Shown here: positions 1-13,998 of the stretch, in pieces
How positions within the stretch are numbered: the stretch's first letter is position 1
Layout: every line of letters begins with the position of its first letter
DNA from: a virus
Lineage: Duplodnaviria; Heunggongvirae; Uroviricota; Caudoviricetes
IMG/VR virus record: IMGVR_UViG_2740892233_000016
Span: 1-13,998 of that record
Reading direction: 5' to 3' (one strand)
Length of the DNA stretch: 13,998 nt
Program-made: the position numbers and the translations under genes
The notes under the pieces: model-generated
The model's database searches: none
Told to the model about the DNA's origin: nothing
What the model saw: the letters and a program-made list of their open reading frames with translations, nothing else

Positions 1-1242
1 ATGGCGAGAAAAACACACCCATTAACCACAGTGCAGATCAAAGCAGCCAGACCAGCGCAAAAGGAGTACACCCTGCAGGACGGCGGAGGGCTTTTTCTCC
101 TGGTCAAACCGTCTGGATCAAAACTCTGGAGATTTTCCTACTACCGACCATCGGACAAAAAAAGAATATTGCTGAGTTTTGGATCGCTTGAAGATGTTTC
201 CCTGGCTGATGCCAGAAAACGCCGTAGCGAGTACAGGACGTTAATCAGTGCCGGAACTGACCCGCAGGACCACGAGAGGCAAAAAAGAGAGACAGAGGCC
301 CGAAGACAAGGGAACACGTTCGAAAATGTGGCGGCGGCATGGTACCAGGTGAAAATCAGCCAGAATCTGGCCCCCAACACGATTAAAGACATCTGGCGTT
401 CGCTGGATAAATATGTATTCCCGTTCATCGGCAACACGCCAATAGATACCCTCACCGCCCGAAGGTTCGTTGAAGTGCTTACCCCCATCAAGGAGCGCGG
501 CAACCTGGAAACACTCAAGCGGGTTTTACAGCGCGTTAATGAGGTAATGGATTACGCCGCCAACAGTGGGCTGATTGATGCCAATCCGGCTATGAATGTG
601 CGTAAGGCGTTTCCCTCACCTGTAAAAAAACATATGCCAACAATCCGCCCCGAACAGCTGCCCGAGCTTATGCAGGCTTTATCAGTATCGGCAACAGAAC
701 GGCAGACCAGATTACTGATTGAATGGCAGTTACTGACCGTAACCCGTCCCGCCGAAGCGTCATCAACGCGGTGGGATGAAATCAACCTGGACGCGAAGCA
801 ATGGACGATACCTGCCGGACGCATGAAGATGCGCAGGGATCACGTTATCCCGCTTTCCGGTCAGGCTATGGCGGTGCTGGAGGCCATGAAACCAATCAGC
901 CACCACCGCAATTACGTTTTCCCAAGTCTGAAAGACCCACAGCAGCCGATGAACAGCCAGACAGCTAACGCAGCATTGCGGCGTATGGGATTCGCTGGCG
1001 TGCTGGTGTCTCATGGATTACGCGCCATATTCAGCACAGCAGCGAACGAGGAAGGATTCGAGCCGGACGTAATAGAGGCGGCACTTGCCCACGTCGACAC
1101 CAACGAAGTTAGACGGGCATACAACCGGAGCAACTACATAGAAAAACGCATCGTGCTGATGCGCTGGTGGGGCGAATTTGTCGAGGCTGCGGCGACGGGC
1201 GTAACCCTCGCCAGTGGTAAAAGGGGTATCCGAGCCGTGTAG
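1..1242 (+). CDS. int: Tyrosine integrase, P4-like family
   Basis: 413 aa; N-terminus ...LQDGGGLFLLVKPSGSKLWRFSYY... typical of P4-type integrase arm-binding domain; C-terminal catalytic region with ...HGLRAIFSTAA... and ...AHVDTNEVRRAYNRSNY... (catalytic Tyr region). Stop TAG at 1240..1242. Confidence 0.93.
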   Translation: MARKTHPLTTVQIKAARPAQKEYTLQDGGGLFLLVKPSGSKLWRFSYYRPSDKKRILLSFGSLEDVSLADARKRRSEYRTLISAGTDPQDHERQKRETEARRQGNTFENVAAAWYQVKISQNLAPNTIKDIWRSLDKYVFPFIGNTPIDTLTARRFVEVLTPIKERGNLETLKRVLQRVNEVMDYAANSGLIDANPAMNVRKAFPSPVKKHMPTIRPEQLPELMQALSVSATERQTRLLIEWQLLTVTRPAEASSTRWDEINLDAKQWTIPAGRMKMRRDHVIPLSGQAMAVLEAMKPISHHRNYVFPSLKDPQQPMNSQTANAALRRMGFAGVLVSHGLRAIFSTAANEEGFEPDVIEAALAHVDTNEVRRAYNRSNYIEKRIVLMRWWGEFVEAAATGVTLASGKRGIRAV

Positions 1243-1319
1243 CTGTACAGAAAACCAGTAAAAACTACGAAAACCATGTAAAACCGTCGTATAATTGCAT
1301 CAAATTTAACGACAAGGCC

Positions 1320-1571
1320 GTGAAACATGAAACCGTTAAGATGCAAAAAAATATCAGATGCAATTGCGACGGGCTGCAACTGGCCCTGATGGTTCAGCAT
1401 GAATTTTGGTCAACCTACGATCCGGAGGACAGAACGACGGCCCCATCAAAAAAACAGGTAGTAGATTTTCTGGTATCCCGTGGCGCTTCCAGAAATCTGG
1501 CGGTAAGTATTGATAAGGTCGTACGTCCGGCATCTATGAAGATCGGAGGCAGGCCCAAAAAATGGCGGTAA
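1320..1571 (+). CDS. Hypothetical protein (83 aa)
   Basis: ORF between int and alpA, immediately followed by a clean intrinsic terminator; no recognisable family; weak RBS (AAGG). Confidence 0.35.
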   Translation: MKHETVKMQKNIRCNCDGLQLALMVQHEFWSTYDPEDRTTAPSKKQVVDFLVSRGASRNLAVSIDKVVRPASMKIGGRPKKWR

Positions 1572-1582
1572 CAATCCTGGAA

Positions 1583-1605
1583 GCGGCAGAAATGCCGCTT
1601 TTTTT
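1583..1605 (+). terminator. Rho-independent terminator
   Basis: GCGGCA-GAAA-TGCCGC hairpin followed by T7 run. Confidence 0.6.
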
Positions 1606-1634
1606 ATAATTCCATTTCAAATCATCAATATAAA

Positions 1635-1672
1635 AAACGGTGTATACCGTTTAAAAACGGTGGGAACTGTTT
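1635..1672. promoter_or_regulatory. Cluster of AAACGGT/ACCGTTT half-site repeats upstream of alpA (putative operator)
   Basis: AAACGGT(1635..1641), ACCGTTT(1646..1652), AAACGGT(1655..1661), ACTGTTT(1666..1672) forming overlapping inverted repeats about 70-100 bp upstream of the alpA start. Confidence 0.3.
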
Positions 1673-1738
1673 TTACCCATATCCGATGATTTACCGTATT
1701 TGTCACCGGAATACACCGGATTCACAAGGTAAATCACG

Positions 1739-1945
1739 ATGGAAGCAATCAGAAAAATTATCTTTCGCCAGGAAGTAAAAAAAATTATCCACATCAAGGC
1801 AGACAGCACGCTGCAAAGCATGATCAACGCCGGAGAATTTCCGCAGGGTTTTCGCGTTGGTTTACGCCGTCGCGGATGGTATGAGGATGATGTGTTGTCC
1901 TGGCAGAAAGAACGCGAAGAGGAAGCACGCGGAACGGCTGCTTAA
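1739..1945 (+). CDS. alpA: AlpA-family (prophage CP4-57-type) transcriptional regulator
   Basis: 68 aa; ...STLQSMINAGEFPQGFRVGLRRRGWYEDDVLSWQ... matches the AlpA helix-turn-helix signature (..AGEFP.P.K.G.R...W...V..W). Confidence 0.85.
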   Translation: MEAIRKIIFRQEVKKIIHIKADSTLQSMINAGEFPQGFRVGLRRRGWYEDDVLSWQKEREEEARGTAA

Positions 1946-2093
1946 CGGGTATCACAGATATGACAAACACGAAAAAAGCGGCCCCGATATGGAGCCGCCT
2001 TTCTGAACAATTAACCCGCTGCGCCTTATGTGTATGTGATCCCAAACATAAGCACGGGGATGATAGCCGCTATCAGGCTGGTGGGCAATGCAA

Positions 2094-2282
2094 TCAGTCT
2101 GGTTCAGTTCGTTGCCATACCTGCAATGAGCGCTTTTCCCTGTACTCTTTAAGGAATTGCTCAAGGGCAAAAGCACATGGCGCGAATCTTTCTGATTCAT
2201 GCTCTATCTTTCTGCGCCGTCTTTTCCGTGCCGGTGATAATGTTTTGGTCAATTCTTTATCGGTCATTGTGTTGTCCTGCAT
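2094..2282 (-). CDS. Hypothetical small basic protein (62 aa; alternative start at 2267 gives 57 aa with AGGA RBS)
   Basis: Minus-strand ORF downstream of Arc-like gene 1; contains RKRRRRK basic stretch; antisense frame on + strand is open (typical of real coding DNA). Confidence 0.4.
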   Translation of the reverse strand: MQDNTMTDKELTKTLSPARKRRRRKIEHESERFAPCAFALEQFLKEYREKRSLQVWQRTEPD

Positions 2283-2324
2283 AGCAATGCGCCGTAATAC
2301 CTCACACCACGGCGCTGATAGTTT

Positions 2325-2498
2325 TTATCCTTTGGGTTCTATGCCGCGTTGCTGTAATTCTTTGCGGAGAACGCGTTTAATCCAAGTGGCTAAAGATGTG
2401 TCGCCATCGGCCTTAGCTGCTTCTTCTAGCTGCGCTCTGAAGTCTTCCGGTAATCGCATTTGGTATGGAGGCGAACGTTTTTCTAATGGTGTTGACAT
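2325..2498 (-). CDS. Arc-like ribbon-helix-helix repressor (57 aa), module 1
   Basis: Not in the ORF track (<60 aa). Translation MSTPLEKRSPPYQMRLPEDFRAQLEEAAKADGDTSLATWIKRVLRKELQQRGIEPKG has the RHH pattern (beta strand ..MRLPEDF.. then two helices). RBS GAAGGG 8 nt upstream; start codon overlaps the divergent promoter/operator. Confidence 0.7.
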   Translation of the reverse strand: MSTPLEKRSPPYQMRLPEDFRAQLEEAAKADGDTSLATWIKRVLRKELQQRGIEPKG

Positions 2499-2538
2499 GG
2501 TAATTACCCTTCATTACTATACCTACATGGTAATTACC
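2492..2538 (+). promoter_or_regulatory. Rightward sigma70-like promoter (TTGACA-N17-TACTAT) with two copies of palindromic operator GGTAATTACC
   Basis: TTGACA 2492..2497, TACTAT 2515..2520; 14-mer ACATGGTAATTACC at 2495..2508 and 2525..2538 (palindrome cores 2499..2508 and 2529..2538, exactly 30 bp apart), overlapping spacer and +1. Confidence 0.55.
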
Positions 2539-2628
2539 ATTGTACTTGCCATTACACAAAAATCAACGCCCCGCAGTGCTGGGAACACATACGGGGCGTC
2601 TAACCAACAACGTAAACTAGGAGCCGTT

Positions 2629-3189
2629 ATGGTTGCCGTAAATCATATACCACACCTTGTACACACACAAACGGCCTTTGTGTGGCGTTTTCTGGCCCTG
2701 AATATCGGAGAAAAAAACCAGTTGATCGCCAGTGTCGAAAATAGCTATGATTCCCGCGCACCTCATAAAACGGGTGCCGGGATTGGCGTCCTGGGCAAAA
2801 CTGAAGCGCATAACACGCGCCCCGCGTGTTTTTTTGTGCCGCATAGTCACACCTTATCAATGGTGGGCTGTACGGGGGCGGAGCAATCCGCGCCGGTTTC
2901 TTCAGTGTCCGGTTACGCCAACCCTGTACAGTCCGCCACCAGCGAAATTGGCGTTTCCGGTGGCGGTTATCTTAACCACACTGAGGAGGCTGCCAACATG
3001 GCTACTATCCCTACCCTTGTACATTCTCAAACCGCCTTTCTCTGGCGCTTTATCATCTTTGGCGCGTCAGAACATCAAATCATCCACGTAACCGCCTGGA
3101 CGGAACGCGAAGCGCGTAGCCGTTGCCCGTCCGGTTGTGTTGCTGTATTCGCCGCCCGTATTCGTCAGGAGGTGTGCCATGTGCAATAA
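2629..3189 (+). CDS. Early-operon protein with internal tandem repeat of a small domain ending ...FAARIRQEVCHVQ (possibly Icd-like family; unverified)
   Basis: 186 aa from ATG 2629 with strong RBS AGGAG (2619..2623); two internal copies of motif ...LVH(T/S)QTAF(V/L)WRF(L/I)... ; the ORF-track 409-aa ORF is an upstream run-through of this frame. Confidence 0.6.
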   Translation: MVAVNHIPHLVHTQTAFVWRFLALNIGEKNQLIASVENSYDSRAPHKTGAGIGVLGKTEAHNTRPACFFVPHSHTLSMVGCTGAEQSAPVSSVSGYANPVQSATSEIGVSGGGYLNHTEEAANMATIPTLVHSQTAFLWRFIIFGASEHQIIHVTAWTEREARSRCPSGCVAVFAARIRQEVCHVQ

Positions 3190-3400
3190 AACCACACCGG
3201 ACGCAGCAGCCGCCGCGCTCACTACGCTGATGCACGCGCTTATCGATATTGAATGCACTGCAGAGCTTGCGCAGGGAGAAGAACAGAAAGACCGGACACA
3301 GTTCGCCCTGGAATGTATCCGATACATCGCAACGCGGTCGCTGAATGACGCTAAAAATATTCTTGTTGCTGATTGTGAAAATGGGGGGGGTTATGCGTGA
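3179..3400 (+). CDS. Hypothetical protein, N-terminal half of module-1 gene 2 (split relative to module-2 homolog)
   Basis: ATG 3179 overlaps stop of upstream gene (ATGTGCAATAA), RBS AGGAGG; homolog of N-terminal half of 4481..4945; terminated just after a G8 tract (3383..3390). Confidence 0.5.
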   Translation: MCNKTTPDAAAAALTTLMHALIDIECTAELAQGEEQKDRTQFALECIRYIATRSLNDAKNILVADCENGGGYA

Positions 3401-3614
3401 TGATCGTTTTAATTCCCTGAAACAAGAATTTTCCGGCGTTCCTGATGATGCGGCTGATGCGCTTTCGTCAATATCTGAAATTATGCGGGTGGCTTTTTTC
3501 TTTCTTTGCACTGATGAGCACAGAGATACAGGGCTAAATATTCTTGATATTGCCGCTAACTATGCTGATTTCGTGACAGAAGCTGTTTTAAGAAAAACAA
3601 CGGACGGGGATTAA
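3393..3614 (+). CDS. Hypothetical protein, C-terminal half of module-1 gene 2 (MRDDRFNSLKQEFSGVPDD...)
   Basis: Starts at ATG 3393 with the G8 tract acting as Shine-Dalgarno; near-identical at nucleotide level to 4713..4800 of the module-2 fused gene. Confidence 0.5.
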   Translation: MRDDRFNSLKQEFSGVPDDAADALSSISEIMRVAFFFLCTDEHRDTGLNILDIAANYADFVTEAVLRKTTDGD

Positions 3615-3615
3615 T

Positions 3616-3849
3616 ATGCGTGATATTTACCACGAAACAATAGACCGCGCATTTAGTGCCCTTGCTTACGCTGAAGGTATGTACGAAATATTGCGCATAT
3701 GGCTTGAAACACTTGGCGACAATGAACGCGACAAACAAAAATCAAGAATTGCCACGGCATTAATAACGCTTCTTGATCCTGTAATAATGGAACTGCAAGA
3801 AATAGATCTATTGCACGACAGATATAACGAACAGCACACCGGAGAATAA
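3616..3849 (+). CDS. Hypothetical protein (77 aa), module 1
   Basis: MRDIYHETIDRAF...; paralog of 4938..5171 (about 85 percent aa identity); start overlaps the preceding stop (TAATATG). Confidence 0.6.
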   Translation: MRDIYHETIDRAFSALAYAEGMYEILRIWLETLGDNERDKQKSRIATALITLLDPVIMELQEIDLLHDRYNEQHTGE

Positions 3850-3873
3850 AAATAATGAAACTTAAATATTCTG

Positions 3874-3883
3874 NNNNNNNNNN
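3874..3883. other. Run of 10 N (gap or masked bases) at junction between module 1 and module 2
   Basis: Directly seen; truncates a gene start MKLKYS... (ATG 3855) that is the paralog of 5177..5476. Confidence 0.9.
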
Positions 3884-3905
3884 TACACCACGGCGCTGAT
3901 GGTGA

Positions 3906-4085
3906 TTACTCTGGTTCTTTGGCCTTGCGCCGCTGGCGATATTCAACTTCTCGTTTTAATGCTGCAGTAACAAATTGCCCCGTACTTTCGCCAGGCATTT
4001 TTACCGCCTCAACATTGTTCATAACTTCATGCGGAACCCTTGCCGCAACGGTTTGTGATTTTGCGTTTACTGCTTTTGTCGCCAT
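3906..4085 (-). CDS. Arc-like ribbon-helix-helix repressor (59 aa), module 2
   Basis: Not in the ORF track (<60 aa). Translation MATKAVNAKSQTVAARVPHEVMNNVEAVKMPGESTGQFVTAALKREVEYRQRRKAKEPE; RBS GAGGGG 8 nt upstream; divergent from the module-2 promoter. Confidence 0.65.
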   Translation of the reverse strand: MATKAVNAKSQTVAARVPHEVMNNVEAVKMPGESTGQFVTAALKREVEYRQRRKAKEPE

Positions 4086-4135
4086 GTGGTGTACCCCTCA
4101 TAAAAAACAAATGCAGTATGCAGGAAAAAAAATAA

Positions 4136-4187
4136 GTGTTCAACACTTGACGTGTTTAACACCTGGGTTTAAATTGGTGTTCAACAC
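4136..4187 (+). promoter_or_regulatory. Rightward promoter (TTGACG-N17-TAAATT) with three copies of near-palindromic operator GTGTT(C/T)AACAC
   Basis: Sites at 4136..4146, 4152..4162, 4177..4187; -35 TTGACG 4147..4152, -10 TAAATT 4170..4175. Confidence 0.5.
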
Positions 4188-4284
4188 CTTGTTGGCGCAA
4201 GGTGCAGAAACGACGAAACCCGGCAGTGCGCTAACACTAACCGGGCTTCTAACCACCAACGATAGCGAAAGTATCGAGGTAGCT

Positions 4285-4491
4285 ATGAGAAATCATACCA
4301 CACACCCGCAAGGGCGGGACTCGCACAACCTGAATAAATACATCTGGCGTTTTATCGCCCTGAGCACGGCACAACCGCGCGTGATTACCATTGAGGCCAC
4401 CAGCGAACAGGAAGCACGCCAGCAATCTCCGGCTGGCTGCGTGATGGTATTCGCTGCCCGTATTCGTCAGGAGGTGTGCCATGTGCAATAA
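4285..4491 (+). CDS. Small protein ending ...FAARIRQEVCHVQ (single-domain paralog of 2629..3189; possibly Icd-like)
   Basis: 68 aa from ATG 4285 (RBS GAGG); C-terminal 25 aa nearly identical to C-terminus of 2629..3189; the ORF-track 190-aa ORF is an upstream run-through crossing the promoter. Confidence 0.55.
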   Translation: MRNHTTHPQGRDSHNLNKYIWRFIALSTAQPRVITIEATSEQEARQQSPAGCVMVFAARIRQEVCHVQ

Positions 4492-4945
4492 CATCCGTCC
4501 GGACGCAGCCGCCGAAGCCATCATAACGCTAATGCACGCGCTGATTGATATTTCTGTTATCGCAGACATGGCGCATAAGCACGCCACCAGTGAAACAGAA
4601 TATGCCGGGGCTTTCGTTCCTCATTCGCTGGCGGTTATGCAACTTAGTGCGGATATGGCGCTGAATGAGGCCAAAGCCATCCTGATTGCTGATTGTGAAA
4701 ATGGGGGGGTTATGCGTGATGATCGTTTTAATTCCCTGAAACAGGAATTTTCCGGCGTTCCTGATGATGCGGCTGATGCGCTTTCGTCAATGCCAGAACT
4801 TATTAGAGCGGCTTTTTTCTTACTTTCCACGAGAGAATATAAATCAACGGGGCTTGATGTACTGAATATCGCCGCCGATTATGCGGAATATGTGGCAGAG
4901 GCGCGTTATAGAAGAAAATTTCCTGAGGATGTAAGCCATGCGTGA
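4481..4945 (+). CDS. Hypothetical protein (154 aa), module-2 gene 2 (fused form)
   Basis: ATG overlapping upstream stop, RBS AGGAGG; reads through a G7 tract (4703..4709) where module 1 has G8. Confidence 0.6.
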   Translation: MCNNIRPDAAAEAIITLMHALIDISVIADMAHKHATSETEYAGAFVPHSLAVMQLSADMALNEAKAILIADCENGGVMRDDRFNSLKQEFSGVPDDAADALSSMPELIRAAFFLLSTREYKSTGLDVLNIAADYAEYVAEARYRRKFPEDVSHA

Positions 4946-5171
4946 TATTTACCACCAAACAATAGACCGCGCATTTCTTGCACTTTCTCACAGTGAAAAC
5001 ATGCTGGAAATATTGCGCATATGGCTTGAAACACTTGGCGACAATGAACGCGACAAACAAAAATCAAGAATTGTCACGGCATTAATAACGCTTCTTGAGC
5101 CTGTAATAAATGAGTTGCAGGAAATAGAGACATTGCACGACAGATATAACGAACAGCACACCGGAGAATAA
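4938..5171 (+). CDS. Hypothetical protein (77 aa), module 2
   Basis: MRDIYHQTIDRAF...; overlapping start/stop with the upstream gene. Confidence 0.6.
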   Translation: MRDIYHQTIDRAFLALSHSENMLEILRIWLETLGDNERDKQKSRIVTALITLLEPVINELQEIETLHDRYNEQHTGE

Positions 5172-5176
5172 AAATA

Positions 5177-5476
5177 ATGAAACTTAAATATTCTGGCTTA
5201 ACTGCCAGTGGCAACACTCACCCTAAATTTACGCGCGGTGATATTTACCGCGACCAGTACGGCGGCACGGTAATGATTAAGGGCGTGGCGGGACGGTGCG
5301 TAACTTACCGCCGTGAAGGTTACGAATATGATTGCGTGATGCCTGTTTATCAGTTCCGGCGTGATTTTTCTCTGGTACAGACCGCGCCGCATAACGTGCC
5401 CACCAGCAACGCCAGGGCACGGGCAAACATCCAGAAGCTGAAAACCATGATTAACGGATTCAGGGGCAAGAAATGA
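5177..5476 (+). CDS. Hypothetical protein (99 aa), translationally coupled to the rep-like gene
   Basis: Stop overlaps the rep start (ATGA at 5473..5476); the first 6 codons are duplicated at 3855..3873. Confidence 0.55.
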   Translation: MKLKYSGLTASGNTHPKFTRGDIYRDQYGGTVMIKGVAGRCVTYRREGYEYDCVMPVYQFRRDFSLVQTAPHNVPTSNARARANIQKLKTMINGFRGKK

Positions 5477-6873
5477 AAAGCGCACCGAACTTAAAAAAAC
5501 AGCCTTACGACAAGATGACCGAAGTCATTATTTTTGCGGGTAGTGATGCCTGGGCACATGCGAAACAGTGGCAGGAACAGGACGGGCGACTGGCTGGCGA
5601 TAATGTGCCTCCCGTTGTGCTGGCTGATGATCAACTGGATGAACTGGCAGACCTGAGAATCATCGACGAGGGGCGCTATTGTGTCCGGCTGTACAAGGCA
5701 GGCCACATCAGGCCATCAAATATTAATGCCATTGCGCACAAGCTGGCGGCGGCGGGTGTAACTGATGCGAATTATTACCCCGAAGGGATGCACAGCCATA
5801 TGCGGGAGAACTGGCGCGAATACCTGGAACGGGTGCGCGGGAAAGAGCCGGCGGAAGAAAAAAACCACCAGCGAAAAACCACGCTACCGATGAGCGTTGG
5901 ATCTACCGGATACGACACGCAACTGGATTACGTGGTTAAGGGGATTATTCCGGCGGTATCGCTATGCAGCATATACGGGGCTAGCGGGTCCTATAAATCA
6001 TTCCTTGCCGGATCGTGGGCGTGCCATGTTGCCACTGGTCGCCAGTGGGGAGGCCGCAGGGTTGCACATGGTGCGGTTCTCTATGTGGTTGGTGAAGGCG
6101 GTATAGGTGTTCCGCGTCGTGTAAAAGCCTGGGAGGTTGTGCACGATGAGCAGGTGAAAAATCTGTATCTGGTAAACCGCCCCATCTTTCCGGCTGCCCC
6201 GCTTGATGTTGATGAAATGGTTATCGCTGCCCGTCAGGTGGAGCGGGAAACGGGTAAACCTGTACGCATGATTATTCTGGATACGCTGGCGCGTTGCTTT
6301 GGTGGGAATGATGAAAATGATTCCCGTGATATGGGGGCGTTTATCCGTGGTTGTGACGAACTGAAACGACGCACAGGGGCCACGGTGCTGGTGGTTCACC
6401 ATTCCGGCAAGGATGAGACGAAAGGCGCGCGCGGTTCCAGTGCATTTCGTGCTTCGCTGGATGCTGAATACCGGATACGCAGGGAGGACGCAGGAAGCGA
6501 AGCGCTGGTTATCTCATGCACCAAAATGAAGGACGCGGAGGAACTCAAAGAAGCCGCATATGACTTACGCGTGGTGGAGCTTTTTACCGACGCTGACGGT
6601 GAATTAATCACGTCGCTGGTGGTGGTGGATGATCCGCGCCCTCCTGTTGAACTGGAGCGCATCGAGGAGGCAGGGAACAAGACGGAAAACCATACCGCGC
6701 TATGGGGGTGCATCCGTTCACGCACACAGAACGGCGACAAGTGCACGATCCCGCTGTTACGTGATGACATGAAAAAGCTGGGGTATGAAATGAAAAACTT
6801 CCGGCGCTGGCTGTACAAGCTGGAAAAAGATGGGGTTATTCGTATCGATGGGGATGATGTAGCGCCGCTATAA
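5473..6873 (+). CDS. RepA-like AAA ATPase / replicative helicase of the satellite (AAA_25-type)
   Basis: 466 aa; Walker A-like GASGSYKS, Walker B-like ...RMIILDTLARCF..., ...VLVVHHSGKD... motif typical of RepA/DnaB-like RecA-fold helicases; iterons begin at its stop codon. Confidence 0.8.
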   Translation: MKSAPNLKKQPYDKMTEVIIFAGSDAWAHAKQWQEQDGRLAGDNVPPVVLADDQLDELADLRIIDEGRYCVRLYKAGHIRPSNINAIAHKLAAAGVTDANYYPEGMHSHMRENWREYLERVRGKEPAEEKNHQRKTTLPMSVGSTGYDTQLDYVVKGIIPAVSLCSIYGASGSYKSFLAGSWACHVATGRQWGGRRVAHGAVLYVVGEGGIGVPRRVKAWEVVHDEQVKNLYLVNRPIFPAAPLDVDEMVIAARQVERETGKPVRMIILDTLARCFGGNDENDSRDMGAFIRGCDELKRRTGATVLVVHHSGKDETKGARGSSAFRASLDAEYRIRREDAGSEALVISCTKMKDAEELKEAAYDLRVVELFTDADGELITSLVVVDDPRPPVELERIEEAGNKTENHTALWGCIRSRTQNGDKCTIPLLRDDMKKLGYEMKNFRRWLYKLEKDGVIRIDGDDVAPL

Positions 6874-7063
6874 AAGTGAGGAGCAAAAGCGAGGGGGATA
6901 GAAAGAGGGCCAAAATTAGCCCGCTCTCCCTCACTTTTCGACCTGTATACATCCTCAAAAGTGAGGGGTAAAAAAATACTTATGAAACACACACATAGAA
7001 AAACCGAAAATCCCAACTGCGACGAAGTGAGACGCTTGAAAAAGTGAGGCGAAAAAGTGAGAG
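6873..7063. repeat. Iteron array AAAGTGAG(G/A) (putative replication origin)
   Basis: Direct copies at 6873, 6958, 7042, 7055 (plus GAAGTGAGA 7024 and degenerate AAAGCGAGG 6885, AAAGAGGG 6902) and one inverted copy CCTCACTTT 6929..6937; AT-rich stretch 6968..7010 between them. Confidence 0.6.
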
Positions 7064-7073
7064 GTTGCGAGAA

Positions 7074-7293
7074 ATGACCCAAAAACGCAGAGACAGAACA
7101 GAGCCAAAATATAAAGCGTTAGACATGACTGAGCACACCTTAAAGGTGGCAATCAGAACGATAGACCGCCACACGCGGGAAGGATACGCGAAGGAACATC
7201 CCGACCTGATAAGCGCATTCATGACCACGGCGGCGGCAAACTTTGCCACGCTGACAGAACGGGAGATTGCCGAAGCGGAACAGGTAACAACCA
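7074..7293 (+). CDS. Hypothetical protein, 3' end obscured by N run
   Basis: ORF from ATG 7074 (MTQKRRDRTEPKYKALDMTEHTLK...) running into the N run at 7294..7303; true stop unknown. Confidence 0.35.
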
Positions 7294-7303
7294 NNNNNNN
7301 NNN
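7294..7303. other. Run of 10 N (gap or masked bases)
   Basis: Directly seen. Confidence 0.9.
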
Positions 7304-7319
7304 CCGGAGAGGTGGAATT

Positions 7320-7730
7320 ATGACGGCACAGATAGCCGCTTACGGGCGGCTGGTGGACGACCCGCAGGTAAAACAGACCAGCAAGGGCACACCGATGACG
7401 CTGGCGCGTATGGCGGTATCTTTGCCATGCAGCCAGGCACAGGACGGACAGGCGACGTTATGGTTATCGGTCATCGCATTTGGCAAACAGGCCGACTTCC
7501 TGGCTAAACATCAAAAAGGCGATGTTGCCAGCGTATCCGGCACGATGCAGGTAAGCCAGTGGACCGGACAGAACGGAGAAACGCGGCAGGGCTGGCAGGT
7601 TATCGCAGACAGCGTAATCAGTGCCCGCGCGGCACGTCCAGGCGGGAACAGACGCAAAACCACAGGCACACAGGGTAATCAGCCACCAGCGGGAGGCGAT
7701 GACCCTTACGGTGATGATATTTCGTTCTGA
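7320..7730 (+). CDS. ssb: Single-stranded DNA-binding protein
   Basis: 136 aa from ATG 7320 (RBS GGAGAGGTGG); OB-fold pattern aligns with E. coli SSB (..GRLVDDPQVK.. / ..WLSVIAFGKQADFLAKHQKGDVASVSG..QVSQWTGQNGETRQ..), acidic C-terminal tail ...DDPYGDDISF. Confidence 0.85.
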   Translation: MTAQIAAYGRLVDDPQVKQTSKGTPMTLARMAVSLPCSQAQDGQATLWLSVIAFGKQADFLAKHQKGDVASVSGTMQVSQWTGQNGETRQGWQVIADSVISARAARPGGNRRKTTGTQGNQPPAGGDDPYGDDISF

Positions 7731-7740
7731 GGGGGTGACG

Positions 7741-8013
7741 ATGGTACATGACCGCATAGCGGAGGAACTGGAGGCGAAAGGCTTTTACCGGAGGGCGGCG
7801 GCGCGATGGGGTGAAGTCATGCAGCTGGTGGAGACAGACAAGGAACGGCATCACATCACGATGCGACGGCTGGAATGTTCAAGGAAGGCACAGAGGGCAC
7901 CGGAGCCGCCGGATAATTTCGGAGACCTGAAAAAGGCAGTCGATCGCACTTATGCCGAAATGGGTATAGATGGTGCTGGTGATGAAATATGGCGCAATTA
8001 CCAGGACAGCTAA
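7741..8013 (+). CDS. PerC-like transcriptional regulator
   Basis: 90 aa; N-terminus MVHDRIAEELEAKGFYRRAAARW... resembles the PerC-family N-terminal signature (recalled from memory; needs HMM confirmation). Confidence 0.55.
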   Translation: MVHDRIAEELEAKGFYRRAAARWGEVMQLVETDKERHHITMRRLECSRKAQRAPEPPDNFGDLKKAVDRTYAEMGIDGAGDEIWRNYQDS

Positions 8014-8019
8014 TCAAAC

Positions 8020-8043
8020 AGCCGGAGAAATCCGGCTTTTTTT
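8020..8043 (+). terminator. Rho-independent terminator (AGCCGGA-GAAA-TCCGGCT + T7)
   Basis: Perfect 7-bp stem, GAAA loop, T-run. Confidence 0.65.
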
Positions 8044-8139
8044 GCACCAGTTGAAACGGTATGGCGCATTACCGGGTTTTCGTCACGGTCAGGCATAGTT
8101 ACTATCTGAAACAAACAGACACAACAGAGGAAAAAAACA

Positions 8140-8364
8140 ATGCCGATGAAATTTGATGAGATATTAAAACAGCGTGATAAATACCATGCTGACAACATGG
8201 AGACGATGAGCATCAATGATTACCGCGCATTCCTGGAGACGGGCGCACTGATTGAAAAGGATCAGCATGGTTTTGTGAGATGTGCTCTATCCGGTGAAAT
8301 GCTGGCGGTAAATCCTGAACAGATAGATGCATTGATAGAATTTCTGAAAGAGATCAGAGACTGA
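8140..8364 (+). CDS. Hypothetical protein (74 aa)
   Basis: RBS GAGG upstream of ATG; followed by two terminators. Confidence 0.5.
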   Translation: MPMKFDEILKQRDKYHADNMETMSINDYRAFLETGALIEKDQHGFVRCALSGEMLAVNPEQIDALIEFLKEIRD

Positions 8365-8383
8365 GCCAGCACACAGCACACAT

Positions 8384-8406
8384 AGCCGGAGCAATCCGGC
8401 TTTTTT
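8384..8406 (+). terminator. Rho-independent terminator (AGCCGGA-GCAA-TCCGGCT + T6)
   Basis: Near-identical to the hairpins at 8020 and 10658. Confidence 0.65.
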
Positions 8407-8412
8407 GCGCCC

Positions 8413-8454
8413 AAAAAAAGCCCGATAAGGTCAGAGGGTTCTTATCGGGCTTTT
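8413..8454. terminator. Bidirectional terminator-like hairpin (A7 - GCCCGATAAG...CTTATCGGGC - T4)
   Basis: 10-bp perfect stem with 11-nt loop, flanked by A-run and T-run. Confidence 0.5.
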
Positions 8455-8510
8455 GCATATGAGGTTTTTGGATGCACTGGCGTTCGTGATCGGGATAATC
8501 ATTTCATAAT

Positions 8511-8580
8511 TTGCAACATAACTCAATATCATTGCATAAAATGCAATTCTGATTATAATCAGGACTGGATGAACATCCAG
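8511..8580 (+). promoter_or_regulatory. Late (morphogenesis) promoter region: TTGCAT-N16-TATAAT embedded in three perfect palindromes
   Basis: ATTGCATAAAATGCAAT (8531..8547), CTGATTATAATCAG (8549..8562, contains TATAAT), CTGGATGAACATCCAG (8565..8580); the downstream operon starts at 8616. Confidence 0.5.
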
Positions 8581-8615
8581 TTATGATTTTTTAAGTCGAA
8601 GAGGAATTTCTTACT

Positions 8616-8822
8616 ATGGCTGAAGAGAAAAAAGGCGGTGTTTCGGTGTACATAAGCCCCGACATCGTGAAGGCGCTCAAGGAACGCCACCAGCAGAACG
8701 TAAAAGCAGGCATTGCGGCAGGACTTGATCCGCTGGCGATGGTTGAGCCGTCAACAGGCTGGCAGGTCCGCGCCTATTTACGCGCGGCGCTGGGCATGAA
8801 TCAGACGCATGGAGGTGAATAA
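8616..8822 (+). CDS. Hypothetical protein (68 aa), translationally coupled to the capsid gene
   Basis: Stop TAA overlaps capsid ATG (TAATGG); RBS GAGGAA upstream. Confidence 0.5.
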   Translation: MAEEKKGGVSVYISPDIVKALKERHQQNVKAGIAAGLDPLAMVEPSTGWQVRAYLRAALGMNQTHGGE

Positions 8823-9877
8823 TGGCAGGCAAAGCAACGGCACTTAACACTAACCAGCTTTTCGCGTACCTGAATCGCGGGGATATTGCAGAATTTAAAT
8901 TCAGTCCGCTGTTTACCACGCTGTTTTTCCCGAACGTGGCGACCTTCAACACCCAGAACATCATGCTGGACACCCTGGACATTGAAGAGGTTACGATGTC
9001 AGCGTTCTGTTCGCCTATGGTGGGTAGTCAGGTCCAGCGCGATAAAGGGTACGAAACCAGCACGATTAAACCAGGCTACATGAAACCCAAACACGAAATC
9101 GATCCAACAAAAACCATCATGCGCATGGCTGGAGAAGATCCGGCACAGCTTAACGATCCTACCTATCGCCGTATGCGCCTGATTACTGGCAACATGCGCC
9201 GCCAGATAAACGCCATTAAGGCACGCGTGGAATGGCTGGCGGTGAATGCGGTAACGACCGGAAAAAACCTCATTGAGGGCGAAGGCATAGAACGCTATGA
9301 AATCGACTGGAAGATCCCGGAAAGCAATATCATAGAACAGGCTGACGGTAAAAAATGGTCTGAGCTGGATAAAGAAACACACGATCCAATCTATGACATC
9401 GAGCTTTATGCTGATCAGGGCAATTGCCCCGCAAACGTCATGATTATGGGCGCTGAAGTATGGCGCACGTTACGCAGCTTTAAAAAATTCCGCGAACTGT
9501 ACGACCTTTCCCGTGGTTCAGAATCCGCCGCAGAACTGGCCTGTAAAAACCTGGGTGAAGTGGTGAGCTTTAAAGGCTATCTGGGCGATATTGCCCTTGT
9601 CGTCTATTCCGGCAAATACACTGACAGCGACTGCACCGAAAAATATTTCCTTGAGCCTGATTTGCTGGTCCTGGGTAACACCAACAATAAAGGGCTGGTG
9701 GCCTATGGTGCGATTATGGATCAGGAAGCGGTCAGAACGGGCGCAACGCAAAACATGTTTTACCCGAAAAACTGGATTGAGGACGGCGATCCGGCGATTG
9801 AGTACGTGCAGACGCACAGCGCACCGCAGCCGGTACCGGCAGATATTCGCAAATTTGTTACCGTCAAAATTGGTTAA
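8822..9877 (+). CDS. Major capsid protein, lambda gpE-like
   Basis: 351 aa; collinear similarity to lambda gpE: FKFSPLFTTLFF vs FKFDPLFLRLFF; KPGYMKPKHEIDP vs TPGYVKPKHEVNP; EDPAQLNDPTYRRMRLI vs EDPQNLADPAYRRRRII; SFKGYLGDIALVVYSGKY vs SYKGMYGDVAIVVYSGQY; FYPKNWIEDGDPAIEY..HSAP vs RYPKNWVTTGDPAREF..QSAP. Confidence 0.9.
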   Translation: MAGKATALNTNQLFAYLNRGDIAEFKFSPLFTTLFFPNVATFNTQNIMLDTLDIEEVTMSAFCSPMVGSQVQRDKGYETSTIKPGYMKPKHEIDPTKTIMRMAGEDPAQLNDPTYRRMRLITGNMRRQINAIKARVEWLAVNAVTTGKNLIEGEGIERYEIDWKIPESNIIEQADGKKWSELDKETHDPIYDIELYADQGNCPANVMIMGAEVWRTLRSFKKFRELYDLSRGSESAAELACKNLGEVVSFKGYLGDIALVVYSGKYTDSDCTEKYFLEPDLLVLGNTNNKGLVAYGAIMDQEAVRTGATQNMFYPKNWIEDGDPAIEYVQTHSAPQPVPADIRKFVTVKIG

Positions 9878-9889
9878 CGGGGGGATTCT

Positions 9890-10225
9890 ATGGACACTCC
9901 ATACATTGAGTTATTTGCAGGTAGTCAGCAGGTATCCACGACGCTGGTACATTTTGCTGCTGATGCTGGCGTTATTCAGGAATTTACCCCGCTGATGCTG
10001 GCGGAAAATGGCGAGTTTAAGCCGTGGGATGGTCAGGAATCTGGCAAGGCTGTTTATCTGACCTCGTACCCCGTGGACACGTCGACGCAGAAATCAGCAC
10101 AGTGCTACAAGACGGGGATATTCAATATTGCCGCCGTTAACTGGCCTGAGAGCGCCGACACCGACGCGAAAAAATGCGCCGCCTTTGCGGGTTCTGGCGT
10201 ATCCGTTCAGCCGCTGGCGCGATAA
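9890..10225 (+). CDS. Head decoration protein, lambda gpD-like
   Basis: 111 aa; TPLMLAENGEFKPWDG... and ...CYKTGIFNIAAVNWPESADTDAKKCAAFAGSGVSVQ parallel lambda gpD TPLMLDTSSRKLVAWDG... and ...[36 protein letters not shown]. Confidence 0.85.
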   Translation: MDTPYIELFAGSQQVSTTLVHFAADAGVIQEFTPLMLAENGEFKPWDGQESGKAVYLTSYPVDTSTQKSAQCYKTGIFNIAAVNWPESADTDAKKCAAFAGSGVSVQPLAR

Positions 10226-10237
10226 GCAGGGGGAACG

Positions 10238-10651
10238 ATGGCAACGAATGAAAGTATCATGACGCTACCGCTGGCGAGTAAATTTAAAGCCGAAGCGCGG
10301 GCAATGGCTGACAGAGGTTTATCAACCTACGAGGCCGTATATCAACTTAACAGCCTGGAAGAGAAGGACAAGCCGCGCGCTGATGCGATTATGGCGCTTC
10401 ATGAATCTGACGACTATCAGCCGCTGTTACGTGCAATGGCAAACGTGCCTTGTATTGATGTTGATACGGCTAAAAACATCCTGAACATGACCATAGAGCA
10501 GGAACGCCCGAAGGTTGCACCAGAGCTTACCGCAGCCTTTGAAAACTTTATGGACATGCACAGCCCACAAGCCGTATCAGCTGGCATGGCATACGATGGC
10601 AGAAACCCGGGCGATGACGGCGACATCGATCGCATACTGAAAACCATCTGA
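10238..10651 (+). CDS. Hypothetical protein (137 aa) in the capsid module
   Basis: RBS GGGGGAACG; follows gpD-like gene; ends at a terminator; no recognised family. Confidence 0.55.
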   Translation: MATNESIMTLPLASKFKAEARAMADRGLSTYEAVYQLNSLEEKDKPRADAIMALHESDDYQPLLRAMANVPCIDVDTAKNILNMTIEQERPKVAPELTAAFENFMDMHSPQAVSAGMAYDGRNPGDDGDIDRILKTI

Positions 10652-10657
10652 GACAAG

Positions 10658-10679
10658 GCCGGAGAAATCCGGCTTTTTT
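10658..10679 (+). terminator. Rho-independent terminator (GCCGGA-GAAA-TCCGGC + T6)
   Basis: Third copy of the same hairpin sequence. Confidence 0.65.
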
Positions 10680-10703
10680 GCGGGTCCTTTCCGGCATATG
10701 GAC

Positions 10704-10745
10704 CTGTTACGGGGCGGAGACCTCGCGGATTTTCGCTATTTATGA
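10704..10745 (+). other. cos site 1 (lambda-type cosN, variant cohesive-end sequence GGGCGGAGACCT at 10712..10723)
   Basis: CTGTTACG-GGGCGGAGACCT-CGCGGATTTTCGCTATTTATGA matches the lambda cos junction GTTACG-GGGCGGCGACCT-CGCGGGTTTTCGCTATTTATGA with 2 mismatches; lies about 145 bp upstream of the Nu1-like gene, as in lambda. Confidence 0.7.
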
Positions 10746-10818
10746 GCCTTTTCAGGGGGGTGGTGGTGGTTTTGTTGTTTGATCTATCTTTATGAATGAA
10801 AAGGGAAAGATGCAAGCA

Positions 10819-10854
10819 ATACACCAACCTGAAGCAGTAATTAAGTTGGTGTAT
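10819..10854. repeat. Perfect 10-bp inverted repeat ATACACCAAC-N16-GTTGGTGTAT abutting the Nu1-like start codon
   Basis: Directly seen; right arm ends 2 nt before the ATG at 10857. Confidence 0.6.
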
Positions 10855-10856
10855 TA

Positions 10857-11399
10857 ATGAAATCTCATCTGATGAACAAAAAAAACATGGCGAAAAGCTG
10901 CCGTGTAAGTGCGACAGCGTTCGACAAGTGGGGAGTAACTCCCGTTGAGCGTAAAGGCCGTGAGGCGTTTTATGATGTTGCCAGCGTGATAGAAAATAGG
11001 GTTAACAATGCAATTAGCCAGCTTATAAACGACAAAGGCGAGATTGACGATGATGAACTTTTACGAGTCAGGATCAGATTACTGACAGCACAGGCAGAGG
11101 CGCAGGAACTTAAAAACGATCGCGATCGCGGTGACGTGATTGATACTGAGTTTTGCCTGTACGCGCTTTCAAAGCTGGCGAGTCAGATTTCATCAATCAT
11201 GGACATCCTCCCGCTTACTATGCAAAGGAGCTTCCCACAGATTACCCCCGCCATGCTGGACAGGCTTAAAAGGGAAGTGGTTAAAGCCTGTAATGCCAGT
11301 GCCAGAGTTGCCGACAACCTCCCACAGATACTGGCTGATTACTTGAAAGAAACAACCGGAAACGTACCGGAAAAGTTGCTACAGAAGAAAGGCGAGTAA
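10857..11399 (+). CDS. Terminase small subunit homolog, lambda Nu1-like (possible packaging-redirection factor)
   Basis: 180 aa vs lambda Nu1 181 aa; LTAQAEAQELKNDRDRGDVIDTEFCLYALSKLASQISSIMDILPLTMQRSFPQ vs lambda LTRAQADAQELKNARDSAEVVETAFCTFVLSRIAGEIASILDGLPLSVQRRFPE; N-terminal DNA-binding region is similar but more diverged. True start may be the second ATG (10872). Confidence 0.85.
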   Translation: MKSHLMNKKNMAKSCRVSATAFDKWGVTPVERKGREAFYDVASVIENRVNNAISQLINDKGEIDDDELLRVRIRLLTAQAEAQELKNDRDRGDVIDTEFCLYALSKLASQISSIMDILPLTMQRSFPQITPAMLDRLKREVVKACNASARVADNLPQILADYLKETTGNVPEKLLQKKGE

Positions 11400-11427
11400 C
11401 AGACGCGCAATTATTGAACAAAAATGA

Positions 11428-11489
11428 GAAAGGATCTGATAATGGCATTTTCTGGCTAAAATGCCTCGTGTCAGATCCTTTCTTTTTTT
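11428..11489 (-). repeat. Nested inverted repeat GAAAGGATCTGA...TCAGATCCTTTC + T7 (cosB R-element-like for cos site 2; could also act as terminator for the Nu1-like gene)
   Basis: 12-bp perfect outer arms (11428..11439 / 11471..11482) with inner hairpin GGCATTTT-CTGGCT-AAAATGCC; same position and architecture as the lambda cosB repeat GAAAGGAAACGACAG...CTGTCGTTTCCTTTC relative to cosN. Confidence 0.55.
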
Positions 11490-11573
11490 AATATTTTCAT
11501 TGTTAAACAGTCTGTTACAGAGAAGAAGATCGGATCTGACTTTTGCCGGAAAATTCTCATAAACAGATAAAAA

Positions 11574-11596
11574 CCGCGAGGTCGCCGCCCCGTAAC
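11574..11596 (-). other. cos site 2 (exact lambda cosN including cohesive-end sequence GGGCGGCGACCT, minus orientation)
   Basis: + strand CCGCGAGGTCGCCGCCCCGTAAC is the exact reverse complement of lambda GTTACGGGGCGGCGACCTCGCGG; adjacent reverse-strand sequence TTTATGAGAATTTTCCGG matches lambda TTTATGAAAATTTTCCGG. Confidence 0.65.
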
Positions 11597-11654
11597 GGGC
11601 CATAATTCCAGGAAGGACCCGACGACACCAGACTATCAGAGCGATGGGGGCACA

Positions 11655-11936
11655 ATGACAGAAGCCGAACTACTGGGATTAATCCGCCGCGTCGCCGGAA
11701 TCAGCCAGCAGCATGACGAACAGGCCACACAGCCGGACAGCGTGACCGCTGAAAATTATGTGCGTGTTGTAGCGGAAGTGATGCGCCGTGATGGTATAGA
11801 ACTTAATGGCGTTGATATGCGCAACATACGGAACCGCGTTCTTGAAATGCTGGCCTACAATCGCCGCGTTGAACTGTATCGGGAGAAAGAAAAAATAACG
11901 TACCACTGGAAGAAGCCGGAACGGCTGCGGCGGTAA
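11655..11936 (+). CDS. Hypothetical protein (93 aa)
   Basis: ORF with RBS GGGGG; no recognised family. Confidence 0.45.
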   Translation: MTEAELLGLIRRVAGISQQHDEQATQPDSVTAENYVRVVAEVMRRDGIELNGVDMRNIRNRVLEMLAYNRRVELYREKEKITYHWKKPERLRR

Positions 11937-12024
11937 CTTGCTGATATTCCCGATAACGCAAAATTGCGCTGGCTACATCCCTCACATCTGAGGACTGTTA
12001 ACCAGAAGGCCGGAATATATTCAC

Positions 12025-12047
12025 AAACTACGAAATTTTCGTAGTTT
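12025..12047. repeat. Perfect 23-bp palindrome AAACTACGAAA-T-TTTCGTAGTTT near right junction
   Basis: Directly seen; 11-bp perfect arms. Confidence 0.6.
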
Positions 12048-12537
12048 AATTAATGGTCAGATTAATCGCTAACCCGCTGATATTTTCGGAAACCTCAATT
12101 TGAGGAAGTCGGAAGCGTCACCCTTCATATTCTGAATGGTCATAATGACCACGCAGACCATCAAGGCAACCACAACGAACATCGTTACGGTTGGAGCTTT
12201 TACCCCACTGGGGGAAAGGTATTACGATAATCATAACACCTACCGAACAGGTAAAACCCACCAGCCTGATTAACAGTTAACCGGAAAAAAAATCCGGTAG
12301 CCCCGTTATGGGGATCCCCATATCGACATTAACGCCCCTCATGAATTGGTGCGCTTCCCCCTGGAAAGATTACCCGCCTGTATATTTCTTGTGTCTATTT
12401 GTTCCACGTTGTTTCATACAGTGCACCGAACGGTGTAGTTAATGGTGTAGTCAATTTGCTGTTTTTAGCACTTTTTGCAGTGTGTGTTGTTTAATTAAAT
12501 CAATGGGTTGCCTTGCTGTGGTGATAAAAGGACATAT

Positions 12538-13998
12538 TTATTCATCTTTCGGCGCAGAATGCTGGCGACCAAAAATCACCTCCATCCGCGCACCGCCCAG
12601 CATGCTCTCTCCGGCGACGATTTTACCCTCATATTGCTCGGTGATTTCGCGGGCTACCGCCAGCCCTACACCTTGCCCAGGGCGTAAAGTATCAACCCGT
12701 TGACCACGGTCGAAAATGACCTCTCGCTTGCTTAATGGAATACCGGGGCCATCATCCTCGACCACAATATAGAGATGCTCGTCGGTTTGCCTTGCAGAAA
12801 TTTCGACAAACTCGAGGCAATATTTACAGGCATTATCCAGCACGTTGCCCATCACCTCGACAAAATCGTTCTGCTCACCGACAAAGCTGATCTCTGGCGA
12901 AATATCGAGAGAGATATTGACCCCTTTGCGTTGATACACTTTGTTCAGCGCTGAGGTGAGATTGTCCAGCAGTGGGGCGACCGGATGCAGCTCGCGGCTG
13001 AGCAATGTCCCGCCGCGCATACTGGCACGATGCAGGTAGTAGCCAATTTGCTGTGAAATGCGGCTGATTTGCTCCAGCATTACCGGCTCAGCATCACTGA
13101 CGCTCATCTTTTCACTACGCAGAGAACGCAGCGTACTTTGCAGCACCGCCAGTGGCGTTTTCAGACTATGGGTCAGGTCGGTGAGCGTCGTACGGTATTT
13201 GTCGTAACGTTCGCGTTCACTTTTTAACAATCGGTTCAGGTTTCGTACCAGACTGGTCAGTTCTCGCGTTGTGGCTGGATTGAGCAATTCGCGGTTATGT
13301 TCTTCCAGTTCGCGGACTTCTTTTGCCAGGGCTTCGATGGGGCGTAAACTCCACCAGGCGGCGACCCACAGCAGCGGGATCACTAACAGCAGATTGGCTG
13401 AGAGCACATAGATAAACCAGCTCCAGACCATATAGGAACTTTTTAGCTCCACCGGAATGGTATCCACCACCACAATGGTTAATTTTGGCATCCGCGATGT
13501 TGCCGGGTAGACGTTTACTGCCACCGAGTGGGTCATCTCCGCGTCGTCATCATCTTCCCGCACTTCCTGCAACTGTTGCTGTATCGAATGATCTCCACTC
13601 AGCAAGAGGCTGGTATCGTTAACATCCGCTTCAATTTCATGAAAACCATTCGATTTCAGCCAGTCAGGCTGGATCATCTTCATCAGCCAGGGCACGTCAC
13701 GTTGCGCCCATAAAAGCTGCCCGTTCTCATCATAAATTAGCGTCATGGTGGGGCTTTGCTTGTCGATATTTTCGGGTAACTCGACATGCAACTTATTGTT
13801 TTCCCACTTCGCAAGGGTATAGAACAGATTGCTCTCGCCACGTAACAGCCGAAACGTAGTTTTATCGAAACTGACGCTATAACCGATCAGCGCGACCATT
13901 CCGTAGGCAAGCGAAAGCACCAGTACTACCGCAGCCGTTGCCAACAGAAAACGTACCCGCAGTGAGAGCGGGAAAAAAAGACGCAGTAATTTTTTCAT
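12538..13998 (-). CDS. phoQ: Sensor histidine kinase PhoQ
   Basis: 486 aa; translation matches E. coli PhoQ along its length as recalled ([60 protein letters not shown]... , H-box ...[13 protein letters not shown]..., ATP-binding domain ...DDGPGIP...[12 protein letters not shown]...). Confidence 0.97.

Follow-up and report, generated by a model that had tools for sequence, protein, structure and literature searches.

What a run of guanines is doing at the junction of two small genes, in what looks like a phage satellite, and what follows when its length changes by a single base, are the questions raised by the locus described here. The DNA analysed (the window, 13,998 nucleotides in all) carries this junction twice, with G8 at 3383-3390 and G7 at 4703-4709, both read directly in the window sequence; the copies are referred to below as island 1 and island 2 after the elements in which they lie. 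A sequence-only reading of the window had claimed that the G8 tract splits the gene that the G7 tract leaves fused, the upstream frame ending in ADCENGGGYA with a stop at 3398-3400 and a downstream open reading frame (MRDDRF) starting at the ATG at 3393. The sequence, the open reading frames and the RefSeq gene models confirmed both points. The features concerned are as follows.

3383..3390, plus strand: G8 homopolymer at the 3′ end of the upstream gene, read as codons GGG GGG GGt; length modulo 3 is 2, hence split
3179..3400, plus strand: upstream gene (N-half), 73 aa, phrog_5146, ending GGGYA and stop TGA (3398-3400); RefSeq WP_001372127.1
3393..3614, plus strand: downstream gene (C-half), 73 aa, phrog_24341, with its own ATG at 3393, beginning MRDDRF; RefSeq WP_001204070.1
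3393..3400, plus strand: 8-nt start/stop overlap of N-half and C-half, ATGCGTGA, a layout typical of translational coupling
2998..3189, plus strand: Icd-like gene of island 1, directly upstream and overlapping the N-half start
3616..3849, plus strand: third small operon gene of island 1, 77 aa, phrog_2196
4703..4709, plus strand: G7 homopolymer at the homologous position in the second island, encoding a Gly-Gly linker; length modulo 3 is 1, hence fused
4481..4945, plus strand: fused gene, 154 aa, phrog_2512, RefSeq WP_000336167.1, consisting of N-half, GlyGlyVal and C-half and containing ADCENGGVMRDDRF
4712..4714, plus strand: internal ATG (Met78 of the fused gene), the C-half start codon in split alleles, with the Shine-Dalgarno (SD)-like G run still 5′ of it
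4285..4491, plus strand: Icd-like gene (NF033153) of island 2, directly upstream of the fused gene
4938..5171, plus strand: third small operon gene of island 2, 77 aa, phrog_2196

The G8 tract ends 2 nt 5′ of the downstream ATG, and the ATGCGTGA motif recurs at the next gene pair of island 2 (4938-4945). The genes belong to an early operon with the order Icd-like, N-half, C-half, third gene, DUF4222, RepA helicase. RefSeq annotations of closed genomes likewise show a pair of 73-aa proteins for one island and a single 154-aa protein for the other. The tract yields inconsistent gene calls, as the fused, N-half and C-half forms of this one locus are filed in three PHROG families and under several RefSeq proteins. 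A run of seven or more Gs is by itself unremarkable in the window, since three or more were found in 38 of 200 shuffled sequences; what counts is the homologous junction position in both copies.

The sequence-only reading had treated the two copies as paralogous modules (1 and 2), and this was not borne out: they are homologous parts of two elements that meet across an assembly gap. Window positions 1-3873 are 99.7% identical to an island at tRNA-Pro/yejM, and positions 3884-11478 are 99.6% identical to a different island adjoining roxA. In the closed genome of strain MBT-5 these two sites are ~480 kb apart. Both contig ends at the gap fall in DNA common to the two islands, and the adjacency of the two halves was absent from all closed E. 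coli genomes searched, in which the best "full-length" matches of the window were island 2 in permuted order, at 93%. A tandem arrangement of paralogous modules within one island was rejected on the basis of the gap, the separation and the lack of this adjacency in any closed genome; the scaffold join mimics a tandem duplication. The features that define the two elements are listed here.

3875..3884, unstranded: N10 scaffold gap joining contigs of two different chromosomal islands
1-1242: integrase of island 1, within the window
5473-6873: AAA_25/RepA-type helicase of island 2
8822-9877: lambda E-like capsid protein of island 2
9890-10225: D-like decoration protein of island 2
10857-11399: Nu1-like small terminase (TerS) of island 2
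12538..13998, minus strand: phoQ sensor kinase gene, complete; as chromosomal flank it pins down the island 2 insertion site

Judged by gene content, both elements look like Enterobacterial PICI-type phage satellites. Following the description of this type (PMC10085698), an integrase, a replication protein, a capsid-morphogenesis gene and a small terminase were found, and tail and lysis genes were not. In closed genomes, an integrase, a RepA helicase, a small terminase and a capsid gene are present in each of the two islands, the island 2 integrase lying upstream of the window's extent; the island 2 portion of the window also encodes SSB and PerC. In these respects the islands resemble the PICIs EcCICFT073 and EcCIEDL933, which share the integrase, RepA-type helicase, PerC, capsid gene and small terminase.

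Two Rfam matches above the gathering score, isrK (66 bits) and C4 antisense RNA (77.6 bits), lie at 2758-2834 and 2856-2943 (plus strand), directly upstream of the island 1 Icd-like gene. The arrangement resembles that of P1 immI (c4-icd-ant) and of the P4-like and Gifsy isrK-C4 early regions; island 2 gave no Rfam match to either RNA at the gathering threshold. An uninterrupted 409-aa open reading frame (1960-3189, plus strand) runs over an Ash-family domain, both RNA matches and the Icd-like gene. The RefSeq version of this region consists of pseudogene fragments and a 63-aa Icd-like coding sequence, and a 310-aa "Icd-like" protein is annotated in another island (L006). What sets the present locus apart from the P1, P4-like and PICI comparators is its two small genes, which have no assigned function in the libraries searched and occur in no phage record searched.

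Could the G8 of the window be a homopolymer error of sequencing or assembly in a draft genome, the true state being G7 or G9? The sequence-only reading had allowed for this, the window does derive from a gapped draft scaffold (N10 at 3875-3884), and some assemblies have homopolymer errors at the G tract itself. Against this, the identical G8 allele with its flanks (an 88-nt context) was present in ~34-43 closed genomes, at least 1000 contigs encoded its exact 73-aa product, which RefSeq lists as a separate protein, and no feature singles out the window's assembly. The G8 variant is thus not private to that assembly, and an error at this position is highly improbable.

A pair of assemblies of E. 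coli Nissle 1917 derivatives (L008 vs. L009) illustrates such errors at this site. Over 1.46 kb they differ solely by A8 to A7 and G8 to G7. Reading the second change as within-strain variation was rejected because the sole other difference is also a homopolymer deletion, and the two differences are probably homopolymer errors of long-read assembly. The EcN_Sk record, in which both A8 and G8 are contracted, also has a "frameshifted" Icd-like pseudogene. Part of the variation among "complete" genomes is assembly error, and the Nissle case is a warning for surveys of tract length built on them.

We determined tract lengths among homologous islands from the C-terminal tails of N-half homologs and counted, on each of the two protein backgrounds, the contigs that carry each exact protein sequence in a collection of 15 billion proteins. 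These counts, which for island 2 cover G6-G10, are our most robust numbers for tract length.

G6: N-half tail ENGGLCV...; 5 contigs (island 1 background), 11 contigs (island 2 background)
G7: joint ENGGVMRDDRF, fused; 258 contigs (island 1), at least 1000 contigs (island 2)
G8: N-half tail ENGGGYA; at least 1000 contigs (island 1), 547 contigs (island 2)
G9: N-half tail ENGGGLCVMIVLIP; at least 1000 contigs (island 1), 179 contigs (island 2)
G10: joint ENGGGVMRDDRF, fused; 152 contigs (island 1), 6 contigs (island 2)
G11: N-half tail ENGGGGYA; 47 contigs (island 1)
G12: N-half tail ENGGGGLCV...; 8 contigs (island 1)
G14: N-half tail ENGGGGGYA

Among homologous islands, lengths from G6 to G14 were found on otherwise identical backgrounds. 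The length variation is real. On both backgrounds the counts drop monotonically from the mode in a single-peaked distribution with no 3-nt periodicity, and such smooth spectra are what a hotspot of mononucleotide slippage should produce. There is no visible preference for any frame, in a comparison that is biased against the fused form, since an exact match was needed over 144-155 aa for fused and 73-86 aa for split proteins and the fused counts are consequently underestimates. The missing frame preference is also compatible with condition-dependent selection.

Closed genomes gave a concordant series at the DNA level. Among 5,426 of them, identical 40-nt flanks on each side enclosed G7 in 1 genome, G8 in ~34-43, G9 in ~120-129 and G10 in ~14-23. 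In the island 2 context G7 was dominant (~113 exact matches and ~230 with one SNP, O157:H7 included) and G8 was present in at least 15 genomes. Ranges are given because the counts at 99% identity or above from short BLAST queries are inflated by partial perfect matches, from ~9 for the first copy (module 1) to more than 100 for the second (module 2). The variation extends to closely related strains, as G8, G9 and G10 all occur in O26:H11 and O111 strains. Variation in length on the same background is what slipped-strand mutation predicts.

In the DNA of four closed genomes, G8 or G9 was found within otherwise near-identical islands, and each of two flanking haplotypes carried G8 in one case and G9 in another. 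The haplotypes are separated by 8 SNPs within 22 nt of the third small gene (3788-3809), in islands that are otherwise ~99.7% identical, and this cluster has the look of gene conversion from a different island copy. For this four-haplotype pattern, gene conversion of the 3788-3809 patch could be an alternative to recurrent slippage.

Islands of this kind are present in about one-sixth of closed genomes, and of the single positions in E. coli satellite islands the tract is one of the more variable. An exact-pattern scan of one genome per species matched Shigella flexneri only, and a literature search on phase variation by homopolymers in prophages of E. coli yielded no paper on the present locus. 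In UniRef, the name given to the exact G8 N-half protein comes from strain CFT073.

We then considered what the run contributes to translation. It occupies the SD position of the C-half gene while encoding the last glycines of the N-half, and the sequence-only reading had taken it for the ribosome-binding site of the MRDDRF open reading frame. Predicted pairing with the 3′ end of 16S rRNA was -11.1 kcal/mol for G7-G12. Neighbouring genes with AGGAGG sites gave similar values, -11.6 to -12.1 kcal/mol, and the run pairs more strongly than most of the remaining starts that were scored, five of which lie at -5.7 to -7.2 kcal/mol. Position and predicted pairing energy support the proposed role, and the tract is plausibly the ribosome-binding site of the downstream gene. 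With 2 nt separating the run from the ATG, the spacing is tight for an SD sequence unless the 5′ part of the run serves.

The context is in keeping with this assignment. At every junction of the operon the SD sequence lies within the end of the upstream gene, and most junctions also have a start/stop overlap, one having its ATG just past the stop instead. In an island that lacks the tract (Ecol_316), an extra 121-aa gene stands between N-half and C-half, and the C-half again follows a G-rich SD sequence, CAGGGGGGTAAACATG. Runs of G6 occupy the SD position at other genes as well, at window positions 9870-9889, 5′ of the decoration gene that starts at 9890 (AACGGGGGGATTCT-ATG), and at 1490-1495 of island L006 (CAGGGGGGTAAAC-ATG). 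Using a G run as ribosome-binding site seems habitual in these elements.

The two proteins have few relatives. When 1.84 billion cluster representatives were searched exhaustively and without profiles, just 50 clusters (at 50% identity) were returned. Most of the more remote ones consist of an N-half-like or a C-half-like protein on its own, ~75-84 aa long, with neither the glycine run nor the tract. In-frame fusions of the two are joined by CENGG(G)VMRDDRF in 109 of the 120 best hits, and the remainder of those 120 are single-substitution variants of the same joint. Since the distant relatives are separate and the fusions are all joined at the tract, these data argue that two genes are the older arrangement and that the tract gave rise to the fusion.

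Purifying selection acts on each half (dN/dS of 0.37 and 0.39 between the two islands). An AlphaFold2 model of the fused protein, weak overall (mean pLDDT 59.8), predicts a helical N domain and a helical C domain joined by a low-confidence segment (residues 72-101) in which the tract-encoded glycines would sit. Neither half had a significant match in Pfam, NCBIfam, PADLOC or PDB sequence profiles, PHROGs offered solely "unknown function" families for the locus, and tblastn against 50,697 phage records found no match to the two small genes. The idea that N-half, C-half and the third gene are tandem duplicates was dropped, as BLASTP gave no alignment among them and the junction motif alone is common to them.

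Fusion/fission ("Rosetta-stone") pairs, in which the same polypeptides are separate in some genomes and one chain in others, usually indicate joint action. The pattern at this locus suggests that the N-half and C-half proteins act together. It differs from the usual pairs in being recurrent within one species by single-base change, where those are rare and ancient events. Such repeated fusion would argue that two uncharacterised 73-aa proteins cooperate and offers a handle on the PICI early operon.

Taken together, the evidence favours a slipped-strand hypermutable tract that serves as SD sequence and linker and whose frameshifts are buffered, a reading to which we assign a probability of roughly 0.7. 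The G run would be a mutable mononucleotide tract at the junction of two small, tightly packed early-operon genes of E. coli/Shigella PICI-type satellites, and replication slippage would change its length heritably. By sequence, tract length modulo 3 gives a fused frame, a split with an 8-nt overlap or a split with a 29-nt run-in, and would set the fate of ribosomes arriving from the upstream gene. With G7 or G10 they would read through into the downstream frame and make a single chain, N-GlyGly(Gly)-Val-C. With G8, G11 or G14 they would stop at the TGA of ATGCGTGA, leaving an N-half that ends in YA. With G6, G9 or G12 they would stop 29 nt into the downstream gene, and the N-half would acquire a 9-residue out-of-frame tail, LCVMIVLIP.

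Throughout, the C-half would keep its own ATG and the SD-like G run and be translated either independently or by coupling. Because start codon and SD sequence are retained in every frame, both moieties would be expected always and covalent linkage alone would change, perhaps together with the stoichiometry of the N and C moieties. If frameshifts are buffered in this way, the mutable tract can persist and all lengths can circulate, and buffering fits allele counts that show no 3-base periodicity. We infer that the frame state is nearly neutral, and the variation looks tolerated as opposed to being a proven on/off switch. E. coli is mismatch-repair proficient, and switching at the tract is probably much slower than at classical contingency loci.

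A different use of the run would be recoding, with ribosomes (+1 on G8, -1 on G9) or RNA polymerases slipping on it to yield fused and split products at a programmed ratio. The run would let tRNA-Gly re-pair perfectly in either direction and is itself SD-like, and the fused frame is open in every allele. A programmed frameshift site had been one suggestion of the sequence-only reading, and it drew no support here. A downstream stimulatory structure is absent, the predicted fold of 3391-3470 being indistinguishable from shuffled sequences (z = 0.19); a hairpin pairing the G run with AAUUCCC was likewise no better than shuffles; and where the shift would occur the A site holds neither a stop codon nor a slow one. 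Dedicated recoding sites conserve an out-of-frame arrangement and the length of the run, whereas tract length here ranges from G6 to G14 and many alleles are already in frame in the genome. For E. coli, efficient slippage by RNA polymerase is known mainly from long A/T runs. Recoding is very unlikely on these grounds. The locus shares with the programmed frameshifts of lambda G/GT, dnaX and prfB a slippery run and a short and a long product that depend on reading frame, but here the change of frame is genomic and heritable.

The same length series bears on adaptive phase variation, in which the tract would stochastically toggle the proteins between one chain and two subunits, or shift the N:C ratio, and selection would keep it mutable. 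The forms would then differ in activity, for example in induction, helper-phage interference or effects on the host cell. An uninterrupted G run has been kept in two lineages whose flanks are ~64-80% identical, where synonymous changes could have stabilised it; all three frames are common; and single serotypes contain G8, G9 and G10. On the other side, there is no OFF state, as the downstream open reading frame has an ATG and an SD-like run in every frame. The allele spectrum follows length and not frame, the SD role also explains the tract, and function searches on the proteins found nothing. We consider this explanation unlikely. The earlier suggestion of slipped-strand phase variation stands in one part, the heritable length series, which fits slippage, and fails in the other, ON/OFF switching, as both open reading frames are kept in all frames.

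A more specific form of the idea, a contingency switch of the satellite within a C4/isrK-controlled early operon that toggles between a two-subunit pair and a fusion (or alters their ratio), seems slightly more doubtful still. If it held, PICIs in a clonal population of E. coli would gain diversity in induction, in interference with helper phages or in effects on the host cell, and a simple-repeat bet-hedging device would reside on a phage satellite in a mismatch-repair-proficient enterobacterium.

Returning to the buffered SD/linker tract, its likeness to known systems is divided. Homopolymer contingency loci have been described for tracts of Bordetella pertussis (PMC1891110) and simple sequence repeats of Neisseria meningitidis (PMC5084427). 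With those of Neisseria, Haemophilus, Campylobacter, Helicobacter and Bordetella the locus shares a poly-G run in or near coding sequence, a length that varies between strains and shifts the frame, and slipped-strand mispairing as the likely cause. Of the hallmarks of contingency loci, a mononucleotide run in or next to coding sequence and length variation on the same background were found here, and an ON/OFF outcome was not. Unlike at those loci, the frameshift fuses or splits two genes, the downstream start is kept and nothing is switched off, and the site lies on a phage satellite in mismatch-repair-proficient E. coli. Translationally coupled junctions of phages and operons (ATGA or ATGnnTGA) are matched by the 8-nt ATGCGTGA overlap and by an SD-like sequence in the 3′ end of the upstream open reading frame; they differ in that the SD sequence here is a pure G run, long enough to mutate, so that the junction drifts between frames. 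The locus is contingency-like in its mutational mechanism, a coupling junction with a mutable SD sequence and a recurrent fusion/fission pair. It would show how a G-rich ribosome-binding site in a gene overlap can turn into a mutable, tolerated point of fusion and fission; if the frame states differ in function, it would be a rare case of repeat-mediated switching in E. coli.

Two minor features of island 2 were also recorded. A terminator-like hairpin of 30 nt (GCCGGAGnAATCCGGC and then a run of T) occurs in three copies between its genes, at 8016-8045, 8380-8409 and 10653-10682 (plus strand). Its SSB-like gene is annotated as frameshifted in a closed genome (L002, 9439-9848); in the window, a 228-aa open reading frame with a GTG start (7044-7730, plus strand) covers the gene, with the SSB domain limited to residues 97-191.

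Follow-up and report, generated by a model that had tools for sequence, protein, structure and literature searches.

A probable iteron-type replication origin downstream of rep in an EcCICFT073-type PICI, and co-variation of a Rep residue with the iteron base

Introduction

Replication origins of Gram-negative PICIs are located immediately 3' of the rep gene (PMC6092414). The origin of EcCICFT073 has been tested by cloning, and its deletion lowered the number of colonies without abolishing them (PMC6092414). Among the SaPIs, the Rep proteins are self-loading helicase-initiators (Qiao et al. 2022, PMC9371898), with kinship to AAA+ superfamily III and to MCM helicases (PMC9371898).

The DNA analyzed here (the window) is a stretch of 13,998 nucleotides (positions 1 to 13,998 of the IMG/VR record IMGVR_UViG_2740892233_000016) that represents an EcCICFT073-type PICI. 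Comparison of its sequence with those of related islands indicates, with a probability of roughly 0.85, that the 200-bp intergenic region between rep and the next annotated gene (6874-7073) is the replication origin of this island.

The island and its genes

The part of the window that begins at position 3884 shares 99.6% identity with the island located between roxA (ycfD) and phoQ of E. coli O103:H2 12009, which Fillol-Salom et al. 2018 (PMC6092414) list as a PICI in their supplement. The insertion site, ycfD(roxA)-phoQ, is common to the island in the window and the prototype EcCICFT073. The island encodes an integrase and an AlpA-like HTH protein, its genes are unidirectional, and its length is about 11 kb. 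The packaging genes comprise those for capsid E, a decoration protein, and a Nu1-like small terminase (TerS), as in EcCICFT073; an assignment to the capsid-forming PICIs (cf-PICIs) was rejected because neither Pfam nor the annotation yielded a portal, a protease, or a large terminase. Two runs of N (3874-3883 and 7294-7303) lie outside the repeat region. The features that are relevant for the following sections are:

1-1242, integrase (Pfam/annotation)
1960-3189, Ash-family protein
5177-5476, DUF4222 protein
5473-6873, plus strand, rep, encoding an AAA_25 "helicase RepA family" protein (Pfam, RefSeq)
6685-6870, plus strand, coding region of the predicted winged-helix domain (AF2, Foldseek)
6871-6873, stop codon (TAA) of rep
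7074-7325, plus strand, small downstream ORF starting with ATG, hypothetical protein of 83 aa (RefSeq annotation of the identical island)
7322-7732, SSB gene (Pfam match within 7074-7730)
8822-9877, lambda-E-type capsid protein
10857-11399, Nu1-like small terminase
12538-13998, minus strand, phoQ

The Rep protein

Rep (466 aa) comprises an N-terminal domain (residues 1-125), which is alpha/beta in the AlphaFold model, a RecA-fold core (AAA_25, 148-315), and a predicted C-terminal winged helix (approximately 405-466). The core is well supported by Pfam (E = 2.4e-43), which detected AAA_25 as the sole family in the protein and yielded no matches when the N-terminal and C-terminal fragments were searched separately. 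A weak phmmer match links Rep to RepA of RSF1010 (1g8y; E = 0.005), and a Foldseek search with the full-length model matched RadA/Rad51 and T7 gp4, all of them on the RecA fold only. The silence of this search on the tail is explained by the quality of the full-length model, which is poor in places (AF2, pLDDT 64.5).

Modelled on its own, the tail (residues 390-466) reaches a mean pLDDT of 85.9, with values above 93 from residue 410 on, and consists of three helices (405-419, 426-435, and 443-452) followed by a beta hairpin (456-465). Its top matches in the PDB are almost all winged-helix domains, among them PcaR, MotA, IdeR/DtxR, LexA, MexR, Fur, DnaD-N, and the winged helices of MCM8 and ORC2, with Foldseek probabilities of 0.9-0.99 and TM scores of 0.55-0.73 but weak E-values (0.07-0.2). 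Rep is therefore predicted, on the basis of this model, to be a helicase whose own C-terminus forms a winged helix.

Longer relatives of Rep in Xenorhabdus and Pectobacterium combine the same helicase core with Zn_Ribbon_Prim and Toprim domains. The form encoded by E. coli islands comes without the Zn-ribbon and Toprim primase domains, so that priming is presumably carried out by the host. A search of a phage collection yielded only distant relatives of the helicase core.

Repeats downstream of rep

The region between rep and the next gene contains a cluster of short repeats that is clearly beyond chance. The motif AAAGTGAGR has five exact matches in the entire window of 13,998 bases, all of them within 6873-7062, whereas 200 dinucleotide-preserving shuffles averaged 0.17 matches, with 2 as the highest count. 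The exact copies are direct at 6873, 6958, 7041, and 7054 and inverted at 6929-6937. If one mismatch is allowed, the region contains two more direct copies (6886, AAAGCGAGG; 7024, GAAGTGAGA), and another five matches are dispersed over the remaining window; an exact search of the whole window revealed no second cluster elsewhere in the island. Together with the elements located between them, the repeats are arranged as follows:

6872-6881, plus strand, iteron 1, AAAAGTGAGG, overlapping the end of the rep stop codon
6885-6894, plus strand, iteron 2, AAAAGCGAGG, one mismatch
6929-6938, minus strand, iteron 3, inverted, reading CCTCACTTTT on the plus strand, left arm of a dyad
6944-6951, TGTATACA box, centre of the inverted iteron pair
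6957-6966, plus strand, iteron 4, AAAAGTGAGG, right arm of the dyad
6968-7010, AT-rich stretch, candidate DNA-unwinding element (nearest-neighbour stability profile)
7024-7032, plus strand, iteron 5, GAAGTGAGA, one mismatch
7040-7049, plus strand, iteron 6, AAAAGTGAGG
7053-7062, plus strand, iteron 7, AAAAGTGAGA
7067-7071, plus strand, degenerate core GCGAG, just 5' of the ATG at 7074

The motif comprises 9-10 nt with a conserved 5-nt core, and spacings of 13 and 17 nt occur. The AT-rich stretch separates a left set of four copies (6872-6966) from a right set of four (7024-7071). Opposed copies are restricted to the left set, where they form the dyad at 6929-6966, and all right-hand copies are direct. 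The last full copy ends 11 nt before the ATG at 7074, and judging from its sequence, the 3' part of iteron 7 (GAGAGG) may also serve as the ribosome-binding site of the next gene.

An earlier note on this DNA, which was prepared from the sequence alone, had described an iteron-type origin with at least five direct copies and one inverted copy. The inverted copy is present, but the direct copies number four if exact and six if one mismatch is permitted. The note had also placed the beginning of the array at the rep stop codon, and the first copy indeed starts on the last base of the TAA; a motif count at chance level, which the note had named as evidence against its proposal, was not found. The overlap of the array with the start of the next ORF exists only for a mechanically called ORF that begins with GTG at 7044; relative to the ATG at 7074 annotated in RefSeq, the repeats merely abut the gene.

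Conservation among related islands

Both the position and the layout of the repeats are conserved, as judged from a comparison of 12 diverged E. coli islands, with identities ranging from 95% to 73%, and a wider scan of one genome per species, which added 80 more loci from other Enterobacterales (Xenorhabdus, Citrobacter, Kosakonia, Pantoea, Pectobacterium, Serratia, Morganella, and others). Conservation among the E. coli islands is lowest in the intergenic region (50-70% identity), and the spacers between the copies vary and contain 1-nt indels, yet every copy position is kept. The earlier note had proposed to check the conservation of the motif in related islands; the positions of the repeats are conserved in the 12 E. 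coli islands and in about 80 other loci.

The motif in the E. coli alignment is AAAAGTG[A/G]G, a consensus that applies also to the column of iteron 2, and the position of the degenerate core (7067-7071) is occupied by GTGAG or GTGGG in the relatives. The A or G at motif position 7 is the same in all copies of one island, including the inverted copy, which separates a GTGAG type (the window, L003, L004, L011, and L014) from a GTGGG type (L005-L010, L012, and L013).

Across genera, the left half of the region consists of the rep stop codon, one to three direct copies, a variable spacer, one or two inverted copies, a TGTATA(T/C)A box, and one direct copy; it is followed in the right half by an AT-rich segment of 40-50 bp, three to five direct copies, and the next gene. 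The same succession of direct copies, dyad, AT-rich segment, and direct copies recurs in Xenorhabdus, Kosakonia, Pectobacterium, and Pantoea.

The dyad and the AT-rich stretch

Within the region, conservation is highest in the dyad around TGTATACA. The dyad consists of an inverted iteron, the TGTATA(T/C)A box, and a direct iteron (6929-6966 in the window) and forms part of an inverted repeat (6928-6967) whose 11-nt arms are 100% complementary and 18 nt apart. In 69 of the 76 related loci, the inverted and direct cores are separated by 24 or 26 nt around a TGTATA/TATATA-type box. Neither the spacing of the dyad nor the central box depends on the type of iteron or on the genus, and the columns of the box (6944-6951) are invariant in the E. 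coli alignment. The earlier note had recorded the inverted copy but not the dyad that it forms with the next direct copy around TGTATACA.

The AT-rich stretch (6968-7010) has an AT content of 74%, compared with 50% for the whole window, and contains a 30-mer (6969-6998) that has the lowest stability in the interval 5.4-8.0 kb and is also among the top 0.4% of the window. The position of the stretch between the copies and its richness in AT are as the earlier note had claimed. The relatives retain the columns of an A-tract and of AAACA, and the stretch is found also in other genera. Assembly of a double hexamer and melting of the DNA may in fact take place at the dyad and its TA box instead of at the AT-rich stretch.

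Exchange of rep together with the repeats

Several comparisons show that rep and the repeats are inherited together. The sequences of EcCICFT073 and the window are about 95% identical through the DUF4222 gene and the first ~90 nt of rep, lack any similarity over the remainder of rep and the intergenic region, and regain identity at ~7135-7160, inside the downstream ORF. The loss of identity early in rep and its return only at this point show that rep and the repeats constitute one exchangeable cassette, which includes the first ~20-30 codons of the downstream ORF (7074-7325).

The same pattern is apparent among islands with a RepA-type Rep, where the last ~200 nt of rep and the intergenic region are the most divergent block (50-80% identity), flanked on both sides by segments of 90-100% identity. 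Moreover, the pair of rep and repeats occurs in islands with differing downstream modules (SSB/PerC/capsid E; TerS with a different capsid; a prohead protease-capsid fusion), so that the cassette moves along with rep rather than with the packaging genes.

Co-variation of Rep residue 442 with the iteron base

The variable base of the iterons co-varies with a single residue of the putative winged helix. The candidate determinant is:

6796-6798, plus strand, codon 442 (AAC, Asn), just before predicted helix 3

GTGNG cores were counted over 260 bp downstream of every rep stop codon, and loci with at least four copies were regarded as informative (n = 76). They are distributed as follows:

Asn at residue 442, GTGAG core, 27 loci
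His at residue 442, GTGGG core, 16 loci
Lys at residue 442, GTGGG core, 25 loci
Ser at residue 442, GTGCG core, 8 loci

None of the 76 loci is discordant, although the independent events amount to perhaps 4-7 rather than 76 because the deeper iteron types are largely clade-specific. A KLENDG subgroup in Xenorhabdus has degenerate NTGAGGA cores, which may point to a second determinant. Among E. coli islands, Asn is associated with GTGAG and His with GTGGG, whatever the variant of the N-terminal or helicase domain; the sequence context of the residue in the Rep alignment is …LGYEMK-N/H-FRRWLYKLE…. Across 63 unique C-terminal domains, column 442 alone has zero conditional entropy for the iteron base. 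The rule also fits a closed-circular Klebsiella element of 16,971 bp from another database, which has RKSF in its Rep and AAGTGCGGC iterons.

Codon 442 is located just 75 nt from the putative origin, and part of the co-variation could therefore reflect physical linkage; the variable residues located closer to the origin than residue 442, however, do not predict the iteron base. L011 resembles a recombinant whose breakpoint lies close to codon 442. Apart from residue 442, the last 75 residues of Rep are identical in L010 (His, GTGGG iterons) and L014 (Asn, GTGAG iterons). The Asn codon AAC and the His codon CAC differ in one base. In the confidently modelled winged helix, residue 442 immediately precedes helix 3 (443-452) and stands at the start of the predicted recognition helix. 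Asparagine commonly pairs with adenine, and histidine or lysine with guanine, in the recognition of bases by amino acids.

Strain 2013C-3252 contains both an Asn/GTGAG and a His/GTGGG replicon, whose Reps are 95% identical, which suggests a selection for orthogonal origins. By a narrow margin, the evidence favors a scenario in which residue 442 (Asn/His/Lys/Ser) sets the iteron base (A/G/G/C), so that a change of one nucleotide in the codon, together with a concerted change of every iteron copy, would give rise to mutually orthogonal rep-ori pairs and allow several near-identical PICIs to replicate in one cell without cross-talk.

Searches for other signals

A scan of 6874-7073 for DnaA boxes (TTATCCACA, up to two mismatches) found none, and the count over the whole window is at chance level; a dependence on host DnaA is thus not indicated. 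Likewise, no sigma-70-like promoter was detected in 6500-7290. A terminator-like hairpin on the minus strand (6907-6922) was dismissed because it is at chance level and lacks conservation among the relatives, and the 11-bp inverted repeat at 6928-6967 is not followed by a T run and therefore does not qualify as a terminator of rep. The sole match in Rfam, to SprD, is below threshold (16.9 bits vs. a cut-off of 100; E = 0.48) and was taken as chance. A literature search for the motif strings retrieved unrelated papers only; the drawing in Fig. 2a of PMC6092414 was outside its reach.

Origin function and alternative readings

The interpretation of the intergenic region as an origin, which the earlier note had put forward, agrees with the organization described for other PICIs (PMC6092414 and PMC9371898) in its place 3' of rep, its two sets of repeats, and its AT-rich middle. 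It gains comparative support from the inheritance as a cassette, the retention of the copy positions, and the co-variation of residue 442 with the iteron base. This co-variation also supports, indirectly, a specific binding of Rep to its own iterons. Hints of autonomous replication are that the syntenic fragment of EcCICFT073 replicates in this manner (PMC6092414) and that a relative was deposited as a closed circle of 17 kb.

From these comparisons, we infer the binding of Rep to the repeats, the site of melting, the self-loading of the helicase, and origin function itself. Induction of the island by a helper phage would lead to the production of Rep, presumably a RecA-fold helicase that forms hexamers and ends in a winged helix. 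Like the Rep of SaPIs, it would combine helicase and initiator in one protein (PMC9371898). The winged helix would read the AAAGTGAGG iterons, with Asn442 recognizing the A at motif position 7, and Rep would assemble both on the dyad, where an inverted and a direct iteron flank TGTATACA, and on the direct copies of the right set. The duplex would then open at the TA box and/or the adjacent stretch with 74% AT, the helicase would load itself without DnaA, and the single strands would be coated by the SSB of the island, which is encoded just downstream.

It is conceivable but improbable that the repeats are mainly an operator, to which Rep binds to control the expression of its own gene or of the small ORF, SSB, and PerC, while replication starts elsewhere. 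Iteron-binding initiators of plasmids often regulate their own expression, the last copies adjoin the ATG at 7074 and the ribosome-binding site, and the co-variation is evidence of binding at most and not of origin function. However, an operator would have no need for a dyad with a TA box, an AT-rich stretch of low stability, and 8-11 copies; 6500-7290 lacks a sigma-70-like promoter, and the motif does not cluster anywhere else in the island. Moreover, the genes of Gram-negative PICIs have been described as a unit transcribed rightward (PMC6092414), and the syntenic region of EcCICFT073 behaves as an origin (PMC6092414). The roles of operator and origin are mutually compatible.

Even less probable is a function of the repeats for a protein other than Rep, either as a cos/pac site for the small terminase or as sites for a regulator of the AlpA/Ash type. 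Clustered short repeats occur also at the binding sites of terminases, and the products of the island include a Nu1-like small terminase as well as several DNA-binding proteins, but the type of repeat follows a residue of Rep, the boundaries of the cassette encompass only rep and the repeats, and the same pair of rep and repeats is found beside different downstream and packaging modules.

The absence of any function, with the repeats as a chance product of a low-complexity purine-rich tract or as a coding remnant, would be in line with the A/G-rich plus strand of the region (AT skew 0.45) and a small annotated ORF within the repeat region of L011 but is effectively refuted by the sequence comparisons, because none of the 200 shuffles reaches five matches, the copy positions are kept although identity in the spacers, which contain 1-nt indels, falls to 50-70%, the copies change together, the layout is maintained across genera, and Rfam contributes only a chance match below threshold.

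Significance

By itself, the probable origin is an expected part of a known mobile element and chiefly helps its annotation. The added value lies in a natural and testable switch of protein-DNA specificity in a putatively self-loading helicase, which would involve one residue and one base. Such a switch could explain the coexistence of several satellites of the same family in one genome, and the pair of one residue and one base would provide a minimal system for the engineering of orthogonal replicons. The system also offers a route to study how a RecA-fold helicase recognizes and opens an origin without a separate initiator.

Comparison with known systems

The earlier note had likened the region to the replicons of both PICIs and plasmids. 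The likeness to PICIs holds, but the comparison with iteron plasmids is loose. As in pPS10, RK2, R6K, F, and P1 (Rep_3/TrfA), repeats for the initiator adjoin an AT-rich element and the origin lies beside rep; in contrast to these plasmids, there is no initiator with a double winged helix, and the initiator would itself be the helicase. A plasmid-type iteron origin was rejected because Pfam detected AAA_25 and no Rep_3 domain in Rep, 6874-7073 contains no DnaA box with up to two mismatches, and there are no iterons of 17-22 bp in helical phase, the repeats being only 9-10 nt long.

The RepA protein of RSF1010/IncQ (1g8y) has the AAA_25 core in common with Rep, in line with the weak direct match between their sequences. 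The iterons of IncQ plasmids are recognized by another protein, RepC, and their RepA lacks a DNA-binding tail. By contrast, Rep of the island has its own predicted winged helix and an additional N-terminal domain. Since annotation and Pfam revealed no homolog of IncQ-type RepC or RepB among the island genes and the helicase has its own predicted DNA-binding domain, an IncQ replicon was also rejected.

T7 gp4 resembles Rep in structure, and the longer relatives of Rep add Zn_Ribbon_Prim and Toprim domains. However, gp4 has neither an origin-binding winged helix nor iterons, whereas Rep of the window lacks the primase domains. The alpha protein of satellite phage P4 is a helicase whose C-terminal DNA-binding domain reads short iterons, and P4 is a satellite replicon like the island in the window. 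Alpha differs in combining a primase with an SF3 helicase and in its separate ori and crr, as opposed to one compact site after rep.

The SaPIs share with the island a helicase that has its own C-terminal winged helix and operates without a separate initiator or loader (both predicted in the case of the window), 6-12 short iterons directly after rep, and a central AT-rich region. The differences concern the helicase core, which is of the RecA-fold (RepA/gp4-like) type in the window, the length of the iterons (5-6 nt in SaPIs vs. 9-10 nt in the window), and the opposed iterons, which are found on both sides of the AT region in SaPIs (PMC9371898) but only in the left dyad in the window.

Among the closest systems is that of EcCICFT073, which has the same succession of DUF4222, rep, ~200-290 bp of intergenic repeats, a small ORF, SSB, and PerC and in which iterons of both orientations likewise follow directly on rep. 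The N-terminal domains of the two Reps are homologous (62% identity over 125 aa), but the Rep of EcCICFT073 is a D5_N/DUF5906/Pox_D5 primase-helicase of 584 aa, whereas that of the window has an AAA_25 RecA-fold core, and the iterons in the 288-bp intergenic region of EcCICFT073 (TCTACC/GGTAGA) are unrelated to AAAGTGAGG. The origin tested by cloning is that of EcCICFT073, and the probable origin of the window is supported by comparison. An origin of this kind is an ordinary feature of PICIs; the helicase core of the window belongs to another superfamily than those of the SaPI and EcCICFT073 Reps but follows the same overall logic.

Apparent scaffold structure and the antisense reading frame

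The window looks like a scaffold whose contigs were joined across the 10-N gaps present at positions 3874-3883 and 7294-7303. Positions 1-3873 share 99.9% identity with another phage-inducible chromosomal island (PICI), located beside tRNA-Pro (yejM-yejO site), and positions 3884-13998 match the PICI of the roxA-phoQ site; in two complete genomes, the counterparts of the left and right parts are separated by more than 1 Mb. The stretch from rep through position 7293 is held by a single contig, so the finding on the putative origin is unaffected by the scaffold joins. The same region is overlapped by one mechanically called reading frame:

6396-7082, minus strand: ORF of 228 aa, antisense to the end of rep and to the whole putative origin

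This ORF lacks annotation in RefSeq, would be disrupted by the 1-nt indels of relatives, and is probably spurious.

Iteron variants and elements carrying the replicon

The correspondence between residue 442 of Rep and the variable iteron base recurs within a single E. coli genome (NZ_CP027442.1), which carries two PICI rep loci (1528854-1530460 and 372554-374444). Their Reps share 95% identity with each other; one PICI combines Asn442 with GTGAG iterons, the other His442 with GTGGG iterons. In a subgroup from Xenorhabdus and a MAG (loci L021, L029, L039, and L094), the iteron cores within the 260 bp that follow rep are more degenerate (A/C/G-TGAGGA and CGAGGA) and Rep has KLENDG…QRNDD in place of KLEQDG…QNNED; these sequences may hint that specificity has a second determinant, located where the recognition helix ends or in the wing.

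The loci of Serratia aquatilis (L084) and Klebsiella sp. (L085) have kept the winged helix of Rep and lost the repeat array after rep; in S. aquatilis, the first repeat copy alone remains and is followed by unrelated sequence. Both probably represent islands that have decayed or been rearranged. The K. pneumoniae record CP018459.1, deposited as plasmid pKp_Goe_795-4, is a closed circle of 16,971 bp. It has two terminase genes and also encodes an integrase, a Rep of the window type, a capsid protein, a head-tail adaptor, and a tape-measure protein, with AAGTGCGGC iterons and a TGTATACA box after rep. This circle probably represents the excised form of a capsid-forming PICI, or of a similar satellite, and not a plasmid.

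Modular architecture of Rep

Residues 1-125 of Rep (window 5473-5850) share 62% identity with the N-terminus of the D5-type Pri-Rep of the PICI EcCICFT073 (5742-6120 of that locus), despite the unrelated helicase cores of the two proteins (RecA-fold versus D5-type). No Pfam match was obtained for this common N-terminal domain, which stays in place between the two islands while the swap extends over the helicase, the winged helix, and the origin.

Many relatives of Rep are longer (~680-700 aa), including those of Xenorhabdus beddingii (L017) and Pectobacterium versatile (L062). In Pfam, the X. beddingii protein comprises Zn_Ribbon_Prim, Toprim_3, and AAA_25, followed by a conserved C-terminal tail, for whose counterpart in the window Rep the model predicts a winged helix; the same Zn-ribbon and Toprim motifs are seen in the P. 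versatile sequence. This primase part is absent from the 466-aa E. coli Rep. Judged by their predicted domains, relatives of the X. beddingii type resemble the primase-helicase gp4 of phage T7, with the addition of a putative origin-binding tail.

Follow-up and report, generated by a model that had tools for sequence, protein, structure and literature searches.

The prototype of the Gram-negative phage-inducible chromosomal islands (PICIs) is EcCICFT073, which a helper phage induces and which is transferred at high frequency inside phage particles (PMC6092414). The same source describes the PICI origin of replication as lying 3' of the replicase gene and notes PerC alleles in Gram-negative PICIs. 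Among the EcCICFT073 mutants considered here from its Table 1, which do not include one of ssb, transfer is lowered only in those of int, alpA and pri-rep; the same table gives zero transfer for the 042 island in its native strain. A second relative is the Sakai element Sp7 (OI-51, CP-933C; the cf-PICI EcCIEDL933), in which ECs1586, ECs1587 (ssb) and pchE (ECs1588) follow one another. The gene content of OI-51, including a single-stranded DNA-binding protein and PchE, has been described (PMC3378721), and in the O157 strain PA20, ECs1586-ECs1587-pchE were found by RACE to form one mRNA (PMC7369912).

The proteins encoded by such modules also have well-described counterparts. EPEC PerC and EHEC PchA/B/C, PF06069 proteins of ~90 aa encoded on mobile elements, are transcriptional activators of LEE1 (PMC11773190, PMC3378721). 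By contrast, the group 3 homologue PchE modulates host csgD/curli and flhDC/flagella without activating LEE1, and its expression is basal and goes down 3-7 fold upon SOS induction (PMC6265319, PMC7369912). LEE1 is reported to be unaffected by the PICI homologues of EDL933 and CFT073 (Porter 2005, as cited in PMC11773190), and a ~40%-identical PICI PerC represses LEE1 (PMC11773190). For E. coli SSB, the ssb-113 mutation replaces the penultimate Pro by Ser and renders the protein defective for chi, ExoI, RecQ, PriA, Topo III, RecG and Pol V (PMC3159472, PMC3045619). Finally, LexA control of the Gram-positive, staphylococcal SaPIs has been reported (Ubeda 2007, cited in PMC6739421); SaPI operon I is a morphogenesis/packaging operon whose own promoter carries an SOS-box-like operator, apart from helper-dependent early control. 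Here, we compare an ssb-perC locus with these systems.

Results

The ssb and perC genes are parts of a common E. coli phage satellite

The window, i.e. the whole stretch of 13,998 nucleotides analysed here, carries an EcCICFT073/EcCI042-type PICI inserted between roxA and phoQ. Its left part and the module under study comprise:

1-1242, int
1739-1945, AlpA-like HTH protein (weak, sub-threshold Pfam match at E 0.0028; named an HTH regulator by RefSeq)
5473-6873, RepA-type helicase (replicase) gene, with an AAA_25 match
6872..7065, plus strand, replication origin region with iterons AAAAGTGAGG, direct and inverted, immediately 3' of the RepA-type helicase gene (repeat search)
7074..7323, plus strand, 83-aa protein (ECs1586 family, PHROG 1231), function not assigned; first gene of the hyp83-ssb-perC unit
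7320..7730, plus strand, satellite SSB, 136 aa (ATG at 7320, TGA at 7728-7730; C-terminus ...GGDDPYGDDISF)
7741..8013, plus strand, PerC-family protein, 90 aa (Pfam PF06069), PchE orthologue (group 3 PerC homologue)
8020..8044, plus strand, intrinsic terminator T1, AGCCGGAGAAATCCGGCT followed by T7, closing the hyp83-ssb-perC unit
8140..8364, plus strand, 74-aa ORF (ECs1589 family, PHROG 1957, by PHROG match), function not assigned
8384-8401 plus a T run, plus strand, terminator T2
8416-8429 with 8441-8454, bidirectional terminator T3, 14-bp stem

The first-pass annotation had called this element a satellite, and int, the AlpA-like HTH, RepA, the iterons and the roxA/phoQ site identify it as a PICI. 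It conforms to the Gram-negative PICI of the EcCICFT073 type, which encodes an integrase and an AlpA-type regulator, has ori iterons behind its replicase gene, is transcribed unidirectionally to the right, measures ~12-15 kb and occupies an attachment site that prophages do not use. The roxA/phoQ site is common to the window island, EcCICFT073 and Sp7. In the window, the order is replicase, ori iterons, 83-aa protein, SSB, PerC and terminator, and the same gene order is seen in CFT073, Sakai and six further genomes. Masked bases aside, the 042 island is identical to the window over 7044-8460. The coordinates 7320-8013 given in the first-pass annotation are exact, and RefSeq annotates ssb and perC in identical island copies. 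An SSB of this family is encoded by 1543 of 5426 complete E. coli genomes. The two genes are already annotated parts of a common E. coli phage satellite, and the hyp83-ssb-perC module is known both to RefSeq and to the literature.

In Sakai, the three genes are arranged and spaced as in the window; SSB differs at 3 of 136 residues and ends GDGIPF, PerC is 90% identical, and the 74-aa ORF differs at one residue. By contrast, the Sakai ori/promoter region upstream of the module is different, and the Sakai late region, a full HK97-type capsid module, lacks a LexA-like box and is preceded by an unrelated promoter region. EcCICFT073 shares with the window the roxA-phoQ site, the ssb-perC arrangement and a gpE/gpD-type late operon, of which the promoter, with the palindrome described below, is nearly identical. 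It differs in having a primase-type replicase instead of the RepA helicase, an SSB ending GDDIPF, a PerC of 82 aa that is 75% identical, no 74-aa ORF, and a packaging protein, RppA, unrelated to the Nu1-like protein of the window.

The hyp83-ssb-perC unit ends at a terminator

In unmasked copies, the stop codon of the 83-aa gene overlaps the start of ssb as ATGA, and perC starts 10 nt after ssb behind a Shine-Dalgarno sequence. In the window, a run of 10 N (7294-7303) hides the 3' end of the 83-aa gene and stands for 12 real bases, TCAACGTTAAAA in the island copy L001. Because 10 N replace 12 bases, the 83-aa gene is thrown into the SSB frame, giving rise to a spurious 228-aa ORF (7044-7730) in the mechanical ORF list, which we discarded as an artefact. 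A consensus scan upstream of the 83-aa gene detected no sigma-70 promoter. Placing the published pchE transcription start on the window was ruled out because the ori/promoter region is not conserved between island types (alignment A3).

Downstream, the 74-aa ORF behaves as an optional cassette, with the near-identical terminators T1 and T2 on either side. T2 and T3 (8384..8454) shield the late operon from upstream transcription.

The satellite SSB has an OB fold, a short linker and an acidic tip

The first-pass annotation had recognised an OB-fold SSB, and profile searches bear this out. The protein matches Pfam PF00436 over residues 5-99 (60.6 bits with a cut-off of 26, E 1.7e-16), PHROG 44 'single strand DNA binding protein' (E 9.7e-40) and solved SSB structures (1z9f, E 6.4e-11; E. 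coli SSB 1eqq, E 1.5e-6). It consists of an OB fold (residues ~4-100), a short linker rich in Gly, Gln and Pro (~101-126) and the acidic tip DDPYGDDISF. It resembles E. coli SSB in its OB fold, stacking aromatics, disordered Gly/Gln/Pro-rich linker and acidic tip with a final Phe; however, it is only 26% identical, has 136 rather than 178 residues and has a much shorter linker. In the alignment at this level of identity, the stacking aromatics W54, F60 and W88 of E. coli SSB correspond to W48, F54 and W81, while the tetramer-interface residue His55 corresponds to Leu49. Across a family alignment of 20 sequences, W48 and F54 do not vary; an equivalent of W40 is missing from the satellite protein. 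Among true phages we found no close relatives, all matches being below 35% identity, and a scan of genome contigs with the SSB protein alone gave one useful locus, in E. albertii.

The SSB tip is a Pro-to-Ser allele with the substitution of ssb-113

The tip of the SSB had been described in the first-pass annotation as non-canonical. The penultimate Pro has indeed gone; however, the tip is a single-nucleotide allele and not a distinct tail type, the family consensus being DDIPF. The feature in question is:

7722..7724, plus strand, codon 135, TCG (Ser), penultimate residue; sister alleles CCG (Pro) and, rarely, CAG (Gln)

A single CCG-to-TCG change, Pro135Ser, accounts for the difference and leaves the acidic residues, the Ile and the terminal Phe in place. 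The tip alleles are ...GGDDPYGDDIPF, ...DDISF and ...DDIQF. The penultimate residue is Pro in CFT073 and Sakai, and the experimentally mobilised EcCICFT073 ends IPF. For close relatives, 120 cluster representatives were compared: the C-terminus is GDDIPF in 66, GDNIPF in 26 and GDDISF in five; in the IMG/VR loci, codon 135 is CCG in 37, TCG in 16 and CAG in three. About three quarters of the copies in close E. coli relatives keep Pro. Of 5426 complete E. coli genomes, 362 have the TCG context, and at least 230 carry the CCG version of the same 40-mer. Several pathotypes harbour the Ser allele, which is represented by seven distinct DNA alleles and accompanies either type of replicase (RepA or primase) and either type of capsid module (gpE or HK97).

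In the wider subfamily, represented by 83 divergent SSBs with an acidic tip and a hydrophobic last residue, the penultimate residue is Pro in 45 and another residue in 38 (among these Gly 11, Ser 6, Asp 4, Ala 4 and Asn 4). The first-pass annotation had stated that common and functionally equivalent tail variants would refute its reading, and as regards commonness these counts go part of the way. Amino-acid polymorphism affects 4 of the 10 tip codons, 32 of the 100 OB-fold codons and 13 of the 26 linker codons, and we rejected diversifying selection on the tip because polymorphism is not enriched there.

Position 135 matches the residue altered in ssb-113 (P176S), and the substitution is identical (D-D-I-S-F in the window, D-D-D-I-S-F in SSB-113). 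Because the ssb-113 change is known to weaken partner binding of the host SSB, altered partner binding of the ISF tip is plausible by analogy. The analogy may fail quantitatively, since the residues ahead of the tip are DDPYGDD as opposed to MDFDDD in the host protein, and Pro may matter less for the satellite proteins because other penultimate residues are common in the wider subfamily. The SSB described here is satellite-encoded and not essential to the host, and its Ser tip is natural and widespread, while ssb-113 is a laboratory conditional-lethal allele.

The PerC-family protein is a PchE orthologue

The PerC assignment of the first-pass annotation proved correct: the protein is a true family member that matches Pfam PF06069 over profile positions 1-89 of 90 (146.1 bits with a cut-off of 22.6, E 3.9e-43). 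It is identical to O157 Sakai PchE (ECs_1588) at 81 of 90 residues, and the context, after ECs1586-ECs1587(ssb) and before the 74-aa ORF, also supports orthology. The nearest plasmid-borne homologues outside this island type are ~42% identical, and we found no close relatives in true phages, where matches are 42% identical or less. The predicted structure is all-helical with no helix-turn-helix, and PerC, which has no recognisable DNA-binding fold in this model, probably works via protein contacts.

The late promoter is shared by islands with and without perC

Downstream of T3, the window contains a morphogenesis/packaging operon and its promoter:

8532..8559, plus strand, core late promoter TTGCAT-16-TATAAT
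8532-8537, plus strand, late -35 TTGCAT, inside the palindrome TTGCATAAAATGCAA
8554-8559, plus strand, late -10 TATAAT, inside the palindrome TGATTATAATCA
8616..11399, plus strand, morphogenesis/packaging (late) operon
8616-8822, plus strand, 68-aa protein, late operon
8822-9877, plus strand, lambda gpE-type major capsid protein, late operon
9890-10225, plus strand, gpD-type decoration protein, late operon
10238-10651, plus strand, Nu3-like scaffold candidate, 137 aa, late operon
10857-11399, plus strand, Nu1-like small-terminase homologue, late operon

A promoter-like element is present at 8511..8580, where a late promoter had been proposed, with its core at 8532-8559. The region is nearly invariant across nine islands (80-100% identity, alignment A1), and TGATTATAATCA is found in 45 of 47 gpE-type loci. 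These loci were taken from IMG/VR in place of a scan of genome contigs with the capsid protein, which gave no matches. The -35 is weak, with 3 of 6 consensus matches. Weak -35 elements are typical of activator-dependent promoters.

perC lies between the replication and morphogenesis modules, as first proposed, and PerC had been suggested to activate this promoter. This part of the proposal is not supported. perC is missing from the islands L006, L007 and L009 and from eight IMG/VR loci, and all 11 keep the same late promoter. Conversely, in all 27 HK97-type islands a 90-100% identical PerC is encoded upstream of an unrelated HK97-type late region. The gpE-type and HK97-type late-promoter regions share no k-mer of 9 nt or longer, and we rejected a common PerC site on this basis. 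perC is also present where there are no capsid genes to activate: the E. albertii island has ssb-proQ-perC and zero capsid genes, and perC in islands without capsid genes has been reported (PMC11773190). In addition, the published profile of PchE, basal and dropping after SOS induction (PMC6265319, PMC7369912), is at odds with a late activator, and the lack of an HTH in the PerC model also speaks against this role. PerC is probably not the switch for the satellite capsid genes, although in perC-less islands it could be supplied in trans by other elements.

A LexA-box-like palindrome overlaps the late promoter

The late promoter is overlapped by a further element:

8563..8582, no strand assigned, LexA-box-like palindrome GACTGGATGAACATCCAGTT, CTG-N10-CAG, spanning the expected transcription start and beginning 4 nt past the -10

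By sequence, this 20-bp palindrome has the CTG-N10-CAG form of a LexA operator. It has the highest LexA weight-matrix score in the window (18.3), which was equalled in one of 200 shuffles; of the SOS boxes on which the matrix was built, only that of ruvAB was confirmed to lie upstream of its gene in a genome. The motif CTGGAT-N4-ATCCAG occurs only here in the window, with 0 occurrences expected by chance, and its half-sites CTGGAT and ATCCAG recur unchanged in a palindrome that lies 52-67 nt upstream of ruvA in MG1655 and that we take to be the ruvAB SOS box. All 47 gpE-type loci have the late-promoter palindrome at the same position, and CTG-N10-CAG is conserved throughout its 10 sequence variants. 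The identity of the half-sites to those upstream of ruvA suggests LexA-type repression of the late promoter, as in SaPI operon I. Because the palindrome overlaps the promoter, the most likely control of the late operon would be repression lifted by the SOS response. LexA control of SaPIs has been demonstrated, whereas that of the window is a prediction from sequence and concerns an operator of the E. coli CTG-N10-CAG type.

The palindrome also came up as a terminator-like hairpin. Folded as RNA, it is unremarkable (z -1.25), and with a short hairpin and AUGA between stem and T run, we consider an operator more likely than an intrinsic terminator. Between int and alpA in CFT073, another LexA-like site (TACTGTTTTTTTATACACTG) scored high but was discounted, as it has no CAG half-site; in the reporters published in PMC6092414, alpA was not SOS-inducible.

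Discussion

Based on the data reported here, we think it reasonably likely, with some room for doubt, that the satellite SSB coats the single-stranded DNA of the island with a Ser tip that is weakened but tolerated, that PerC is accessory, and that the capsid operon is derepressed by the SOS response. In this model, the SSB would coat the DNA of the replicating island, and its acidic tip would recruit host partner proteins in the way of bacterial SSB tips. The Pro135Ser change most likely weakens the contacts with host ExoI, chi, PriA and RecQ and would leave DNA binding unaffected. The island appears to tolerate the change, as it is carried by 362 complete genomes in seven DNA alleles and with two types of replicase and two types of capsid module. 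PerC would be an accessory regulator that is co-transcribed with ssb and not a dedicated activator of the capsid operon, which would be transcribed from its own promoter and insulated by three terminators.

The alternative that fares best, although we consider it unlikely, is that Ser and Pro are equivalent at the penultimate position, a neutral polymorphism that leaves partner binding unchanged, and that all that counts in this subfamily of short mobile-element SSBs is the acidic residues, the hydrophobic -3 residue and the terminal Phe. The mixture of penultimate residues among the divergent representatives fits this idea, as do the second substitution (Gln) at the same codon, the unremarkable polymorphism of the tip, and the spread and diversification of the Ser allele. 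However, the same host tip readers lose affinity sharply for E. coli SSB with this Pro-to-Ser change (PMC3159472, PMC3045619), and most copies in close E. coli relatives have kept Pro.

We regard as improbable the model of the first-pass annotation, in which an odd tip leads to new partners or to competition with the host SSB and PerC switches on the late promoter at ~8511-8580 after induction. The position of perC directly between the two modules and the poor -35, of a kind frequent in activator-dependent promoters, are compatible with it. It could also draw on the LEE1 activators in the PerC family, and the altered tip residue is indeed of importance for partner binding (PMC3159472). By contrast, the tip is an allele and not a family trait, and the distribution and published expression of perC/pchE speak against the PerC part of this model. 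Moreover, when the post-ori genes of EcCICFT073 were cloned singly, only rppA affected lambda (PMC6739421); we infer from the gene order that the cloned set included ssb and perC.

An adaptive reading, in which Ser and Gln tips uncouple the satellite SSB from host tip-binding proteins, and could thereby hold ExoI or RecQ off satellite DNA or evade defences that sense foreign SSBs with a host-like tip, has in its favour two independent changes at one codon (TCG and CAG), the persistence of the Ser allele across differing replicase and capsid modules, and the finding that a phage SSB-like FDDDIPF protein is needed for efficient activation of the DRT10 defence, the activation threshold of which is set by ExoI (bioRxiv 10.64898/2026.04.29.721553). 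Nevertheless, we hold this to be the slimmest of the possibilities, as the tip has no surplus of amino-acid change, the Ser allele could have hitch-hiked since it goes together with perC and orf74 as a single haplotype block, and Pro is the majority allele and is that of the island with high-frequency transfer described in PMC6092414.

Returning to the model that we favour, a tempting late-activator role for PerC/PchE is removed as unsupported, and an otherwise known module yields two small new leads, namely a natural ssb-113-like tip allele and, as judged from its sequence, a candidate LexA-box-like operator at the capsid promoter. The Ser and Pro SSBs are otherwise nearly identical and represent a ready-made allelic pair for addressing the role of the tip in a mobile element. 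It is also relevant to whether a host-like tip is a disadvantage, as recent evidence has the threshold of a reverse-transcriptase defence set by SSB tips and ExoI.

A bolder proposal, which we view with considerable scepticism, is that the Ser/Gln tip is a selected "stealth" tip and that the capsid operon of gpE-type Gram-negative PICIs is a direct LexA target, convergent with SaPI operon I. If the first part were true, the SSB would guard the replicating DNA of the satellite without recruiting or titrating host ExoI, RecQ and PriA, and satellite DNA would be processed differently or SSB-sensing defences would not be triggered. If the LexA operator is real, it would explain the timing of late-operon expression without a dedicated activator, and Gram-negative and Gram-positive PICIs would have coupled packaging to the SOS response independently.

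An SSB and a PerC family protein encoded by a PICI at roxA/phoQ

The 14-kb window consists of a phage-inducible chromosomal island (PICI) and chromosomal flank at its right end, and the gene order of the island runs left to right from the integrase through the late operon.

Features of the window
1-1242, integrase
1739-1945, AlpA-like HTH protein
between 1945 and 5177, Icd-like and small early genes
5177-5476, DUF4222 protein (RgdR family of PMC3378721)
5473-6873, RepA/AAA_25 helicase
6872-7065, ori iterons
7074-7323, 83-aa protein
7320-7730, SSB
7741-8013, PerC
8020-8044, 8384-8401 and 8416-8454, three terminators
8140-8364, 74-aa ORF between the first and second terminators
8563-8582, LexA-box-like palindrome GACTGGATGAACATCCAGTT, 4 nt after the -10 of the late promoter candidate
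8616-11399, late operon (lambda gpE-type capsid, gpD-type decoration, Nu3-like scaffold candidate, Nu1-like small-terminase homologue)
10857-11399, Nu1-like small-terminase homologue
12538-13998, minus strand, phoQ, right-hand chromosomal flank

The insertion site is the roxA/phoQ interval, which is also occupied by EcCICFT073 in CFT073 and by the prophage-like Sp7/OI-51/CP-933C (cf-PICI EcCIEDL933) in O157 Sakai. Different O157:H7 strains hold different satellites here: Rafaela_II a gpE-type island like that of the window, with an SSB ending in ISF, and Sakai the HK97-type cf-PICI Sp7, with an SSB ending in GDGIPF. An early-gene module is present in two copies (3145-3873 and 4447-5195, ~84-85% identity; ORFs 3345-3614 and 3616-3849 have their counterparts at 4481-4945 and 4938-5171), with Icd-like frames ending in ...VFAARIRQEVCHVQ at both 3189 and 4491. 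The window contains two runs of 10 Ns. The run at 3874-3883 marks the end of its 99.6% identity match to a copy of the island without masking (L001), so that the island is a mosaic on its left side. At 7294-7303, the Ns take the place of 12 bases, which read TCAACGTTAAAA in L001, and shift the frame, so that the 228-aa ORF 7044-7730 of the mechanical ORF list is a false fusion; in copies without masking, the stop of the 83-aa gene overlaps the ssb start as ATGA.

The ssb and perC genes and their family assignments in the first-pass annotation are right and were already known: the coordinates given are correct, the two products match PF00436 (E 1.7e-16) and, over the whole length, PF06069 (E 3.9e-43), and RefSeq labels at exactly these positions read "single-stranded DNA-binding protein" and "PerC family transcriptional regulator". 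The 1.4-kb stretch around ssb-perC has matches in 1695 of 5426 complete E. coli genomes, including O145:H28, O103:H2, O157:H7 and strain 042, with 335 records at ≥99% identity. The SSB (136 aa, C-terminus GGDDPYGDDISF) matches solved SSB structures including E. coli SSB, with which it shares 26% identity and, in the alignment, the DNA-stacking aromatics. Because no close relative was found in 50,697 deposited phage genomes (all <35% identity), the SSB family looks satellite-specific among E. coli mobile elements.

The SSB tip is a one-nucleotide allele

The non-canonical tip noted previously is confirmed, and it departs from the family norm by a single nucleotide. Representatives of 120 clusters of close relatives include 66 with the tip GDDIPF, 26 with GDNIPF and 5 with GDDISF; the SSB of EcCICFT073, whose replication and transfer have been shown by experiment (PMC6092414), has the GDDIPF tip and differs from the window SSB at 3 residues, while the Sakai tip is GDGIPF. 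The tails of 77 complete IMG/VR SSB genes are IPF (58), ISF (16) or IQF (3), and the penultimate codon, where recovered (56/77), is CCG (37), TCG (16) or CAG (3). The last of these, a second substitution at codon 135 giving GDDIQF, is found in three gpE-type islands (L036, L039 and L041). A 40-nt probe with the TCG codon in its middle matches 362/5426 complete genomes and its CCG version at least 230/5426, a lower bound because the sequence flanking the codon varies; the whole SSB family is present in 1543/5426. The Ser allele exists as 7 distinct DNA alleles and occurs with both RepA-type and primase-type replicases and with both gpE-type and HK97-type capsid modules, always together with a 99-100% identical PerC and the 74-aa ORF. 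Thus, the Ser allele is real, common and has travelled between island types.

PerC is not supported as an activator of the late promoter

The window PerC and PchE (ECs_1588) of Sakai share 90% identity as well as their gene neighbours, and PerC alleles are known from Gram-negative PICIs (PMC6092414, PMC11773190). The suggestion that PerC activates the late promoter is not supported, as the same promoter is present in islands lacking perC and perC precedes unrelated late regions. Specifically, the promoter region 8497-8615 hardly varies among nine islands (80-100% overall identity), in three of which (IHE3034, JNE151685 and VTB96933v) tblastn detected no perC, and 8 further perC-less gpE-type islands were found in IMG/VR. 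Conversely, perC lies upstream of the late region in 27/27 HK97-type islands, and this late region shares no k-mers of ≥9 nt with that of the window. EcCIMP1 has PerC and no structural genes (PMC11773190). In an E. albertii island without capsid genes (L012), the order is ssb, ProQ/FinO, perC, the ProQ/FinO-family gene lying at 4462-4998 (PF04352, E 9.6e-25).

According to published work, PchE hardly affects LEE; it is a repressor of csgD and curli, and its over-production increases flagellar expression. ECs1586, ssb and pchE form a single mRNA starting 10 nt upstream of ECs1586, and PchE expression is basal and, once an SOS-inducing antibiotic is given, drops 3-7 fold (PMC6265319, PMC7369912). 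This published pattern is the opposite of that expected from a late activator. Possibly, PerC is supplied in trans to islands that lack the gene, or has a helper-specific role. The AlphaFold model of PerC has five helices (mean pLDDT 81.6, >90 at residues 1-50), contains no helix-turn-helix and has only generic TPR-like structural neighbours, and a sequence search returned no solved relatives; this would fit a mode of action through protein contacts.

The 74-aa ORF downstream of perC is flanked by near-identical terminators (8015-8042 and 8379-8406; 89% over 28 nt). Because EcCICFT073 has one such terminator and lacks the ORF, the ORF appears to be a cassette that was acquired or deleted through terminator-terminator recombination.

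A LexA-like palindrome at the late promoter candidate

With three terminators between perC and the late operon, the latter must have a promoter of its own. TTGCAT (8532-8537) and TATAAT (8554-8559) with a 16-nt spacer form the best candidate, which agrees with the position annotated earlier, and both hexamers are embedded in palindromes. GACTGGATGAACATCCAGTT has the highest LexA-box-like score in the window (18.3, with a matrix of 22 SOS boxes), a score reached by only 1/200 shuffles. Its CTGGAT/ATCCAG half-sites form a motif found once in the window versus 0 expected by chance. In MG1655, the same half-sites make up a palindrome 52-67 nt upstream of ruvA, which we take to be the ruvAB SOS box. 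The distance to the capsid start is fixed in 47/47 gpE-type loci, and CTG-N10-CAG is kept in all 10 variants across these loci. HK97-type late regions contain no comparable LexA-like site (best score 5.4). Based on the score, the shared half-sites, the fixed position and the conserved CTG-N10-CAG, we propose that a LexA-type repressor would bind at 8563-8582 and repress the gpE-type late operon, a prediction for which SaPI operon I offers an analogue.

The second-best site in the window (AGCTGTACAGAAAACCAGTA, 1241-1260, score 16.1, CTG-N10-CAG intact) lies upstream of the early genes, in overlap with the stop codon of the integrase gene, and related imperfect sites are present between int and alpA in CFT073, O103 12009 and Sakai. 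The palindrome TTGCATAAAATGCAA (8532-8546) overlaps the -35, and TTTGCAAC is found 15 nt further upstream (8510-8517). Both are conserved in all aligned islands and could be an operator for some regulator of the island or a helper phage.

Within the late operon, a 137-aa protein encoded after the decoration gene (10238-10651) matches the C-terminal part of the lambda-type head maturation protease (PHROG 53, positions 494-567 of 583, E 6.7e-9), which makes it a Nu3-like scaffold candidate. Together with the gpE-, gpD- and Nu1-like genes, it gives the island a partial lambda head-gene set. RppA of EcCICFT073 has the same position as the Nu1-like homologue, but the two proteins are unrelated. A 77-nt inverted repeat (10681-10756 and 11546-11621, 82% identity) brackets the Nu1-like gene.

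Discussion

The Pro-to-Ser change at the penultimate residue is identical to that of E. coli ssb-113 (P176S). In the host gene, this mutation has a conditionally lethal phenotype; it spares DNA binding and impairs the interactions with ExoI, RecQ, PriA, Topo III, RecG, Pol V and chi (PMC3159472, PMC3045619). Because the substitution is the same, it is reasonable, by analogy, that the tip would alter interactions with host partners, as had been suggested. Three observations temper this reading: the tip still has its acidic residues, the Ile and the terminal Phe; of 83 tips with acidic residues and a hydrophobic last residue among the best 150 representatives of the wider subfamily (50% clustering), only 45 have a penultimate Pro (Gly 11, Ser 6); and the tip does not exceed the rest of the gene in its density of amino-acid polymorphism. 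On the simplest reading, the Ser tip is a polymorphism that is tolerated and probably hypomorphic; a possible but less likely alternative would be its adaptive uncoupling from host enzymes. The tip is thus ssb-113-type and allele-specific, with uncertain consequence. We see two modest leads for the biology of these satellites, i.e. the Pro/Ser allelic pair of a satellite SSB and the putative LexA-like operator on the late promoter.

Follow-up and report, generated by a model that had tools for sequence, protein, structure and literature searches.

At the entrance of the capsid operon of a Gram-negative phage satellite, a promoter sequence is tiled by three different inverted repeats, which raises the question of what kind of signals these repeats are and how the late genes of such an island are controlled. 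In the literature searched, the timing of the capsid/packaging module of Gram-negative PICIs, including Rpp, is not described, and the Gram-negative PICI papers searched cover only the autoactivation of the early promoter by AlpA.

The island and its late operon

The window, i.e., the whole stretch of DNA analysed (13,998 nt), is a Gram-negative PICI of the EcCICFT073/OI-51 type, an E. coli phage satellite. Islands of this type are about 10-15 kb long, are inserted in the chromosome and comprise co-oriented genes for an integrase, an AlpA-type regulator and a primase/replicase, then a packaging module with Rpp, the protein redirecting helper packaging. In the window, Pfam and PHROGs matches identify an integrase, an AlpA-like protein, Ash, a RepA-like helicase, SSB and PerC, followed by capsid, decoration protein and Rpp; the assignment is based on these matches, the gene order, an RgdR gene (5177-5476) and cosN-like sites at 10712 and 11579, on either side of rpp. 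The gene order is that of the annotated CFT073 island beside phoQ, in which the late-operon genes are likewise annotated. A cos site in the control region itself was ruled out, the cosN-like sequences flanking rpp instead. This control region is 91.5% identical to its CFT073 equivalent and is found in 602 of 5,426 complete E. coli genomes (~11%); among the INPHARED phages, none carries a similar region. As the first-pass annotation stated, it stands upstream of the capsid operon, the features of which are as follows:

8616-11399, plus strand: late operon, encoding a 68-aa protein, capsid, decoration protein, a 137-aa protein and a Nu1/TerS-like Rpp (Pfam, PHROGs)
8599-8618, plus strand: start of the first late-operon gene, with Shine-Dalgarno AAGAGGA at 8599-8605 and ATG at 8616
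8616-8822, plus strand: 68-aa ORF (phrog_3255), first gene of the operon
8822-9877, plus strand: lambda-E-like capsid gene (Pfam/PHROGs matches)
9890-10225, plus strand: D-like decoration gene (Pfam/PHROGs matches)
Between the decoration and Rpp genes in the operon order, plus strand: 137-aa protein (phrog_1999; PHROGs/Pfam)

The Shine-Dalgarno/ATG region (8599-8618) contains a block, AGTC.AAGAGGAAT, that is invariant among relatives. The 68-aa protein was considered as a ribbon-helix-helix autoregulator and discarded, no match to the RHH fold or family being found.

Sequence sample and comparative analyses

Relatives were collected via IMG/VR, metagenome patterns and exact-protein look-ups; scans of genome collections gave no matches for either the 68-aa protein or the capsid alignment. 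Four clades were compared, namely (i) the main E. coli clade, with 59 unique variants from 194 related loci, (ii) the L003-like clade, (iii) Salmonella, and (iv) Pluralibacter. RNA folding of single sequences was applied to 46 variants, and the chance test looked, in any 60-bp span, for three perfect inverted repeats that do not overlap and whose arms reach 7 bp or more. Conservation delimits a block at 8497-8615, next to a variable spacer at 8456-8496. A search of Rfam with 8400-8650 gave no family match, even at E <=1.

Three inverted repeats and a conserved, predicted promoter

The three repeats of the window, none of which is assigned to a strand, are the following:

8531-8547: P1 (palindrome 1), ATTGCAT-AAA-ATGCAAT, with 7-bp arms and a 3-bp spacer
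8549-8562: P2 (palindrome 2), CTGATTATAATCAG, a perfect 14-bp palindrome with TATAAT inside at 8554-8559
8565-8580: P3 (palindrome 3), CTGGATG-AA-CATCCAG, the arms extending to 8 bp at 8564-8581

All three are present in the sequence; P1, with its 3-bp spacer, is an inverted repeat and not a strict palindrome. A cluster of three such repeats appeared in none of 300 first-order Markov simulations of the window and in none of 5,000 simulations with the local composition of 34% GC, and even two such repeats within 60 bp have a simulated P of 0.0006. That the symmetry would be incidental to an A/T-rich promoter region devoid of special function is hardly credible: a promoter-like match on its own is common and TATAAT is nearly self-complementary, but the simulations, the block-wise conservation set against the variable spacer and the compensatory changes described below all speak against it.

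Among the 59 main-clade variants, P1 is perfect in 11, P2 in 36 and P3 in 49, and all three are perfect together in only three; the perfect triple symmetry is a peculiarity of this variant. Conservation of the three perfect palindromes in homologous islands, on which the first-pass annotation had staked its own reading, is thus not what is found, and Salmonella is devoid of the left arm of P2 just as the L003 clade is devoid of P3. By way of caution, what looks in one sequence like a striking run of perfect palindromes can be a mixed promoter/operator/terminator region in an unusually symmetric version.

As regards the promoter, the plus strand reads a -35 TTGCAT (8532-8537), a 16-nt spacer and a -10 TATAAT (8554-8559). 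Its description as near-consensus is right for the positions, the spacer and the -10, which agrees with TATAAT at 6/6 positions, including A2 and T6, but too generous for the -35, which agrees with TTGACA at only 3/6 positions, TTG being kept, at a spacing within the usual 16-18 bp. The consensus promoter scanner made no call on TTGCAT-N16-TATAAT, the -35 lying under its threshold, and a match to TTGC-N18-TATAAT with at most one mismatch arises in 144 of 200 shuffles, so the promoter is backed by conservation and position, not by rarity. TTGC is kept in 59/59 and TATAAT in 58/59 main-clade variants, and the TTGC-N18-TATAAT layout is kept at fixed spacing in the four clades, reading TTGCAA-N16-TAAAAT in the L003-like clade and having TATAAT as -10 in Salmonella and Pluralibacter. 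The conserved form of the -35 is TTGC plus two variable bases (TTGCAT, TTGCAC, TTGCGC, TTGCTC, or TTGCGT). On these grounds the promoter assignment holds, and we infer a sigma-70 promoter, from which transcription is predicted to start near 8566-8567. Two other candidates, namely TTCATA-N18-TATCAT, called by the scanner, as an upstream promoter, and TAAAAT (8537-8542) as an alternative -10, were rejected, both falling on the least conserved positions.

Tandem predicted terminators and the T3 hairpin

Between the early-side genes and the late operon, three terminator-like elements were recognised:

8384-8407, plus strand: T1, AGCCGGA-GCAA-TCCGGCT then TTTTTT, ending the early-side gene 8140-8364
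8413-8454, no strand assigned: T2, an A7 run, a stem formed by GCCCGATAAG (8420-8429) and CTTATCGGGC (8441-8450) with an 11-nt loop, and TTTT
8557-8592, plus strand: T3, 5' arm AATCAGGACTGGAT (8557-8570), loop GAAC (8571-8574), 3' arm ATCCAGTTATGATT (8575-8588), and T-run (8587-8592)

In the terminator scan the stem of T1 has 7 pairs, 5 of them G-C, and CFT073, Salmonella and Pluralibacter all keep this element. T2, a putative terminator as read from the sequence, is bidirectional in form and has equivalents in relatives. Of note, with two good terminators already standing upstream, a third may seem redundant as an insulator.

T3 is where the repeats take on another meaning. P3 is the top of its stem, the right arm of P2 doubles as its base, and its 5' arm begins inside the -10; the suggestion of a structured leader thus came nearer the truth for P3, which together with the right arm of P2 makes a 14-bp RNA hairpin adjoining a T-run. 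The terminator scan calls T3 with 8 pairs in the window and 14 pairs in CFT073, and the 14-bp stem with its 4-nt loop reaches -13.8 kcal/mol in the window and -17.7 kcal/mol in CFT073. In 43 of the 46 variants folded, the structure of lowest energy is the full hairpin (-11 to -22 kcal/mol). Downstream, T6 occupies 8587-8592, and a run of T5-7 adjoins the stem in 59/59 main-clade variants, a hairpin adjoining a T-run being also kept in Salmonella and Pluralibacter. The length of the loop is fixed, its sequence is not (GAAC, AAAC, GTTC, GTAC, AAAT, or GTTT). The L003 clade has a weak hairpin only, of about -4 kcal/mol.

The pairing itself is maintained through compensatory changes and G·U intermediates at three pairs in the main clade, namely (i) 8560:8585 (C-G 53, U-A 3), (ii) 8562:8583 (U-A 28, C-G 3, G-C 2, U-G 3, mismatched 23, including the window itself with G·A), and (iii) 8563:8582 (A-U 50, G-U 8, G-C 1). 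The stem is 96% paired as aligned vs. 23-40% with the partners slid. RNAalifold alone does not recover the lower stem and prefers a small P2 hairpin plus the mid-stem (-5.4 kcal/mol). With a stable stem-loop, an adjacent U-run and an evolutionarily kept pairing, T3 is a predicted intrinsic (Rho-independent) terminator overlapping the promoter.

These data bear directly on the view, taken in the first-pass annotation, that the repeats are operators for two or three dimeric proteins sitting over the -35, the -10 and +1. The extreme clustering favours this view, as do the outer pair of P2, with A-T in 27 variants out of 59 and C-G in another 13, and the arms of P1 and P3, whose conservation around a spacer varying at fixed length would fit protein sites too. 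Against it stand the three fully symmetric variants out of 59, the change from C-G to U-A (T-A in DNA) at 8560:8585, which keeps the T3 stem and breaks the P2 dyad, the covariation of the outer P2 base 8562 with 8583, the tolerance of G·U-type intermediates, and the T-run, which remains adjacent to the stem throughout the clades, including those with a shifted hairpin. Losses in other clades (P2 left arm in Salmonella, P3 in L003) and the failure of the motifs to recur elsewhere in the island also weigh against it, so we regard three such operators as unlikely; as stated, the step from three palindromes to more than one dimeric regulator finds no support.

P2 is the least clear-cut of the three. 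Its core, TGATTATAATCA, is 93-100% conserved in the main clade, including the left arm TGAT (8550-8553); its outer pair is mismatched in the 19 variants having neither A-T nor C-G, and its left arm is lost in Salmonella (GTGGTTTATAATCAG). P2 might largely be a side effect of a near-symmetric -10 that is joined to the base of a stem; the evidence is ambiguous, the left arm being conserved too. A symmetric -10 carrying TATAAT on both strands, and giving rise to a leftward transcript ending at T2, would explain that conservation: TGATTATAATCA does read TATAAT on either strand, TGGATG-N16-TATAAT on the minus strand scores 9/12, which equals the forward promoter, and T2 is flanked in three genera by an A7 and a T4 run, the better U-run being on the minus strand. 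Yet conservation in the region is lowest across 8456-8496, from which such an RNA would be transcribed, no conserved minus-strand ORF or Rfam family is found there, and the symmetry is lost in Salmonella; a leftward promoter is highly unlikely.

Two candidate operators

The remaining repeat, P1, is better described as one of two related elements, neither of which is assigned to a strand:

8500-8516: O1, CATTTCATAATTTGCAA, with the core TTTCA-N5-TGCAA at 8502-8516, its centre near -58 from the predicted start
8531-8547: O2 (= P1), with the conserved core TTGCA-N5-TGCAA at 8532-8546, overlapping the -35

A dimeric regulator over the -35, as first proposed, is plausible for P1, but in a reduced form, as P1 is conserved solely as the 5-bp half-sites TTKCA-N5-TGMAA, and the second copy 30 bp upstream had been missed. 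In the main clade the outer five pairs of O2 are 92-100% conserved; the inner two pairs are not and show no compensation, 8537:8541 pairing in just 25% of the variants. The half-sites of O2 are kept in the four clades and the N5 spacer varies. O1 is almost invariant in the 59 main-clade variants and agrees at 14/17 positions with 8530-8546, which lies 30 bp further on (local P about 0.03), this 17-mer occurring in the window solely at 8500 and 8530. Within the window alone, the significance of the direct repeat is marginal. The 30-bp offset and the half-site layout recur in Pluralibacter, Salmonella and the L003 clade; the copies of O1 and O2 agree at 13/15 positions in Pluralibacter, where both have another spacer, TTAAA, and at just 7/15 in Salmonella, where a copy reads TTTCA-TATTA-TGAAA.

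A single candidate dimeric regulator could bind both O1 and O2 and thereby set promoter activity, the 30-bp spacing corresponding to about three helical turns and placing the two sites on the same helix face. Repression would be the likelier mode, because the -10 is consensus. No link to the sites emerged for any of the regulators first named (AlpA, PerC, or an island repressor): P1, P2 and P3 have no further occurrence within the window, no motif shared with the alpA promoter or with the rest of the island was found, and the promoter is unchanged in islands without a PerC gene in the upstream stretch examined. Other candidates were set aside, namely RgdR, whose published DNA binding is weak and non-specific, and the Fur box, IHF, CRP, FNR and sigma-54 patterns, which do not fit on a by-eye check. 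The O2 core was also sought in other phages, where all 110 non-family matches lie in unrelated contexts without the island architecture.

Proposed organisation of the control region

We hold with moderate confidence that the late-operon control region is a superimposition of a promoter, two operators and T3, and that the tandem terminators T1-T3 insulate the late operon. On this reading, the three repeats are three different kinds of signal, and not three matching protein sites. In the arrangement proposed, T1, T2 and T3 would stand in tandem and separate the late operon from the early/replication genes; a polymerase arriving from upstream would transcribe the entire T3 hairpin and stop, and a polymerase starting at the late promoter would produce an RNA deprived of the full 5' arm of T3 and read into the capsid genes. 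The promoter's own transcripts would escape T3 because its 5' arm begins inside the -10: an RNA starting after the -10 retains a 5-bp stem of -3.9 kcal/mol in the window (range to -6.3), standing 5-6 nt from the U-run. Both the start site of the promoter and the termination at T3 are predictions.

The question of late control is thereby narrowed to about 100 bp and four elements, i.e., O1, O2, the -10 and the T3 stem, all of them kept in E. coli, Salmonella and Pluralibacter; a regulator is predicted as well. PICI late promoters drive the payloads of engineered "antibacterial drone" or diagnostic islands, for which knowledge of a terminator overlapping the -10 would be of practical use.

Antitermination as an alternative

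A different use of the same parts would be Q-like antitermination, whereby the late promoter is constitutive, its transcripts stop at T3, and a helper or island factor bound at O2 and the spacer lets the polymerase read through. Such cassettes are known as lambda PR'-QBE-SDPE-tR' and P. aeruginosa PalpB-ABE-tB (PMC9388147, PMC9371919). The island shares with them a sigma-70 promoter, a conserved element between the -35 and the -10, a close downstream intrinsic terminator and phage-type late genes, and a -10-like TATGAT (8582-8587) lies within the transcribed region. Helpers of this island family are lambdoid, and Q is the one late regulator known for them. The Pluralibacter hairpin is located, together with its T-run, 15 bp further downstream, so that a complete 8-bp hairpin with its U-run, at about +9 to +33, lies wholly within the predicted own transcript; for this arrangement attenuation fits better than insulation.

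The E. coli and Salmonella islands differ in that the predicted start (8566-8567 in the window) lies inside the 5' arm of T3, so that their own transcripts would be without a functional terminator; a terminator downstream of the start, as in the Q cassettes, is predicted in Pluralibacter alone, and the covarying lower-stem positions 8560, 8562 and 8563 are upstream of the start. No convincing pause element was recognised at +1 to +10: GAACAT (+5 to +10) and TATGAT (+16 to +21) are weak candidates and, because both belong to the hairpin, their conservation is uninformative. The island proteins scanned with Pfam gave no Q-family match, nor was the O2 core found in phage control regions. As to the binding element, ATTGCATAAAAT and the lambda PR' spacer ATTGAATAAAAT agree at 11/12 positions, but the lambda QBE is a 13-bp asymmetric site contacted at positions 1-4 and 11-13, and the resemblance, noticed after the fact, falls mostly in its A/T-rich, uncontacted middle; the majority of island variants read ATTGCACAAAAT and do not have the match. 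Mimicry of the lambda QBE was therefore rejected as an explanation of its own, and the match, which is real, is retained solely as a part of the improbable antitermination alternative. The island element is a symmetric repeat in two copies, unlike the asymmetric lambda QBE and the tandem QBE of phage 21.

A constitutive promoter gated at T3 is, on balance, improbable, and it is quite unlikely that the late operon of this widespread satellite family is switched on by antitermination, with helper Q or an island Q-like factor acting at O2/spacer through T3. In favour of antitermination are the Pluralibacter terminator, which is wholly in the transcript, and the 11/12 match to the lambda PR' spacer. 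If true, the satellite would imitate its lambdoid helpers in using a PR'-tR' logic for the timing of capsid and Rpp synthesis.

Comparison with known control regions

Returning to the superimposed promoter, operators and terminator, its junction can be compared with other tandem or overlapping terminator-promoter junctions at the boundaries of operons, such as that of frd and ampC, where the E. coli frd terminator acts within the ampC leader, downstream of the ampC start, and attenuates ampC. Both are single short DNA stretches which end (in the island, as predicted) upstream transcription and launch or modulate the downstream unit; in the island, by contrast, the start is predicted within the stem, so that the terminator would act on the incoming polymerase alone. 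Among satellites, operon I of the SaPIs, the packaging operon of these Gram-positive PICIs, is reportedly repressed by LexA (Ubeda 2007, cited in PMC6739421). The island resembles it in having a dedicated, separately controlled promoter for the satellite capsid/packaging module, and differs in sequence, regulator and organism; no LexA box (CTGT-N8-ACAG) is visible by eye in the control region. The late promoters Psid and PLL of P4 have a TGT-N12-ACA dyad near -55, through which Delta/Ogr activates them. Like the island promoter, they are preceded by a conserved site, at about -55 to -60, but the island promoter has no TGT-N12-ACA, the scanned island proteins include nothing Delta/Ogr-like, and the helpers are lambdoid, not P2-like.

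At the level of the sites, CytR operators take the form of TGCAA-N2-3-TTGCA, TTGCAA, or the octamers AATGCAAC/GTTGCATT, and the pentamers are flanked, within about 5 nt, by CRP sites, which are needed for repression (PMC3454398). O1 and O2 share with them the pentamers TTGCA and TGCAA as well as TTGCAA, and AATGCAAT (8540-8547) matches the octamer at 7/8 positions. In the island, however, the half-sites have the opposite relative orientation (TTGCA...TGCAA) and stand 5 bp apart, and no TGTGA-N6-TCACA-like CRP site is visible by eye in 8470-8560; the orientation, the spacer and the absent CRP sites argue against CytR as the binder, the likeness being one of resemblance only. Taken as a whole, the control region is built from known parts.

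Genetic organisation of the island

The window is a phage-inducible chromosomal island (PICI) of the EcCICFT073/OI-51 (CP-933C, Sp7) type, located next to phoQ.

Genes of the island, with their positions in the window
1-1242: integrase
1739-1945: AlpA-like protein
1960-3189: Ash-family gene
5177-5476: RgdR/DUF4222
5473-6873: RepA-like AAA_25 helicase
After the helicase gene: SSB and PerC, the latter ending at 8013
8140-8364: 74-aa phrog_1957 protein
8616-8822: 68-aa protein (phrog_3255), first gene of the late operon
8822-9877: lambda-E-like capsid protein
9890-10225: D-like decoration protein
Same operon, between the decoration and Rpp genes: 137-aa protein
10857-11399: Nu1/TerS-like Rpp protein, last listed gene of the operon

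The 276-bp region around the late promoter, i.e., that of the capsid operon, is found in 602 of 5,426 complete E. coli genomes, the CFT073 copy being 91.5% identical. In the PICI literature searched, which covers AlpA autoactivation, Rpp and cos, control of the capsid/Rpp operon is not described. The 68-aa gene accompanies this control region without exception in E. coli, Salmonella and Pluralibacter.

Elsewhere in the island, the Ash-family ORF (1960-3189) holds plus-strand Rfam matches that are strong for isrK (2758-2834, 66 bits) and C4 antisense RNA (2856-2943, 77.6 bits) and weak for the c4-a1b1 target (2745-2797); together, 2745-2943 looks like an antisense-RNA immunity module of P1/P7/P4 type inside the Ash/Bro gene. 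Two paralogous gene blocks (3137-3849 and 4481-5171), with near-identical 77-aa proteins (3616-3849 and 4938-5171) preceded by ORFs having long segments in common, suggest a tandem duplication in the early region. A weak SymR-like match (4212-4284, minus strand; 33 bits against a gathering score of 61) is probably due to chance. Short runs of undetermined bases around 3880 and 7300 translate as XXXX in the ORFs at 3653-3946 (minus strand) and 7044-7730 (plus strand); the second run directly precedes the SSB domain. Two cosN-like sequences, one with a single mismatch (GGGCGGAGACCT, 10712-10723, plus strand) and one perfect (GGGCGGCGACCT, 11579-11590, minus strand), flank the Rpp gene and are probably the pair of cos sites described in EcCICFT073. 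The longest palindrome of the window (AAACTACGAAATTTTCGTAGTTT, 12025-12047; 23 bp, near-perfect, 11-bp arms) is situated between phoQ and the last ORF of the island; it may act as a terminator or belong to the attachment-site region.

Inverted repeats and late promoter

Relatives were collected from (i) four E. coli genomes, (ii) 80 IMG/VR loci found via the capsid protein, (iii) IMG/VR searched with a DNA pattern of the conserved block, (iv) metagenomes searched with a degenerate pattern from four clades, (v) exact-protein look-ups, yielding one island each from Pluralibacter gergoviae and Salmonella, and (vi) a divergent, L003-like E. coli clade. The main clade of E. coli relatives comprised 59 distinct ungapped variants out of 194 loci, in which 8497-8615 is conserved block-wise and 8456-8496 is variable. 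The three inverted repeats reported in the first-pass annotation can all be read from the sequence.

P1, 8531-8547: ATTGCAT-AAA-ATGCAAT
P2, 8549-8562: CTGATTATAATCAG, including TATAAT (8554-8559)
P3, 8565-8580: CTGGATG-AA-CATCCAG

Their clustering is real and non-random, three such repeats within 60 bp occurring in none of 300 whole-window and none of 5,000 local-composition simulations. Palindrome conservation in homologous islands, set beforehand as the refutation test, is another matter: P1 is perfect in 11 of the 59 variants, P2 in 36 and P3 in 49, and no more than 3 variants combine all of them, so that the window is an unusually symmetric variant of this region.

The proposed promoter, TTGCAT-N16-TATAAT, is accepted, with a predicted start near 8566-8567, although "near-consensus" overstated it (TTGCAT matches TTGACA at 3/6 positions). 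TTGC is present in 59/59 and TATAAT in 58/59 main-clade variants at constant spacer length, and the counterparts are TTGCAA-N16-TAAAAT in the L003-like clade, TTGCGA-N16-TATAAT in Salmonella and TTGCAT-N16-TATAAT in Pluralibacter. The promoter scanner made no call on it, and comparable TTGC...TATAAT patterns are common by chance. Both the scanner's TTCATA-N18-TATCAT promoter and an alternative -10 at 8537-8542 were rejected, as they fall on the least conserved positions.

A predicted terminator overlapping the promoter

P3 and the right arm of P2 are likely to form an intrinsic terminator, T3 (predicted stem 8557-8570/8575-8588, T-run 8587-8592). In CFT073-type islands, P3 extends to AATCATAACTGGAT-GAAC-ATCCAGTTATGATT followed by TTTT, a 14-pair stem called as a terminator by the scanner; in the window, where it contains one G·U pair and one G·A mismatch, its folding energy is -13.8 kcal/mol. 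Pairing in the stem reaches 96% over the variants, versus 23-40% with partners slid. Position 8563:8582 is A-U in 50 variants, G·U in 8 and G-C in 1, and 8562:8583 is U-A in 28, C-G in 3, G-C in 2, U·G in 3 and mismatched in 23. At 8560:8585, C-G (53 variants) is replaced by U-A in 3, which keeps the T3 stem and breaks the P2 DNA dyad; the outer P2 base therefore has two partners. This change, together with the scarcity of variants perfect at all repeats, makes it unlikely that all three are DNA operators, as first suggested. The loop varies (GAAC, AAAC, GTTC, GTAC, AAAT, GTTT) at constant length, and what had been read as the seventh P3 pair belongs to it. A T-run of 5-7 adjoins the stem in 59/59 main-clade variants; the arrangement is kept in Salmonella, and in Pluralibacter the hairpin is shifted by 15 bp with the T-run still adjoining. 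Unguided RNAalifold returned only a short P2 hairpin and the middle of the T3 stem, and the L003-like hairpin is weak.

Two further predicted terminators, conserved in all clades, lie just upstream of the late promoter.

T1, 8384-8407
T2, 8413-8454

The U-run of T2 is better on the minus strand (A7 on plus) than on the plus strand (T4), likewise in Salmonella and Pluralibacter, and to the right of T2 there is no evident gene on the minus strand. A symmetric -10 firing in both directions might account for this U-run and for the P2 left arm, but its predicted RNA would span the least conserved stretch, and we regard it as very improbable; that arm includes a conserved TGAT (8550-8553). Near-identical hairpins at 8020-8037 and 8384-8401, AGCCGGAG(A/C)AATCCGGCT then a T-run, follow the PerC gene and the small gene after it, which suggests that these accessory genes are interchangeable cassettes, each delimited by this terminator. 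The 74-aa gene is absent from CFT073, and in some islands the upstream stretch examined contains no PerC gene.

A putative operator pair

P1 is conserved at its five outer pairs only; its innermost positions pair in 25% of the variants, and no compensating changes occur at inner pairs among the 59. An invariant upstream block, CATTTCATAATTTGCAA (8500-8516), is identical at 14/17 positions to CATTGCATAAAATGCAA (8530-8546), at an offset of exactly 30 bp (local P ~0.03), and the 17-bp motif has no further occurrence in the window. The two TTKCA-N5-TGMAA copies are designated O1 (8502-8516) and O2 (8532-8546), the latter being the P1 core and overlapping the -35. The 30-bp offset recurs in Salmonella, with TTTCA-TATTA-TGAAA (a perfect inverted repeat) and TTGCG-ATAAG-TGCAA, and in Pluralibacter, where TTTCATTAAATGCAA and TTGCATTAAATGCAA have a common spacer, unlike that of E. 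coli. Sites for dimeric DNA-binding proteins usually look like this, with conserved 5-bp half-sites separated by one helical turn, a spacer that is free in sequence but fixed in length, and two copies at a distance of three turns. Whether O1 and O2 are indeed sites of a dimeric regulator is, on these patterns, an even call. The original interpretation would thus hold for the promoter and a dimeric site at P1, with P3 and the P2 right arm acting instead as a terminator.

The O1/O2 motif is not shared with the alpA promoter. Among candidate binders, PerC could not be tied to the sites, islands lacking its gene in the upstream stretch examined having the same promoter region, and RgdR was rejected because published work reports only weak, non-specific DNA binding. 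The 68-aa protein was considered as a ribbon-helix-helix binder; it had no match in family or fold searches, and the idea found no support from family, sequence or fold. CytR operators have similar pentamers, but their relative orientation is opposite and CRP sites are absent here, and CytR was likewise rejected.

Proposed control of the late operon and comparison with known systems

The 5' arm of T3 starts within the -10 hexamer. As such, polymerase arriving from the early genes would produce RNA with the whole hairpin beside the U-run, while RNA begun at the late promoter would be left with no more than a stem of 5-6 bp (-3.9 to -6.3 kcal/mol), at 5-6 nt from the U-run. Best supported for that reason, at roughly even odds of being right, is a triple insulation by T1, T2 and T3 against early transcription; expression of the late genes would rely on the operon's own promoter plus a putative factor at O1 and O2. 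That late-promoter transcripts would escape T3 is held more tentatively, at slightly less than an even chance, because the start site is predicted rather than mapped.

Alternatively, the late operon could be controlled at the terminator, as in the lambda PR'-QBE-tR' cassette of Q antitermination. The general layout is the same, the Pluralibacter arrangement favours it and 11/12 positions match the lambda PR' spacer. Four points speak against it and leave it unlikely: where this match falls relative to the contacts of the Q binding element (QBE), where the start is predicted in E. coli and Salmonella, that no pause element is clearly recognisable, and that phage control regions do not contain the O2 core. 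No description of the arrangement in this control region, or of its role in a satellite late operon, was found in the literature searched; its components are all of known kinds, namely a promoter, an operator pair and an intrinsic terminator, and the question of what switches on PICI capsid and Rpp expression is narrowed to a few precise experiments.

Follow-up and report, generated by a model that had tools for sequence, protein, structure and literature searches.

A lambda-type capsid, decoration and scaffold-homolog operon in a Gram-negative PICI of the EcCICFT073 family

The segment at 8616-10651 is, with near certainty, the morphogenesis operon of an EcCICFT073-family PICI, one of the classical 'Type A' Gram-negative kind. 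Its genes, for a 68-aa protein, a capsid protein of E type, a decoration protein of D type and a shortened scaffold homolog of Nu3/gp6 type, run up to a terminator at 10658. With the same near certainty, it is followed on its 3' side by a packaging cassette consisting of cos1, a Nu1-type terS, cos2 and a 93-aa gene. The island and its capsid/decoration module are already known and are not a new element, and this sequence finding repeats published work: earlier papers already treat the lambda-type capsid/decoration arrangement as characteristic of EcCICFT073-type (Type A) Gram-negative PICIs (PMC6092414, PMC10111431, PMC10085698), c1499 and c1500, the capsid and decoration genes of EcCICFT073, have been on record since 2018 (Fillol-Salom 2018), SatelliteFinder lists capsid and terS among the core PICI components (PMC10085698), and capsid genes, present in 21 of 29 reference Gram-negative PICI elements, are among the commonest late genes there. 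New relative to these publications is the scaffold assignment of the 137-aa gene, as are the strong purifying selection, the satellite-specific capsid/decoration group, and a marker caveat on the published tests. PICI identity together with the mechanism proposed below makes the best overall explanation, put forward tentatively and with slightly less than even confidence.

Limits and identity of the island

The window, i.e. the whole 13,998-nt stretch of DNA that was analysed, contains the entire island: int begins at base 1, the 21-bp att repeat CGGTGTAGTTAATGGTGTAGT at the right end has its partner 47 bp upstream of int in the copy of E. coli O26:H11, and roxA and phoQ flank the element. The distance from int to attR, ca. 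12.5 kb, falls within the size of Type A PICIs (about 10-15 kb), and the early region includes a 1.3-kb tandem duplication. The genes identified (int, a putative AlpA-like gene, RepA, capsid, terS) match the PICI core set of PMC10085698 (Table 1). The AlpA-like gene, with its sub-threshold Pfam match, fits in position and size and is an HTH regulator in the RefSeq annotation of the O26:H11 copy.

Table 1. Features of the island, with coordinates in the window.
Feature	Coordinates	Strand	Evidence
Tyrosine integrase, P4-type arm/central/catalytic domains; left island end	1..1242	+	Pfam Phage_integrase, Phage_int_M, Arm-DNA-bind_3
AlpA-like regulator	1739..1945	+	Pfam Phage_AlpA E 0.0028, 17.9 bits (curated cut-off 21)
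RepA/AAA_25 replication helicase (pri-rep equivalent)	5473..6873	+	Pfam AAA_25 2.4e-43; phrog_2850 full length
68-aa protein, translationally coupled to capsid gene	8616..8822	+	phrog_3255
Lambda gpE-family major capsid protein, homolog of EcCICFT073 c1499	8822..9877	+	PF03864 (Phage_cap_E) 4.8e-49; phrog_29 3e-105
Lambda gpD / phage 21 SHP-family decoration protein, homolog of c1500	9890..10225	+	PF02924 (HDPD) 1e-17; phrog_49
137-aa shortened Nu3/gp6-type scaffold homolog, one repeat unit and C-terminal tail	10238..10651	+	phrog_53, blastp, phmmer, hhalign
Intrinsic-terminator-like hairpin GCCGGAGAAATCCGGC then T6, closing the 68-E-D-scaffold operon	10658..10679	+	sequence
cos1, lambda-like cosN with one change (GGGCGGAGACCT at 10712-10723) and conserved flanks, cosN-to-terS orientation	10700..10760	+	alignment with lambda, phage 21 and CFT073 cos
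Full-length Nu1-type small terminase	10857..11399	+	PF07471 7.9e-23; phrog_57 2.4e-51
cos2, exact cosN (11579-11590), lambda-like cosB layout, pointing toward terS	11432..11600	-	alignment
93-aa conserved protein, last island gene in every variant seen	11655..11936	+	phrog_1561
attR core, 21-bp direct repeat of sequence upstream of int	12431..12451	.	repeat comparison with O26:H11

Searches by tblastn with the lambda and phage 21 proteins gave no match to TerL, portal, protease, W, FI or FII in the window, and tblastn in the window and the RefSeq annotation of the O26:H11 island together revealed no genes for portal, head-tail connector, TerL, tail or lysis. Together with the core genes this identifies the element as a PICI. 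The first-pass annotation had taken it for an integrative phage satellite without portal, protease or TerL; both points are borne out, the latter for the whole island, which the window spans. A P4-like satellite (no Sid, Psu or Delta), a defective prophage and a cf-PICI (defining genes absent in both cases) were rejected as identities.

Assignment to the EcCICFT073 family follows from the common roxA/phoQ integration site, the same gene series and protein identities of 94-97%. In EcCICFT073, which resides in E. coli CFT073 and serves as the model for Gram-negative PICIs (Fillol-Salom 2018, 2019), the genes for the 68-aa protein, the c1499 capsid, the c1500 decoration, the 137-aa and the 93-aa proteins come in the same order at 88-97% protein identity, the lowest value belonging to the 93-aa protein (88%) and the range of 94-97% to the other four. 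An island between roxA and phoQ in E. coli O26:H11 str. 11368 (NC_013361 1619628-1629951) was 99.9% identical in nucleotide sequence over 8400-12100, and its proteins are identical to those here save one capsid residue; it is without the 1.3-kb early duplication, and therefore about 11 kb long and not 12.5 kb.

The capsid operon and the scaffold homolog

All four ORFs (68-aa, capsid, decoration and 137-aa) exist exactly as first described. The capsid protein was 96% identical to that of CFT073, 43% to lambda E and 44% to phage 21 gp7, and the decoration protein 95.5% to that of CFT073, 45% to phage 21 SHP and 38% to lambda D. The profile searches (Table 1) uphold the E/D homology that had been proposed. 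The order E then D was also confirmed, reversed in comparison to Nu3-D-E in lambda. The coupling of the 68-aa gene to the capsid gene downstream was likewise confirmed, as its stop codon overlaps the capsid ATG (TAATG). Each gene of the operon has a Shine-Dalgarno sequence, the genes are closely spaced, and hairpins near-identical to the closing one were located at 8021-8043 and 8385-8406.

The best phage match of the capsid protein had 47% identity. PICI capsid proteins are 54-96% identical to each other and only 42-47% to phage capsid proteins, and the decoration proteins repeat this pattern as a satellite-specific group, so that both genes must have been maintained in satellites over a long period. 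The diverged copies came from E. coli genomes and contig look-ups; the search for related loci with the capsid protein in genome contigs yielded no confirmed locus. The dN/dS ranges were 0.06-0.14 (capsid), 0.08-0.18 (decoration), 0.21-0.26 (scaffold gene) and 0.19-0.40 (68-aa gene), all genes were intact in the seven copies examined (7/7), module matches occurred in 1832 of the 5426 complete E. coli genomes, and gene order is the same in a diverged island (L010). Although PICIs are known to capture late genes, and deletions without a phenotype (see below) would suit decay, these observations leave close to refuted the explanation that the genes are decaying remnants of captured helper late genes, or of a defective prophage, without current function: values of dN/dS far below 1 in copies that are all intact, the frequency of the module, proteins peculiar to satellites, the gene order kept in L010, and an element equipped with int, a replication gene and att sites of its own and devoid of other phage genes all speak against it.

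Two capsid/decoration variants occur, the two genes being inherited as matched partners with about 54% (capsid) and 52% (decoration) identity between variants; terS (83-85%) and the 93-aa gene have been exchanged between the two. The matched pair counts for a working shell, since a cognate cement would be needed only if the satellite capsid forms a lattice. In the second capsid/decoration lineage an AlpA-type HTH protein stands where the scaffold gene would be, and a private scaffold is thus not universal.

The 68-aa protein was 97% identical to its CFT073 counterpart and has homologs in Salmonella and Pluralibacter. Its AF2 model (pLDDT 75) consists of an extended N-terminal segment and two helices, and returned no significant fold match in the PDB (Foldseek); as the Arc repressor appeared only at E 9.3, a ribbon-helix-helix reading of the model is only a guess. 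PDB sequence searches with the 68-aa profile and with TerS gave nothing useful, and Pfam and NCBIfam contained no match for the 68-, 137- and 93-aa proteins, lax thresholds included.

Judged by pairwise and profile alignment, the 137-aa protein is a shortened homolog of the lambda Nu3 and phage 21 gp6 scaffolds. It matched the C-terminal positions 494-567 of 583 in phrog_53 (E 6.7e-9), residues 115-192 of phage 21 gp6 with 36% identity (blastp in a small search space, E 3.6e-9), and the gp6/Nu3 scaffolds in hhalign (95.8%, E 7.8e-9), the alignment revealing a common repeat motif (IMxLxE...P..V.TA+.IL) and C-terminal tail. Over 1.84 billion proteins, phmmer matched P0041 (E 2.7e-6), which is situated upstream of D and E, in lambda order. 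The kinship was detectable only by blastp in a small search space, HMMER or profiles: tblastn at a threshold of 1e-3 came up empty in 50,697 phage records, and local tblastn with phage 21 gp5 missed the gene. The gene is free-standing downstream of E and D and not nested in an S49 protease gene, no protease gene being present. The first-pass statements that the window had no scaffold and that the flanking genes had no recognisable function are overturned by this match; the accompanying idea that the small proteins are scaffold candidates stands for the 137-aa protein. The single-sequence AF2 model of this protein was of low confidence (pLDDT 42), too low for a fold search. The literature searched on PICIs with Nu3 or scaffold genes included no paper on these genes.

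Packaging cassette and proposed role of the shell genes

Two convergent cos sites flank terS, as two convergent cosN sites surround the packaging-specificity gene in EcCICFT073. A 180-aa Nu1-type TerS (36% identical to lambda Nu1 over residues 6-166, dN/dS about 0.2) occupies the place of the 144-aa RppA of EcCICFT073, and no similarity was detectable between the two proteins. The cosB of cos2 contains three TCAGATCC boxes (11532-11539, 11471-11478 and 11432-11439), whereas EcCICFT073 and the RppA-type islands have three CCGGACAT boxes in the same positions; cos1 differs from that of EcCICFT073 by a C-to-A change in cosN. The full-length Nu1 homolog, and a cosN with three boxes whose sequence co-varies with TerS or RppA, argue for packaging by the island TerS. 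Identity of the 93-aa protein was 72-91% across variants, with dN/dS of 0.11-0.36.

By analogy with EcCICFT073, we infer that a lambdoid helper (phage 21/lambda type) would induce the island, leading to excision and replication, and that the island TerS would bind its own cosB boxes and recruit the helper TerL. From the genes themselves we further infer that the capsid, decoration and scaffold proteins may be working, satellite-specific shell, cement and scaffold subunits, which would assemble on the helper portal with the helper protease, alone or mixed with helper subunits, into lambda-type heads of full size; these would be filled with island concatemers and afterwards fitted with helper tails. 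A helper that provides compatible E and D would make the shell genes dispensable; their selective value would thus most likely lie in back-up, extra supply of shell subunits or a wider helper range, with small capsids less likely. Functional shell genes are suggested by the intact copies, low dN/dS, satellite-specific group, matched capsid-decoration pair and retained scaffold repeat and tail, and also by the tight spacing, the Shine-Dalgarno sequence of each gene and the closing terminator.

Full-size heads and dispensability are proposed on the basis of the EcCICFT073 data. Induction, packaging and transfer of that island were shown to depend on a helper phage, deletion of c1499 or c1500 left transfer and interference unchanged (2018), the DNA packaged with lambda as helper in its presence was all phage-sized, and according to later papers EcCICFT073-type PICIs are carried in large capsids, as concatemers. 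Every island in the published tests had a marker either within c1501, which is most likely the scaffold gene, or replacing c1499; the intact capsid-decoration-scaffold trio has thus apparently never been tested. In 2018, transfer of two TerS-type islands was poor or absent, and islands of this type have no known helper. In the literature searched, no phenotype was assigned to PICI capsid genes.

The same experiments make capsid-size redirection decidedly unlikely, i.e. a mode like that of SaPIbov5 Ccm in which the satellite capsid protein and its short scaffold would direct assembly to smaller (T<7) heads that admit one or two island genomes of 11-12.5 kb and exclude the helper genome. Packaged DNA of phage size only, deletions that neither relieved interference nor altered transfer, and the later placement in large capsids all weigh against it, and a lambda-size head can accommodate islands of about 11-12.5 kb in multimeric form; in its favour, a satellite capsid homolog does redirect size in SaPIbov5 and is suspected to in PmCI172, and a scaffold cut to one repeat unit is a plausible size determinant. 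The original suggestion of capsids sized for the satellite genome therefore conflicts with the results on a 94-97% identical module, with the caveat that these negatives came from marked islands.

PICIs commonly interfere with their helpers, and the scaffold homolog has a C-terminal region in common with the helper scaffold and protease. In lambda this common region is believed to direct both proteins into the procapsid, and the homolog could consequently compete with them. It is nevertheless highly improbable that the homologs are not built into useful particles and instead either disrupt the head assembly of the helper or decoy or shield against host defences that sense capsids: of the island genes expressed one at a time (arabinose-induced), rppA (c1503) alone inhibited lambda, islands with either deletion still blocked lambda, and a matched, conserved decoration gene would be hard to explain.

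Several observations count against working shell genes as well, namely the deletions without phenotype, the lack of effect of single genes other than rppA on lambda, the absence of the scaffold in the second lineage, the poor transfer of the two TerS-type islands and the low confidence of the 137-aa model. A dedicated Nu3-type scaffold gene, purifying selection and the satellite-specific group argue that the shell genes work, and the markers of the model island, always placed inside the operon, argue that the published tests probed them incompletely. A stronger version, in which the 68-aa, capsid, decoration and scaffold proteins are a self-sufficient kit and the intact operon builds its own lambda-type procapsid shell on the helper portal and protease, is unlikely. 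The island would then be a 'semi-capsid-forming' PICI, a form between the classical type and cf-PICIs. The missing phenotype in published work would be an experimental artefact, caused by markers in c1501 or replacing c1499, and the one-repeat scaffold could set a different head size with a natural phage 21-type helper. If the module builds or supplements a shell, classical PICIs would be less helper-dependent than assumed, with consequences for helper range, for views on how cf-PICIs arose and for designing delivery vehicles from PICIs.

Comparison with known systems

Besides its packaging genes, the island differs from EcCICFT073 in the tandem duplication of the early region. With lambda and phage 21 (C/Nu3-D-E; gp5/gp6-shp-gp7) it has homologous capsid, decoration, scaffold and Nu1-type TerS proteins, cosN sequence and cosB layout, at only 34-47% identity and in the reversed order E-D-scaffold; the scaffold gene here stands alone, outside any protease gene, and encodes a single repeat unit where the phages have three, and TerL, portal, protease, W, FI, FII and tail genes are absent from the island.

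Like the capsid protein here, Ccm of SaPIbov5 is encoded by a satellite and homologous to the major capsid protein of the helper. Ccm is, however, a lone and very divergent gene (23% identity to the helper capsid protein) that needs helper protein and makes small capsids, whereas this island has a full set of shell, cement and scaffold, and the near-identical EcCICFT073 module gave no small capsids. The cf-PICIs (EcCIEDL933 type, Alqurainy 2023) have a similar int/alpA/rep backbone and, as here, their own capsid and terS; they also encode portal, protease, head-tail connectors, TerL and HNH, none of which is found here, and their capsid is of HK97 type, in contrast to the lambda E-type capsid of this island.

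Extent and early region of the island

The integrase gene starts at window base 1, a 21-bp direct repeat at 12431-12451 pairs with one lying 47 bp ahead of int in the near-identical E. coli O26:H11 island, and the flanks are roxA and phoQ; the entire element lies inside the window. Integrase, AlpA-like regulator (weak Pfam match), RepA-type helicase, SSB, PerC, capsid and terS genes were identified. The segment 8400-12100 was 99.9-100% identical to islands of many STEC genomes, including O26:H11 11368. Of 5426 complete E. coli genomes, 1832 had matches to it, with at least 80% of the segment covered in 493.

The early region contains a tandem segmental duplication, absent from the O26:H11 copy, in which an Icd-like gene and a pair of small ORFs are doubled. 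Rfam matches above gathering score to isrK and C4 antisense RNA precede the Icd-like genes, an arrangement resembling the immI-type C4-icd of P1/P7, here inside a satellite. A PerC-family activator is encoded immediately before the morphogenesis operon and is a candidate for regulating it or virulence genes of the host. Terminator-like hairpins of almost identical sequence, GCCGGAG[A/C]AATCCGGC and then a run of T, occur at three places, after PerC, a 74-aa gene and the 137-aa gene, so late transcription may need read-through or antitermination. Of two masked runs, the second breaks the frame that precedes the SSB gene.

Features of the island, with amino-acid identity to the CFT073 island EcCICFT073 and dN/dS among seven island copies
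Feature	Position (strand)	Description	Identity	dN/dS
isrK	2758-2834 (+)	Rfam, 66 bits
C4 RNA	2856-2943 (+)	Rfam, 77.6 bits
Duplication	3103-3873, 4405-5195	about 1.3 kb, 76-91% identity
77-aa paralogs	3616-3849, 4938-5171	within duplication
Masked bases	3874-3883, 7294-7303	10 N each; second run upstream of SSB gene
PerC family	7621-8013 (+)	Pfam 1.2e-42
Hairpins	8021-8043, 8385-8406, 10658-10679 (+)	terminator-like
68-aa gene			97%	0.19-0.40
Capsid	8822-9877	351 aa; Phage_cap_E 4.8e-49 (Pfam); phrog_29 3e-105	96%	variant 1, 0.06-0.14; variant 2, 0.01-0.05
Decoration	9890-10225	111 aa; HDPD 1e-17 (Pfam); phrog_49	95.5%	0.08-0.18
137-aa gene		scaffold homolog	94%	0.21-0.26; one low-divergence pair 0.55
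cos1	10700-10760; cosN 10712-10723 (+)	one change (C-to-A), GGGCGGAGACCT
terS		180 aa		about 0.2
cos2	11432-11600; cosN 11579-11590 (-)	exact cosN, then three TCAGATCC boxes, lambda-like cosB layout
93-aa gene	11655-11936 (+)	phrog_1561	88%	0.11-0.36

Morphogenesis and packaging genes

The four ORFs which the first-pass annotation had placed at 8616-10651 are all present, each preceded by a Shine-Dalgarno sequence; the 68-aa stop codon overlaps the capsid start (TAATG), and 12-nt gaps separate the capsid, decoration and 137-aa genes. Profile searches upheld the proposed homology to lambda gpE and gpD. Compared with the actual phage sequences, the capsid protein shared 43% identity with lambda E and 44% with gp7 of phage 21, the decoration protein 38% with lambda D and 45% with SHP of phage 21. 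The reversed order was likewise borne out, E preceding D in the island, whereas the lambda order is C/Nu3-D-E. On the basis of tblastn with lambda and phage 21 queries, only Nu1, D and E matched the window, with no match there for TerL, portal, protease, W/gp3, FI or FII; the reported absence of portal, protease and TerL thus holds for the whole element.

The same annotation was incorrect in finding no scaffold, as five results agree in marking the 137-aa protein as a Nu3/gp6-type scaffold homolog at sequence level. It matched phrog_53, a head-maturation-protease family, at its C-terminal end (494-567 of 583 positions, 6.7e-9), where the lambda Nu3 and phage 21 gp6 scaffolds are read in frame within the protease gene. 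Residues 49-131 aligned to gp6 115-192 (36% identity; blastp E 3.6e-9, small search space), and the alignment contained a single copy of the gp6/Nu3 repeat (IMxLxE...P..V.TA+.IL) and a gp6-like tail (FExFM..HSP.AV...DGD.D). Exhaustive phmmer against 1.84 billion proteins returned eight matches; among them, P0041 (E 2.7e-6) is a scaffold with three repeats whose gene directly precedes homologs of D and E, arranged as in lambda. Profile-profile comparison with the scaffold family gave 95.8% probability (E 7.8e-9, 97 columns). The island gene is shortened, free-standing and placed after E and D. NCBI names its family "phage head-tail connector protein", resembling the "head-tail preconnector" label of gp5 and gp6 in the phage 21 record, and no paper calling the gene a scaffold was found in the literature. 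The earlier view that the flanking genes lack recognisable function therefore stands for the 68-aa protein only, which has homologs in Salmonella and Pluralibacter and no significant match in fold or profile searches; its structure model (moderate confidence) shows two helices preceded by an extended N-terminal stretch.

Lambda Nu1 has a full-length homolog in the 180-aa protein (36% identity, residues 6-166), whose gene lies between two convergent lambda-type cosN sites. In EcCICFT073 this slot is occupied by RppA (c1503, 144 aa), which has no detectable similarity to the Nu1 homolog. RppA-type islands carry three CCGGACAT boxes at the positions of the TCAGATCC boxes, indicating that box sequence and specificity gene change together.

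Lineages and selection

Among 50,697 phage records, no capsid protein was more than 47% identical to that of the island. Capsid identities were 54-96% between PICIs, 58-86% between phages, and 42-47% between PICIs and lambda/phage 21-type phages, and the decoration proteins followed the same pattern, so that the genes are satellite-specific and of long standing, and not recently captured.

The window island belongs to one of two capsid/decoration lineages (variant 1). Variant 2, found in islands of E. coli integrated at smrA and clpS (L005, L006, L008), has a pair about 54% (capsid) and 52% (decoration) identical to the window's, a 127-aa AlpA-type HTH protein where variant 1 has the scaffold gene, no 68-aa gene, terS of 83-85% identity, and cos1 as the sole intact cos. 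The capsid and decoration genes were inherited as a matched pair, while terS and the 93-aa gene were swapped between lineages. The 93-aa gene, under purifying selection, was the final gene in every island variant seen, always just past cos2, regardless of capsid lineage or TerS/Rpp type. In L010, a diverged island, the gene order is conserved as 68 aa, capsid, decoration, 134 aa, Rpp-like, 94 aa, and same-backbone islands elsewhere have either a fusion of ClpP protease and capsid or the complete head module of capsid-forming PICIs (cf-PICIs).

In none of the seven copies (window, O26:H11, CFT073, and four from the mdtJ, smrA and clpS sites) did a stop codon or frameshift interrupt the compared genes. 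Together with the dN/dS values, this selection evidence contradicts a decaying remnant, which is very hard to credit.

Role of the module and relation to known PICIs

EcCICFT073 occupies the same roxA/phoQ site in CFT073 with the same gene series. Its capsid (c1499) and decoration (c1500) genes were already noted in 2018 (Fillol-Salom, PMC6092414), when deletion of c1499 or c1500 left lambda interference and transfer both unchanged, and lambda-packaged DNA was all phage-sized. In a 2019 paper, where island genes were expressed singly, c1503 (rppA) alone inhibited lambda. A review of 2019 and the preprint on cf-PICIs repeat that large capsids carry these PICIs. The tested EcCICFT073 derivatives were all marked, with tetA in c1501 or cat replacing c1499; because rppA is c1503 and the decoration gene c1500, c1501 is most likely the scaffold homolog, in which case the intact capsid, decoration and scaffold set was never tested. 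Subject to this marker caveat, the packaging data contradict redirection of capsid size by the module, which appears unlikely, and an interference or decoy role, which conflicts with the results of expressing the genes singly and of deleting them, is more doubtful still.

We tentatively favour a model in which the capsid, decoration and 137-aa proteins would serve as functional shell, cement and scaffold subunits, assembling on the helper portal with the helper protease, and redundant where the helper provides compatible E and D. Island TerS with helper TerL would package island concatemers, starting at the island's own cos site.

It is nearly certain that 8616-10651 and the adjoining cassette are the morphogenesis and packaging genes of a PICI. 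The observation holds up, but it was known before; the modest additions made here are the identification of the scaffold homolog, the data on selection and lineages, and the caveat about markers. The gene set corresponds to the SatelliteFinder "Type A" PICI core, 97% of such elements being from E. coli (PMC10085698), and 21 of 29 reference Gram-negative PICIs have capsid genes, dispensable for transfer (PMC10111431).

Follow-up and report, generated by a model that had tools for sequence, protein, structure and literature searches.

Two convergent lambda-type cos sites around an N15 gp1-like small terminase gene in a phage-inducible chromosomal island: a probable dual-specificity packaging module

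Why should a chromosomal island carry two packaging sites that face each other across a small terminase gene? The question is raised by the stretch of 13,998 nucleotides analyzed here (the window), which is a cos-type phage-inducible chromosomal island (Gram-negative PICI) of the EcCICFT073 family, adjoining phoQ. PICIs of this kind were recognized by a length of about 10-15 kb, int, an alpA-type regulator and replication genes read in one direction, and a fixed chromosomal site. Annotation and Pfam matches place genes for an integrase, a RepA helicase, SSB, PerC and a capsid-like protein next to phoQ in the window, in agreement with this architecture, and the window is syntenic with EcCIDi14 (L008) and with the rpp island L007. 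Family membership predicts that the island would be induced, excised and transferred by a helper phage.

Proteins were placed by Pfam, PHROG and BLAST comparisons. The constant left flank of the packaging cassette is a scaffold-like gene of 137 aa (10238..10651, + strand), which resembles the C-terminus of lambda C/Nu3 (phrog_1999, E = 4e-63; match to the head maturation protease family phrog_53 at positions 494-567 of 583). Its constant right flank is a conserved 93-aa ORF (11655..11936, + strand; phrog_1561, E = 3e-58), which lies beside the right-hand cos in related loci too. A 74-aa reverse ORF (11379-11603) that spans the second cosN and has no family match was treated as spurious. A promoter and terminator scan of 10600-11700 returned 3 promoter-like sites against 1.3 expected, and the sole "terminator" was cosN itself.

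The lambda cosN 23-mer GTTACGGGGCGGCGACCTCGCGG was found twice, in convergent orientation, at 10706-10728 on the + strand (cosN1, 22/23, 1 mismatch) and at 11574-11596 on the - strand (cosN2, 23/23, 0 mismatches), while 200 shuffles gave 0 matches and 0 are expected by chance. The cohesive-end 12-mer of cosN1 (10712-10723) reads GGGCGGAGACCT and carries a C-to-A change at 10718, the A variant being the minority among relatives; that of cosN2 lies at 11579-11590. These matches confirm the original prediction of two convergent lambda-type cos sites around a Nu1-like gene, one with a single changed base in its 12-mer and the other exact, and the lambda cos sequence assumed in that prediction agrees with the NC_001416 junction.

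On each side a cosQ, GGGTCCT, starts 30 nt before the 12-mer, which is the lambda spacing (cosQ1, 10682..10688, + strand; cosQ2, 11614..11620, - strand), and the cosQ block is invariant in the alignment with lambda. The two cores, each of which takes in cosQ and cosN and reaches into the beginning of the cosB side, form the 76-nt arms of an inverted repeat (left arm, 10681..10756, + strand; right arm, 11546..11621, - strand) that are 79% complementary. The flanking inverted repeats first described as about 25-40 bp are real, and their size had been understated. Both cos1 and cos2 display the cosN and the cosQ spacing of a lambda-type cos, together with repeated elements at the place of its cosB R sites, which are predicted to bind TerS. 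That terminase would cut them, and would use them as start and end of packaging, is predicted by analogy with the sibling island EcCICFT073, for which these activities were shown.

On the reverse strand, cos2 is colinear with lambda cos through R3, R2 and R1, with the repeat core TCAGATCC present three times. R3 (GTCAGATCCGATCTTCTT on the - strand) is located at 11523..11541, bp 50-68 from the cos2 cohesive end, and R2 (GTCAGATCCTTTCTTTTT, + strand) at 11470..11487, bp 104-121; as in lambda, R2 points the opposite way to R3 and R1. The - strand has R1 (TCAGATCCTTTCTCATTTT) at 11421..11439, bp 152-170, colinear with the R1 of lambda and of the prophage L092, and a short hairpin between R2 and R1 (11444..11465) occupies the same place as the lambda R2-R1 stem-loop. 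Nested inverted repeats follow cos2 (11421-11439/11471-11489 and 11470-11487/11523-11540); the lambda-like GTTTATGAGAATTTTCCGG and the nested inverted repeat that had been noticed after cos2 were both located.

In the complete E. coli prophage L092, R3, R2 and R1 are likewise of the TCAGATCC kind, and the prophage's Nu1, TerL, W and portal genes come next; this phage arrangement was found in at least 38 IMG/VR contigs. A lambdoid prophage of the TCAGATCC type is also present in E. coli AF19 (NZ_OZ547000, at about 258 kb). The alignment to lambdoid cos regions that had been proposed as a check shows cos2 to be colinear with both lambda and L092, and on sequence grounds the three TCAGATCC repeats of cos2 are identified as R sites that an existing group of lambdoid phages uses. 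With lambda, cos2 shares the cosN 23-mer, the cosQ spacing and the placement and direction of all three R sites, but the R core is CGTTTCC in lambda and TCAGATCC in cos2. The two also differ in that no Nu1 gene follows cos2, whose sequence stops precisely at the point where a phage would start its Nu1 gene; as had been predicted, the reverse strand runs from there antisense into the 3' end of the Nu1-like gene.

This gene, terS (10857..11399, + strand, 180 aa; the true start is likely M6 at 10872), encodes a protein matching Pfam PF07471 (Phage_Nu1; E = 7.9e-23, 81.3 bits for a cutoff of 30) and phrog_57 (E = 2e-51, residues 1-174 covered). Its closest phage relative is N15 gp1 (44% identity), to which the N-terminal region is especially alike. 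The protein aligns with lambda Nu1 over residues 6-166 of 180 (36% identity), although the DNA-binding region of Nu1 is unlike that of TerS, and it is only 31% identical to the Nu1 of the L092 phage. Judged by homology, the island gene is a full-length small terminase of the Nu1 family, including the C-terminal part. The same homology suggests that TerS would bind cosB and the large terminase; for the (GGT)n repeat described below, the predicted binding follows from position as well.

An Rpp identity was ruled out for two proteins by comparison with RppA/B/C (139-154 aa, PDB 6HLK). No Rpp chain was matched by the 180-aa TerS in the PDB, whereas the same type of search linked the 144-aa protein of a sibling island to the RppC structure 6HLK at 5e-31. 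The 137-aa upstream ORF had no such match either and resembles the C-terminus of a lambda-type head protease/scaffold.

The region after cos1 had been described as a non-lambda region with a run of seven G. The run in fact comprises 6 G (10755-10760), and the region is not featureless: counted from the cohesive end, bp 48-62 are a (GGT)n element, which coincides in position with the N15 R3. This element, GGTGGTGGTGGTTTT (10759..10773, + strand), is the proposed R3 of cos1 and a predicted TerS binding site. According to PMC9026076, which summarises work of the Feiss laboratory, the N15 cosB consists of R3 only, which mutagenesis and linker scanning mapped to bp 48-60. The N15 R3, GAGGTTGTTGTTT, sits exactly where cos1 has GGTGGTGGTGGTT, and bp 51-60 read GGTTGTTGTTT, from the mapped R3, in the N15 left end and GGTGGTGGTT in the window. 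Sibling islands ("type F") contain the exact N15 R3 at the same position.

The repeat unit is GTT in N15 but GGT in cos1, the cos1 12-mer is lambda-like rather than N15-like, and N15 is without the two extra related elements of cos1. The first of these, an R2-like element with a putative role (10818..10829, - strand; AATACACCAACC, read as GGTTGGTGTATT from the opposite strand), is invariant across all terS leaders; the second, an R1-like element (10845..10855, + strand; GTTGGTGTATT), pairs in an 11-nt perfect inverted repeat and is variable among relatives. The cos1-type leader was present in all 37 terS-positive loci having a left cos (37/37), and the leader travels with the island terS.

The two-cos layout is already known from EcCICFT073, which was outside the knowledge behind the original prediction. 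This island was published with two functional cos sites, the reason for having two being left open (Fillol-Salom 2018 ISME J PMC6092414; 2019 Mol Cell PMC6739421). Each of its cos sites transduces plasmids, the double deletion abolishes transfer, the island protein acts on the gene-proximal cos only, and no phage cosB was found in the island (PMC6092414, PMC6739421). The EcCICFT073 cos.2 sequence (Fig. S5) continues in antisense into rpp at its 3' end, indicating that its sites are convergent too. The window shares with EcCICFT073 the island family, the order int, alpA, rep, capsid-like, scaffold-like, cassette and 93-aa ORF, and two convergent cos sites of lambda type in which cosQ and cosN are conserved; the gene-proximal site is the specific one in EcCICFT073 and is predicted to be so here. 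Likewise, rpp lies between two cos sites in a sibling island that occupies this phoQ position. The differences lie in the protein (a 144-aa Rpp in EcCICFT073, a 180-aa full-length Nu1-family TerS with a C-terminal region here), in the proximal cosB (ACCACCACC there, top-strand (GGT)n here) and in the distal cosB (CATGTCCGG type there, TCAGATCC type here).

Among the papers searched, inverted or paired cos sites turned up only in those of 2018/2019 and in the review by Murialdo and Feiss (2022), and cos islands are not the subject of the Sci Adv 2026 lateral-transduction paper. SaPIs offer a parallel, since the satellite either encodes a small terminase that redirects the helper TerL or copies the helper cos (SaPIbov5 cos), and two putative cos sites were noted in SaPIbov4 (PMC6092414); however, SaPIs have Gram-positive hosts and unrelated proteins, and those bearing TerS use pac. 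What is new here is the N15-gp1-like TerS between the sites, the (GGT)n at the R3 position, the TCAGATCC lambdoid cos2, the survey of related loci and the finding of both orientations. The comparison suggests a reason for the two sites, namely that one is private and one is copied from a helper phage.

We propose, with a probability of roughly 0.6, that the locus is a dual-specificity packaging module in which a private site and a helper-type site converge, inversion being a by-product. The proposal builds on the anatomy, homologies, distribution and inversion polymorphism observed here, from which we infer all functions, including which protein would bind which site and why the arrangement would be stable. 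The cos1 site, directly upstream of terS, would be the private site of the island, read by the N15-gp1-like TerS, which retains a lambda-like C-terminal region and could thus recruit the large terminase of the helper. The cos2 site, whose sequence copies a lambdoid group's cos, would be used directly by the unmodified terminase of that helper. Packaging of the lambda type is polar, starting at cosN and cosB and ending at cosQ and cosN of the same polarity, so that two active direct sites would delete or duplicate the intervening DNA. With convergent sites, neither could terminate the run of the other, and cos-to-cos deletion would be avoided, while the inverted arms would let the inner segment flip and cosB modules be traded among islands. 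Among the three readings originally offered, dual entry is the best supported, by the TCAGATCC group with its own lambda-like Nu1, by the linkage of cos1 to terS, by the N15-type R3 position in cos1 and by the EcCICFT073 data.

Some observations speak against dual specificity: cos1 has an altered cohesive-end base at 10718 in this lineage, nine relatives persist with a single cos, and deletion of cos2 from EcCICFT073 raised its transfer by lambda and phi80 (PMC6092414), so that the second site carries a cost and brought no benefit with the helpers tested. The same increase indicates that cos2 competes with cos1, as would be expected if cos2 were a decoy or competitor drawing helper terminase to island DNA or into unproductive cuts, and thus served interference rather than transfer. 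Such a role would fit with the copying of a helper-type cosB, and interference with helper packaging is known for PICIs of the EcCICFT073 family (PMC6739421). However, the EcCICFT073 cos2 alone renders a plasmid transducible, and although an intact cosQ would be superfluous in a decoy, all right arms of the relatives conserve it. Moreover, no R site is missing from cos2, nor is cosQ or cosN, and a run begun there should finish productively at the next cos2. We therefore consider interference unlikely to be the function of cos2; with a site complete for packaging and a counterpart that transduces plasmids, the pure decoy is the least supported of the original readings.

The distribution of the arrangement was analyzed in related loci found with the scaffold-like gene as anchor, of which 80 were recovered and the 68 complete ones were scored. 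One + and one - cos were present in 53/68, two direct cos sites in 0/68, and the terS-proximal cos alone was kept in 9/68. The scaffold-like gene and the 93-aa ORF bracket the pair in the same 53 loci, which rules out two unrelated elements that happen to abut. Behind one and the same terS, the distal cosB was of at least three phage-like types, while the proximal cosB stays with the gene, and islands of other hosts follow the same design with differing cosN 12-mers on the two sides. A search of genome contigs with the scaffold protein confirmed no relatives, and the species-level spread is thus derived from IMG/VR only. A comparison of identifiers by hand found no TCAGATCC-type phage contig from about 10 genomes with TCAGATCC-type cos2 islands, in a setting where prophage detection is incomplete and helpers are possibly external.

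These data also bear on whether cos2 could be a relic, that is, a piece of phage cos captured once by recombination and kept as a functionless passenger. Its exact end at the would-be start of the phage Nu1 gene and its absence from the nine single-cos relatives are what such a capture would leave, but a perfect cosN 23-mer, an intact cosQ and three R sites are not. The second cos is retained in most complete loci and has been swapped for other complete phage-type cosB sequences instead of decaying, the design recurs in other hosts with other cosN types, and the cos2 of the sibling EcCICFT073 is functional. Taken together, these points make a relic very improbable.

The inner segment was found in both orientations in nature. 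In the rpp sibling island, 1,551 nt are 100.0% identical between the two orientations, which were seen in 15 and 64 E. coli genomes, respectively, one against the other; terS lies on the opposite strand in 5 genomes, terS cassettes have flipped independently, and E|F cassettes were found in both orders. In the lineage of the window, about 336 genome records share the 1,021-nt cassette at an identity of 99% or more, and none of them has the flipped orientation. The arms of the flipping rpp lineage have about 48 identical nt, whereas perfect identity is limited to 12+10 nt in the window, and this dependence of flip frequency on the length of perfect identity points to general recombination. The orientation of the segment across assemblies, which had been put forward as a check on an invertible segment, thus gave a divided answer: the inversion is a natural polymorphism of relatives, but the lineage to which the window belongs showed no flip, and nothing points to a programmed switch.

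A programmed switch would mean that the inverted cos pair alters either the direction of packaging for each specificity, for example by driving it out of the integrated island towards the chromosome on one side or on the other, or the expression of terS/rpp. An inverted-repeat-bounded segment in both orientations among natural isolates is also what Hin/Gin/Cin systems and shufflons show, and the identical rpp islands in two orientations, the independent terS flips and the two orders of E|F cassettes are compatible with a switch. Unlike in those systems, the repeats here are packaging sites and no dedicated invertase accompanies them: between the arms in the window, terS alone among the ORFs has family support, and no invertase is annotated in relatives. 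The records of the window lineage show no flip, and the longer identity of the arms in the flipping rpp lineage is as passive homologous recombination predicts; on a circular or concatemeric substrate orientation would leave the packaged DNA unchanged. We accordingly regard a programmed switch as quite unlikely.

The dual-specificity reading may extend beyond this island. At somewhat less than even odds, enterobacterial satellites would share a general "two-key" cassette made of a private TerS/Rpp site and an exchangeable cos of the local lambdoid or N15-like phages, with the inverted arms as points for flipping and key trading. If true, this would answer the published question of why two unlike cos sites occur in PICIs, and the distal cosB would predict the helper range of each island, allowing a sequence-based guess at the phages able to mobilise it. 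The locus also offers a putative site at which a satellite terminase of N15 type would bind, and packaging sites may themselves be the places where recombination reshuffles the specificity of packaging. PICIs carry virulence and defence genes among enteric bacteria, and about 9% of the E. coli genomes that are complete contain this island type, O26, O103, O45 and O157 strains among them.

The window matches an ~11-kb island adjoining phoQ in many E. coli genomes. The island belongs to the Gram-negative cos PICI family, and the reference island EcCIDi14 (PMC10111431) is one of its relatives (L008). Genes encoding an integrase, a RepA-type helicase, SSB and PerC were found, together with a major capsid gene like lambda E (8822-9877), a decoration gene like D (9890-10225) and a 137-aa gene (10238-10651) resembling the C-terminus of the lambda-type head protease/scaffold (C/Nu3). 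The right part holds a cos-terS-cos cassette, then a conserved 93-aa ORF. The cassette in the window's form was present, at a coverage of at least 80%, in 487 of 5,426 complete E. coli genomes. The head module (8616-10651), which includes a 68-aa ORF (phrog_3255), contains no portal, protease or large terminase; capsid genes are frequent in such PICIs and dispensable for transfer (PMC10111431). The left end (1-3189) is unlike that of O26/O157 relatives, whose match begins at window position 1972 and whose integrase allele differs from that at 1-1242. The window also has a 409-aa ORF that is intact and contains an Ash domain (1960-3189); in the related locus L001 this ORF is annotated as a truncated pseudogene.

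Two copies of the 23-nt lambda cosN core, GTTACGGGGCGGCGACCTCGCGG, lie on opposite strands, with one mismatch at 10706-10728 (+; cos1) and none at 11574-11596 (-; cos2), as originally predicted; the core was matched in 0/200 shuffles of the window. The change in cos1 is a C-to-A substitution in the cohesive end, at base 10718. Our lambda reference was made by retrieving both lambda ends and joining them, and the lambda cos sequence given in the original prediction agrees with it. The inverted repeats expected around the inner segment are present, but they are not limited to 25-40 bp: the arms (10681-10756 and 11546-11621) measure 76 nt, with 79% complementarity. Because each arm also holds a cosQ (GGGTCCT), which starts 30 nt ahead of the cohesive-end 12-mer as in lambda, cos1 and cos2 are complete cosQ-cosN units facing one another. 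A 74-aa ORF (11379-11603, - strand) extends from upstream of cosN2 across cosB2; as no family was matched and the ORF lies across packaging signals, it is probably not a gene.

Between the two sites, as had been proposed, lies a Nu1-like gene, terS (10857-11399, +), whose 180-aa product has hits to Pfam Phage_Nu1 (E=7.9e-23) and, as a terminase small subunit, to PHROG 57 (E=2e-51). TerS aligns with lambda Nu1 over residues 6 to 166 (36% identity), and the alignment takes in the C-terminal stretch, the large-terminase-binding part of Nu1 (PMC9026076). Its nearest relative among 50,697 phage genomes was N15 gp1 (44%), the likeness being strongest in the N-terminal DNA-binding region. Judged from sequence, this gene is a genuine small terminase and not Rpp. 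An Rpp identity was ruled out, as no Rpp chain was found among the PDB matches of the 180-aa protein and it is the 144-aa protein at the equivalent place in the rpp sibling island L007, also at the phoQ site, that matches RppC (5e-31).

The R3 element of N15 was mapped by linker scanning to bp 48-60 (PMC9026076), where N15 has GAGGTTGTTGTTT, counted from the first cohesive-end base. At these coordinates the window has GGTGGTGGTGGTT (10759-10771), a GGT repeat instead of the GTT repeat of N15, and the exact N15 R3 was found at the same position in the 'type F' cos half of sibling islands. An R2-like element, AATACACCAACC (10818-10829), lies in the opposite orientation and is invariant in all relatives, and an R1-like element, GTTGGTGTATT, is located at 10845-10855. 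The three elements form an R3/R2/R1-like layout, and cos1 has, by its sequence, an N15-type cosB. The cos1-type leader was present in 37/37 terS+ loci in which a left-hand cos was found, and it is a candidate binding region for the island TerS. Just 5' of terS (10755-10770, and the same place in the relatives L011-L090), relatives differ in the length of the G run (G6 to G11) and in how many TGG units they have (two to four); as these sit in the proposed R3 region, this tract may be a slippage hotspot tuning or drifting the proposed R3.

Position by position, the - strand reading of cos2 is colinear with lambda, with R3 at bp 50-68, an inverted R2 at bp 104-121, R1 at bp 152-170 and a short hairpin between R2 and R1. 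The likeness ends at the place of the Nu1 ATG, where the island has the stop codon of the convergent terS, in agreement with the predicted antisense entry into the terS 3' end. The repeat core differs, being TCAGATCC in cos2 and CGTTTCC in lambda. In L092, a complete E. coli prophage, an identical cosN precedes three TCAGATCC repeats as in cos2, and downstream come the phage's own Nu1 (lambda-like), TerL, W and portal; at least 38 IMG/VR contigs show such an arrangement. Since this phage with the same repeats has its own Nu1, which shares just 31% identity with the island TerS, cos2 looks like a site for a helper's own terminase. No TCAGATCC-type phage contig was co-resident with the island in about ten island genomes whose identifiers were compared by hand, a result that is neutral for the packaging model proposed below.

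A TCAGATCC-type cos region was also observed in a different satellite-like element (L091, E. coli VTB97432v, about 4001-4284) encoding a DUF927 primase, SSB, ProQ/FinO, PerC and DUF1441; the helper-type site is therefore common to unrelated islands. Phages with a TCAGATCC-type cosB carry at least three kinds of cosN (lambda-type, GGGTCTGGGGACGCGC-type and GGGGCGGAAGCGTCGC-type), as drawn from a phage SerU-LTIIb remnant (L004) and several IMG/VR contigs, and thus cosB and cosN specificities assort independently among lambdoid phages.

The family was surveyed with the scaffold-like gene as anchor in 80 IMG/VR loci, to which E. coli loci were then added, and orientation was counted in the 68 loci complete from the scaffold gene to the 93-aa ORF. 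Exactly one + and one - cos were found in 53 of them, a terS-proximal cos only in nine and no cos in six; a direct-orientation pair was found in none of the 68. The outer (cosQ) halves keep with the flanks and the inner (cosB) halves move with the cassette. With one and the same terS, the distal cosB could be TCAGATCC-type, CATGTCG-type (PhiR5_1-like) or 21/phi4-like, and with rpp it was CATGTCCGG-type or of the exact N15 type. The site close to the gene varies together with it, and the distal site is exchanged among phage-like specificities. Islands of other hosts have the same design, even with unlike cosN 12-mers on the two sides (e.g., GGGGTACGGATACGCGC vs GGGGCGGCAGACGCGC).

In four loci from other hosts (L099, L100, L113, and L147), TerS is chimeric, joining a lambda/21-like N-terminus to the C-terminal half of the window TerS; their proximal cosB is 21-like, their distal cosB TCAGATCC-type, and their cosN 12-mers unlike between the two sides. 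Some sibling islands (L047, L048, L050, L060, L063, and L071-L073; about 3477-4001) lack an intact terS or rpp and have two convergent cos sites just 524 bp apart, with rpp 3'-end fragments between them. In these pairs a CATGTCCGG-type half faces an exact N15-type half, in both orders, and such islands would rely entirely on external packaging proteins.

The proposal that the inner segment is invertible was supported by comparison across assemblies, in which both orientations were found. When 10746-11573 was inverted within the window sequence and the result used as a query, end-to-end matches were obtained in five E. coli genomes (~90% identity), and in two of these the annotated terS lies on the other strand, with the same flanks on either side. 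For the rpp sibling, a single-piece match of 100.0% over 1,551 nt was obtained in 15 genomes for the natural arrangement and in 64 for the computationally flipped one, and the inner 727 nt of L007 exactly match the inner segment of the related locus L032 once flipped. The breakpoints fall within the common cosN core, arm polymorphisms are exchanged (some left arms have the right-arm spacer version), a rare base recurs in both arms of one lineage, and no invertase gene is present. This pattern fits general recombination. Alternatively, the segment may flip through cuts at both cosN sites and re-annealing, as the inner fragment would bear the same overhang at both ends and could rejoin in either direction. 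The arms of the flipping rpp lineage share ~48 identical nt; those of the window lineage are perfectly identical only over 12+10 nt around the 10718 difference, and no flip was seen among ~336 genome records whose cassette shares at least 99% identity with that of the window.

Two cos sites are already known in the EcCICFT073 family. Each of the two in EcCICFT073 renders a plasmid transducible by lambda and phi80, and island transfer goes down on cos1 deletion, up on cos2 deletion, and is abolished by the double deletion (PMC6092414). Of the two, cos1 alone is responsive to Rpp, the island protein, as was shown in 2019 (PMC6739421). In the sequences of the authors' supplementary Fig. S5, cos.1 heads into rpp and cos.2 into the antisense rpp 3' end, so this pair is convergent too. 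Murialdo and Feiss discussed the rpp-proximal site alone and placed a proposed R3 equivalent at bp 48-65 (PMC9026076). Our literature search found no explanation of the orientation of the pair, the nature of the second site or the reason for two.

Packaging of lambda requires cosN and cosB to start, and cosQ and cosN in the same polarity to end (PMC6739421). Each cos would thus start a run in its own direction, to be ended by no site but the following copy of that cos in the concatemer, so that a full island would be packaged from either site. With an active direct pair, runs would begin at one site and finish at the other, deleting or duplicating the terS segment; convergent placement would avoid this, which would explain why no direct pairs are seen. 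The original suggestion of dual packaging entry is supported by the N15-type cos1 with the island TerS and by cos2 as a copy of a phage cos, and a decoy cos is the weakest of the three readings proposed. In this way the island may have two keys, of which one would be private, its own TerS working with a borrowed TerL, and the other would be of the helper type. That transfer rose once cos2 was deleted, in the published work with non-cognate helpers, fits the cost of an unneeded second key. Beyond the published papers, our analysis adds the cassette form that carries terS, the N15-type cos1, the lack of direct pairs, the helper-mimic identity and exchangeability of cos2, and the exact inversion polymorphism, which together make the question left open by the authors of those papers, why there are two cos sites, directly testable.

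Follow-up and report, generated by a model that had tools for sequence, protein, structure and literature searches.

In cos sites of the lambda type, the cosB subsites follow the order R3-I1-R2-R1, with R2 reversed relative to R3 and R1, and the C-terminal segment of Nu1-type small terminases (TerS) has been assigned to the binding of the large terminase (TerL; Murialdo and Feiss, 2022; PMC9026076). In phage N15, R3 was mutationally defined at bp 48-59/60 (PMC4669245; PMC9026076), and the Monarch group of phages combines the recognition helix and R sequence of N15 with a lambda-like tripartite cosB that has three R sites and includes an IHF site (Feiss et al., 2015; PMC4669245). The R sites of both Monarch and N15 have thus already been described (PMC4669245). 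[quoted passage not shown] E. coli PICIs that encode a TerS are known to exist (PMC6092414), and a search of one literature library found no description of the cosB in islands of this TerS type.

The window analyzed here, a stretch of DNA of 13,998 nt, contains a perfect inverted repeat immediately upstream of a terS-like gene. Comparison with prophages and related islands makes a compacted R2/R1 pair, belonging to a cosB of N15/Monarch descent, the most plausible interpretation of this repeat.

Genomic Context of the Repeat

Judged by its gene content and location, the window is a cos-type PICI of E. coli. It comprises an element of about 12 kb that is situated between core genes, adjoins phoQ at its right flank and carries an integrase (1-1242), a replication module and a partial packaging module, while terL, portal and tail genes are absent from the island. 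The integrase is followed by genes for an Ash-family protein, a RepA-like helicase, SSB, PerC, a lambda gpE-like capsid protein (8822-9877), a gpD-like decoration protein (9890-10225) and a 137-aa ORF. At the right end of the island, the order is cos1, a 180-aa Nu1-family gene, an inverted cos2 and a 93-aa ORF. This second, convergent cos (11427..11590, minus strand) has a lambda-style cosB with a different R sequence and is context rather than part of the repeat. It consists of cosN (11590-11579), R3 (11538-11521), an IHF-like site (11501-11489) and a perfect 13-bp inverted repeat formed by R2 (11483-11471) and R1 (11439-11427).

Islands with this packaging region are widespread. The 119-bp cosB region was found in 767 of 5426 complete E. 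coli genomes (approximately 14%), of which 353 show at least 99% identity, 114 fall between 95 and 99% and 294 between 80 and 90%. The haplotype of the window is the commonest: in 467 of the 767 genomes, identity across the cosB region reaches 95% or more. Carriers include O157:H7, O26:H11 and O145:H28 strains as well as IHE3034, whose island is identical to the window in repeat and spacer and 96.6% identical over the 119 bp of cosB. The IHE3034 island is a TerS-encoding PICI named in Fillol-Salom et al. (2018) and was not mobilized in the one published test (PMC6092414), which weighs against the reading of the repeat as TerS sites.

The gene upstream of cos varies between loci: the window has the gene of the 137-aa protein there, a different clade has one for an AlpA-like protein, and the prophages have lysis genes or others. 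The terS gene is the only gene for a DNA-binding protein that accompanies the motif in every context compared.

Sequence and Position of the Repeat

The preliminary description of this DNA had reported a perfect 10-bp inverted repeat with a 16-nt spacer that ends 2 nt before the start codon. Indeed, the arms ATACACCAAC (10819-10828) and GTTGGTGTAT (10845-10854) are perfectly complementary across a spacer of 16 nt. One additional base on each side also pairs, which extends the repeat to a perfect 11-bp version, AATACACCAAC (10818-10828) and GTTGGTGTATT (10845-10855), and reduces the distance to the ATG at 10857 from 2 nt to 1 nt. When the 133-bp segment from cosN to the ATG was shuffled 20,000 times with its dinucleotides preserved, any perfect 10-bp inverted repeat with a spacer of 3-40 nt arose in only 0.32% of cases; for the 14-kb window overall, a comparable 11-bp repeat occurred in 11% of 500 shuffles. 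The repeat is real, and a chance origin is unlikely. No further exact copies of the 10-mer are present in the 14-kb window, and its sole matches with one mismatch, ATACAGCAAC at 3139-3148 and 13575-13584 (minus strand), lie beyond the cos1 region.

The left arm (10818..10828, minus strand) is the candidate TerS site equivalent to R2, whereas the right arm (10845..10855, plus strand), its perfect complement, is the candidate equivalent of R1. The spacer between them (10829..10844) is 16 nt in length, compared to 59 or 71 bp at the matching place in Monarch-type prophages. The right arm occupies positions -12 to -2 relative to the terS-like gene and overlaps its Shine-Dalgarno-like GGTG (10848-10851); since this Shine-Dalgarno role alone makes the right arm G-rich, its composition is a point against a paired function of the arms.

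Organization of cos1

All bp numbers given here count from the start of the cohesive end, with bp 1 at position 10712. The cosN cohesive end GGGCGGAGACCT (10712..10723, plus strand, bp 1-12) aligns with the left end of lambda and differs from it at position 7, which is an A rather than a C. Upstream of it, a cosQ-like block GGGTCCTTTCCGG (10682..10694, plus strand) is the same as the block at the right end of lambda and is likewise located 17 nt from the nick. Such a cosQ-like block was found in all prophage and island loci compared. In this numbering, the repeat spans bp 107-144 and the ATG of terS starts at bp 146.

A G/T-rich block at the R3 position, GGTGGTGGTGGTTTTGTTGTT (10759..10779, plus strand, bp 48-68), has its G/T-rich strand oriented like the right arm. 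Its site matches the position of R3 in N15 (bp 48-59/60) and that of GGTTGTTGTTT in the Monarch type (bp 50-61). The block is rich in (GGT)n, and GGTGGTGGTTT at bp 51-61 agrees with the arm sequence at only 7/11 positions, whereas the Monarch-type R3 copy agrees with the Monarch-type arms at 10/11 positions. The IHF consensus WATCAANNNNTTR, with at most one mismatch allowed, is absent from cos1 of the window and of other islands; the same scan found it in Monarch-type phages, lambda and cos2. N15 is likewise devoid of I1, and the missing IHF site is therefore not disqualifying for membership in the wider cosB group. [quoted passage not shown]

The placement of the repeat where lambda has its terminase-binding elements, as proposed in the preliminary description, agrees with the string matches obtained for the three sites. 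R3 is located at bp 53-68 in lambda and bp 53-70 in cos2, and the G/T-rich block of cos1 at bp 48-68. For R2, the respective positions are bp 109-124 in lambda, bp 108-120 in cos2 and, for the left arm of cos1, bp 107-117 in opposite orientation. R1 is found at bp 151-166 in lambda and bp 152-164 in cos2, and the right arm of cos1 at bp 134-144. In both lambda and cos2, R2 and R1 form an inverted repeat as well. The left arm has the reverse orientation of both the G/T-rich R3 block and the right arm, in accordance with the rule for R2. In position and orientation, the repeat is therefore equivalent to an R2/R1 pair whose gap has been reduced to the point that R1 lies directly next to the start codon.

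The terS-Like Gene and Its Product

The presumed reader of the repeat is encoded by the terS-like gene (10857..11399, plus strand), whose 180-aa product is a full-length member of the Nu1 family. It matches the Pfam profile Phage_Nu1 (PF07471) with an E-value of 7.9e-23, exceeding the gathering score. An hhalign comparison of the TerS family profile with lambda Nu1 gave a probability of 99.9%, with residues 6-166 aligned to residues 3-180. Because this alignment includes the C-terminal TerL-binding segment, the island TerS can be regarded as a complete small terminase. The nearest named phage relative is gp1 of N15 (44% identity over the whole length, E-value 6e-51). Residues 5-47, which form the helix-turn-helix and wing, hardly vary between family members, even at an overall identity of 56%. 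The ATG at 10857 is also annotated as the start by RefSeq, and the N-terminus M-x-x-H-L-(L/M)-N-K-K is kept in orthologues of other genera despite differing codons. This conservation of the protein while the DNA differs, together with the RefSeq annotation, argues that the ATG at 10857 is the true start, as the distance to the repeat in the preliminary description presupposed.

A search of PDB sequences with TerS returned nothing meaningful, with lambda Nu1 and RppC unmatched at E-values up to 1. Similarly, a protein search of genome contigs gave no relatives; these came instead from E. coli genomes and viral contigs and through look-ups of exact proteins. The AlphaFold model of TerS is of low confidence (mean pLDDT 51), and homology in the DNA-binding domain is based on the hhalign and BLASTP comparisons instead. 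An internal copy resembling the rR2 of N15 was searched for within terS (10857-11399), and no match with two or fewer mismatches was found.

Relation to N15 and Monarch-Type Prophages

The cos2 regions of the islands L005 and L022 matched the cos1 region of the window and provided the route to lambdoid prophages with a matching cosB type, in which cosB is followed by terS and terL. The comparison covered 39 distinct sequences of this Monarch type. Their cosB contains GGTTGTTGTTT at bp 50-61 as a third copy in the R3 position, an IHF-like site at bp 73-86, A(T/C)ACAACAACC at bp 107-118, and GGTTGTTGT(A/T)T 59 or 71 bp beyond. The last two form the pair ATACAACAAC...GTTGTTGTAT with a spacer of 59-71 bp; the version A(T/C)ACAACAAC ... 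GTTGTTGT(A/T)T is kept in all 39 sequences with 9-10/10 complementarity, while the spacer diverges. The right arm of the window is one substitution away from the Monarch R1 core GTTGTTGTAT. The N-terminus of the Monarch-type TerS, MAFLLNKSDMASSIGISVQAFDKWGVPPVERRGREVFYDV, and that of the island TerS, MKSHLMNKKNMAKSCRVSATAFDKWGVTPVERKGREAFYDV, clearly share a DNA-binding domain. In their sequence features, the prophages found here agree with what has been published on the Monarch group (PMC4669245).

The N15 sequence at bp 48-60 is GAGGTTGTTGTTT, and by sequence comparison the repeat is one base away from this experimentally defined TerS recognition site. In contrast to the candidate island-specific element of the preliminary description, the repeat is not an innovation of the islands and differs by a single base from the R sequence of N15/Monarch. 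The further proposal that a cosB element is read by the N-terminal domain of the Nu1-like protein gains comparative support from the position at bp 108, the Monarch pair and the common domain.

Three classes of recognition helix and motif can be distinguished: N15 and Monarch combine S-VQ-AFDKWGV with ACAACAAC, the E. coli islands combine S-AT-AFDKWGV with ACACCAAC, and the islands of Enterobacter and Citrobacter combine G-VT-AFDKWGV with ACACCCAC. Both arms of the window carry the island-specific base, a C in the left and a G in the right arm, and the difference is thereby compensated across the arms. A base change shared by both arms would be expected if one altered helix reads them; with three classes only, the correspondence is suggestive rather than conclusive. 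Since the N15/Monarch specificity group is characterized by SVQAFDKWGV together with GGTTGTTGT, whereas the island has SATAFDKWGV and the arms GGTTGGTGT / ACACCAACC, the island is, on these sequences, a diverged relative of this specificity rather than a member.

Conservation among Related Islands

The related islands were compared as a set of 46 distinct sequences from cosQ to the ATG, taken from E. coli genomes, IMG/VR contigs and Enterobacter and Citrobacter islands, the latter with 57-58% protein identity. The left arm, which reads A[T/C]ACACCAAC in E. coli islands and ATACACCCAC in Enterobacter/Citrobacter islands, is kept in this set while the flanking sequence diverges. It starts at bp 108 in the islands of E. 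coli, Enterobacter and Citrobacter, with the exception of L012 (bp 100), a deletion variant that has lost one copy of a tandem duplication. Across islands and Monarch-type prophages, the start codon shifts from bp 138-151 to bp 218-229 while the left arm stays at bp 107-108, which argues that the motif is anchored to cosN and not to the gene. The R3-position block, GGTGGTGGTGG/TTTTGTTGTT, is also largely conserved in the 46 sequences, including those of Enterobacter and Citrobacter.

The right arm is far more variable. Only 10 of the 46 sequences contain GTTGGTGTAT with 10/10 complementarity, and these ten carry one identical 51-bp repeat-plus-spacer segment, so that selection on the repeat itself is not evident, a point against a functional pair. 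In the other 36 sequences, complementarity drops to 4-8/10, with variants such as GTTGTGGTAT, GTTGGGATAT, GTGGGGATAT and GTGGGGGTAT. Thirteen islands have GTTGTGGTAT (8/10), 19 have GT(T/G)GGG(A/G)TAT or similar sequences (6-7/10), and in three distant islands the place of the right arm holds only a Shine-Dalgarno-like GAGGTG, GGTGGG or GAGGAA. In every island, the region of the right arm is the Shine-Dalgarno sequence of terS; the dispensability of the right arm in most relatives, another observation that speaks against a pair, is confounded with this ribosome-binding role. The comparison of cosB regions of related islands, which the preliminary description had suggested as a check, hence gave a divided answer, as the left arm is conserved and the perfect repeat is not. 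Within the islands compared, a single lineage, which is very common, accounts for the perfect repeat, and only the left half of the repeat is family-wide.

Function of the Repeat

We favor the interpretation that the repeat constitutes the R2/R1 pair of TerS sites in the cosB of the primary cos (cos1) and assign it a probability of roughly 0.6. Confidence is higher for the left arm as a TerS site in its own right and lower for a required right arm.

The first alternative, which we regard as rather unlikely, is that only the left arm is functional and the right arm is a decaying R1 relic that now serves as ribosome-binding site, its perfect match having no function of its own. This would explain the free variation of the right arm among islands next to an invariant left arm, the retention of the left motif in Enterobacter and Citrobacter islands that have only a Shine-Dalgarno sequence at the right place, and the restriction of the perfect version to a single haplotype block. 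In addition, N15 works with R3 alone, and mutation of a conserved base in lambda has the worst effect in R3 and a milder one in R2 or R1 (PMC9026076; PMC4669245). However, the base of the right arm that pairs with the island-specific C of the left arm is the island-specific G and not the ancestral T of Monarch, an outcome that would not be expected from simple decay. Furthermore, the haplotype with the perfect repeat is the commonest, and Monarch-type phages strongly conserve R1.

It is also unlikely that the main role of the repeat is that of an RNA hairpin in the leader of terS, with a stem that would hide the Shine-Dalgarno sequence and throttle or condition TerS translation until, for example, translation of an upstream ORF opens it. 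The predicted folding energy of -17.1 kcal/mol (z = -3.0 versus shuffles) makes the occlusion of the ribosome-binding region, as raised in the preliminary description, computationally plausible, and the mean unpaired probability of the Shine-Dalgarno sequence is 0.10 here versus 0.24-0.69 in other island variants (0.36-0.55 in E. coli variants); the right arm extends from -12 to -2. An upstream ORF of 21-22 codons (10792-10857) is open in 42 of 46 island sequences, and its stop overlaps the terS ATG (TAATG, TGATG or ATGA), such that translational coupling could open the stem. This ORF has no Shine-Dalgarno sequence of its own, however, and its openness is statistically ordinary. The pairing is lost in most related islands (4-8/10), whose Shine-Dalgarno sequence (GGGGAT) is stronger and more accessible, and the left arm holds its distance to cosN rather than to the start codon. 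The existence of a suitable transcript is itself uncertain, as there is no promoter-like site upstream on the plus strand and a terminator-like hairpin precedes cosQ, and an Rfam search returned no family over the repeat. Although the Shine-Dalgarno sequence is covered, the pairing is gone in most relatives save for one base difference between islands and Monarch that both arms of this haplotype carry, which sets the repeat apart from RBS-sequestering hairpins. This one compensated difference was also considered as RNA covariation and rejected, since a pair of half-sites read by one protein would show it just as well and the pairing breaks within islands. A hairpin could coexist with a DNA role rather than supplant it, and the modeled occlusion of the ribosome-binding site is plausibly a side effect of this haplotype. 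A function as terminator was dismissed because the repeat has no T-run.

Finally, an operator for another dimeric regulator of island, helper or host that governs terS expression or cos accessibility is very improbable: the dyad symmetry with arms of 10-11 bp is typical of operators and the island encodes several small DNA-binding proteins (an HTH regulator and PerC), but no sigma-70-like promoter is predicted nearby, the motif is present in prophages and islands that have none of these regulators, spacers of 16, 59 or 71 bp are incompatible with a simple dimeric operator, and the motif equals the mutationally defined TerS site of N15. An operator for an upstream HTH/AlpA-like protein in particular was rejected, as neither this island nor the prophages with the motif carry its gene.

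Returning to the interpretation as an R2/R1 pair, we infer protein binding, recruitment of the helper TerL and any need for R1 from the observed sequence, positions, orientation, homology and conservation patterns. In this model, the winged-helix domain of the island TerS would recognize the island version of the R sequence, GGTTGGTGT, rather than the GGTTGTTGT of N15/Monarch, and would contact the R3-position block (bp 48-68), the left arm as R2 (bp 107-117, in opposite orientation) and, in this lineage, the right arm as R1 (bp 134-144). The lambda-like C-terminal tail of TerS would recruit the large terminase of the helper phage, which would nick the island cosN and thereby start the packaging of island DNA. 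Relative to the Monarch type, the island cosB would have been compacted by reduction of the spacer to 16 bp, moving R1 onto the ribosome-binding site of terS.

Significance

The element is probably a compacted, specificity-shifted Monarch-type cosB in a satellite, i.e., a known sort of element in a new instance. Its description provides a testable packaging-signal map for a very common, uncharacterized class of E. coli satellites, the TerS-encoding cos PICIs. In addition, it ties the packaging specificity of the island to the TerS lineage of N15 and Monarch via small, paired changes in helix and R sequence, and it offers a natural specificity-switch pair that consists of two residues and one base pair.

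A broader scenario, which we consider speculative and doubtful, is that the TerS-encoding cos PICIs of approximately 14% of complete E. coli genomes, including EHEC of the O157, O26 and O145 serogroups, hijack their helpers by a route other than that of Rpp. They would use a complete TerS, its helix changed from VQ to AT and its R sites from T to G through joint evolution away from the N15/Monarch specificity, and would capture the helper TerL directly for their own cosB. The location of R1 on the ribosome-binding site of terS might then allow TerS-DNA binding, or the RNA hairpin with the coupled 21-codon leader ORF, to autoregulate TerS dosage.

Comparison with Known Systems

Rpp-type cos PICIs such as EcCICFT073 (Fillol-Salom, 2019; PMC6739421; Murialdo and Feiss, 2022; PMC9026076) represent the same type of island. 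They share the capsid-like and decoration-like genes, cos1, a Nu1-related gene, the inverted cos2 and the 93-aa ORF, and their cosB is island-specific and unlike that of the helper. However, the Rpp proteins are short (135-153 aa), lack the TerL-binding tail and must heterodimerize with the phage TerS, whereas the island TerS is complete. Moreover, the proposed Rpp-type cosB contains a single R3 with the rpp start at bp 102, in contrast to the start at bp 146 and the R2/R1 copies of the island. With a 180-aa protein aligned to Nu1 residues 3-180 and its start at bp 146, the locus falls outside the Rpp-type cosB, and the Rpp-like protein of the island L005 is clearly distinct from the island TerS.

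Lambda shares the order and positions of the sites, with R3 at about bp 50-68 and R2 at about bp 108-124 in opposite orientation, as well as an R2/R1 inverted repeat between cosN and Nu1, and its Nu1 aligns end to end with the island TerS. Its R sequence (CGTTTCC-type) is nevertheless unrelated to that of the island, and it differs in having arms of 16 bp, a gap of 26 bp, an R1 that ends 24 bp before Nu1, and the IHF site I1. N15 has the R core GGTTGTTGT at bp 50-58, one base off the island arms, but no R2/R1 upstream of gene 1 and only a remote rR2 within the gene, whereas the island terS has no internal copy.

The Monarch-type cosB (Feiss et al., 2015; PMC4669245) is alike in the type of cosQ and cosN, in the place of the R3 sequence (bp 50-61) with an opposite copy at bp 107-118 and a further direct copy downstream, and in the R2/R1 inverted repeat just upstream of terS. 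The AFDKWGV-PVER-GRE-FYDV DNA-binding domain of the Monarch-type TerS is also present in the island TerS. The two differ by one base in the R sequence (ACAACAAC versus ACACCAAC in the island) and by two residues in the recognition helix (VQ versus AT). Monarch-type phages carry an IHF site and terL, whereas no IHF consensus was found in island cos1 and the island has no terL; the R3 block of the island is rich in (GGT)n and matches the arms at only 7/11 positions. The Monarch-type R2-R1 spacer measures 59-71 bp, compared to the 16 bp of the island, where R1 consequently overlaps the ribosome-binding site of terS.

A Second cos Site Convergent With cos1

A second cos site (cos2) is located on the minus strand at 11427-11590 of the window, convergent with cos1, the primary site, and it behaves like an exchangeable copy of a helper-phage cos. 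Its cosB is complete and organized in the style of lambda, with an R sequence that differs from that of cos1: cosN (11590-11579) is followed on the minus strand by R3 (CAGATCCGATCTTCTTCT, 11538-11521) and an IHF-like site (11501-11489), while R2 and R1 form a 13-bp perfect inverted repeat (AGAAAGGATCTGA, 11471-11483 and 11427-11439). Among related islands, cos2 is replaced by a CATGTCGG-type site in L002 and L006, and by a site of the Monarch type, known from lambdoid prophages, in L005 and L022.

The cohesive ends of cos1 (10712-10723) and cos2 (11579-11590) of this same island differ at position 7. [quoted passage not shown]

Other Genes and Repeats of the Window

The region at 8822-10651 encodes a homologue of the major capsid protein (lambda gpE-like), one of the decoration protein (gpD-like), and a 137-aa protein, the gene of which gives way to one for a 127-aa AlpA-family HTH protein in another clade. 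Portal, protease, and large terminase genes are all absent from the island. The 137-aa ORF is immediately followed, a short distance before cosQ, by a hairpin resembling a terminator (GCCGGA-GAAA-TCCGGC and then TTTTTT, 10658-10679), which is absent from the output of the consensus scan; transcription of the terS-like gene would therefore depend on read-through or on a promoter that has escaped recognition.

An upstream ORF of 21 codons (MNEKGKMQAIHQPEAVIKLVY, 10792-10857) crosses both arms of the repeat preceding terS, and its TAA stop codon overlaps the terS start codon (TAATG). In 42 of the 46 distinct island sequences the frame is uninterrupted and its stop again overlaps the start of terS, even though the peptide occurs in 18 variants. 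This degree of openness is statistically unremarkable, and no obvious SD precedes the ORF.

Three further perfect inverted repeats with short spacers and arms of 11-14 bp are located at 2497-2540 (ATGGTAATTACC), 6928-6967 (CCCTCACTTTT), and 8416-8454 (AAAAGCCCGATAAG). In all, five repeats of this kind are present in the window, compared with roughly 0.15 qualifying 11-bp arm positions for each shuffled window.

Variation of cos1 Motifs Among Islands

In an island clade of ~84% identity, the left-arm motif occurs as a tandem duplicate (AACACCAAC-ACACCAACC) at cos1 bp 100-117. The duplication region is present in loci L002, L004, L009-L012, and many IMG/VR loci; in L012, an 8-bp deletion has removed one copy of the motif. 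The (GGT)n/G-run within the R3 block is likewise not constant, and both its length and its makeup differ among loci (L111; L113, 3 bp shorter).

The cos1 of an Rpp-type island (L005, 3802-3700, minus strand) carries GGTGACACCACCACCACTTGA at bp 48-68. Its C/A-rich ACACCAC motif is similar to the window's left arm, but it occupies the R3 position, in the orientation opposite to that of the window island's R3 block.
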